Assembly: GCA_025839675.1 (NCBI GenBank)
Contig: CP104013.1
Coordinates: 1,890,001-1,922,000 of the forward strand
Source: Candidatus Lokiarchaeum ossiferum
Lineage (GTDB): Archaea > Asgardarchaeota > Lokiarchaeia > Sigyniarchaeales > Promethearchaeaceae
Length of the DNA: 32,000 bases
Direction of reading: 5' to 3'
The position numbers and the translations under genes were made by a program. Under the pieces are notes generated by a model. The model did no database searches and was not told the DNA's origin. It worked only from the letters and a program-made list of their open reading frames with translations. Shown here piece after piece: positions 1 to 32,000 of this stretch. The stretch's first letter is position 1; every line of letters starts with the position of its first letter.

Positions 1-358
1 TGGAGGAAAAAATTTCTAAAAAATAAAAAAAAACGAAAAATAAACCTGTGAAGTTATAGAGGACCATTGTTACCTCACCATTTAATAAGAGGGTTTACCA
101 AATTACAATAACAAACAAATTTTTTGTGGATCAACAATGGGAAAATTGAATCAATTTTTATTAGTCATAGAGAATCGGTTATTTGACATTGAACTGGACG
201 AAGAAATCCAAACCCTTGAAAACGAAGTTATTCCCTACATCCGAAACAATCCAAACTGGTTATATCACAGTTGATGTGACTTTTTTCACAGTTTTTATAA
301 TTTAAATATTCTAAAATAGCAGATCTTGTTAAATAAGAATAAAAATGAAGAAAAAGAA

Positions 359-844
359 TTAATATTTCGTTTTAACTTCCTTGGTCACGAAGCAGGTTTC
401 TTTGATCGAGACTCCGGAAATTTTCGAGATTTGATCTTCTATTAAAGGATCCAAATGTTCGAGAGAAGGCAATTCAACTCTTACAAAAACACCACAATCG
501 CCACTAAGTCGCCAAATGTCTGTTATAGCATCAATTTTAAGCAATTCTTCAGTAATGCTTTTTATTTTATTTAAGTCAGGTTGTATTTTAATTGTTGCTT
601 TGGTTGGATTATCAAGGCGTTTTTCATCTAGAACGATAGTAAATTTTCGGATAATTTGATCCCGAATCATTCGATTGACTCTTCTTCTGACAGTCGCTTC
701 AGTTTTCCCAATTTCATCAGCAATTTGACGATAGGAAGTGCGAGCATCATTCTTTAAAATGGAAATAATATTACGATCGATAAGATCAATATGGGGTTTT
801 TCTTCATGCTCCATATTACCACCACTATTATAATTAGAAATCAT
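359..844 (-). CDS. Lrp/AsnC-family transcriptional regulator
   Basis: 161-aa ORF. N-terminal HTH (NIISILKNDARTSYRQIADEIGKTEATVRRRVNRM) is followed by an AsnC/RAM-type ligand-domain pattern. Size is typical for the family. The true start may be the internal Met (MEHEEKP). Confidence 0.85.
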   Translation of the reverse strand: MISNYNSGGNMEHEEKPHIDLIDRNIISILKNDARTSYRQIADEIGKTEATVRRRVNRMIRDQIIRKFTIVLDEKRLDNPTKATIKIQPDLNKIKSITEELLKIDAITDIWRLSGDCGVFVRVELPSLEHLDPLIEDQISKISGVSIKETCFVTKEVKTKY

Positions 845-1128
845 TGAAATGTCCTCACTTGATTTAATTTAAAATGAATTAAAAAATTATTGGTTTTGAT
901 CATTATAAGGCTTTTTCCCGAAATTTAGTGATAAAAGTCAATGATAAAATTCAATTAACAAAATTGAGTGATATATTTTTGAAACTTACATTTTTGAAAA
1001 ATAGGAAGTTCCCTAATTCAATGCACTTTTTTCTAAATTTGATATAAATTATGGATGATATTGATGAATTTTCTACAAAAAAGAATCAATAAATTGATAT
1101 TATCAACACTCTATTTTGAATTTGATTT

Positions 1129-2004
1129 TTAAATGATCCAAGGCATTGCGACAAAATTATACATTGAATGAATCACAAACCCAAGTATCAATGATTCTCC
1201 CCACTCATTTCGCAAGAAACACAAAAATAAACCGACAAAAAAAGCGGAATAGAAAATCATGAAACTGAAAACATGCCAAAAAGCAAATAATACAGCAGAA
1301 CAAAATGCTTCAATCAAGATGAAATAATTCCGATTTAATTTTTTTGCAAATTGATTCCATTCTTTAACTCTAGAATAAAAAAATCCGCGAAAATATAATT
1401 CTTCGACTAAAGGGGCTTGAATACAGGAATAAAAAATATAAGCCCATGTTGATTTTTCGGGAAACCTCACAACTAAAGGATTAAAATCAATTAAAACATT
1501 CAAAATACTTAAAATCAAGATAAAAATTAATGCAATGGTTAAAATTTGCACCCAACGATGTTCTTGAACAGGTTTTTTTGGTAAATGGAGTATGATCTTT
1601 GAAAATTCTTCTTTTAGAACACCTTTCTGAAATATCGAAAGCCAAAGTAACAAAAGAGGATAGGAGAGAAACAATTTCCATGTTATTGGAAAATATTCAA
1701 CTCCCATGATTATAATAGCCGTACCCGTAATAAATATAATAATTTCCAAACCCATTTGATGCAATTTTAAAGGTTTATCATTAAATAATTCGATTTTCTC
1801 CCACTCAAAAAAATCAGAATCAGTCCCTTCTGCAAAAGTGAACCATCGTAAAATCGCTTTTTCGGGATTTTGCTTATTTTTAAATAATCCAACGAGCACA
1901 CTGATGATTGCAGCCGCTAACAAAATCCCCAAGGCAGCTGCTAAGAAATTAAAATCCACTGCAGCCATCATATTAAAAGCTTCAATTTTGTTTAATAAGA
2001 TCAT
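1129..2004 (-). CDS. CPBP (CAAX/Abi-like) intramembrane metalloprotease
   Basis: 291-aa polytopic membrane ORF carrying the three family motifs: EELYFRG (EExxxR), FAFWHVF (FxxxH) and HSMYNF (HxxxN). Confidence 0.8.
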   Translation of the reverse strand: MILLNKIEAFNMMAAVDFNFLAAALGILLAAAIISVLVGLFKNKQNPEKAILRWFTFAEGTDSDFFEWEKIELFNDKPLKLHQMGLEIIIFITGTAIIIMGVEYFPITWKLFLSYPLLLLWLSIFQKGVLKEEFSKIILHLPKKPVQEHRWVQILTIALIFILILSILNVLIDFNPLVVRFPEKSTWAYIFYSCIQAPLVEELYFRGFFYSRVKEWNQFAKKLNRNYFILIEAFCSAVLFAFWHVFSFMIFYSAFFVGLFLCFLRNEWGESLILGFVIHSMYNFVAMPWII

Positions 2005-2104
2005 GTTTTTACGAAATTTCTAACAAGAAATATATTGAAAAACAAAGTTGTTCACACATTACAAAATACCAAAAATTCATAATTTAAGGTTCATTATTTG
2101 AAGT

Positions 2105-2935
2105 ATGTTAAACCGAAACCCCTTCCCAACTCCCGGTGAAGTTGTTGTTTGTCGTGTTACCAACGTGCAAAGAGGTTATGTGCAAGTTGAACTAGAAGAT
2201 TATACTGGACTCGCTCATGAACAACGCGCTCAAGGAATGATTCATATTAGCGAATTAAGCAACCGCTGGGTTAAAAATATTAATAGCATTATTGCAAATG
2301 GCCAGCGAGTGGTGTTATCGGTTCTTAGAGTCAATGAAGATCGAGGATACTTAGATTTAAGCCTCAGAAGAGTCAATAAAGTCCAAAAACAGAACATTAT
2401 GAACTCGTGGCGCTATGAAAATAAATTGGAAGGTTTGTTAAAATTCTTTGCCGAACAAAATAAAATTGAAATGTCTGAATTATTTGATAAGGCTATCTGG
2501 CCTCTGGTTGATAAATATGGTGATTTACATACCGCATTTGAAGAGATCAAAGAAGAAGGTAAAGATGAACTCTTAAAAGTCGAAGAAATAGACATTCCAG
2601 AAGATCTCATGGAATCACTCTACCAATTAATTGTTGATAATGTAACAATTTCAAAAGTGAATATGACCGTAGAATATGATGTTCGATCCCAAGATGGAAA
2701 TGGAATTGAATTAATAAAAGAAGCCTTCAGAGGGGCGGGAAAACTCCGAAAAGCTAAAGGGATTGAAACAGAGTTCACTTATATTGGTGCACCGATTTAT
2801 CGATTGGAATTAGAAGCCAAAGATTACCAATCCGCTGAAAAACATCTCGCAAAAATTACCGCAAAAATCGAAAATGTTATCGGTTCTAATGGATCTGTTG
2901 AAGTAATGCGAGACAATTTATCCAATAAGCAATAA
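2105..2935 (+). CDS. eif2a: translation initiation factor aIF2 alpha subunit
   Basis: 276 aa. N-terminal S1/OB domain (GEVVVCRVTNVQRGYVQVELEDY...GMIHISELSNRWVKNI) plus helical and alpha/beta domains colinear with e/aIF2-alpha. nop10 lies immediately downstream, the usual archaeal arrangement. Confidence 0.93.
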   Translation: MLNRNPFPTPGEVVVCRVTNVQRGYVQVELEDYTGLAHEQRAQGMIHISELSNRWVKNINSIIANGQRVVLSVLRVNEDRGYLDLSLRRVNKVQKQNIMNSWRYENKLEGLLKFFAEQNKIEMSELFDKAIWPLVDKYGDLHTAFEEIKEEGKDELLKVEEIDIPEDLMESLYQLIVDNVTISKVNMTVEYDVRSQDGNGIELIKEAFRGAGKLRKAKGIETEFTYIGAPIYRLELEAKDYQSAEKHLAKITAKIENVIGSNGSVEVMRDNLSNKQ

Positions 2936-2971
2936 ATTTTTTTCTTCCTTAACTAAATTATCGTGATTATC

Positions 2972-3166
2972 ATGCCCACACATCTAAAACGTTGCACGAA
3001 ATGTATGAATTACACAATTTCTGAAGCAAATTGTAAAAATTGCAATTCACCAGTTGAAAATGTGTATCCTCCCCGTTTTTCTTTGCAAGATAAATATCAA
3101 GATTATCGTATGGAACATTTCCGAAAGAAGATGCATGAGAAATTTCCCGACCTAAAGAAAAAATAA
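2972..3166 (+). CDS. nop10: H/ACA ribonucleoprotein subunit Nop10
   Basis: Zn-ribbon (CTKC...CKNC) followed by PPRFSLQDKYQDYR, the Nop10 signature. The ORF-track start is a GTG at 2963. The ATG at 2972 (MPTHLKRC) is more plausible. Confidence 0.88.
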   Translation: MPTHLKRCTKCMNYTISEANCKNCNSPVENVYPPRFSLQDKYQDYRMEHFRKKMHEKFPDLKKK

Positions 3167-3181
3167 AGTTCCAATAATCCC

Positions 3182-4102
3182 TTAAATCTCAAGCATACTT
3201 GCAAGATTTTCTTCGATTAGGATATCAGCATTTTTTTGTGGTAAAAAAATAACATCTTCTTTATTCAAAGGCCCATAAATTTCGAGATCTACGCCTACGA
3301 TGGGTGAAATATCGCTTAAAATGCGTACCGTAGTATATTGAATGGATTTATATTCTTGAGGGGACACTCGCGCTACTGAATGATCATTTTTCCTCGAGAG
3401 AACCAAATCCAATTCATCCAATATTTCAGCAGGAGGCGTATCTTCATCGAGAAGCTCATCTTCAAGATTTAAATCATAGGGAAATTCTTCCGGTATGTCC
3501 ATTTTCTCCTCTCCAGAATTACCCAATGAAGAATTTGGGGCGATTAATTTAGATGAAGATTCCATATTTGAAAGTACTACTTCTTCTTGAACATTATCAT
3601 CGGAATTTTGAGTTACACTAGATATTTTTTGATTTAATTCAACCAACGTAGAATCGGATAAAGAAAGGTCATCGGATGAAGAGAAATTTTTTGGAAATGC
3701 CTTATTTTGGGGAGTGAGTAAATCATCTAAGACCATATTTCGAGAAGCTTTATAGCCTCGAAAGGATGTAAAAAGACCACGATAAAAATCAATTTCTTCA
3801 GGAAGTAAAAATTCTTCTTTGATTTTTTTCTGTCGACGACATCGTAAAATAATTCGATCCAATCGCGCATCTAATAAATCTTTGACCATAAAATTGATGT
3901 TCTCGAGAGTTTTAAAAAAGATTTCTTGTATTAATTTATCCGATGAATTTTCAAGTTGATTTTTAATGGACACCACAAGAGCCCGAATATTGGGAATAAA
4001 TTTATCATTGTTTGGGATTTGAATAATATTCTGAGATCGATATGATAAGCGCCAATATTTAACCAAGTTAACGTAAATTTTATCTTGAGTTTGTGAATCC
4101 AT
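3182..4102 (-). CDS. GINS subunit-like protein (Gins51/Gins15-type) with a long acidic/Ser-rich internal linker
   Basis: It lies directly downstream of priS (51-nt gap), the known Gins15-PriS linkage. The N-terminal helical region (LLDARLDRIILRC...LPEEIDFYRGLFTSFRGY) resembles the GINS A-domain. The C-terminus (YTTVRILSDISPIVGVDLEIYGPLNKEDVIFLPQKNADILIEENLA) resembles the GINS B-domain. About 115 aa of low-complexity D/E/S sequence separate the two. Assignment is by pattern only. Confidence 0.5.
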   Translation of the reverse strand: MDSQTQDKIYVNLVKYWRLSYRSQNIIQIPNNDKFIPNIRALVVSIKNQLENSSDKLIQEIFFKTLENINFMVKDLLDARLDRIILRCRRQKKIKEEFLLPEEIDFYRGLFTSFRGYKASRNMVLDDLLTPQNKAFPKNFSSSDDLSLSDSTLVELNQKISSVTQNSDDNVQEEVVLSNMESSSKLIAPNSSLGNSGEEKMDIPEEFPYDLNLEDELLDEDTPPAEILDELDLVLSRKNDHSVARVSPQEYKSIQYTTVRILSDISPIVGVDLEIYGPLNKEDVIFLPQKNADILIEENLASMLEI

Positions 4103-4153
4103 TTTTATCCCACATTCTTATGTTACAAAGCTAAATAAGATCAGAATGTTTTT

Positions 4154-5428
4154 TTAATTTCGTACTAGCAACGCAACATCTTTACACAATAAAAATAACC
4201 CTGCATTTAACGGAAGAGTAATTTTTTCTCCCAAAATATAAGGCCCGTATTCCGAATCCCCTATTCGAATCTTTGGAGCTAATGGAGCGGTAATTTGAAT
4301 AGTTATTGTATTTTCGGAATTATCTGGAAAAGCCAAGCCGTCCACGAGAGGATCATAATCTTTTAAAGTTTCATAGGGGACACTCATGACTTTAAAACCG
4401 GCCTTTCCATGAAGTGATCCATTCAAACGTATCAAACGGTGAAGATCAATACTAACTACAACATCAATATCAGCTTTAATATGATCCCGTAAAATGTAGA
4501 AGATTCTGTGCCATGAACTGTCATGTAAAGTCGGGATGTCCCAAATTCGACTTTTTTTTTCAATAGCTGTAATCAATTTCAACCGATAGTTAAGAATTTT
4601 TTCTATGACAGGTTTATTGAGTGCTCTTCCATAAATGGGGTTCTTAAAATAATGCCAAATATTATTTTCGCCACTCTTTAATACCCGATAAAACTCCCTA
4701 GTAATCTTGGATGGCCATCCCGGTTGATCCAGAGTAAAACCTTGCATCACATTCTGGGTTTTTTTAAAGTTCCAAAGTTTAAAGGAGAATCCTTCTCCCG
4801 TTACATAATCCGCAATTTCACGACGAGCATCTTGATCAAGATGTAACCAAGCATCTCCATCAAGATGGATGTGATAACCTCGATGACCTGAAAAATTAAG
4901 CTGAATCGCCTCCAAGGGAATAGCAAATTCACGAACCAGAAAGTTTTCCACTAAATTAAATGCTTGCTGTTTGGAAACATTTAAGCACTCATCGCAAAGC
5001 CAAAGAATCTTGGTAAACTTCGTACCATCACATTTGGAACATTTTTCTGGTTTTTCTCCCTTTTCTTTATTGCCACAAGCCTTGCAAATAGTATAATTAT
5101 GATCACTTCGGCAAGCCGTGGGTATATGATCGGCATCTATATCGGTCACAAAATCACAGCCAAGATAGCCTTTATCTTCCATTTTTTCGGCACTTGGTCG
5201 TTCATAATAAGTAGCACTGTGATAACTATGGCGCGGTCCATGGGAGATCAGATATTGTAATAAGAAATCTTTTGAAGGATATCCAAGGTGACGCACCATT
5301 CCAGGATGATCCCATCTTAAAAACGCAAATTCCCTCTGTGGAAGTGAAGCAGTATCGGGAAATTCGCGAATATGGGCCCGGTAATAGGCACTGAAAAGCT
5401 TCTTGATATAGGCTTGTGTGAGATTCAT
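4154..5428 (-). CDS. priS: DNA primase small (catalytic) subunit PriS
   Basis: Catalytic motifs FVTDIDADH and FSGHRGYHIH, plus RLIRLNGSLHGK. A Zn-knuckle (CKACGN...CSKCDG) is present. The ORF track starts at 5473. I prefer the ATG at 5428 (MNLTQAYIKK), which sits 1 nt after the priL stop (TAAAATG). Confidence 0.93.
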   Translation of the reverse strand: MNLTQAYIKKLFSAYYRAHIREFPDTASLPQREFAFLRWDHPGMVRHLGYPSKDFLLQYLISHGPRHSYHSATYYERPSAEKMEDKGYLGCDFVTDIDADHIPTACRSDHNYTICKACGNKEKGEKPEKCSKCDGTKFTKILWLCDECLNVSKQQAFNLVENFLVREFAIPLEAIQLNFSGHRGYHIHLDGDAWLHLDQDARREIADYVTGEGFSFKLWNFKKTQNVMQGFTLDQPGWPSKITREFYRVLKSGENNIWHYFKNPIYGRALNKPVIEKILNYRLKLITAIEKKSRIWDIPTLHDSSWHRIFYILRDHIKADIDVVVSIDLHRLIRLNGSLHGKAGFKVMSVPYETLKDYDPLVDGLAFPDNSENTITIQITAPLAPKIRIGDSEYGPYILGEKITLPLNAGLFLLCKDVALLVRN

Positions 5429-5429
5429 T

Positions 5430-6689
5430 TTATTTCCTCGAAGTTTGGGGGGGGATTTTCGATTGTTTTTCATTAATTTCAGTTTTCGAAGTAATGGTTT
5501 GTTCCCCTATTGCAATTTGTGTTCGATGAAGTCTATTTAATTCGATTTTCTTCCAAAATATGAAATCCTTCGCCGGATTTTGCATTTGAACGATTTCGCC
5601 GTTTCGTTTTTTAGCCCCTTTTATACACAGTTTGTCTCCAAAATCTTTATGGTCTGCATAGCATAAATGCAAGGATTTTAATTTGGAACATTTGAACATA
5701 CTATATTTTTTCCCTTTTCCTCCAGATCCAGCTGCAAATTCCACTTGATATCGAGCAATACTTTCATCAAAATCTGGAGATGTCCGAAAAAGATCCACAG
5801 TTTCTTCTATGGTGTGATTGGTATTTAAGTAAAAAAAACAAATGGCCAATCGCTCATTATGAGATAAATTTTCACCTTGAAGCATTCGGTACAAAATTGC
5901 TTGAATACATGGAGCAAAAAGATCTGATCCTATCTTTTCACCATCAGATATCAAAGAAGATTGGAAACGAGACATATTTTCTTGAATTAATTTTTCAACT
6001 TCTACTAGAATTTCTTTAATTTTTGGAATTTGTTCCATTTCTTCCGCTAATTCTGGGGTCATATCTTTAAAATCGGGTTGAACTTTTTTTCGAACAAATT
6101 CACGAAGTAACATTACAACATCAGGTCGAATCAAGAAAATCTTTCCATCTTGAAATCGTTGATTCACCAATTTCCACTTACTATCACTCAATCGGGCTGC
6201 GGACATTAAATAGGAAGCAAAATCCATTTCAAAAGAATATTGGATTTTTTCAATGAACTCAAACCCCAAATTACAATCGATGCCTACATTTTTACAAATT
6301 TGCTGAATTAACTTATTAGGATAAGTCCTTACTGCCCCTGTCTGCGCTAACACCCTTTTACAATGTTTTGCATAGATATTCGAAAGTGCATTAGCCAGTA
6401 CTCGATTTTTTAACATACTAATTAAAATTTGTAAAATGGGATACATCGCTAAATGAACGATATCATCTGTTGGTGTCTGAAAACGTTCTTCATTTTTCAC
6501 GGCACTTTCAAAAAAGAGTAAAATTCGATCTTTCAAATCAGGATATTCCCTTAACAGTCTCTGAATAATATCAACAATTGATAAAGAATTAAGTTCATCC
6601 ACTGTGATTCCCGCCCGATTAAATAAAACGTCACTGCTTCCATTGAGCCATGGAAACTGATAGTAATATTTCTCCGGAATTCCATCCAT
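5430..6689 (-). CDS. priL: DNA primase large subunit PriL
   Basis: 419 aa, immediately upstream of priS. The C-terminal domain has four Cys spaced as in the PriL Fe-S cluster (FAPCIQAIL ... FKCSKLKSLHLCYADHKDFGDKLC). Confidence 0.88.
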   Translation of the reverse strand: MDGIPEKYYYQFPWLNGSSDVLFNRAGITVDELNSLSIVDIIQRLLREYPDLKDRILLFFESAVKNEERFQTPTDDIVHLAMYPILQILISMLKNRVLANALSNIYAKHCKRVLAQTGAVRTYPNKLIQQICKNVGIDCNLGFEFIEKIQYSFEMDFASYLMSAARLSDSKWKLVNQRFQDGKIFLIRPDVVMLLREFVRKKVQPDFKDMTPELAEEMEQIPKIKEILVEVEKLIQENMSRFQSSLISDGEKIGSDLFAPCIQAILYRMLQGENLSHNERLAICFFYLNTNHTIEETVDLFRTSPDFDESIARYQVEFAAGSGGKGKKYSMFKCSKLKSLHLCYADHKDFGDKLCIKGAKKRNGEIVQMQNPAKDFIFWKKIELNRLHRTQIAIGEQTITSKTEINEKQSKIPPQTSRK

Positions 6690-6825
6690 CCTTCATCATT
6701 CATCCTTTTATGTATTCTGCTTTCCAATTTCTTTACTTATATTATGAAAGCGAAATCAATAAGATATTCCATTTGATTTTAGTGAAAATAAAAAAATAAC
6801 AATAAAAAGAAAAAGAATGAAGAAT

Positions 6826-7611
6826 CTAATCCTCATACATCGAATCATCATCTTCTTCTACACGTGGAGCGAGGAAATACATGATTCGACTGGAATTAAG
6901 GATATCAAAAACCATTTTTAACGGAGCCTCAGACTTGAGCTCCATTTCGACCTTATCCGCAATTGCAGATACCTTTAAAATATTTTTCAAAAAGGAAATC
7001 GCAAAAATCCCCGTGCTCTCGGCCGAAAATTCAGAAGATTCTAATTCTTCCTTCTCAAGAACATATTCCATATCGCCAATATTTCCAGTGGTTGAGAAAA
7101 TAAGATTCTCTTTGGCTTGAACTTGCAACACTTCTGCAAAAATTTCAGCATCTTTGATAGCTTCATCAAGATTTTTAAGCCCCATCCGAACTTTATTGTC
7201 AAATTCCATGGCTTCTAGAGATTCCAAATTAATTTCTTCTCCTTCAATATCGATGAGAGATATGGTAAATTTGCGTGCTTTTTTAGCGGATTCAGGTTTC
7301 ATTTCAATGATTAATTTTTTATCCTTAGGATCATGAATAAAGGAAATTTCATCATTGCTTCCACTCCTTTTGATAATCTTTACTAAATCCTCGAGATTAA
7401 TCCCCAATTCATAATTTTGATCCGCTTCAAATTCATCTAAATCTTCTTTAACTAGGGATAATGATACAAGACAAATATGGGATAAATCCATCGCAGTTAA
7501 TGTAATTCCTTTATCTGGATCTACCTTTAAGAGAGTCTCACTAATGATGGCAGAGACTGCTTCAAACATTCCTTTCACAATCCGGGCATCTTTTATTTTA
7601 GCTTTAAACAT
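6826..7611 (-). CDS. pcn: DNA polymerase sliding clamp PCNA
   Basis: 261 aa. N-terminus MFKAKIKDARIVKGMFEAVSAIISETLLKVDPDKGITLTAMDLSHICLVSLSL and overall two-domain colinearity match archaeal PCNA. Acidic C-terminal tail. Confidence 0.92.
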   Translation of the reverse strand: MFKAKIKDARIVKGMFEAVSAIISETLLKVDPDKGITLTAMDLSHICLVSLSLVKEDLDEFEADQNYELGINLEDLVKIIKRSGSNDEISFIHDPKDKKLIIEMKPESAKKARKFTISLIDIEGEEINLESLEAMEFDNKVRMGLKNLDEAIKDAEIFAEVLQVQAKENLIFSTTGNIGDMEYVLEKEELESSEFSAESTGIFAISFLKNILKVSAIADKVEMELKSEAPLKMVFDILNSSRIMYFLAPRVEEDDDSMYED

Positions 7612-7761
7612 TTTCTTTATTCCTCATAATATTTCAATCTATATTACTTTCCTCTGTTTTTAAAATCAAATAAAACCTCATGTTAATCTATAAATAACTC
7701 TCAAAATTACCTCTCCAATAACGGATTTTAAATTGGAAGATGGTATTAATTTATTATAATA

Positions 7762-8109
7762 ATGGCATTCGAATATGAAAATGAAGTACAAAGTAAGGAT
7801 TTTTTCCAAAAACGATTGGTTAAAGATATCCAAGCAACAGATAATCAAGTAACTCTTACAGGATACGCCCGGAATCTTAATGCTAGTGATGAATTTAATT
7901 TAGATGACACAACGGGCCAAATCAATATTCGTGATATCCCAGATGAAACAGTCGCAATTAAAGAAGGAAAAATTTTTACGGTGTTAGGAAATGTATCCCT
8001 TGATGGGGCAGGAACCAAATTTATCTCGGCTCAGTTTATTCGAGATGCTGAAGGCATCAATTTTGAGTTATATCTTAAATCTATGGAGCTTTTCAAAAAG
8101 ATTATCTAA
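7762..8109 (+). CDS. small OB-fold protein, RPA14/RPA3-like (putative ssDNA-binding complex subunit)
   Basis: 115 aa. The beta-rich core (VTLTGYARNL...FNLDDTTGQINIRD...IKEGKIFTVLGNVS) fits an OB fold. It ends in a C-terminal helix (INFELYLKSMELFKK), as in small RPA subunits. Divergently transcribed from PCNA. Confidence 0.45.
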   Translation: MAFEYENEVQSKDFFQKRLVKDIQATDNQVTLTGYARNLNASDEFNLDDTTGQINIRDIPDETVAIKEGKIFTVLGNVSLDGAGTKFISAQFIRDAEGINFELYLKSMELFKKII

Positions 8110-8146
8110 AAATAAAAAAAAATAGAAAAAGACGAAAGGGTTTCAT

Positions 8147-9451
8147 CTATTGAGAAATTGTTGTTTGAGGTATAGCAATCTCTTTTTTCTTCTTTGCAAA
8201 TCTTGAAGTTTCAGTTAGGAAGGTTTCTACCCGACGGATGATGTCCTCAATAGAAAAGGCAAAATTTTTACGTTCCCATAACTTTAAGATGAAAAACCAT
8301 TCGATAAACACAATAAACTCAAAAATGGCAATCATCCAACCCGTAGTATAAAAGGCACCTCCATTATACCAATAAAAGAGTTTATACCACAAGATAGAAT
8401 TAATCCCTTCTAAGAAATATAAAGATAAGGACACTTTGCCATATCTGCGCAACATTTTACTATTACGAGCATGAATTCGGGTCATTTTAGGAGAAGAATA
8501 ATCCATCTTGATCAACGTGGTGGTGACTATCATTTGACCCCCTAAATTGAAACAATATACATTTATTGGAATGTGTTCACCAGCCAAATCCGCTACATAG
8601 TCAAATCCAGCAAAAATAGTGTAAAGAAATATGCCTAAGAATATTAATCCAAATCCATATCCAAATTTCGCAATTGATTTATAGGATTCTTTGTTAGCCA
8701 ATGCAACCCCAATAACTGCTCCAAAAACGCCATAAGCAACTTGAGGGAAGAAACTGTGGCGACCACCTATGAATTTGATAAAAAGCAATTGTTCTGCATA
8801 TCTTCCTTGATTTCCTAAATTTTCTATAACTACTTGTTGATCACCAACAATTTGGAAAAGAATTGCAGCAACCACGAAAATTCCAATCCCTATTCCAATA
8901 AGCCATCCATAAGTTTGTTTGATGGATTTATTCTTTCGTTTCCACAAAACATAAAATATTGTACAAATTACCCAATTTGAAATGACAATGGATTCCAAAG
9001 TCCCCACAGTGAAGAAATGAAAGATGCTTGGCAACGCCCAGATATCAGTCTCCAGGGAGCCAGTAATTAAAGAGTGAGTTATTTCACTGGTTGTACCCGA
9101 CAATTGGTTTGAAAATAAAAAGAAGAACAGATATTGAGCAAGAAGGATCATAATTCCTCTAATTATTTGTCGTTTGTATTTCAGAGCCATAAGAGTTTCA
9201 TCTTGCTCACGTTGAACCGTCAAGGAGTAGGCGACTGAAATTCCGCTTAAAAAAGTAAATAATGCACCCCAAATCATAATGATGATGAAGGGGATGAATA
9301 TAATAACAAGAAATGTGGGAGTTTGATCCCACAATCTAACAATGTGACTTCGATCTTGTTCAAAGACACGCATCACCAAAGCGTGCAAAAGAACAACATA
9401 AAATATTGCAAAGCCACGAAATGTATCTATAGACATTAGACGTTTAGCCAT
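8147..9451 (-). CDS. polytopic membrane protein, acyltransferase-like (DUF1624/HGSNAT-type N-terminus)
   Basis: 434 aa with many predicted TM helices. The N-terminal RLMSIDTFRGFAIFYVVLLHA matches the R-x-x-D-x-x-RG...H motif of membrane acyltransferase families. Confidence 0.5.
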   Translation of the reverse strand: MAKRLMSIDTFRGFAIFYVVLLHALVMRVFEQDRSHIVRLWDQTPTFLVIIFIPFIIIMIWGALFTFLSGISVAYSLTVQREQDETLMALKYKRQIIRGIMILLAQYLFFFLFSNQLSGTTSEITHSLITGSLETDIWALPSIFHFFTVGTLESIVISNWVICTIFYVLWKRKNKSIKQTYGWLIGIGIGIFVVAAILFQIVGDQQVVIENLGNQGRYAEQLLFIKFIGGRHSFFPQVAYGVFGAVIGVALANKESYKSIAKFGYGFGLIFLGIFLYTIFAGFDYVADLAGEHIPINVYCFNLGGQMIVTTTLIKMDYSSPKMTRIHARNSKMLRRYGKVSLSLYFLEGINSILWYKLFYWYNGGAFYTTGWMIAIFEFIVFIEWFFILKLWERKNFAFSIEDIIRRVETFLTETSRFAKKKKEIAIPQTTISQ

Positions 9452-9675
9452 TTTTTATCAATCCATTCAACCCATTTTTGTAGTTTTAATTCAATACCTA
9501 TCTATTTATATAAATTTTAATTTGACTAATAATAAATCATGTTATTTCTACATAGTTTTGTGCAAATAAGTACAAAAAAGCTCAAATTATTAACTTATAA
9601 TAAACCATAATTGTGGCGAGAGTTATCATTATTCCCGAGACCAAATCTTAGCAAATTAAAAAAAAATGATTCACT

Positions 9676-11124
9676 CTAACTAGCAATTATTGGGGGATTT
9701 CGGAAGATTTTTTTCTCCGAACTCACCCTTTTTAACCATTTTAAGTAGGGACGTTCCCACACTAACCAGTTCCGATTTAATTTGTTGGCATATAACCCTA
9801 CTATAAGTCCTATCAAACTCCCCCTAAATAATCGCCGAAACACATGAGTTAATTTATAAAATTGGGCATGGGCAGAGATTTGGGCTTGTTGCAATTCCCA
9901 CATAGTGAAATGTTCAGGTTTAGGGGTGAATTTAACATGATGAGTATCAAATTCATCCCATTTTGTATCAATAAACCGATTTTCTTCAATAACTTCTTGA
10001 TAAAACACCGTTCCAGGAAGCGGAGTTAGAATTAGGAATTGAGCGGTTTCAATTTTGGATTTGATTGCAAAATCAACGGTTGCTTGAGTGGTTGCTTTTG
10101 TATCACTATCAAAACCAAACACAAACATTCCATGAATATGAATTTTACGTTTGCGAATTTCTTTGATCCCCCACCTTATATCCTCCACCGATTGGGCTTT
10201 CTTCATTTCTTTTAATGATTCCGGATTGATAGATTCTATACCAATATACACGGTTACACATCCTGCTTTCTTCATTAAATCTAAAAGTTCAGGATCCTTG
10301 GCAATATCGACTCGTACTTGGGTACTCCACCTGAAAGTTCCCCCAAATTCTTTTTTATGGGCAATCATCTCTCTTAGTAAATGCTTTGTGCGTTCTTTAT
10401 TTGCCGAAAAGTTGTCATCATAGAAAAATATCACATGTTTTTTTGGATGATACTGTTTCATTTCTTCAATGATACTTGCGACTGAACGAAAGCGGAATTT
10501 TTTCCCAAACATCGATGTAACGGAACAAAATTTACAATTAAAGGGACATCCTCTGCTTGCTTGCATTGGAATGGTAGGTTTCATTGTAATACCATTCATC
10601 TTTTTTCCACCGGTATCCATTAGAGAAAAATCAGGGAAAGGAAGACTATCTAAATCTTCTATGGGTCGACACAACTCGGTGTTTCGAATTTTACCATTTT
10701 CCATCCAAGTAAGGGAAGGAACGTTTTCAAGAGGGGTCCCATCATTTAAAGCAGCGACTAATTTTGGAAGGGGAATTTCACCTTCACCTCGTATACAATA
10801 ATCCGCATGACGCATCGCTTCTTCAGGAAGAGCTGTCACGTGTGGTCCTCCAATAACGACCGGGATACCTTGTTCCCGATAATAATCAGCGATTCGGAAA
10901 GCTGCAGGGGCAGTAGTTGATATAGTTGAAATTGCAACGAGATCCGCTTGGATCCGTTCTTCAATAATTTCATTAGTTTTTCGAAAGTAAACTCGTGTGT
11001 CATAACCAGCTTGTTTCATTATTGTGGCTAATAATACTGAACCCAAACGCGGTAATTCAAATTTGGAATATATATGGAGTTTTTCAGTTTTTGGTTCAAG
11101 GAAAATAATTTTTTGTATAGTCAT
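9676..11124 (-). CDS. B12-binding-domain radical SAM protein (class B rSAM)
   Basis: 482 aa. N-terminal Rossmann-like cobalamin-binding domain pattern (DLVAISTISTTAPAAFRIADYYREQGIPVVIGGPHVT). Radical SAM cluster motif ASRGCPFNCKFCS (CxxxCxxC). Hydrophobic or amphipathic C-terminal tail. Confidence 0.88.
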   Translation of the reverse strand: MTIQKIIFLEPKTEKLHIYSKFELPRLGSVLLATIMKQAGYDTRVYFRKTNEIIEERIQADLVAISTISTTAPAAFRIADYYREQGIPVVIGGPHVTALPEEAMRHADYCIRGEGEIPLPKLVAALNDGTPLENVPSLTWMENGKIRNTELCRPIEDLDSLPFPDFSLMDTGGKKMNGITMKPTIPMQASRGCPFNCKFCSVTSMFGKKFRFRSVASIIEEMKQYHPKKHVIFFYDDNFSANKERTKHLLREMIAHKKEFGGTFRWSTQVRVDIAKDPELLDLMKKAGCVTVYIGIESINPESLKEMKKAQSVEDIRWGIKEIRKRKIHIHGMFVFGFDSDTKATTQATVDFAIKSKIETAQFLILTPLPGTVFYQEVIEENRFIDTKWDEFDTHHVKFTPKPEHFTMWELQQAQISAHAQFYKLTHVFRRLFRGSLIGLIVGLYANKLNRNWLVWERPYLKWLKRVSSEKKIFRNPPIIAS

Positions 11125-11308
11125 AGGAAATCACTTAAATAACTATGTTGAATTAACAAGTTTAGTAAGTAGAAATAACAAACACAAATATTTAAAGTTG
11201 TTGGATCTACATAGTAAAGATCAATAATTCAATCCATCAGAATTCGGTTTCAAGTCTCCCTATATATGGATAAATTGGAAAAAAACGCCATATCTCTTAA
11301 AATTGATT

Positions 11309-11863
11309 TTATTTTTGATTTTTCAAATCCCAATCTTTTCGGTAATAGGAGTAATATAAATCGGCAAAGTAAACGCCTCCAGAATAGCCGGCATCCCCAA
11401 TTGTAGCTTCCAAAGTAAATCCAACACGTTCAACACACTTCTGAGATGCTTTGTTGGGTTCATAAATGAGGGAGGCAATTTTATTCAAATTCAATTCCCC
11501 AAAACAATAATCCACAATTAATTTGGTGACTTCTGTTGCCAAACCTTTCCCCCAATATTCAACTTCACCAATTAATGCTCCAATTGAGGCTTTACGACGC
11601 ATCCAATTTATGCCATCGACATGAACATACCCAATTGGTTTTTTATCAGCTTTATGCCACACTTCAAAACCAACATAATTTGTTTTGGGATTCCCAATGG
11701 ATTTTTTTATCTCTTCCAAGGGAATTGGAATCACATTCCCTAAATATTTGCGTACCCGTGAATCATTATTCCATTTGAAATAGAGATCTACATGATTTGA
11801 ATTCAATGGAACCAAATTTACCTTTTGGCCAGTTATAAACCCAAAATCTTCTGCATTGTCCAT
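11309..11863 (-). CDS. GNAT-family N-acetyltransferase (RimJ/RimL-like)
   Basis: 184 aa. Acetyl-CoA-binding motif region IGEVEYWGKGLATEV. Overall length and pattern match the RimJ/RimL-type GNAT fold. Confidence 0.8.
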   Translation of the reverse strand: MDNAEDFGFITGQKVNLVPLNSNHVDLYFKWNNDSRVRKYLGNVIPIPLEEIKKSIGNPKTNYVGFEVWHKADKKPIGYVHVDGINWMRRKASIGALIGEVEYWGKGLATEVTKLIVDYCFGELNLNKIASLIYEPNKASQKCVERVGFTLEATIGDAGYSGGVYFADLYYSYYRKDWDLKNQK

Positions 11864-11923
11864 AATTAGAAATAGAAAAAATAGCGTAAAAAAGTTTGGA
11901 TACTTTCAGAGAAAAAGGAACAT

Positions 11924-12379
11924 TTATTTACCATTCATCGATTTCGCAATCGCTTTTTCTTCCTGCTGGATCATTTTCTGCAAATTTTTAATTTCCTTCA
12001 TCTGAAGTTTTGTTTCCCGGTTCAATTCGGAGTCGATGTTCTTAAGCAAATTTTGAGCATTTTTTTCTTGCGTCGTTAACGCTTTTATATAATTATTTTT
12101 GACTTCCTTATGGACTTGCTTCTTTTCCTTGAATGCTTCCTTTGCCGCAATATACGTCTCTTCAGCAGTAAGAAGATGGGTTTTTTTTGCATTTAGATCA
12201 TTTTCAATGTTTTCAACTTCTACCCCTTTGGTAGTTTTGATCTCATTGATTTTTGCTTCTTTATCCTTAATAGCAAGGTCATGTTTTTGGGAATATTGCA
12301 CCTTTAAGGATTCAATTTGTTGCTGAATTTTGGCGATATCAGCTTTATACCGATTGATGTTATCTTCACTCATAAGCAT
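11924..12379 (-). CDS. hypothetical coiled-coil protein
   Basis: 151-aa K/E/Q/N-rich ORF with heptad-like periodicity throughout. I recognise no family. Confidence 0.5.
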   Translation of the reverse strand: MLMSEDNINRYKADIAKIQQQIESLKVQYSQKHDLAIKDKEAKINEIKTTKGVEVENIENDLNAKKTHLLTAEETYIAAKEAFKEKKQVHKEVKNNYIKALTTQEKNAQNLLKNIDSELNRETKLQMKEIKNLQKMIQQEEKAIAKSMNGK

Positions 12380-12458
12380 CTACACTTTTATAGATCGTAA
12401 GACATTTATAAATGTTCTCTTCGCAAAACGTTGGAATAAAGACGTCTTTTTCCCATCT

Positions 12459-13052
12459 TTATTCATTAATTTTTTGTTTTGAATTGAGATAAGCAAGAAT
12501 AATCGTTTCAAACTCATCTATCCACTGATTTCGAGCAATTAAAAGGGATTTTAATTCTGTCAAACTGCGAAATTCCACTTGACCTGCCATAAAATCCTCC
12601 AAGGTGTCATAAAACCATAAAAAACCATCGCTAACTTCTTCGACCATCATCTTTACACCAAATAGATTTGATACTTTTGATCCAAATTCATAATATTTGC
12701 GTAAGGGTTGTTTATAATTTGTAGAATATTTCAATATTAGATAAAGCTCCGTCTTAGATTTATTTTCTTGGACTTTTTCTTTTATTGGGATGGTTATTTC
12801 TCCCGTAGATATTTTTTCTAAAAGGGGATCAAATAAATCATAGCCTCGAGAATATTCTGTGATCAAAGAATCCATAGAATCGAAATCAATTCGAATATAG
12901 GGAGTTTCAGAATGGTTGATAATTTGACTATGGGCGCCAGGATTTTTTTGGAAGCGATTAATGATATTTTGGAGCAAAGTAAGTATAGGCTCTTGAGCGA
13001 ATGCAGAATAATGTTGTATTGAAATCTCAAGAAAAGGGTTTTCCTTTTGCAT
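12459..13052 (-). CDS. hypothetical protein
   Basis: 197-aa ORF with non-repetitive mixed alpha/beta-like composition. A TATA-like TTTTAAATA lies about 30 nt upstream of the ATG. I recognise no family. Confidence 0.5.
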   Translation of the reverse strand: MQKENPFLEISIQHYSAFAQEPILTLLQNIINRFQKNPGAHSQIINHSETPYIRIDFDSMDSLITEYSRGYDLFDPLLEKISTGEITIPIKEKVQENKSKTELYLILKYSTNYKQPLRKYYEFGSKVSNLFGVKMMVEEVSDGFLWFYDTLEDFMAGQVEFRSLTELKSLLIARNQWIDEFETIILAYLNSKQKINE

Positions 13053-13476
13053 ATATATTAGATATTTCTTGATTTTCTATTTAAAACTTGCCTATTGAAT
13101 GAGGATATATTCTTTTTATTGAAAACACATAAATGTATTGAATAATTTGTTAATAATCTCATTTTCAAATAGGATCTTTCTAATAATGACCCATAAACGA
13201 GTATAAAAAATCATTTACTCATGCCTTTATCAGAAAAATGGCACCTCATTCTATTCACCTTATTTTTTCTTAAGAATTTAACTTTATTTTCAAAGATCGC
13301 CAGAAATTGCAAAATTATTCCAACAGAAAGTCAAATCTTTGGAAGAAGTGAGGGAAAAATTTCAAAACAAAATGAGAACAATGCGAATGCAAGTCATACG
13401 AAAAAAAATGGACTATTTATTTAAAACGGAAATGCTGACACCATTTTTTGCAGGTATAAAGATAAATGGAAAAAAA

Positions 13477-13821
13477 TTAATACTCGCGCCATCGATGTTT
13501 ACATTTTGTACAGGAATAAAATGTTGTTGCTGGTTCATCTGCAGATCTAGTTTGAAATTGTTCGTAAAACGCCTCATCATGACCGCATTCGGGACATTCC
13601 ACTTCCGTTCGAGGTTTTAAATCTAAATCAGGCTCTTCTCCAACGACCCGTGTTTTATTGTCCAATATTTTTTTTTCTAAGACTTTACTAACTGCTTTTT
13701 TTTTCCCCGCCCGAATATAGGGTTCTTCATGCCCGCATCCAATGCATTTTAGAATAAAGGATCCATCAGCTGCTTTCTTTTTACGGAGAATTTTTTCACA
13801 TGTAGGACAAAAGTTTACCAT
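13477..13821 (-). CDS. tfs: transcription factor S (TFS) / RNAP subunit M-type Zn-ribbon protein
   Basis: N-terminal Zn ribbon (CPTC...CIGCGH). C-terminal TFIIS-type ribbon with the acidic loop: CPECGHDEAFYEQFQTRSADEPATTFYSCTKCKHRW. Confidence 0.92.
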   Translation of the reverse strand: MVNFCPTCEKILRKKKAADGSFILKCIGCGHEEPYIRAGKKKAVSKVLEKKILDNKTRVVGEEPDLDLKPRTEVECPECGHDEAFYEQFQTRSADEPATTFYSCTKCKHRWREY

Positions 13822-13968
13822 AGGTTAAACAGCCAAGGAAAATAAAAAAATCTTTGGAAATCGAGATTATTAATACTCTAAAAATGATTTTTAATCAAGA
13901 TTTAATATCAAACAATGAGAGAATTTCAAAAAACAAATAAATATCGAAAAGATAGAAAAAAAATTTTC

Positions 13969-14172
13969 TTAAGAGAGAACTTCGCTGATTTTAGTTAAAA
14001 TTCGGGCTTTCCCACCAGTTGATTGGACCAATTGCTTTTCACAAACGAAGCATTTGACTTCAATCGTTGCGCAACCGAACACAATTTGCTCGGCTCCGCA
14101 ATTCAAACATTTTATGCGGAGAAATCGGCTTTTTGGTTTAGGAACTAATTCTTTTTGAGTTTTGTTTGCCAT
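13969..14172 (-). CDS. rps27e: ribosomal protein eS27 (S27e)
   Basis: 67 aa. C4 zinc ribbon FLRIKCLNCGAEQIVFGCATIEVKCFVCEKQL. Downstream of L44e, as in the conserved archaeal pair. Confidence 0.92.
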   Translation of the reverse strand: MANKTQKELVPKPKSRFLRIKCLNCGAEQIVFGCATIEVKCFVCEKQLVQSTGGKARILTKISEVLS

Positions 14173-14193
14173 ATAATTACACCTTTAATTTGA

Positions 14194-14475
14194 TTACTGA
14201 TTGACTAACTCGAACTTCTTCAAGCGGAGTCCGGCCCCATAGGTCCCATGTCCACATTCTTTACATTTGAAGAGAGGAGTAGTCTTCTTGTTAACTTTAC
14301 ATTGGTTATGTTGAATAGGCTTTGGCTGTGAACCATAACCTGCTTTCTTGCGATCATATCGGCGTTTGCTTACAGCCATTTTTCGGTCTTTACCCTTTTT
14401 GTAAATGGAGACTTTATGATCCGTATGTTTTTTGCATCGGGCACAATATTTTTTTGCTGCTTTAGGCATTTTCAT
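14194..14475 (-). CDS. rpl44e: ribosomal protein eL42 (L44e)
   Basis: 93 aa. MPKAAKKYCARCKKHTDHKV...RRYDRKKAGYGSQPKP...CKECGH is the typical L44e zinc-ribbon protein. Confidence 0.92.
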   Translation of the reverse strand: MKMPKAAKKYCARCKKHTDHKVSIYKKGKDRKMAVSKRRYDRKKAGYGSQPKPIQHNQCKVNKKTTPLFKCKECGHGTYGAGLRLKKFELVNQ

Positions 14476-14836
14476 TAATGTTCAACTCACGCATGACACA
14501 AGATGCAATTTCTTCAACTCCATGAAAAACCTTTTTTTCCGAAGTTTTCGAGTGGATTACATTCCCATGACACTAATTGAATTCTAATGTTTTGTAAAAT
14601 ATTTCATGTATTTTTAATTTTTTGATCTTGGGAAGTAAAAGTCTCCCCCTATTGACATAAATTAAAAAAAGCATTAAATTTTGCGAATATCGAAGTAAAA
14701 CAACAAAGTTTAATTAGATTCCTTGCTCGATGGAGAATTGATTACCGCAACAAATAAATATTTCGAGTAATGTCGGTATATTAGTGCTGTAATCAAAATG
14801 GTTAAAAAAAAATGTAACCTATATACTTTGGTTCAC

Positions 14837-15763
14837 ATGGAATTTTATAATCAAGATATAATTTCTGCAAAGCAATTTGATCGGGAAAAGGTCGAGAAAT
14901 TTATCAAATTGGCTAAGAAAATTGAAGCAAACAAGGAAAAATATTCCACACTTCTTAAAGGAAAAGTGATGGCAGCATTATTCTTTGAACCGAGCACCCG
15001 GACACGATTGTCCTTTGAAAGTGCATTTTCATATTTAGGTGGAAAAGTGATCGGATTTTCATCAGCAGGATCCTCTTCGGTGAAAAAAGGAGAAACTTTA
15101 GCCGATACAATCAGAACAGTGGCTAATTATGCAGATATTATTGTTATTCGACATTCGAAAGAAGGAGCTGCCAAATTAGCTCAACAATTTTCTGATGTTC
15201 CAATTATCAATGCAGGAAATGGGTCACAGGAACATCCAACCCAAGGATTACTCGATTGTTTGGCCATTCATGATTTAAAGGGCACTTTGGATGGATTAAA
15301 TGTAGGATTAATTGGTGATTTGAAATATGGTCGAACCGTGCATTCATTAGCTCACTTACTTTCTAATTTCAATAGTAACCTTTATTTCATCAGCCCTGAT
15401 CTTTTACAAATGCAATATCGAGTAAAAGATTCATTGCGATTGAAGAATAACAATTTTAAAGAAACAACTCAGTTTAAAGAAACACTTCCATTATTAGATG
15501 TCATATATATGACTCGGATTCAAAAAGAACGCTTTGGAGATTTGGAAGAATATGATAAAGTGAAAAATGCCTTCATTTTAACACCAAAAGAAATGAAATT
15601 AGTAAAAGATGATGCCATTATTTTACACCCACTCCCCCGAGTAAATGAAATTTCCCCCGAAATTGATAGCGATCCTCGAGCGAAGTATTTTGAACAAACT
15701 TACCATGGATTAATGATGCGAAAAGCTCTCTTGGCTTCAATTTTACTAAAAGAAATTGAATAA
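14837..15763 (+). CDS. pyrB: aspartate carbamoyltransferase catalytic subunit
   Basis: Carbamoyl-phosphate motif FFEPSTRTRLSFE, plus HPTQ and HPLPR motifs. The ORF track starts at 14798. The Met at 14837 (MEFYNQDIISAKQF) fits the family N-terminus better. Confidence 0.93.
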   Translation: MEFYNQDIISAKQFDREKVEKFIKLAKKIEANKEKYSTLLKGKVMAALFFEPSTRTRLSFESAFSYLGGKVIGFSSAGSSSVKKGETLADTIRTVANYADIIVIRHSKEGAAKLAQQFSDVPIINAGNGSQEHPTQGLLDCLAIHDLKGTLDGLNVGLIGDLKYGRTVHSLAHLLSNFNSNLYFISPDLLQMQYRVKDSLRLKNNNFKETTQFKETLPLLDVIYMTRIQKERFGDLEEYDKVKNAFILTPKEMKLVKDDAIILHPLPRVNEISPEIDSDPRAKYFEQTYHGLMMRKALLASILLKEIE

Positions 15764-15805
15764 CCTTTTTTTCTTTACGGATAAATAACACATAGGTTAT
15801 TCCCA

Positions 15806-17917
15806 ATGGTAAAGGAAAATGAATCTCCTACAAGCGCACTTGGAAAACACTTGGCCGTATTAAGCTCAGATATCCGATTGCAAATATTGCGAATTCTCTA
15901 TGAAACCCAATATCCTGTGGAATTTAATGAGATTCATAAAACCCTCCAATCCCATTTTTCAGAATTTGTTAATACATCCTATCATCTTAAGCGTTTAAAA
16001 AATATGGATCTAATTATCGGAGATGACAGAGGTTATCAATTAACAGATATCGGCTCACGTGCTTTCAGAAAGTTAGTAGATCTAGAAGACATCATATCAA
16101 CTGATCGAGTCATATATGTCCGTACTTCAAAATATTCTTTGGAACCTTTTGATGAGTCCATTATTGAATCAAACTTACAATTAGAAGCAAATATGACGGC
16201 AAAACAAGCTCAAACTATTGCCCAAGAAGCCCGAAAAAGATTGAAGAAAGCGAACATCACATATTTGACCACCCCTCTTATTCGGGAATATATTAATGCA
16301 ATCTTAATTGAAAACCAATATGAAGACTATCGTCACAAACTAACCCGTTTAGGATTGCCTCCTTATGATATTAATCAAATAATCTTCTCAGAACAAAAAA
16401 TGGATCCTGAAATATTGCGTTTGGATTTTGGCACGACAATTTTAGAGCAATATGTACTCTTAAACCAAATGCGACAGAAATTTGCAGATGATTTACTATC
16501 TGGACGATTTGTTCTCACAGATTTAGAACACTATGGGATATCACCACTAGAACTATTACTCCCGGGAACTCAGTTCACACATATTTTATATGCTTATTAT
16601 CTAACTACATTCACAGAAAATGAAATACAATCCATCTTCGATCTCCCTTTTCAAGATTTTTTATTTAACCTTACACGGTTTTTAGAGCAAATTTCACCCT
16701 TTTTTCCAAAAGGACTGACAATAATCCGATTTGATGAATTTGTATCACAATTTTTGAATTATTACACTCCGCAAGAATTGACCTATCTTATTAAATTTGG
16801 ATTTTTCGTTAAACAAAATATCTCTAAGTGGCCAATAATGTTAGGTATATCCTTAAAAGCCAATTTGATAGAAGTGGAAGCATTATTGCAAGCATATAGC
16901 GAAATTTCAAAGATACAGCAGAATAATCCTTTCCCTAAAATCCAAATTCATCACGGACATACGAAGTTTAAAGCCTTAACAAACACTTCTGATTTTACAG
17001 ATCTTAAACCCGTTTATCAACAAATAATTCAGCTCATGCAAAAACAGTCTTTAATCTTAAATCAATTTTCGCAATGGGGAAAACCGAATACAGAACATAT
17101 TTTTACGAATTTAAAAATTCCAATCAGCTTTGAATCGATGGAGGGGTTAAAACCTTCAATTGTTTTGGAAAAAATATCCATTAATGTCCTTAAAATCTAT
17201 TTAGAACATGGTACCGATGAAAAACAGTTCTTTTCAGAATTAGAAAAATCCGTCTTTCATATTTTTGATTACTTTGAACTTAAATCCAAAATATTAAAAA
17301 AAAACTTAGTTCACTTTCCAGGATGGCAAAGTATCAATACTTGGATATTCAACCAAAAAGATCCCTTTGTGGGATGGAAGGATCATCAAAAATATGCAAG
17401 CCACACCCCTTTAATATGTGGAGTATCATGTCATGGGTTAGACGAGTTAATATATCTGAAAACGGGATTATTTATCCGAGAACAGAGTCAAAATCGAAAA
17501 ATTGCATCGGATATTATTCAATTTATAAATTCTCTCCTCGAAAAACAAAATGACCACCTAAATTGCGAGATAAGATATGTTTTTAGTCAACTCCATTGTC
17601 AAAAGGAACTAGAACGTCCAACCAATCATATCTTAGATCAATATAAAGAAAAATTATCGGACCAACCTGAAGAAATCAAAGATGGATATCGCTATGGGTA
17701 CTGTGATACTCAAAAAATAATCTCCAATGATAATTTTAATCAAATTTATGCTGATTTGGTTGAATTAAAGAATCAGTTCATTTTAATCCAGAAATCTAAT
17801 CAATTTTTATCAAAAGAACAAACTGATAAAGAATTTTATTTAACCCTTAAAAATATACTTTCAACTGGAATATGTGGAATAGATGGCTCAGATATTCAAA
17901 AAATGGGATTACAATGA
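15806..17917 (+). CDS. winged-HTH / ATP-cone / class III ribonucleotide reductase (NrdD)-like protein, probably non-catalytic
   Basis: 703 aa. Residues ~14-95 look like an ArsR-type wHTH (IRLQILRILYETQYPVEFNEIHKTL...TSYHLKRLKNMDLI). Residues ~102-183 fit the ATP-cone pattern (VIYVRTSKYSLEPFDESIIESNL...AQTIAQEARKRL...LTTPLIREYINAILIE). The remainder shows NrdD-like blocks (LLSGRFVLTDLEHY vs G-x-IHIHDL; LEKISINVLKIYLE vs the NLPR block). I see no glycyl-radical motif and no C-terminal Zn ribbon. The CDS itself is secure. The function is inferred. Confidence 0.6.
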   Translation: MVKENESPTSALGKHLAVLSSDIRLQILRILYETQYPVEFNEIHKTLQSHFSEFVNTSYHLKRLKNMDLIIGDDRGYQLTDIGSRAFRKLVDLEDIISTDRVIYVRTSKYSLEPFDESIIESNLQLEANMTAKQAQTIAQEARKRLKKANITYLTTPLIREYINAILIENQYEDYRHKLTRLGLPPYDINQIIFSEQKMDPEILRLDFGTTILEQYVLLNQMRQKFADDLLSGRFVLTDLEHYGISPLELLLPGTQFTHILYAYYLTTFTENEIQSIFDLPFQDFLFNLTRFLEQISPFFPKGLTIIRFDEFVSQFLNYYTPQELTYLIKFGFFVKQNISKWPIMLGISLKANLIEVEALLQAYSEISKIQQNNPFPKIQIHHGHTKFKALTNTSDFTDLKPVYQQIIQLMQKQSLILNQFSQWGKPNTEHIFTNLKIPISFESMEGLKPSIVLEKISINVLKIYLEHGTDEKQFFSELEKSVFHIFDYFELKSKILKKNLVHFPGWQSINTWIFNQKDPFVGWKDHQKYASHTPLICGVSCHGLDELIYLKTGLFIREQSQNRKIASDIIQFINSLLEKQNDHLNCEIRYVFSQLHCQKELERPTNHILDQYKEKLSDQPEEIKDGYRYGYCDTQKIISNDNFNQIYADLVELKNQFILIQKSNQFLSKEQTDKEFYLTLKNILSTGICGIDGSDIQKMGLQ

Positions 17918-18021
17918 ATTTCATGTGAATTTCGTTACAAATATGTTTTCTTCTAATCTTAAAATTGCTTAAAATGAAAAGTATAAGTGAAGAATGAAAG
18001 AAAAAAAGTAATGAAATTAAT

Positions 18022-18768
18022 TTATCTTGCAGAAATAGCCACACGTTCCATTTCGTCTTTACGCTTAATGGATCGGGAATTGGCATCATTACGTGCACCT
18101 AAAATTAACTCGTTAGCCAATAATTCATCAATAGTTTTGATGTTATTATAAGCTAATCCAACTGTACCTTGCACAATTAATTTAATAGCAAGATCTACGC
18201 GACGTTGTGGAGCAATATCAACAGCTTGTTGGTAACTAATTCCACCTAAAGAAATTCGAGTAGTTTCTTCACGAGGTGCGGCATTCTCAATTGCTGAAAC
18301 TAAAACTTGGATTGGATTTTCTCCCGTTTTATATTCAACTAATGCAAATGCGTTGTATACCATCTTGATAATTTTTTGTTTTTTACCCATATTATGGGAA
18401 GAACCACGACCTTTAATCCGTTTTCCAACGAGACCAGGGGTCATAATTTTGTTAATGAACCGTTCCACGACAGAAATATGTTCAGTTTTCCAAAATTTCT
18501 TGTGTTGGTGTTTTCCACCAGAATGAGGAATGATAACAGGATCTAAATTGATATAATTTTTTAAACTGAGATCTTTTACTTCGACTCCTTCAAAAGACCA
18601 TCGATTGAAGAGCAAAATCCCATGTGTAGCAAGTTTTTTTAATTTTTGTTCTTCGGTATCCTCTACAACTACCATATCAATTTTTTCTTCTTTGGATTCA
18701 ATATCTTCGTCGTTTTCTTCTTCTTCGACAATTTCTTCCTCAGGTTTTTCTTTTTTCTTTTTTGCCAT
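18022..18768 (-). CDS. rps7: ribosomal protein uS7 (S7p/S5e) with N-terminal acidic extension
   Basis: 248 aa. The core from LLFNRWSFEGVEVKDLSLKNYINL to KKDEMERVAISAR is colinear with archaeal and eukaryotic S7/S5. The ATG at 18768 is preceded by GGTG with an 8-nt spacer, directly after the S12 stop. Confidence 0.93.
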   Translation of the reverse strand: MAKKKKEKPEEEIVEEEENDEDIESKEEKIDMVVVEDTEEQKLKKLATHGILLFNRWSFEGVEVKDLSLKNYINLDPVIIPHSGGKHQHKKFWKTEHISVVERFINKIMTPGLVGKRIKGRGSSHNMGKKQKIIKMVYNAFALVEYKTGENPIQVLVSAIENAAPREETTRISLGGISYQQAVDIAPQRRVDLAIKLIVQGTVGLAYNNIKTIDELLANELILGARNDANSRSIKRKDEMERVAISAR

Positions 18769-18780
18769 ATTTCATTCACC

Positions 18781-19224
18781 TTATCGAACTGCCCGTTCTT
18801 TCTTTCCTTTGATTAAAGCATCTAAACTGACACCATTAACTTTAACCACTTTCCATCGGATTCCAGGAAGATCCCCGACAGCACCACCCATAGCACCACC
18901 AATTCCAACAACTTGGACGGCATCGTGCTCTTCAACAAAAGTTAAAGCGGCATCACCAGGAAGGAATGCACTGACTTGTTTTCCATTTTTACGTAATTGA
19001 ACTCGGACGCATTTTCGAATAGCACTGTTTGGCTGTTTGGATTCGACTCCAATTTTTTCTAATACGATTCCTTCTGCCATAGGAGCGGCTTGAAGGGGAT
19101 CGGTCTTTTCTTTAATACGAAGAACTCTGCGTTTATAATTAACATCGCTCCAGCGGAATTTTTTCCGTTTATTCGCGAGGGCACGAGCTGCGTATTCGCC
19201 TTTTGGACTTTTTGTTCTTGCCAT
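18781..19224 (-). CDS. rps12: ribosomal protein uS12 (S12p/S23e)
   Basis: 147 aa. [31 protein letters not shown]-type core and [15 protein letters not shown]. Confidence 0.95.
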
Positions 19225-19257
19225 GTTTTAATCTCCAATTATTTAGTTTCCAAAAAA

Positions 19258-19623
19258 TTACTCAACAGCTTTTAAAATAGAAGAATCTCCTTCTTCTAAA
19301 ATTCCGATGGTTGAAACCCAAAAGGGTTTTCCACATGATGCCCCTAATTCCCAGGAGCTGTTCTTTGAAATGAAAACGGGAACAGGATTTTCTAAGCATC
19401 CATTAAGGAGGCTTATTTGATCTTTTACTTTTGTAGGTGTATTATTGGCGAGAACTAATAATTTTAATTCTCCCATCGATAATTCACGAATCACCGATTT
19501 TGCACCTAACAAAGTCTTCCCAGTCTTCACTGCAACATTAATCTCTTTGTTCTCATCGAACGAAGATTTTGCACTGGTTCGCTTTCTGCGCTTGAGTTTC
19601 TGCTGACCACGTTTGTAACTCAT
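19258..19623 (-). CDS. rpl30e: ribosomal protein eL30 (L30e)
   Basis: 121 aa. VKTGKTLLGAKSVIRELSMGELKLLVLANNTP...ELGASCGKPFWVSTIGILEEGDSSIL matches the L30e/L7Ae fold family. Its position after rpoA2 is canonical. It has a basic N-terminal extension of about 25 aa. Confidence 0.85.
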   Translation of the reverse strand: MSYKRGQQKLKRRKRTSAKSSFDENKEINVAVKTGKTLLGAKSVIRELSMGELKLLVLANNTPTKVKDQISLLNGCLENPVPVFISKNSSWELGASCGKPFWVSTIGILEEGDSSILKAVE

Positions 19624-19640
19624 TTTTCAAACAACTCAAT

Positions 19641-19652
19641 AAATTTTATATT
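19641..19652 (-). promoter_or_regulatory. TATA-like box for L30e (possible leaderless transcript)
   Basis: On the minus strand AATATAAAATTT is centred about 23 nt upstream of the L30e ATG. No SD-like sequence intervenes. The 184-nt gap after rpoA2 argues for a separate promoter. Confidence 0.35.
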
Positions 19653-19783
19653 CCAAATTCACAAGAATCTAGAACTACGATAGATAACATAGCATTGATA
19701 AAAAATTTTGTCAAAACGTTAGGAAAAAGTTAAATAAGGCCAAGTTCCGAGAGGTTCCACTTACCCATCATTCATTGGAAGGT

Positions 19784-19797
19784 AAAAAGTAAAAAAA
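19784..19797 (-). terminator. oligo-T termination signals after rpoA2
   Basis: On the transcribed strand a T7 run and a T5 run occur within 25 nt after the rpoA2 stop (19808). Confidence 0.35.
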
Positions 19798-19807
19798 TTG
19801 GAAAAGA

Positions 19808-21061
<1,254 letters not shown>

Positions 21062-21073
21062 TTACACCTTTAT

Positions 21074-24000
21074 CTATTCTAACTTAGTAAGCTCCCAATT
21101 TTTATATATTTTGGTTGTTCGACCCCGAACAATAGCTTTTTTACCCGTTTCAATATTATAAAGTTCATATTTCTCTTCAATGGTGAGACTGGAAAATGGT
21201 TTAGTTGTAAGATCTACCGCTTTAACTTCTTCAGCAGGTTTCTTTTCTTCCTTAACGGATTTTACTTCCTTTTTCTTTGGTTTTTCTACTGGATCGTCTT
21301 TCTTTTTTGATTTTTTCTTCGCAGTAGTTTTCTTCTTAGAGATCTTTTTCTTCGATTCTGCAGCAGCCTTGGGTGTAGAAGGGATTTCTTCCTTCGATTT
21401 TTTATCTGAAACTTCTTCCTTCTTTGAGGCAACTTCCTTTGATTTTATTCTCGGTGAATCTTTTAATACATAATCAACTGGAAATTCCGGATGCTGTTTG
21501 CCATCGAGAACTTCAGCAATGCCTTTTTCTTTGGCGAGTAAATCTTTGTATCGTCGAGTTTTAAGAATAACTTGATCAAAATTAATAATATCTCCAGAGT
21601 CAGAATTAGCCGGATCGATTCCATCATCCCCATACTTGAACTGAATAATGCTTTTTTCTGAGGTACGAACAGTTAAATCATTTTCAACAACCATATCTTG
21701 CAAAGCGTTGACAAGTCGACGTTGCATATACCCAGAAGAACTGGTTCGGACAGCAGTATCAACTAATCCTTCACGACCTCCCATTGCATGGAAAAAGAAT
21801 TCGGCTGGGCTGAGTCCCGTTCGGTAAGAGTTTAAAACAAACCCCCGGGCTTCAGGAGAGAGATCATTAACTTTGAAATGAGGCAATGTTCGATCTATAA
21901 AACCCCGATGAATTCGATCTTGTCGCACGGATTGTTGACCAACACAAGCAGCCATTTGGGCTAAGTTCAAAGGATTTCCACGAGCACCTGATTTGGTCAT
22001 AATAACCGAATGGGCTGTATCCCCTAAGAAATCAGATGCAATTGATCCAGCATCTCCACGTACCTTATTTAAAAGACTCATTAGGTTTAATTCTAAGGTT
22101 TCTTTTAAGGTTCGGCCGGGAGCACAAGGAAGAACTTCTTCATCTTCATCATAATAGGCTTTGATTAACCGATTTGCATCAGCATAAGATTGATAAATAG
22201 TTGCATGAATGTCTTTACGAGCGCTTCTAACATCAACTTCATCAATTCCCATTGTAAGCCCAGTTAAGGTAATTACCCAAACCATCATACTTACGAAATC
22301 ATCTAAAAATTGACGCCCTCGATTTTGACCATAATCTTTGATAATTCGATGGAGAATACTAGTGGCTTTCCCATCACCCATGATATTTTTATCTATTACA
22401 CCTGATACCATTTGACCATTTATGATTTGATCGTAACCATCGCTTCCCTCAACTAAACCTTCTTCTTTTCGATAAAACTTGGATTTCAAATCCATATTTA
22501 AATCATGAGGTAAAATACAGCTGAAAATTGATTTTCCGGAGTACTTCCAATCATTTTTTGGATCTTTAGGATTCACCGGTATCAAGTCTTTATCAATATC
22601 AAAACCGGGATTGCGCTTAAACACTTTTCCCCAATACAGTAAAGAAAAAGTATCTTTTCGATCGAAAACATTAGGAACTCCGGGAGATTTTTCATTACGA
22701 GTAAACATATACCCAACTGAAATGAAATCTTGGATTCCTCCAATAATTGGAGCACCCATACGAGGAGAGATCATATGTTCTTGAACTTTAAGTAAGTATT
22801 CCGCTTCAGTACGAGCTTCTTCACTTTGGGGGACGTGAAGATTCATTTCATCCCCATCAAAATCTGCGTTATAAGGAGGACAAACAACTAAGGCTAAGCG
22901 AAAGGTTTGACCTTGCATAACCTTCACCTCATGAGCCATGATGGACATCCGATGGAGAGAAGGTTGACGGTTAAAGAGAACTAAATCCCCATCCCGTAAA
23001 TGACGTTCAATCACAAAACCTGGTTTTATAGTGGAAGCTACAATTTCTCTAGCCTTAACAAAGCGTAAGTCAATACGTCGGCCATCTTCACGAATAATAT
23101 AGTTCGCACCAGGATGTTTTTTTGGACCATTCATTACCGTTTGTTTCATGTCCTCAATATTAAATTCGGTAACAAAAGTAGGAACCGTCAAAATTTTCGC
23201 AATTTTTTCGGGAACTCCCACTTGATTTAAAGAAATATGTGGATTTGGAGAGATGACGGTTCGAGCAGAAAAATCCACCCGTTTTCCGGATAAATTACTT
23301 CGAAATCGCCCTTCTTTTCCTTTTAGACGTTGAGTTAAGGTTCGTAAAGCTCGACCAGAACGATGGCGAGCCGGAGGAATTCCACTAACTTCGTTGTTAA
23401 AATAAGTAGTAATATGATATTGGAGCAACTCCCATAAATCTTCAACAATTAATTGTGGAGCGCCAGCATCAATGTTTTCACGTAACCGTTGGTTAATCCG
23501 AATAACATCGACCAATTTGTGGGTTAAATCATCTTCAGAACGAATTCCACTATCGAGTGTGATTGAAGGACGCACACAAACAGGAGGTATGGGAAGTACG
23601 GTCAAAATAACCCATTCTGGGCGAGCAGTCTCGGGATTAATCCCTAATAATTCACAATCCTTTTCCGCCATGTCACCAAGACGTTCCCGAATATCTACAG
23701 GAGTTAGACGTTCGCCATCTTCATAAAAAGTAGTGGGCTTTTCGATGGTGATCTTCTTTTTCGGGGCCCCACAATAAGGACATTCTTTCGATTTACGTGC
23801 TGTTTTAAAAATCTCAGCAAATAATGTGTCATCAGGCTTTTCAAAGACTTCTATATACCTTTCGTGTCGTTCTTTAAAAGAAAGAATTTGATCTTCCGTT
23901 AAAAGCACACGTTTACATTCGGTACAGACTCCCCGTAAAATTTTTAATAATAATTTGGCATGACCAACATGAACCACAGGTCGTGCTAATTCAATATGTC

Positions 24001-24232
24001 CAAAGTGGCCTGGACATGCCCCAACACGATTTCCACACGTAGAACATTTTTGTCCCGGTTCAATGGTTCCCAACTTTGGATCCATTAATCCCGATTTAAT
24101 CGGTAAACCATCTTCATCATATGTATCTGCAGTGATGATTCGACCAACGGACATTTTTCGGATTTCTTCTGGGGAAAGTAGACCAAAGCGGATTCTATCG
24201 ATTACTTTTAGAGTTTCGAGATTTATTGAGAT
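21074..24232 (-). CDS. rpoA1: DNA-directed RNA polymerase subunit A' (start upstream of the first ATG; lysine-rich C-terminal extension)
   Basis: Zn motif CSTCGN...CPGHFGH and catalytic NADFDGDEMN are present. The ORF track starts at the ATG at 24154. The same frame upstream encodes the conserved IDRIRFGLLSPEEIRK. I place the start provisionally at ATC 24232..24230 (see finding). Confidence 0.95.
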   Translation of the reverse strand: MSINLETLKVIDRIRFGLLSPEEIRKMSVGRIITADTYDEDGLPIKSGLMDPKLGTIEPGQKCSTCGNRVGACPGHFGHIELARPVVHVGHAKLLLKILRGVCTECKRVLLTEDQILSFKERHERYIEVFEKPDDTLFAEIFKTARKSKECPYCGAPKKKITIEKPTTFYEDGERLTPVDIRERLGDMAEKDCELLGINPETARPEWVILTVLPIPPVCVRPSITLDSGIRSEDDLTHKLVDVIRINQRLRENIDAGAPQLIVEDLWELLQYHITTYFNNEVSGIPPARHRSGRALRTLTQRLKGKEGRFRSNLSGKRVDFSARTVISPNPHISLNQVGVPEKIAKILTVPTFVTEFNIEDMKQTVMNGPKKHPGANYIIREDGRRIDLRFVKAREIVASTIKPGFVIERHLRDGDLVLFNRQPSLHRMSIMAHEVKVMQGQTFRLALVVCPPYNADFDGDEMNLHVPQSEEARTEAEYLLKVQEHMISPRMGAPIIGGIQDFISVGYMFTRNEKSPGVPNVFDRKDTFSLLYWGKVFKRNPGFDIDKDLIPVNPKDPKNDWKYSGKSIFSCILPHDLNMDLKSKFYRKEEGLVEGSDGYDQIINGQMVSGVIDKNIMGDGKATSILHRIIKDYGQNRGRQFLDDFVSMMVWVITLTGLTMGIDEVDVRSARKDIHATIYQSYADANRLIKAYYDEDEEVLPCAPGRTLKETLELNLMSLLNKVRGDAGSIASDFLGDTAHSVIMTKSGARGNPLNLAQMAACVGQQSVRQDRIHRGFIDRTLPHFKVNDLSPEARGFVLNSYRTGLSPAEFFFHAMGGREGLVDTAVRTSSSGYMQRRLVNALQDMVVENDLTVRTSEKSIIQFKYGDDGIDPANSDSGDIINFDQVILKTRRYKDLLAKEKGIAEVLDGKQHPEFPVDYVLKDSPRIKSKEVASKKEEVSDKKSKEEIPSTPKAAAESKKKISKKKTTAKKKSKKKDDPVEKPKKKEVKSVKEEKKPAEEVKAVDLTTKPFSSLTIEEKYELYNIETGKKAIVRGRTTKIYKNWELTKLE

Positions 24233-24239
24233 TTTTTAA

Positions 24240-24270
24240 CACCTTTGATACAGTTTATATAATTATATAA
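24240..24270 (-). promoter_or_regulatory. rpoA1 upstream signals: TATA-like box and Shine-Dalgarno-like AAAGGTG
   Basis: On the minus strand, TTATATAATTATATAAA lies at 24270..24254. AAAGGTG lies at 24246..24240, 7 nt upstream of ATC 24232..24230. Confidence 0.4.
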
Positions 24271-24374
24271 TGAGAATTAGTTGAGATAGAAACTCGTTCC
24301 TCGTTCATGAACAAAGGTATAAATACGGCATATGTAAAAAATTTTTTGATTAAAAAGGACTTTTCTGCCGTCTA

Positions 24375-24421
24375 GGGCTTTTTTTTCCCTTGAAAGATAG
24401 ATCAACCAAAAAAAATAGCCC
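24375..24421 (-). terminator. imperfect hairpin plus oligo-T runs downstream of the giant ORF
   Basis: GGGCTTTTTTTT (24375-24386) and AAAAAAAATAGCCC (24408-24421) form an inverted repeat with a 2-nt bulge, starting 11 nt after the stop codon. On the transcribed strand it is flanked by T-runs, the usual archaeal termination signal. Confidence 0.35.
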
Positions 24422-24431
24422 AAAAAAAAAA

Positions 24432-27400
24432 TTAATCCCGATAAAATATGGCATCTTTCAATAAATTAGCATTATCCAAACAAATTTCAGCCATGTTCGC
24501 ATCTTTGGATTCATTTCTATGACGATCACATTCTTGGGAGAAATAGGTAATGGAATCATGCAAATCCGGAATTTTTTGGATAAGAATATCAATTTTTGTC
24601 CGTAAATTCAAAGCATTATCGGCATCCCCAATTTTACAATAAATATCTAAGATTTTCTGATAAGTAATTAAAGCATTAATCCAATCTTCCACTTTTTCAA
24701 AAGAAATGGCTTCTTCCATTAAAATTTCTTTGGACTGAATAAATCCGGCCCGCACTCCATCCATGGCCGTTTTCATTTCTCCATCTAGTTCATTCATTTT
24801 TTTGAGTAGATTATCAATATCGGAGTGATATTTCTTGATATTGGAATTTTCAGCGCCGATCCCGAACTTAAACAGAATATTCGAAATGAGTAATAACTTT
24901 GTATTAAGTTCAGTTTGCATGAATAAATCCTTCGCTTTGGTGGCCGTTTTCAATTCTTTCAACAAAAATTTCCGATATTCTATTAATGTCTCCTTGGTAT
25001 AATATTCCTTATCACAAACGGAATCCTCACAATATTTTAATGCTTCTCCAGAGCGCTTAACCAAATCTTTAATATTATCCTCTACTTCAATATACCCCAT
25101 CTTAAATAAACTGTGGGCCGCTTCAAGAGCAAGTTTAAACGCATTAAAAGCACTTTGAAATTCCTTTGCTTTCATGAATTTTTGCCCTTCTTTGGTCTTT
25201 TGTTTTAAGGTGGTTTTATATTTTGTCACCGTGTTGGATAGGACTAAATTTCCATAGGTCTTTCCGAGATTTTCCATATTCCATTGATAGGCAATTACTT
25301 CAGCAATTTCATAATTCCGAATAGCTTCATCAAATTCATGAGACTTAAGGGCTTTTTTCGCTAATTTATTCAATTCTTTAATTTCCTTGCGTGCATCACC
25401 CTCAGTTTCAAAGATTTTAGATTTGATGACTTCCCCAGTTGTTTCAGAAGTAATTGTTAGGGTTTGCGATAAGGATTGGATCGCCACATCTCGCTCCGCT
25501 TCAGATAGTTGTGTAACATCTGTTAAAATTTGCTGTTTTTCGTCCTCTGATTTATTCGGGATCGCCCAAACGCGTTCTCGAAGAGTACGCAGTTCTTGAT
25601 CAGTCAACGCCTGTTCTTCGAGAACATCCAACTTGATTGGAGTGAGGATTTTTGCATCTAAAAGTTCAGTAATAGATAAAATAATCTCTCCGGGTTGTTT
25701 TTTGGTCTGATCAATCGCGACTGAGAGAAGTTGAGCTAAGAACATGAAATTGCGTTCTTCGGTGATCAATGTCTTGGATATTTCCAAAATTTGTTTTGTT
25801 AGCGCCCGAGAAATTCCTTTCAACAATTTTGAATCAGCATTATACTGATGGGGTAAAATAACCGATGTATTCAAGATATCATCAATTAAATCGCCTGCAT
25901 CTGCAAAAGTATTAAGTTGACCACGCCATTTTTCTAATTTTGTATGATAATCGGCTTCAAACCTTCCAACAAATTTCGCTAAATTGCGCTTCATATAAGG
26001 TGAAGCAGATTTTCCTAGCACTAAAGTGACCCGAATAAACACACCATCGGAGAACAGTAAAATCTTATCACCATAAGATAGCTCATTTAACGATTTTTGA
26101 GATTTAATTTCTTTTCCAAAGGATTGCACAGCGGAGAGAAAACCTGAAATTAGATCTGGATCGAGTTCTTCTTCGGCAAAGGACTTGAAGAACAATGAAA
26201 CCCCTGTCGCCTTATGAATGATCATAATATGATGTAAATTAATCGCATCATCAAAGATCGTGGAGGAAGACATCACTAAATCAGTATAATGCATTTTTCT
26301 AGGAGCAATCACTTTCTTTTGCACAACTATTGCCAATGAAACACTCCCTACAAGAATCAACAATGCTGGAAGGAACCACGAAGGTAATATAGTCGGACTA
26401 ACAATTTTCGCACTAAAGGCTGATGCTTGATCACTTACTCCGTATAATTCACCTCCATATTCTATAGTTAAAACCAAATTCTGATAATCCCCTTGTGGAG
26501 CAATAAAAGTAAATACAACATGTCCGGTAGCATTTGTTACCCCTACAAGTACCGAGATTTCAGTTTTATTGGTCAGTAACCTTACATCCCCATCAATTAT
26601 TGGGTAACTAGTTGAACCATTCGTATAGGATAACTTGAATATGATATCATAGGATTCTCCTTGCACTAAAGTATCGGGCATGTATATTTTTTCAATTAGC
26701 ACCGCATACTCTCCAATAACCGTGATATTAAACGAATATGAAACAGTTTGACAGCTGGAGAGAGATAATTGGATTGTTATTGGCCCAGTTCCAATAACAA
26801 GTTCAGAAGATGAGATGAACCACCCATAGTTCCCACTGTTGCTTGAATTGAGAGCAATTAGTTCTCCATTATAATAACATGTAGCTATTGCACCACTAAG
26901 AAAGTTATCCGTCACACCATCAATATAAGTTATATTAAACTGAATCCCAAAAGGCGAAAAAACAACATAGGAGTTCTCACTATTTATTGAAATTAATCCA
27001 GTTTCTTGTTCAGGCTGAGAAATTCCGTAGAAATCGGATTTAGTTGGCAGTATTGTTAATGTGATATTAAAGGATACTGATTGATTAACATAATTCTTTA
27101 ATCCGATAAGGATGGATATATTGTAGGTACCTACTTCAAAATTAGCTGCATTAATTGTCCAACTATAAACGCCATTCTCAATTAATGGTGAAAGATAATT
27201 TTCTCCATCAAAGGTTAAATTGGTCAACTCTGCATTGGATATTCTCAGATTATTAGTTGAATCGAGGTATTCATAGGCAATAACTAAATCATAAGGCATA
27301 TAGACCGTATATCCCATAGTTTCTCCATTATAATCCAATCCTTGAGAGTGATGAGAAGGTTGGGAGATACTAATAAAATCAAAAGTGGTTTCTAAATAGA

Positions 27401-30400
27401 ACAAAGTCATATTAAACTGAATAGTTGCTGTTTCATATTCATTCAATGAAAATTGAATAGTAACATTAATCCATCCTAATCCGAATGATGATAAATTTGC
27501 AGAAGGAATAAACCATCCATATAAATTATTTGCGAAATAATTGGATGAAAATTGAGTACCATTTAGATATATATTGGAGGTTGCTCCAGCAATGTAAACA
27601 TTGTCAGCATCGTTGTAATAAGAAGCATTTATATGTAGCCCATATTGCATAAATACTCGATAACCAGCATTTGGATTTATTAATGCTAATGGAAAAGAAT
27701 TTCTTGTCGGTTGATATATATCTTCATCAAAATCTCCGTATGTTTCTAATAAAATTATATTCAAATTTGTTGAAACAGAAGCGTTGGTTAAAATGTCGTG
27801 TCCAAAATGAAATTCAATGGGATGAACTCCAAGACCAATACTGGTTAAATTTGAGACAGACAGCTTAAAACCAAATGTATGAGCAGAGGGATTAAACCAA
27901 TAAATTGAATAATTTGTATTTAAAAATTCTATAAATACCATCGATGGATCATCAATATATTGTAAATTCCCGAAATCATAGTACGATACATTGATATTCA
28001 TTTCATAATGCATATATACATCGTACGAACCACTTGTTGGACTAATGTTATTTGAACTTCGTGGAATTTGTTGTACCAATTCAACTTGGATATCTGTGGA
28101 TAATTCATTAACAGTAATGTTAAACGAATATTCAAAGTAATCATAATCGGTCGCATTGAATTGAAAAGTCAAATTGTATGTATTTTTTAATAATAGAATT
28201 TTGCTAATATTCCATGAATAAATTCCATTTTGAGTTGAAGTTCGAAAGAAATTTTGACCATTGAAAGTTAAATTAGCAGTATGAGCATCAATTATATTTA
28301 TACCATCTAAAGCATCAAAATAAGTGATGTTGATTAACAAATAATAATTATTATATACAATATATCCCTTAGCTGGATCAAGTAGATCAAAGTAATCGCA
28401 AGTATTACCATTGCGATCTGGTTGAGTAATTTCATCATTTAAATCCGCGCTAGTTGGAATGTTGGTGATTGTTATATTGAAAGAATATGTAACAGGATTA
28501 TAATCACTCAAGAAAAAAGTAATTGAGATATTTGATGTACCGAGTGGTAAATCAAGATTATCGATCACCCAAGTATATTGATCATTTGCATTAAATGACG
28601 GAGTATTGCTATAAAATACGCTATCAATGTATAAAGTTCCAGTAGCACCTGAAGGTACAAACACAGAATTATTCGTGTCAAAATATGTAACATTTACCAA
28701 AACATCATAATGAGTATAGGTAGTGAAGCCCAATTCGGGGCTTTGAAAAATGAGTAGATCATCATTTCGTTCTGGCTGAGATATGTGGTCAAATACAACA
28801 GATGTAGTTAAATTTCGCACATCAAGAGTAATGGTTATTGAAGTAGCATTTTCAAAATCTATTAGACCATAATAAAGAGTTATTGTATGTATTCCTATCG
28901 TTAACCATGATGATGGAACAGTATATAAATATGTGCCATCCCCATGATTGGTCATTGTATAATTATCCGAGCCATCCCATTCTAAATTGCGTAAACTAGC
29001 ATCTGCAACACCTGATGCAGTAAGGGTAGCGAGATAAGATCCTTCAATTTGAAGATCGTAATGTGCATATACAACATATTGCCCAGTCTCTTGATGCAAT
29101 TGATTTGCGGTATGATCTGTCTGTGTTATACTCGTATAAGTGGCAATAGTCTCTAAATCGAGAACTGTGATATTAAATGAAGTACTTGCATTTTGATAAT
29201 TATCAAAACTTACATCAATTGTAATATTATATTCTCCAGATGAATATCCCGTAAAATCAAGTGTACCTTCATTTCTAGTTCTTATTTGAACATAGCTAAA
29301 TGTAGCAGAAGCAATTGAGTTTGGAACACCATTAATATAAACAAAATAAGTGAAATCATCAAATTGAATAGCAGGTATATTAAGGCTTCCAGAATCTAGA
29401 TCAATATACTGAAAATTAACAGCTACACTACGATCTTGTTGAAATATTGAAAAATCATTTCCAGATCCAGTTAAAGTTGGTTCAGATAATCCAAGAGAGC
29501 CAATAGATGTAGCATTTCCTGATATATTGAATCCAACAAAAAGAATGCTAGTTAAATAATTTGGACTATAAGTTAAATTAATTCTAAGTAGATATTCACC
29601 AACATTAATTCTGGAAATTCCGCTTGAGCCCAATGAAACATTAACTAAGTAAGCACCATTACCTAAAGACCATAATCTGTAGGCTGACGTTTCATCCGTA
29701 GTCCAATTTGTATTACTTGTCCCTTCATATACATATAATGCACTATTAGGAACATCATTTAAACCTGAACTGATAGAAATATCATCCACATTTATGATTA
29801 TTGATAGATTTTTGTTGCTCGGACGTGAAATAACGGTATTATTTAAAGATACCAAAGATATTGCAGTTGACGCAGGAGTAGTTGTAATATTGAAAATAAA
29901 ATCTTGTGGTTGGTAATTACTTGCACTGATTGAAAAATTAAACAAGTATTCATTCACAATTGGAACGCTTGTATTTAATTCAATAGTATAATGGCCATTT
30001 GCAGACTCAACATAACTCCATTCAAATGAATCAATTTCATTCACGGAAATAAATGCATTTGAAATACCTTCTGTTGGCTGTGAAATATTGTAATATTGCA
30101 TTTCATAAGTAGCATTAATCCCTCTAATTGCATTGAAATCATTTGATGTAATATCTTGAACTTGGGTTGGATATTCTACTGTTAATTCATAAGTAAATGT
30201 ATGATTCATATATTTAGAATTGTTTATCATAATTGTGAGTACGTGATCACCTGCGGGATATGTTGAAGGATCGATAGTTACATTGTAGGTATTATCTGCA
30301 TTATTTTGAGCCGTATTTTCAACCCAACCCGAAATATCTGAAAATCCAATTGTTGCACCAGCAATATGGACAGGAGAATTAGTTATATCTTCATATGATA

Positions 30401-32000
30401 CAGAAATATTGAATGGAATGTCATTTGTATGAACAATAGAACCATTAGCGTGGGGACTACTAGTAGAATATTGTGAGACACCTGCAATGAAAACACTAGT
30501 ATCGTAAACTGAAACATCTGTTTCATTACTCCAAACCAATTGAACGCGAAAATCACCATACCCAGCAAGTGAACCCGCAGAAATATCCCAATCATCGAAG
30601 GTATTAACGGAAGTACTACTTCCTACCGATATTACTGGATTTGTTGTATACACCATTTCATCATTTACATCACTAGGATGATAAATAGTTAAATTTACGA
30701 TTCCGTTCAGATTTTCTATAAAAGTGGAATTTAATTCAAGAGTGCTATCAGAATAAGCAAAATAGGGTTCTGACAGTTCAACACCTCCTATACCAATTTT
30801 AATATCGGAAATAAAATTTGTAGAACTGCAAGTCAGTGTCCATTCTCCATTAACAGCACTAGCTCCATCTACAGTTATAATTTGGGACGTAGAATTCGAC
30901 CATATAGGTGTGTTCCATAAAACAGCACCACTTTTATCTAGGGATGTTGCAGTCCAACTTATGGGAATAGTAAAATTGATTGTTTCATATGAAAGATCTG
31001 AATCTGCACTAAGACTAGAAAAAGTTGAAGTGGAAGTCCAAGTGACATCATTACCATGATCAACCAAATATGATGTTGGAGCTTTAAATGATTGAGTATA
31101 ATTAACTGAAGTAAAATTAATATCTGCGGAATAATTCCCCCAATCAGAAGATACAATAAATTCAATATTACTAGAAGAGCAATATTCACCAATTGTATCC
31201 CAATAACCTGAATTGTGACTTGGGGAAGAAGTATTATTATTAACTGCAGTCCCATTTATAGTCAATCCAATAGATTCTGGGTCAGGAGCAGTCACACCTC
31301 CAAGATCTAATGTCACCTTAGTTAAAAAATCAACAGTATATGATTCAAATTCTGGAACGAATAAAATTCTTGGAACATCTAATTTAAAAGAGTCAGCTTC
31401 ATCCCCTTCAGTATCTTCAGATCCTCCTGAATCAGCACAATAGCGCCACCCCACAGCGAAACTATCATTATATGCCATTCGTATTCCAATAAACCATACG
31501 TTATTAACAGTATTAGAGCTAAGTAATTCTTGATTAAGATTTGTAAAATCAGCCCAGTAAGTTCCAGCTGCAGCATTTAAAGTAATACTATAATCAGAAG
31601 AAGTTAAAGCAGATTCTTTTGGAACATATCTTCCCAAGAGAGAATTCCATTCCCCACCATAAATGTGTAAATATAAATCTCCCATGTCGGTACCCGATTT
31701 AGAGATATAGAAGGATGCATCATCCAAATAGCAATCACCAGTAGTGTTGAAATTTATAACATATGTAGGAGCCAACCCAATAGGAACTACACTAAGAGGT
31801 GAAGAATCTTCAATATCATTCTGAATATCGTAAGCTTGAATATTATCAAAAGTAATATTTGTTTTTGAAGTGGTAAAACCTTGAGGAGCAGGACGACTAA
31901 AAGATGTATTAGTTTGATTAACTTCAAATAATGTAGTATTTTCGGTAGCTTGATGGAGAGTCACATTAACATTATTATAATCTCCTGAAAGAGAAGGAGA
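24432..32000 (-). CDS. giant single-pass membrane protein (partial): extracellular tandem Ig/beta-sandwich-like modules, cytoplasmic longin/roadblock-like domain and helical-repeat tail
   Basis: The frame is open from the TAA at 24432 to the window edge. The GTG at 31964 is only the first in-window start, and codons 31965-32000 are also open. At least 1,858 N/S/T/Y-rich residues contain dozens of N-x-S/T sequons and recurring ...SFNITV module ends. A single TM helix, WFLPALLILVGSVSLAIVV, spans 26322-26378 and is followed by QKK (positive-inside). The cytoplasmic region is 626 aa. Confidence 0.85.
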   Translation of the reverse strand, partial: SPSLSGDYNNVNVTLHQATENTTLFEVNQTNTSFSRPAPQGFTTSKTNITFDNIQAYDIQNDIEDSSPLSVVPIGLAPTYVINFNTTGDCYLDDASFYISKSGTDMGDLYLHIYGGEWNSLLGRYVPKESALTSSDYSITLNAAAGTYWADFTNLNQELLSSNTVNNVWFIGIRMAYNDSFAVGWRYCADSGGSEDTEGDEADSFKLDVPRILFVPEFESYTVDFLTKVTLDLGGVTAPDPESIGLTINGTAVNNNTSSPSHNSGYWDTIGEYCSSSNIEFIVSSDWGNYSADINFTSVNYTQSFKAPTSYLVDHGNDVTWTSTSTFSSLSADSDLSYETINFTIPISWTATSLDKSGAVLWNTPIWSNSTSQIITVDGASAVNGEWTLTCSSTNFISDIKIGIGGVELSEPYFAYSDSTLELNSTFIENLNGIVNLTIYHPSDVNDEMVYTTNPVISVGSSTSVNTFDDWDISAGSLAGYGDFRVQLVWSNETDVSVYDTSVFIAGVSQYSTSSPHANGSIVHTNDIPFNISVSYEDITNSPVHIAGATIGFSDISGWVENTAQNNADNTYNVTIDPSTYPAGDHVLTIMINNSKYMNHTFTYELTVEYPTQVQDITSNDFNAIRGINATYEMQYYNISQPTEGISNAFISVNEIDSFEWSYVESANGHYTIELNTSVPIVNEYLFNFSISASNYQPQDFIFNITTTPASTAISLVSLNNTVISRPSNKNLSIIINVDDISISSGLNDVPNSALYVYEGTSNTNWTTDETSAYRLWSLGNGAYLVNVSLGSSGISRINVGEYLLRINLTYSPNYLTSILFVGFNISGNATSIGSLGLSEPTLTGSGNDFSIFQQDRSVAVNFQYIDLDSGSLNIPAIQFDDFTYFVYINGVPNSIASATFSYVQIRTRNEGTLDFTGYSSGEYNITIDVSFDNYQNASTSFNITVLDLETIATYTSITQTDHTANQLHQETGQYVVYAHYDLQIEGSYLATLTASGVADASLRNLEWDGSDNYTMTNHGDGTYLYTVPSSWLTIGIHTITLYYGLIDFENATSITITLDVRNLTTSVVFDHISQPERNDDLLIFQSPELGFTTYTHYDVLVNVTYFDTNNSVFVPSGATGTLYIDSVFYSNTPSFNANDQYTWVIDNLDLPLGTSNISITFFLSDYNPVTYSFNITITNIPTSADLNDEITQPDRNGNTCDYFDLLDPAKGYIVYNNYYLLINITYFDALDGINIIDAHTANLTFNGQNFFRTSTQNGIYSWNISKILLLKNTYNLTFQFNATDYDYFEYSFNITVNELSTDIQVELVQQIPRSSNNISPTSGSYDVYMHYEMNINVSYYDFGNLQYIDDPSMVFIEFLNTNYSIYWFNPSAHTFGFKLSVSNLTSIGLGVHPIEFHFGHDILTNASVSTNLNIILLETYGDFDEDIYQPTRNSFPLALINPNAGYRVFMQYGLHINASYYNDADNVYIAGATSNIYLNGTQFSSNYFANNLYGWFIPSANLSSFGLGWINVTIQFSLNEYETATIQFNMTLFYLETTFDFISISQPSHHSQGLDYNGETMGYTVYMPYDLVIAYEYLDSTNNLRISNAELTNLTFDGENYLSPLIENGVYSWTINAANFEVGTYNISILIGLKNYVNQSVSFNITLTILPTKSDFYGISQPEQETGLISINSENSYVVFSPFGIQFNITYIDGVTDNFLSGAIATCYYNGELIALNSSNSGNYGWFISSSELVIGTGPITIQLSLSSCQTVSYSFNITVIGEYAVLIEKIYMPDTLVQGESYDIIFKLSYTNGSTSYPIIDGDVRLLTNKTEISVLVGVTNATGHVVFTFIAPQGDYQNLVLTIEYGGELYGVSDQASAFSAKIVSPTILPSWFLPALLILVGSVSLAIVVQKKVIAPRKMHYTDLVMSSSTIFDDAINLHHIMIIHKATGVSLFFKSFAEEELDPDLISGFLSAVQSFGKEIKSQKSLNELSYGDKILLFSDGVFIRVTLVLGKSASPYMKRNLAKFVGRFEADYHTKLEKWRGQLNTFADAGDLIDDILNTSVILPHQYNADSKLLKGISRALTKQILEISKTLITEERNFMFLAQLLSVAIDQTKKQPGEIILSITELLDAKILTPIKLDVLEEQALTDQELRTLRERVWAIPNKSEDEKQQILTDVTQLSEAERDVAIQSLSQTLTITSETTGEVIKSKIFETEGDARKEIKELNKLAKKALKSHEFDEAIRNYEIAEVIAYQWNMENLGKTYGNLVLSNTVTKYKTTLKQKTKEGQKFMKAKEFQSAFNAFKLALEAAHSLFKMGYIEVEDNIKDLVKRSGEALKYCEDSVCDKEYYTKETLIEYRKFLLKELKTATKAKDLFMQTELNTKLLLISNILFKFGIGAENSNIKKYHSDIDNLLKKMNELDGEMKTAMDGVRAGFIQSKEILMEEAISFEKVEDWINALITYQKILDIYCKIGDADNALNLRTKIDILIQKIPDLHDSITYFSQECDRHRNESKDANMAEICLDNANLLKDAIFYRD
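26718..29162 (-). repeat. seven tandem protein-level modules (113-119 aa each) within the giant ORF
   Basis: Hand-delimited from the translation, residues 935-1749 relative to the in-window start. Module lengths are 115, 117, 119, 119, 117, 115 and 113 aa. Each has an (I/V)xQP(x)R-like segment near its start, a G-Y-x-V-Y...Y-x-L-x-I-N-x-T-Y core and a Y-S-F-N-I-T-(V/I/L) end. The modules are divergent at DNA level, so this is not a nucleotide satellite. Confidence 0.8.

Follow-up and report, generated by a model that had tools for sequence, protein, structure and literature searches.

A winged helix, an ATP-cone and an NrdD-like body without catalytic motifs combined in one protein beside pyrB of Candidatus Lokiarchaeum ossiferum: a candidate transcription regulator

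Immediately downstream of pyrB, Candidatus Lokiarchaeum ossiferum carries a gene whose family annotation pipelines name 'anaerobic RNR' or 'ArsR regulator', and the label 'anaerobic ribonucleoside-triphosphate reductase' is also used for its relatives in Nitrososphaerales. Is the product, here called the fusion protein, a ribonucleotide reductase (RNR), a regulator derived from one, or something else? A sequence-only reading had proposed a winged helix, an ATP-cone and a degenerate class III RNR (NrdD) body joined into a nucleotide-sensing regulator. This proposal was followed up computationally in the window, which is the whole stretch of DNA analysed (32,000 nucleotides of contig CP104013.1), and in related archaeal loci.

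Architecture, fold and family of the fusion protein

The open reading frame starts with ATG and has the exact limits 15806–17917 on the + strand. The features of the locus are the following.

14837–15763, + strand: pyrB, aspartate carbamoyltransferase catalytic chain (Pfam OTCace_N and OTCace), directly upstream of the fusion gene
15764–15805, + strand: spacer of 42 nt between pyrB and the fusion gene (sequence; footprinting by comparison with the 81% and 63% orthologs)
15806–17917, + strand: whole fusion gene, 703 aa, with a winged helix, an RTS-type ATP-cone and an NrdD-like body that appears catalytically dead
15851–16069, + strand: ArsR-like winged helix-turn-helix (DUF7347), residues 16–88 (Pfam and profile matches)
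16112–16354, + strand: 'RTS' ATP-cone plus linker, residues 103–183 (Pfam and invariant columns)
16355–17914, + strand: NrdD-like alpha/beta-barrel body, residues 184–703 (Foldseek, alignment and hallmark scoring)
17162–17584, + strand: segment directly similar to NrdD in sequence, residues 453–593 (hhalign and partial NRDD matches)

The three-part architecture of the earlier proposal was borne out, as both N-terminal domains scored above their Pfam cutoffs and the fold of the body matched class III RNRs. DUF7347 was found at residues 16–88 (E = 6e-9, 36.5 bits against a gathering score of 27.6) and the ATP-cone (PF03477) at residues 103–175 (E = 1e-6, 29.4 bits against 25.8). The AlphaFold (AF2) model, with a pLDDT of 82.7 and a pTM of 0.75, was compared with the PDB using Foldseek, and the top 36 matches were all class III RNRs (best E = 2.6e-15), aligned over 575–728 columns at 11–14% identity. 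In this model the body forms a ten-stranded alpha/beta barrel of the RNR and glycyl-radical-enzyme type, and the cone consists of a beta-hairpin cap (strands 104–106 and 112–114) and a four-helix bundle (helices 117–127, 132–148, 156–169 and 173–179).

Because the leading Foldseek matches are all class III RNRs, the colinearity with NrdD suggested for the body of about 520 residues is real, though for this protein it is chiefly the fold, together with sequences intermediate between the two, that reveals it. Direct similarity is confined to residues 453–593 (hhalign probability 95%, E = 3e-8), where EKISINVLKIYLEHGTDEKQFF was aligned to GVISLNLPRIALEAKGDEATFW; profile alignment to E. coli-type and phage NrdDs was likewise confident only over these residues, and mapping of the full body needed the methanococcal NrdD plus intermediates as a bridge. 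The Pfam family NRDD (PF13597) matched residues 455–584 only, at 22.8 bits and under its cutoff of 26.2, and the NCBIfam NrdD model (TIGR02487) gave 22.9 bits against a cutoff of 326.35. A direct sequence search of the PDB with the window protein returned 0 matches; the family profile retrieved NrdD 9d3x at E = 0.005.

The family is large, with 428 homologs in a word-index search and 266 clusters (50% identity) at E < 1e-30 in an exhaustive search, distributed over Asgard archaea and Nitrososphaerota, and chance is therefore not an explanation for the fusion. The NrdD core as the sole tblastn query recovered the gene in 64 loci. The searchable literature contains no published description of the family, in line with the earlier remark that no such fusion was known; the fusion is not a singular one, however, since many members already stand in the databases under conflicting names. 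That literature also describes no other RNR-derived pseudoenzyme or regulator. A preprint on Tn7 reports attachment at a gene named 'nrdD' in Promethearchaeota, which may or may not belong to the family.

Loss of catalytic motifs and descent from a tandem-cone enzyme

Catalytic residues were scored in the bridged alignment against the intact archaeal NrdD of M. vannielii. Intact NrdDs kept 13 of 13 hallmark positions, whereas the best of 226 wHTH-bearing relatives kept 5 of 13, and no active wHTH–NrdD fusion was found among these 226 representatives. As had been noticed, the HDL-type block is altered: FVLTDLEHY aligns with the H-x-H-D-L-x-Y block of NrdD, HLHD having become VLTD, and the second His of HxHD is kept in 0 of 140 close members. 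The NxN flap, which together with HxHD constitutes the triphosphate-binding motif of NrdD (PMC11226230), is deleted in the alignment to intact NrdD, and TPxE is lost from the body. The radical-loop (thiyl) cysteine sits at the tip of the finger loop (E. coli C384, P. copri C416); at the corresponding M. vannielii C452 column none of the 140 close members has Cys, and the window residue depends on the alignment, being Ser in one (A3) and Leu in that of 230 sequences. A conserved Cys column was sought throughout the family alignment and none was found, in agreement with the missing thiyl-Cys context reported before. The beta6 Asn is Val453 in the fusion protein and is Asn in 0 of 140 close members. 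The protein ends short of the glycyl-radical region (R-x-x-G-Y); the motif RxCGY is carried by 0 of 118 family members and the glycyl-radical Tyr is kept in 0 of 140, and the Zn ribbon (CxxC..CxxC) was found in neither the 118 members nor the 140 close Asgard members. Both absences had been noticed before in the window protein.

Judged by these motifs, the fusion protein is not an enzyme, its NrdD fold being kept and its catalytic motifs lost. An ordinary, or unusual yet active, anaerobic RNR would agree with the PGAP and IMG names and with the fold, but the radical Cys, the beta6 Asn, the second His of HxHD, the glycyl-radical Tyr and the Zn ribbon are each present in 0 of 140 close members, the NxN flap is deleted, and the NCBIfam score lies far under its cutoff, so that this explanation is refuted at the level of sequence and exceedingly improbable. 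The same losses could be read as those of a decaying, pseudogene-like relic without function. Such decay deserves equally little credence, however, and is refuted by conservation, as hundreds of genomes carry an uninterrupted frame, the genomic position and promoter blocks are conserved, and residues of the dead body (N460, F475, K493, W507 and G544) are invariant across phyla, N460 and G544 even when true NrdD is included.

The relatives document how this state may have arisen. A Jordarchaeial member (P0157) shares 38% identity with true NrdD over 86% of its length, and intermediates retain the Zn ribbon and a vestigial glycyl-radical tail. The Zn ribbon is present in 58 of 86 distant members (Jord, Baldr and Nitrososphaerota) against 0 of 140 close Asgard members, and the loss was therefore stepwise. 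The closest enzymatic likeness is the tandem-cone NrdD of M. vannielii (WP_012066053), which has the body fold, an inner 'RTS' cone, the linker and the ISxNL..(I/L)A..beta-strand/helix block in common with the fusion protein. In contrast to this enzyme, the latter has lost NxN, HxHD, both Cys, the beta6 Asn and TPxE, is devoid of the Zn ribbon and glycyl-radical domain, and carries a winged helix at the place of the outer cone. The comparison showed that an ArsR-type winged helix replaced the outer cone of a putative tandem-cone ancestor of the Methanococcus NrdD type, and by alignment the fusion protein is an NrdD homolog and not a functional member. The series from a tandem-cone enzyme, through winged-helix forms with a Zn ribbon and vestigial tail, to the stripped form would constitute a graded record of an enzyme turning into a regulator, and the window gene is a candidate case of an anaerobic RNR that lost its catalytic motifs and gained a DNA-binding domain.

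The ATP-cone, the linker and the winged helix

Conservation in the family is concentrated in the cone, the cone–core linker and the first core helices, the cone and linker being the most conserved part, and the loop-2 region looks eroded in the window's clade. Since the active-site motifs are gone and the conservation lies elsewhere, a scaffolding role in dimerisation suits the body better than one in ligand sensing. The earlier idea of a dead RNR body reused for sensing appears correct as to the dead body, but the body is not the apparent sensing part.

Conserved cone residues are R106, T107, S108, K109, Y110, E113, F115, R160, E161, N164 and E169, followed in the linker by R176, H177, K178, L179, T180, R181, L182 and G183. 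R-T-S..E-x-F and the RHKLTRLGxPP linker are invariant across Asgard archaea, Nitrososphaerota and true NrdD, and R-T-S and E-x-F are retained in 139–140 of the 140 close members. The cone matched the inner cone of the M. vannielii NrdD column for column and by this likeness corresponds to, or descends from, the inner cone of an NrdD of the tandem-cone type. Canonical nucleotide contacts in S. coelicolor NrdR are K50, R51, E56, F58 and K62, and the window protein has T107, S108, E113, F115 and I119 at these columns. The adenine-reading Glu and Phe are thus retained. At the Lys-Arg phosphate pair, by contrast, the entire family has an invariant Thr-Ser, with R106 and K109 on either side; the outer-site Lys, retained in 109 of 140 members, has become Ile in the window's subclade. 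A (d)ATP-sensing cone had been proposed; the Pfam match supports a cone, but not a canonical one, in view of the Thr-Ser pair and the likeness to an inner copy.

These substitutions bear on whether the cone binds nucleotides. A DNA-binding regulator whose degenerate cone has no nucleotide binding, and which either acts constitutively or senses something else, for instance by way of what is left of the barrel pocket or by the conserved EQxxLLN/ADxxLxG helices, would account for the Thr-Ser pair and for the Ile at the outer site of the window protein. Inner cones of tandem arrays are often non-binding and vary more at their ligand contacts, and those of P. aeruginosa NrdA have lost ligand binding. 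On the other hand, RTS does not vary among hundreds of divergent sequences and is the same in the active enzyme of Methanococcus, which is the opposite of the decay expected of a relic and therefore counts against a degenerate cone. Moreover, the adenine-contacting Glu and Phe are retained in 139 of 140 members, and phosphate binding is still conceivable through Arg106, Lys109 and the hydroxyls of Thr and Ser. We regard a regulator with a degenerate cone as unlikely, although it merits some weight. The occurrence of the RTS cone in both this family and active methanococcal NrdDs points to a cone subtype not yet studied.

For the winged helix, the family profile retrieved ArsR/CzrA/HxlR structures from the PDB at E = 4e-4 to 3e-3, and the NCBIfam ArsR subfamily scored 19.6 bits, under its cutoff of 55. 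The recognition helix bears the signature N56-x-S58-x-H60-L61, of which each residue is at least 90% conserved in the family. The domain would bind DNA in a sequence-specific manner, for which the palindromes enriched at promoters of Nitrososphaerota relatives (below) are indirect evidence. Classical ArsR/SmtB proteins are metal or metalloid sensors of approximately 100 residues that dimerise via their own helices. The fusion protein has the DUF7347/ArsR/CzrA profile match and the conserved (N/S)xSxHL recognition-helix signature in common with them; unlike these stand-alone regulators, its winged helix is an appendage to a 600-aa scaffold.

Genomic context, candidate operators and the proposed role

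In the window, pyrB is co-directional with the fusion gene and likely starts at 14837 (MEFYNQ...), not at the ORF start 14798, on the basis of 308-aa gene calls in two orthologous loci (L177 and L178). The spacer contains an oligo-T run (15766–15776), followed by the conserved TAGGTTATTCCCA before the ATG, and a Shine-Dalgarno-like AGGT at 15794–15797; transcription of pyrB probably reads through the oligo-T tract into the fusion gene. Short inverted repeats are abundant in the AT-rich DNA of the window. The palindrome AATAAC-N6-GTTATT (15784–15801) was rejected as an operator, since its near-matches were not enriched (8 against 4.9 ± 2.2 expected) and its left arm is not kept in the 81% and 63% orthologs. 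ATTAATCGATTAAT upstream of pyrB was also discarded as a conserved motif, being common only to three Promethearchaeum species that are too closely related for it to be informative; the 81% ortholog is uninformative for intergenic motifs for a similar reason, as it is 96% identical in intergenic DNA. The window's own clade yielded no conserved operator. A known RNA as the source of the conserved intergenic blocks was dismissed, no Rfam family being found in the window or in two related loci (L022 and L036), and the window has no tRNA.

Among the relatives, the gene adjoins pyrB in 78 of 80 Asgard loci, and does so in Baldr- and Helarchaeota too, though the surrounding genes there are unrelated. 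The two genes are convergent and not co-transcribed in the majority Asgard clade and in most genomes. No genuine RNR lies within 6 kb in any Asgard locus, the window included. Of the 56 Nitrososphaerota loci, 53 have a class II RNR gene (nrdJ) immediately after the fusion gene and on its strand, and the remaining 3 have one approximately 1 kb downstream; 19 loci show the arrangement X->nrdJ-><-pyrB, with X the fusion gene.

Candidate operators were found in these relatives. In Nitrososphaerota, the density of TTGAC-N5-GTCAA is 1.38 per kb in regulatory regions and 0.10 per kb in other DNA; as the loci are mutually related, part of the motif conservation may be inherited. Its spacer is N5 in 41 of 47 hits, and both the fusion-gene and nrdJ promoters carry one at a fixed position (about −55 and −139, respectively). 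In the majority Asgard clade, the candidate sites are ATATTATTTAGTTAAG and ATATCACC-N3-ATATTATC, the latter lying about 120 nt upstream of the fusion gene in 63 of 71 loci with one other match in approximately 0.9 Mb. The fusion-gene and pyrB promoters of this clade have no motif in common beyond A/T-only promoter words, and no block specific to the fusion gene precedes pyrB in more than 1 of the 71 loci. The link to the pyrB promoter suggested before has no motif support.

The near-universal adjacency to pyrB (78 of 80) may instead reflect a protein partner of aspartate carbamoyltransferase, standing in for PyrI, or of RNR, with the winged helix used for protein contacts. In enzyme-derived regulators and other pseudoenzymes, a fold that has lost its catalysis is retained for allostery or as a scaffold, and the fusion protein is similar in this; Pseudomonas PyrC' is such a dead-enzyme partner of aspartate carbamoyltransferase. 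The operon-like pyrB->X layout of the window's clade would suit this explanation, as would the finding of no pyrI beside pyrB in approximately 1 Mb of Loki/Thor/Hermod/Hod/Odin loci; when Loki/Thor genomes were searched for PyrI, the matches listed were saturated with Bathyarchaeia. However, Baldrarchaeota carry the fusion gene, pyrB and a genuine pyrI together, which weakens a replacement of PyrI, and Pfam matched no PyrI domain (PF01948, PF02748) in the fusion protein. The convergence of the two genes in most genomes, the conserved ArsR-type recognition-helix signature and the palindromic motifs at promoters of relatives also speak against a protein partner, which we consider quite improbable.

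We therefore return to a regulator. The fusion protein is somewhat probably a transcription regulator of dNTP and pyrimidine metabolism built from a dead class III RNR. The Thr-Ser pair, the outer-site Ile of the window's subclade, the likeness of the cone to an often non-binding inner copy, the lack of a conserved operator in the window's clade, the absence of an Asgard RNR within 6 kb, the mutual relatedness of the Nitrososphaerota loci and, in the majority Asgard clade, both the separate promoter blocks of the fusion gene and pyrB and their convergent order, which is atypical of a regulator and its target, all count against this role. As a regulator, the NrdD-like body would dimerise as NrdD does and present two winged helices to a palindromic operator, and the cone and linker would alter DNA binding by responding to an effector or by switching the oligomeric state, with adenine nucleotides as the most plausible ligands. 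Its targets in Nitrososphaerota would be the adjacent class II RNR gene and its own promoter; in Asgard archaea, the RNR would have left the cluster and the fusion gene stayed beside pyrB.

The protein would thus work like bacterial NrdR from different parts. For NrdR, the nucleotide state sets the oligomer state and this in turn sets DNA binding (PMC9110341), which gives a precedent for the mechanism. Both proteins combine a small DNA-binding domain with an ATP-cone, have candidate operators at or near the TATA and transcription-start region of their own gene and of an RNR gene, and are encoded next to RNR genes, the fusion protein in its Nitrososphaerota relatives only. NrdR is a protein of approximately 150 aa with a Zn ribbon and a single cone, in contrast to the ArsR-type winged helix and 703 aa of the fusion protein, whose dead NrdD body of about 520 aa it has no counterpart for; at the phosphate contacts that are Lys50-Arg51 in NrdR, the fusion protein carries Thr-Ser, its hosts are archaea (Asgard and Nitrososphaerota), and its neighbour in the window is pyrB, not an RNR. 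These features place it outside the NrdR family. The NrdR-like role envisaged before is accordingly favoured in Nitrososphaerota by the nrdJ adjacency (53 of 56) and the shared palindrome, but not by the Asgard loci, where no RNR was found.

To our knowledge, little is understood of how archaea regulate RNR and their dNTP supply, and NrdR is found mostly in bacteria. With its predicted operators, this conserved candidate regulator opens archaeal RNR regulation to direct tests, and its mislabelled members can mislead RNR censuses and inferences on metabolism or oxygen lifestyle in Asgard archaea and relatives of ammonia oxidisers. More tentatively, it is possible, though we stop short of calling it probable, that the protein is the archaeal counterpart of NrdR, a class III RNR turned sensor and a master regulator of DNA precursors in these groups, in which the cone and linker, no longer tied to catalysis, would sense nucleotide pools and so control whether the winged helix sits on DNA. 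In Asgard archaea the gene is fixed next to pyrB within the core transcription–translation–replication block, and, if this reading is true, pyrimidine and dNTP supply would be tied to the information-processing core.

Domain architecture, spread and fold of X

The window, which is DNA from an Asgard archaeon, is low in GC (about 30–39%). The ORF list gave X exactly the coordinates of the sequence-only reading, and Pfam divided it as follows.

15806-17917 (+): X, 703 aa
X residues 16-88: DUF7347 winged helix, above the curated Pfam cutoff
X residues 103-175: ATP-cone, above the curated Pfam cutoff
X residues 455-584: NRDD, sub-threshold Pfam match only

The NCBIfam NrdD equivalog scored 22.9 bits against a cutoff of 326, and the single X sequence matched nothing in the PDB. 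A 26-member family profile matched ArsR/CzrA structures at the N-terminus and NrdD at residues 458–588. The ArsR-like winged helix and the ATP-cone (~102–183) perceived earlier are both borne out by these matches. An AlphaFold model built from the family alignment was confident (mean pLDDT 82.7, pTM 0.75), and its best 36 Foldseek matches in the PDB were all class III RNRs (S. thermophilus, P. copri, T. maritima and T4), with E-values to 2.6e-15 and 11–14% identity over 575–728 aligned columns; class I/II RNRs and other glycyl-radical enzymes ranked below them. Profile–profile comparison of the family with E. coli and phage NrdDs was significant for residues 453–593 only (95% probability), and a loosened run extended the collinearity, which then reached from the cone as far as about residue 654 of the E. 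coli enzyme. In the model the body is an NrdD fold, in keeping with the colinearity noticed beforehand. X consists of a winged helix, an ATP-cone and an NrdD-like body, and it descends from NrdD.

A word-index search found 428 homologues, and an exhaustive search gave 266 clusters (50% identity) at E<1e-30 and 702 at E<1e-10, with a relative present in 274 species-representative genomes. The named sources of this widely distributed family are Loki/Promethearchaeia, to which the cultured Promethearchaeum syntrophicum MK-D1 belongs, Thor-, Hermod-, Hod-, Odin-, Hel-, Baldr- and Jord/Freyarchaeota, and beyond Asgard the Nitrososphaerales, Nitrososphaeraceae and Conexivisphaerales; a metagenome scan added at least 542 stretches of the Nitrososphaerota branch. 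Databases name its members inconsistently ("anaerobic ribonucleoside-triphosphate reductase", "ArsR family transcriptional regulator", "DUF7347 domain-containing protein", "hypothetical protein"). Full-text literature searches returned no winged-helix or HTH–ATP-cone–NrdD-like protein, as had been supposed of wHTH–NrdD fusions, and no description of DUF7347 or of an archaeal RNR pseudoenzyme. One preprint names a Promethearchaeota "nrdD" among attachment sites of Tn7 and does not characterise the gene.

Catalytic motifs and the conserved cone

Catalytic motifs were checked independently of alignment in 118 full-length members. No Cys column was conserved, the best (75%) lying at a non-catalytic site and being Thr in the window protein, and the RxCGY-type glycyl-radical motif and the C-terminal CxxC..CxxC ribbon each occurred in 0/118. 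Among the matches of the exhaustive profile search were intact archaeal NrdDs (P0247, P0300), similar in type to that of Methanococcus vannielii, as well as many intermediates. Because intermediates such as the Jordarchaeial protein P0157 (38% identity with intact NrdD over 86% of its length) were found, a bridged alignment of X to intact NrdD was possible. The motifs defining NrdD are those of the P. copri NrdD structural paper (PMC11226230).

NrdD motifs in intact NrdD and in window X (bridged alignment)
NxN flap: DNAN; deleted
HxHD: HLHD; VLTD
Cys pair (E. coli C175 position): CC; LL
Radical loop: MGCRT; PISFE
beta6 Asn (T4 N311): TGN; SIV
TPxE: TPAE; lost
Zn ribbon + RITGY: present; absent

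The window protein has lost every motif tabulated, among them the HDL-type block already seen to be changed. When 13 hallmark positions were scored in 230 sequences, intact enzymes kept 13/13 and the 226 winged-helix-bearing members kept 5/13 at most. The radical Cys, beta6 Asn, second His of HxHD, Gly-radical Tyr and Zn ribbon were each kept by 0/140 close Asgard members. Three lines of evidence concur that X is, judged from sequence, catalytically dead, with complete loss of its catalytic and substrate-binding motifs; the dead RNR scaffold without glycyl-radical motif, Zn ribbon or thiyl-Cys context proposed by the sequence-only reading holds on each point. X is homologous to NrdD, yet it has none of the features by which NrdD is defined as a catalyst, and its being an active enzyme is excluded at the sequence level.

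The relatives form a graded series. It starts from intact tandem-cone NrdD and passes through intermediates with winged helix, RTS cone (an Arg-Thr-Ser subtype) and dead core that still have a Zn ribbon and a vestige of the radical tail (RISGM, RLTGAY, NIGPY); these come from Jord, Baldr, some Thor and Nitrososphaerota. The fully stripped forms, the window protein among them, are those of Loki, Thor, Hermod, Hod, Odin and Hel. A separate dead double-cone form without winged helix, a second kind of dead NrdD, is represented by two metagenomic proteins, P0236 and P0246 (691 and 695 aa). Their cones are canonical-like outer and RTS inner; radical Cys, Zn ribbon and Gly-radical tail are missing, and HIHD persists in P0236.

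Invariant residues of the family concentrate in the cone, linker and first core helices.

Invariant residues of the X family
Cone: R106 T107 S108 K109 Y110 E113 F115 ... Y153 T155 P157 R160 E161 N164 E169
Linker: R176 H177 K178 L179 T180 R181 L182 G183 x P185 P186
First core helices: E214 Q215 xx L218 L219 N220 ... A227 D228 .. G233
Body (few positions): N460, F475, K493, W507, G544

This pattern indicates strong purifying selection on cone and linker. The invariance of the cone argues against simple decay, and a functionless relic is excluded at the sequence level. The cone matches column for column the inner cone of methanococcal NrdD, in which a canonical outer cone (VVKRSGNEESF) is followed by an inner RTS cone (IRTSEKEFESF); the winged helix of X takes the outer-cone position. 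NrdR contacts nucleotides through V48, K50, R51, E56, F58 and K62 of its canonical ATP-cone (PMC9110341), for which window X has V105, T107, S108, E113, F115 and I119 when the comparison is anchored on the conserved E-x-F. The adenine-reading Glu and Phe are thus retained, the phosphate-binding Lys-Arg pair is replaced by an invariant Thr-Ser between Arg106 and Lys109, and the outer-site Lys, present in 109/140 members, has given way to Ile in the subclade of the window. In tandem arrays the inner cone frequently binds nothing (Burnim et al. preprint), so nucleotide sensing by X is no more than plausible. One of the main rival readings, a regulator with a cone that has lost nucleotide binding, would suit the Thr-Ser replacement better than the retained Glu and Phe, and we regard it as unlikely.

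Genomic context and candidate cis-elements

In the window X lies in a block of information-processing genes, ordered on its side as eIF2-alpha, GINS, both primase subunits, PCNA, TFS, L44e, pyrB and X, with S7, S12, L30e, RpoA'' and RpoA' on the opposite strand. pyrB adjoins X in 78/80 Asgard loci, the two exceptions being contig ends. Most loci are arranged S12->S7->X-> <-pyrB L44e->; in the MK-D1-like clade, to which the window belongs, the arrangement is L44e<- pyrB->X->. The pairing is more than inherited synteny, since it is kept among otherwise unrelated neighbours in Baldrarchaeota and Helarchaeota. In about 1 Mb of Asgard loci, no genuine RNR was found at a distance of 6 kb or less from X, nor was any pyrI except in the Baldrarchaeal locus, where a genuine pyrI lies beside pyrB (L094:9350-9817). 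Other features were observed as follows.

14837-15763: pyrB, 308 aa (MEFYNQ...), from the position matching ortholog starts; the ORF opens at 14798, and its first 13 codons (14798-14837) are probably untranslated; no pyrI adjacent here or in Loki, Thor, Hermod, Hod and Odin loci (L008-L087, about 1 Mb)
24432-31964 (-): ORF of 2,510 aa, GTG start, without a Pfam match at E<=1e-4 and with abundant Ser, Thr, Asn and Ile, resembling a giant surface or adhesin-type protein; directly upstream of rpoA', where rpoB might be expected
7762-8109 (+): ~115-aa protein beside PCNA with a weak sub-threshold match to Ten1_2 (an OB-fold subunit of the telomere-capping CST complex); same position in other Asgard genomes (L003:422-769, L006:3498-3854)
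8147-9451 (-), 11924-12379 (-), 12459-13052 (-): ORFs of 434, 151 and 197 aa within the conserved block, no Pfam family
19224-19258: L30e–S12 gap of 34 nt without a NusA-like gene; majority-clade locus L004 has a small KH-domain NusA-like gene there (4064-4552)

The Nitrososphaerota branch is the most informative for context. Fifty-six loci offered sufficient sequence; in 53 of them a class II RNR gene (Ribonuc_red_lgN/lgC + TSCPD) lies immediately downstream of X on the same strand, and in the other three about 1 kb downstream. The order X-> nrdJ-> <-pyrB occurs in 19 more divergent loci, so the convergent X/pyrB of most Asgard genomes looks like this cluster minus the RNR. X is tightly linked to nrdJ and/or pyrB. 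Such linkage would also suit the other main rival reading, a protein partner of ATCase or an RNR, which we consider improbable. The RNR after X has its own N-terminal ATP-cone in divergent and marine-type loci (L143, L176 and similar; VKKRDGRVVPFDRSKI in L176); in the peat/soil group it lacks this cone and begins about 160 nt past X.

TTGAC-N5-GTCAA-type palindromes and TGTCAAC half-sites flank TATA-like boxes 5' of X and in the X–nrdJ spacer of Nitrososphaerota, at 1.38 palindromes per kb versus 0.10 per kb elsewhere. The two arms are N5 apart in 41/47 matches, and the matches keep constant distances from the genes, about -55 relative to X and about -139 relative to nrdJ. The pattern of these candidate operators is the one expected of a dimeric winged-helix protein acting as autoregulator of nrdJ; part of the signal may be inherited, because these loci are related.

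In the majority Asgard clade, the S7–X spacer holds three non-coding blocks, 80–99% conserved across lineages: ATATCACC-N3-ATATTATC (about -120), a BRE/TATA-like box and, close to where transcription is expected to begin, ATATTATTTAGTTAAG. In loci L016-L087 they read ATATCACC-N3-ATATTATC, TTCCTAAATTTTTATATA and ATATTATTTAGTTAAGCAGATTTAAAG, about -130 to -35 nt from the X start, which is often GTG or TTG. The blocks are common to Thor-, Hermod-, Hod-, Odin- and Loki-labelled genomes and absent from the window; the first occurs in 63/71 loci, with one further match in about 0.9 Mb. No Rfam family accounts for them, and they are not shared with the pyrB promoter of this clade. Near X in the window's clade no conserved operator was found, and a perfect palindrome before the window X start codon failed both a chance test and a footprint test. 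The conserved pyrB–X features there, an oligo-T run following the stop codon of pyrB and a stretch with AGGT ahead of the X ATG, fit co-transcription by read-through. Three Promethearchaeum species (L008, L010, L013) have a perfect 14-bp palindrome, ATTAATCGATTAAT, about -95 to -80 from pyrB and abutting a TATA-like TTAATATAT; being restricted to these close relatives, it is indistinguishable from inherited sequence.

Proposed role of X

We consider it reasonably probable that X is a transcription regulator of nucleotide metabolism; given this, adenine nucleotides as its effector fall short of an even chance. The winged helix would bind DNA, the NrdD-like body would mediate dimerisation, and an effector-driven switch would reside in the cone–linker module, which together would give X an NrdR-like role. 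The NrdR-like function put forward from the sequence alone has gained the nrdJ linkage and palindromes of Nitrososphaerota, and the role itself is one that we infer. X would then be alike to NrdR in function, although it lacks NrdR's defining architecture, and it would be classified both as a regulator with an ATP-cone and as an enzyme-derived pseudoenzyme.

Follow-up and report, generated by a model that had tools for sequence, protein, structure and literature searches.

A giant type I surface protein of Candidatus Lokiarchaeum ossiferum with a predicted longin/Roadblock-fold domain at the inner membrane face

The locus and its gene product

The DNA analysed here, referred to as the window, is a stretch of 32,000 nucleotides from the genome of Candidatus Lokiarchaeum ossiferum, and it ends within a minus-strand gene for a giant membrane protein whose parts are listed in Table 1. 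The reading frame is open for 2,522 codons, from position 32000 to the stop codon at 24432-24434, and continues past the window edge. All 2,522 residues encoded in the window are 100% identical to WP_457919335.1 (P0069), a protein of 2,566 residues that equals NEF87_001574 of Candidatus Lokiarchaeum ossiferum B-35 and is annotated as "hypothetical protein"; the literature searched contained no mention of NEF87_001574 or of DSAG12_03900, its MK-D1 orthologue. The GTG at 31964 was considered as a start and discarded, as it is produced only by the ORF caller's need for a start codon and the frame is open upstream of it. The 44 N-terminal residues that lie beyond the window (MKKNSYSCIIFLIIVLGSIPSNSNVKIIEEIENEVIANPIAQDY) combine a basic n-region with a hydrophobic core and constitute a predicted signal peptide. 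When the window DNA was compared with the Logan assembly of run SRR22273277, 0 mismatches were found over 20,927 nt.

A first-pass annotation of this DNA had called an uninterrupted frame of at least 2,522 codons with its N-terminus outside the window, and had divided the product into a sequon-rich ectodomain array of at least 1,858 residues, one transmembrane (TM) helix and a structured cytoplasmic region of 626 residues. The frame is borne out by the complete 2,566-residue protein, with its signal peptide in the 44 residues outside the window; the re-measured lengths of 1,870 and 629 residues lie within a few residues of the earlier figures; and the three-part layout is correct, the array consisting of putative Ig-like modules and the tail comprising some 630 residues. 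The gene codes for an intact, 2,566-residue, type I (N-out, C-in) single-pass surface protein. Read from the outside to the inside, its order is signal peptide, head of about 500 residues, about ten Ig-like extenders, membrane-proximal module, TM helix, longin/Roadblock-fold domain, two winged-helix-like units and a TPR-like solenoid.

Table 1. Features of the giant gene and its downstream flank, in window coordinates
Feature	Position	Strand	Extent and remarks
Giant type I membrane protein gene	24432..32000	-	Window holds residues 45-2566 of 2,566 aa; stop codon 24432-24434
Distal head, non-repeat domain(s)	30501..32000	-	Window aa 1-~500; architecture conserved across orthologues
Three divergent Ig-like module copies with interspersed sequence	29163..30488	-	Window aa 505-608, 633-706, 859-946
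Seven tandem Ig-like "extender" modules (predicted)	26718..29150	-	Window aa 951-1761; ~110-115 aa each; from self-comparison and iterated HMM
Membrane-proximal ectodomain module	26403..26717	-	Window aa 1762-1866; distinct from tandem units, part of conserved block
Single TM helix	26322..26390	-	Window aa 1871-1893; ILPSWFLPALLILVGSVSLAIVV
Juxtamembrane domain, predicted longin/Roadblock fold	25935..26306	-	Tail residues 6-129; topology alpha-beta-beta-alpha-beta-beta-beta-alpha
Two small winged-helix-like units (predicted)	25422..25901	-	Tail residues ~141-300; start at invariant ILPH motif
C-terminal TPR-like alpha-solenoid (predicted)	24435..25406	-	Tail residues ~306-628
Intergenic region, giant gene to rpoA1	24155..24431	-	T-rich stretch after stop, A/T-rich promoter-like region, rpoA1 5' end

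The ectodomain

The distal head aligns over its full length in nine orthologues with 30 invariant residues, many of them Trp, and it carries a conserved N-terminal motif, N(I/V)TLHQ(A/S)Y, that is present in full-length homologues too; no relatives of the head were found by sequence in the PDB or Pfam. Behind it, the seven tandem modules are about 30-37% identical to each other, and a profile of the tandem unit also picks up the three divergent copies nearer the head (i-E 8.5e-30, 8.9e-21 and 4.1e-13). Against the PDB, the repeat profile matches the RII tetra-tandemer of MpIBP, the ice-binding RTX adhesin of Marinomonas primoryensis (4p99, E 6.3e-9, in four stretches) and an RTX adhesin (5irb, 1.1e-4), in matches that cover only positions ~43-85 of its 109. 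Among Pfam models, Invasin_D3 reaches 22 bits at aa 521-595, below its cut-off of 33, and searches of the ectodomain, the tail and several full-length orthologues with Pfam and NCBIfam returned nothing above threshold. The Ig-like modules are old and diverged, and no tandem repeat was found at the DNA level in the region that encodes them.

The membrane-proximal module follows a different evolutionary pattern, being 79% identical between the two L. ossiferum genomes, compared with ~31-36% for the remaining ectodomain. Extracellular columns of the family profile just upstream of the TM helix match the MG domains of alpha-2-macroglobulin weakly (E 4e-4), and the module searched alone against the PDB gave no significant match.

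Potential glycosylation sites are concentrated outside the cell. The 1,870-residue ectodomain holds 71 N-x-S/T sequons against 37.5 +/- 5.1 expected from composition-preserving shuffles, and the 629-residue tail holds 3 against 3.5 expected from the same kind of shuffle, so that sequons are enriched about twofold outside and not inside. Judged from the sequons, the ectodomain is probably glycosylated; glycoproteomics of MK-D1 has shown that N-x-S/T glycosylation exists there and is infrequent overall (PMC11284389).

Membrane topology and the cytoplasmic region

The TM helix is the only strong hydrophobic segment of the protein (Kyte-Doolittle 2.46), and 15 of the 15 top-scoring hydropathy windows fall within it. 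Its flanks carry a charge of +3 on the C-terminal side (QKKVIAPRK) and 0 on the N-terminal side, a positive-inside pattern from which the C-terminus is predicted to be cytoplasmic. The same arrangement extends across the family defined by the juxtamembrane domain: a TM-like segment directly precedes this domain in 124 of 135 evaluable representatives, the N-side of the TM helix carries 4.25 sequons per 100 aa and the C-side 0.49, and members that have no TM segment are mostly poor in sequons.

Structure models present the tail as folded, with an alpha/beta domain followed by helical hairpins. A first model of the juxtamembrane domain, from an 11-sequence alignment, had a pLDDT below 50, and the fold was resolved by an alignment of 67 sequences, from which AlphaFold gave a mean pLDDT of 80 with the elements H6-27, E28-35, E41-46, H54-71, E79-82, E85-91, E95-101 and H107-129. 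Two independent models agree on the order alpha-beta-beta-alpha-beta-beta(-beta)-alpha. The best Foldseek match in the PDB is AP-2 sigma (E 1.6e-4, TM 0.57-0.61, rmsd 3.1-3.6 A), and further matches include COPI zeta, MglB, TRAPP Bet5/Trs23, LAMTOR, Mon1-Ccz1 and the Roadblock2 protein of MK-D1. Among the 50 best PDB matches listed, all 50 are longin/Roadblock proteins or complexes that contain them; the Foldseek probability is 1.00 for AP-2 sigma, COPI zeta, MglB, TRAPP, LAMTOR and MK-D1 Roadblock2, with target TM scores of 0.5-0.64 and modest E-values of 1e-4 to 1e-2. The models therefore predict a longin/Roadblock fold for this domain, an assignment at fold level only. The first-pass annotation had spoken of a "regulatory-looking" alpha/beta domain; the alpha/beta character stands and Foldseek refines it, and the regulatory role is a suggestion taken from the fold.

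At the level of sequence the domain stands apart from its structural counterparts. No Pfam model, including Roadblock/LC7 (PF03259), matched the tail at E<=0.01 or any of 20 family members at E<=10, NPR2/NPR3 models likewise matched none of these 20 members at E<=10, and sequence and profile searches of the PDB with the juxtamembrane domain yielded no informative relatives. In HHalign, the domain alignment met bona fide neighbouring Robl_LC7 proteins with a probability of 0.1%, where a positive control (Roadblock against the N-terminal domain of a GTPase fusion) reached 90.7%. Because the comparison with genuine Roadblock neighbours was not significant, we do not file the domain as Robl_LC7. 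Roadblock domains themselves are widespread among prokaryotes, where they frequently act as no more than dimerisation modules (PMC12962969).

Beyond this domain, the models place two units of three helices and a beta-hairpin each (pLDDT ~77-93), which begin at the invariant residues I154-L155-P156-H157. We call them winged-helix-like for the order of their predicted secondary-structure elements; the region has no sequence relatives in the PDB, and no Pfam HTH model matches the giant protein. The third, putative "recognition", helices have a net charge of -2 each and contain no basic residue in the first unit and one in the second, and the second unit as a whole has a net charge of -6. The remainder of the tail, from residue 306 to 623, is modelled as helical hairpins at pLDDT ~90. 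Foldseek relates it to generic TPR proteins only (LGN/Pins, Hop, OGT and designed TPRs; E 5e-4 to 1e-2, with low TM scores), no TPR Pfam model matches the tail, and the region is TPR-like at the level of fold class, the level at which the earlier description of long helical TPR-like repeats is borne out. This C-terminal part is about 200 residues longer than in most orthologues, whose tails measure ~432 aa.

Orthologues, family and divergence

Relatives of the gene number 114 among GTDB species representatives, and 80 loci were retrieved from 80 different assemblies. At least 80 Lokiarchaeia-type genomes have the orthologue, each as a single copy, with the recurring architecture and with conserved synteny; the gene in the window is the L. 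ossiferum representative of this Lokiarchaeial gene, which is inherited vertically. Two closed L. ossiferum genomes, the closed genome of MK-D1, Harpocratesius and dozens of long contigs from MAGs encode the architecture of signal peptide, ectodomain, TM helix and tail without a break. Among the metagenomic homologues many are partial, and contigs break within the ectodomain-coding part in 36 of 82 loci. We rejected these breaks as a sign of population hypervariability, because the loci were found via the tail and the 36-versus-3 asymmetry is biased as a result.

Full-length orthologues range from 860 to 3,033 aa, with ectodomains of ~400 to ~2,400 aa and a varying number of repeats. The two L. 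ossiferum genomes share tails that are 99% identical, heads that are 36% identical and repeats that are 31% identical; family-wide, pairs whose tails are 85-95% identical have a median ectodomain identity of 44%. Across genera, the juxtamembrane domain is 73-77% identical to its MK-D1 and Harpocratesius orthologues, compared with 17-34% for the ectodomain; no other part of the protein is as well conserved. By these identities the ectodomain evolves very fast and the tail is strongly conserved.

The juxtamembrane-domain family reaches well beyond these orthologues. It comprises 7,345 clusters, is unannotated, and its named matches are all from Asgard archaea, save one weak match from a MAG labelled bacterial. 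Some members carry an HTH or Lrp/AsnC annotation, namely P0011 (HTH_HVO_0163_N), P0064 and P0239 (PF22451); the HTH domains of P0011 are separate and N-terminal, and are not the units after the longin-like domain.

Genomic neighbourhood

The giant gene is followed after a gap of 277 nt by rpoA1. Ahead of the annotated ATG of rpoA1, the sequence contains an SD-like AGGTG and encodes in frame the conserved N-terminus of RpoA', and the true 5' end of that gene is predicted to lie within the intergenic interval of Table 1, upstream of the annotated start. The first-pass annotation had drawn attention to the location of the giant gene immediately upstream of rpoA1, where rpoB is expected. The adjacency is real and carries no functional weight: it is restricted to one clade, MK-D1 and Harpocratesius have 5-7.5 kb of unrelated genes with a transposase between the two genes, and the downstream neighbour in most Lokiarchaeia is radA. 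We thus discard a functional link to rpoA1/rpoB and regard the position as a clade-specific rearrangement.

Conserved synteny partners are ATP-grasp_5, a P-type ATPase, radA and aspartokinase. A Roadblock-Ras-like GTPase fusion is encoded two genes upstream in MK-D1 and Harpocratesius; in all, 16 loci carry it beside the ATP-grasp gene, and 14 have a stand-alone Robl_LC7 gene at position +2, which hints weakly at a GTPase or Roadblock link. In L. ossiferum no GTPase gene was found among the genes recovered downstream or in the ~2 kb obtained upstream, where only ATP-grasp_5 and the end of the P-type ATPase gene lie, and the surroundings of one paralogue and two small family members did not consistently contain a GTPase link. 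We therefore rejected operon coupling to a GTPase, since the 16 loci with the fusion do not include that of L. ossiferum, the synteny is of housekeeping character, and the neighbourhoods of the paralogue and small members are inconsistent; the association elsewhere, inside a housekeeping synteny block, could reflect ancestral gene order. Coat or ESCRT genes were absent from all neighbourhoods examined.

Proposed role and alternatives

Because a stalk rich in sugar sites is joined via a TM helix to a fold with which eukaryotes dock small GTPases, the protein is a testable candidate for outside-to-inside coupling. The reading that we tentatively prefer, and that may quite possibly be right, is that the protein belongs to the "complex surface proteins" of L. 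ossiferum and acts as a receptor in adhesion or contact, with a tail that would dock a small GTPase or a Roadblock/longin partner. The head, held off the membrane by the glycosylated Ig-like stalk, would bind an external partner or surface; the juxtamembrane domain would be the platform on which a small GTPase or another Roadblock/longin protein docks beneath the membrane, in the manner of such domains in MglB, Ragulator, TRAPP and adaptor complexes; and the winged-helix units and TPR solenoid would recruit further cytoplasmic partners. By such docking and recruitment the receptor would link contacts at the cell surface to GTPase or cytoskeletal machinery inside the cell, or would position such machinery. 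Judged from fold and architecture, outside-in coupling or the anchoring of a scaffold is plausible. The fast change of head and repeats beside a conserved tail fits surface recognition. The organism offers a fitting setting, in that L. ossiferum, with its enrichment in longin domains and small GTPases, lacks an ordered S-layer and displays complex surface proteins by cryo-electron tomography (cryo-ET) (PMC9834061).

A second account, which we consider rather unlikely, takes the protein as a purely structural component of the envelope or glycocalyx, an S-layer substitute or spacer, in which the tail would only anchor and oligomerise and transmit no information: the longin/Roadblock-type domain would dimerise, and the TPR region would provide lateral packing or attachment to a lokiactin cortex. 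Such a part would suit a cell that has dense surface proteins without an ordered S-layer (PMC9834061) and a domain whose Roadblock and longin counterparts are classic dimerisation modules (PMC12962969). Sequon richness and a C-terminal TM anchor, as in S-layer glycoproteins, the single-copy core gene in conserved synteny and the lack of a neighbouring GTPase gene in the recovered L. ossiferum flanks point the same way. However, a three-part tail of 630 residues, with a juxtamembrane domain 73-77% identical across genera and 99% between strains, far exceeds the needs of an anchor, and known S-layer proteins have little or no cytoplasmic part. A lattice protein would moreover be expected to conserve its ectodomain contacts, whereas here the ectodomain turns over fast and spans ~400 to ~2,400 aa; and in MK-D1, 0 of 4 named PKD-domain candidate S-layer proteins were detected (PMC11284389).

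Distinctly less probable is a trafficking or membrane-remodelling adaptor, whose tail would recruit coat, ESCRT or actin machinery and which would mark, drive or sort itself into vesicles, blebs or protrusions instead of signalling. Small adaptor and coatomer subunits and TRAPP longins are the best Foldseek matches listed, the winged-helix units are ESCRT-II-like in form, the family is large and in most members places its domain directly under the membrane, and L. ossiferum, which is enriched in adaptin-like, longin and Arf-like ESPs, makes protrusions as well as vesicles bound to its surface (PMC9834061). Against these points, sequence comparison did not relate the tail to adaptins, TRAPP or ESCRT-II, the winged-helix assignment derives from the order of secondary-structure elements, and coat or ESCRT genes are missing from the neighbourhood. 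The proposal also overlaps the receptor reading, from which it differs only in what the tail recruits.

We consider it very improbable that the protein is a membrane-tethered transcription regulator whose winged-helix units bind DNA either at the membrane or once proteolysis in response to an external signal has freed the tail. Two winged-helix-like units after the longin-like domain, together with the Lrp/AsnC-type or HTH annotation of P0011, P0064 and P0239, invite the idea, but the acidic character of both putative recognition helices (and of the second unit) led us to reject such a factor, and it is further disfavoured by the missing HTH Pfam match, by the lack of an evident protease site or partner protease, and by the separate, N-terminal placement of the P0011 HTH domains.

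That the gene is an artefact of misassembly, or of an adhesin gene fused with a separate cytoplasmic gene, is an idea to which the partial homologues and broken loci lend some colour, but which is effectively refuted by the continuous architecture in closed genomes and long contigs, by the identity of the window with the Logan assembly, and by the lack of a DNA-level repeat to mislead an assembler.

Wider meaning

Asgard archaea are the closest archaeal relatives of eukaryotes. Their small GTPases and longin/Roadblock proteins are numerous and the cellular connections of these proteins largely unknown, and the gene described here is a concrete, conserved candidate in a cultured organism. It is likewise a candidate for the complex surface proteins seen by cryo-ET in Lokiarchaeum, to which genes have not been assigned, and domain databases do not cover the thousands of related receptor-like proteins that share its juxtamembrane domain. 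If the tail binds a GTPase or Roadblock partner, the protein would be a candidate for a direct outside-to-inside link and would bear on cell-cell contact models of eukaryogenesis. Even if it is only structural, it would be a major envelope component and a hypervariable locus for strain typing and for studies of interactions with viruses and partners.

A broader proposition, which we offer as unlikely, is that the juxtamembrane domain marks a very large, undescribed class of Asgard type I receptors that wire the surface to small-GTPase, Roadblock and longin networks. The orthologue analysed here would then be the conserved "core" member of the class: partners, viruses or self would be recognised through its hypervariable head and stalk, and the invariant tail would bring a GTPase module to the contact site. 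If true, the class would represent a prokaryotic forerunner of eukaryotic receptor-to-GTPase and cargo-to-adaptor coupling, and would bear on how the archaeal host engaged its syntrophic partners.

Comparison with known systems

Several known systems share one or another part of this architecture. With the longin and Roadblock/LC7 platforms (MglB, LAMTOR/Ragulator, the sigma-adaptins, COPI zeta, TRAPP Bet5/Trs23, Mon1-Ccz1, the SRX domain of SR-alpha and Asgard Roadblock2, 9jq8), the juxtamembrane domain shares, in the models, the same alpha/beta sandwich fold and strand order. Ragulator and SR-alpha likewise reside at the cytoplasmic face of a membrane, and the lineage in which the fold occurs here has greatly expanded these domains and its small GTPases. 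These platforms have no sequence similarity to the domain by Pfam, PDB profile or HHalign, and, unlike them, the giant protein is a type I surface protein in which the domain is covalently joined to the TM helix. Such a fusion was not found in the literature searched, and we know of no TM-fused type I arrangement in the longin/Roadblock families; longin SNAREs are tail-anchored, the opposite layout. An Asgard-specific expansion of longins combined with signal-transduction modules has been described (Liu et al., preprint, 10.1101/2020.10.19.343400), in which NPRL2 is given as a longin domain with a small C-terminal domain. By that description NPRL2-like longins formally resemble the giant protein, in which a longin-like domain is followed by winged-helix-like units; the 50 best Foldseek matches listed include no NPRL2 chain, and the preprint does not mention fusion via a TM helix to a giant ectodomain (10.1101/2020.10.19.343400).

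With region II of the RTX adhesin MpIBP and with other giant bacterial adhesins, of the SiiE/LapA type, the protein appears to share a chain of Ig-like extenders of ~100-115 aa that projects a terminal domain, with a profile-level sequence match to MpIBP RII (4p99, 5irb) over only ~43 of 109 positions. RTX adhesins, however, are exported by type I secretion and retained at the outer membrane, whereas the giant protein has a Sec-type signal peptide, a C-terminal TM anchor and a cytoplasmic region of 630 residues; its distal, presumably ligand-binding, part is N-terminal, it is rich in sequons, and it contains no RTX repeats, RTX Pfam models giving no match. With its N-terminal signal peptide, internal TM helix and cytoplasmic C-terminus, it is not an RTX adhesin.

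Archaeal S-layer and surface glycoproteins share Sec export, N-x-S/T richness and a single TM anchor on the C-terminal side. Known S-layer proteins have little or no cytoplasmic part; the giant protein carries a folded region of 629 residues there and in this respect falls outside the S-layer glycoproteins. Its ectodomain is moreover hypervariable in sequence and variable in length, in an organism that is reported to lack an ordered S-layer (PMC9834061).

Integrin, cadherin and IgCAM receptors, finally, show no homology to the giant protein in any part, and its predicted cytoplasmic folds (longin-like, winged helix and TPR-like) are unlike those of their tails. The likeness is one of working logic only, in that a modular ectodomain of Ig-like or other repeats that diversifies is joined through one TM helix to a conserved tail presumed to recruit adaptors and, through them, to connect to GTPases and actin.

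A giant single-pass protein

The giant protein is an intact, conserved, N-out/C-in single-pass protein. On the minus strand its reading frame stays open for 2,522 codons from position 32000 to the stop codon and runs past the window edge, the GTG at 31964 being merely a formal start given by the ORF listing. A library-wide profile search recovered the full-length protein P0069 (WP_457919335.1; 2,566 aa), which is labeled “hypothetical protein”, belongs to Candidatus Lokiarchaeum ossiferum B-35 (genome 6.04 Mb), and shows 100% identity with all 2,522 window residues; its counterpart UYP45289.1 (NEF87_001574) is a 2,581-aa model using an earlier ATG. In addition, the Logan assembly of SRR22273277 agrees with the window DNA without a mismatch over 20,927 nt. 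Given the full-length match and this agreement, the refuting condition named in the first-pass annotation, frameshifts or stops that split the frame into separate genes, finds no support, and the chance that the ORF is an artifact is negligible. The N-terminal 44 residues outside the window, MKKNSYSCIIFLIIVLGSIPSNSNVKIIEEIENEVIANPIAQDY, form a typical signal peptide and short linker, and full-length homologs elsewhere possess N-termini of the same kind.

The sole strong hydrophobic segment (window aa 1871-1893; Kyte-Doolittle 2.46) accounts for all 15 top-scoring hydropathy windows and is flanked by QKKVIAPRK on its C-terminal side (net charge +3) vs a net charge of 0 on its N-terminal side. 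The 1,870 residues before this transmembrane (TM) helix carry 71 N-x-S/T sequons, compared with 37.5 +/- 5.1 in shuffles, and the 629 on its C-terminal side hold 3, compared with 3.5 expected. One hydrophobic segment, the flank charges, and the sequon counts together confirm the earlier view of a single TM helix between a sequon-rich outer part and a cytoplasmic part.

The ectodomain and its rapid evolution

An iterated profile resolves seven tandem units of ~110-115 aa each (aa 951-1761) and three divergent copies (aa 505-608, 633-706, and 859-946); no repeat is visible at the DNA level. The unit profile hits 4p99, Ig-like RII extender domains from a Marinomonas RTX adhesin (E 6.3e-9, four stretches), and also 5irb (E 1.1e-4), covering only ~40% of the unit, and Pfam returns Invasin_D3 alone, below threshold. 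Because the profile matches are partial and Invasin_D3 is sub-threshold, the earlier description of these units as beta-sandwich modules is supported, not proven. The first ~500 residues constitute a non-repeat head that aligns end to end in nine diverged orthologs with 30 invariant residues, and for which no Pfam or PDB relatives were found, while the membrane-proximal ~105 residues form a separate module.

P0068, the counterpart in another L. ossiferum genome (6.27 Mb), is 99% identical to P0069 in the tail and 79% in the membrane-proximal module, vs 36% in the head and 31% in the repeats, which are no closer than those of orthologs from other genera. Family-wide, pairs whose tails are 85-95% identical have a median ectodomain identity of 44%. 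Across genera, the juxtamembrane longin-like domain is the best-conserved region at 73-77% identity; the winged-helix units reach ~55%, the TPR region 33-42%, and the ectodomain 17-34%. The combination of a fast ectodomain and a constrained tail fits an intracellular function under constraint that is linked to an exposed recognition surface, itself subject to allele exchange or diversifying selection.

Contig breaks are also observed at these loci. Two further Logan assemblies (L084 and L085; SRR32148620 and SRR32148621) carry an identical rpoA1 and break 150-175 nt upstream of it, where the giant gene has its 3' end. In 36 of 82 loci, a biased sample, the MAG contig terminates within the sequence encoding the ectodomain, and such breaks may reflect co-existing alleles.

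The cytoplasmic region and its domain family

A shallow alignment yielded a confident model for the C-terminal half of the tail alone, as helical hairpins (pLDDT ~90) that retrieved only generic TPR solenoids in Foldseek; an alignment of 67 homologs allowed modeling of the first 331 tail residues with a mean pLDDT of 80. In the predicted structure, tail residues 6-129 are arranged as alpha-beta-beta-alpha-beta-beta-beta-alpha, and all 50 of the listed Foldseek PDB matches are longin/Roadblock proteins or complexes holding them, among them AP-1/AP-2 sigma (E 1.6e-4, rmsd 3.1-3.6 Å), Fuzzy, COPI zeta, MglB, TRAPP Bet5/Trs23, Mon1-Ccz1, LAMTOR, and MK-D1 Roadblock2. As modeled, the juxtamembrane domain is a longin/Roadblock-fold domain. 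It is followed at residues ~141-300 by two small modeled units, each of three helices plus a hairpin, that look winged-helix-like.

Robl_LC7 membership was considered for the juxtamembrane domain. Pfam gave no match up to E 10 over 20 family members, a PDB profile search returned nothing informative, and an HHalign comparison with true Roadblock proteins from the ortholog neighborhoods gave 0.1% probability (control, 90.7%). The domain is therefore named by fold and is not placed in Robl_LC7.

Searching 1.84 billion cluster representatives with a ~146-aa profile built on the juxtamembrane domain gave 7,345 matching proteins at E<=1e-3, of which 1,847 also reached E<=1e-10. The organism-named matches are all Asgard (Loki, Hel, Hod, Heimdall, Thor, Hermod) except a weak one (E 1.5e-6) in a MAG labeled Nanopelagicaceae, a bacterial family. 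Of the 135 best representatives open to evaluation, 124 carry a TM-like stretch no more than 60 residues ahead of the domain, and sequons per 100 aa number 4.25 on the N-terminal vs 0.49 on the C-terminal side; the 11 TM-less members, which serve as a natural control, mostly have few sequons throughout (0-3 before the domain in 10). In the 135, the cytoplasmic part has a median length of 278 aa, corresponding to the longin-like domain and the units following it; thus, the TPR extension is a feature of the orthologous group of the giant protein, and the TM helix plus longin-like module defines the wider class.

Some family members lack a TM helix and are soluble, including P0160 (2,171 aa), P0190, and P0011. 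One of these combines three longin-like domains with CARDB, TPR, and DUF5915, one from Helarchaeota is labeled a prenyltransferase/squalene-oxidase-repeat protein, and one has HTH domains at its N-terminus. The longin-like domain is therefore not confined to receptors.

Orthologs and gene neighborhood

A distribution search with each GTDB species represented by a single genome turned up 114 relatives. The best 80 of these stem from 80 different assemblies and are of Promethearchaeota type (Loki-, Hermod-, Hod-, and Odin-labeled) apart from one Zixibacteria-labeled MAG. Full-length orthologs span 860-3,033 aa and include DSAG12_03900 (1,845 aa) in the closed genome of MK-D1 (Promethearchaeum syntrophicum) and a 3,031-aa protein in Ca. 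Harpocratesius repetitus, so that the architecture does recur across archaeal genomes, a survey the first-pass annotation had called for. Tails measure ~629 aa in the Lokiarchaeum/Promethearchaeum clade vs ~432 aa in most other genomes. On a contig of the MAG labeled Candidatus Zixiibacteriota (L007, QNAH01000273.1), a 60% identical ortholog is directly followed by a Lokiarchaeial rpoA1, most likely a public binning error.

An ATP-grasp_5 gene lies directly upstream of the ortholog in 28 of 39 loci, with a P-type ATPase further out; downstream are radA, a 411-aa ORF without assignment, and aspartokinase. The L. ossiferum locus reads P-type ATPase, ATP-grasp_5, giant gene, rpoA1, rpoA2, L30e, S12, S7. 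The giant gene thus does sit upstream of rpoA1, with rpoB absent there, as was first remarked, and this direct adjacency is common to four MAGs; in MK-D1 and Harpocratesius, 5-7.5 kb with unrelated genes, including a transposase, separate the two. We therefore conclude that the rpoA1 neighborhood is a lineage-specific rearrangement without functional implication.

A conserved Roadblock-Ras/Arf-like GTPase fusion of ~345-360 aa, whose N-terminal Roadblock part aligns with Robl_LC7 proteins (HHalign 90.7%), is encoded near the ortholog in 16 loci, including those of MK-D1 and Harpocratesius. Its gene adjoins the ATP-grasp_5 gene, two genes from the ortholog, and is absent from the corresponding position in L. 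ossiferum, where the stretch recovered around the giant gene holds no GTPase gene. Fourteen loci from the short-tail group have a stand-alone Robl_LC7 gene at +2, downstream of the ortholog on the opposite strand. The neighborhoods of small family members and of the paralog are inconsistent as to a GTPase link.

Coordinates of genes and sequence elements in the window and at orthologous loci
Feature	Location	Strand	Remarks
Giant ORF	24432-32000	-	stop codon 24432-24434
Annotated rpoA1 start	24154	-	ATG
Region with conserved RpoA' N-terminus	24155-24238	-	(K)ISINLETLKVIDRIRFGLLSPEEIRK
Conserved in-frame ATC/ATT codon	24230-24232
Motif TTCATGAAC within palindrome GTTCATGAAC	~24296-24312	-	intergenic, upstream of rpoA1
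Reduced RNA polymerase/ribosomal cluster	18022-24154	-	rpoH and rpoB absent upstream of rpoA1; nusA absent between L30e and S12 genes; gene after S7 on opposite strand
Replication gene cluster	3182-8109		GINS51, PriS, PriL, PCNA, then 115-aa ORF
115-aa ORF	7762-8109	+
703-aa protein	15806-17917	+
Roadblock-GTPase fusion	L006 (MK-D1) 4273-5304; L072 846-1922; 14 further loci		QEE18064.1 in MK-D1
Stand-alone Roadblock/LC7 gene (cluster 17)	L082 13276-13635; 13 others		120 aa, Pfam 37.9 bits

The rpoA1 start and other genes of the window

The conserved RpoA' N-terminus lies in frame upstream of the annotated ATG, after a TAA stop, and its coding region lacks an in-frame ATG, GTG, or TTG in 7 of 7 clade genomes (the window, L001, L004, L006, L007, L008, and L072). 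An SD-like AGGTG precedes the conserved ATC/ATT codon by 6-8 nt, and the Pfam Rpb1_1 match in the annotated protein begins at profile position 20. On this sequence evidence, rpoA1 therefore probably starts at a near-cognate AUC/AUU codon, leaving the annotated protein ~26 residues short. The intergenic motif, with an A/T-rich TATA-like stretch just downstream, is kept in several clade genomes (the L007, L008, and L072 intergenic regions) and may be a regulatory or 5'-UTR element. Elsewhere, the 115-aa ORF of the replication cluster has a sub-threshold match (E 1.8e-4; 21.6 bits, cut-off 27) to Ten1, the CST OB-fold subunit, and the 703-aa protein combines DUF7347 and an ATP-cone with a weak, partial match (22.8 bits, under cut-off) to NrdD, the anaerobic ribonucleotide reductase (RNR), in an unusual RNR-like architecture.

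Proposed function and relation to known systems

Tentatively, and at slightly less than an even chance, we propose that the giant protein may serve this S-layer-less archaeon as a receptor for adhesion or contact. Its juxtamembrane longin/Roadblock-type domain would dock, at the membrane, a partner that is a small GTPase or a Roadblock/longin protein, and its winged-helix units and TPR region would supply additional scaffolds. L. ossiferum has been described as having “complex surface proteins” and an enrichment of longin domains and small GTPases (PMC9834061), and the Roadblock-GTPase fusion and the Robl_LC7 gene near orthologs are weak hints of GTPase docking. Counting against this proposal are the lack of a GTPase in the recovered L. 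ossiferum stretch, the housekeeping synteny of the neighborhood, the inconsistent surroundings of small members and paralog, and the widespread role of Roadblock domains as prokaryotic dimerization modules (PMC12962969); also, glycosylation of the giant protein is putative, and in MK-D1 glycosylation was found to be infrequent (PMC11284389). The outside-in coupling or scaffold anchoring first suggested is plausible, as an inference from fold and architecture.

The main rival, a purely structural envelope protein with a tail that merely anchors and oligomerizes, is somewhat less likely than the receptor model, and a built-in trafficking adaptor is a good deal less probable. Because the putative recognition helices of the winged-helix-like units are acidic, DNA binding by these units is disfavored, and a tethered transcription factor is very improbable.

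As the source organism is cultured, the receptor hypothesis is directly testable. A literature search found no paper on the giant gene or its MK-D1 ortholog, and no account of a longin/Roadblock-fold domain fused immediately below the TM helix of a type I surface protein. Liu et al. list numerous Roadblock and longin asCOGs from Asgard archaea, among them NPRL2-like longin domains joined to signaling modules. The parts of the giant protein are themselves like known kinds, namely Ig-repeat adhesins, longin/Roadblock platforms, and TPR scaffolds.
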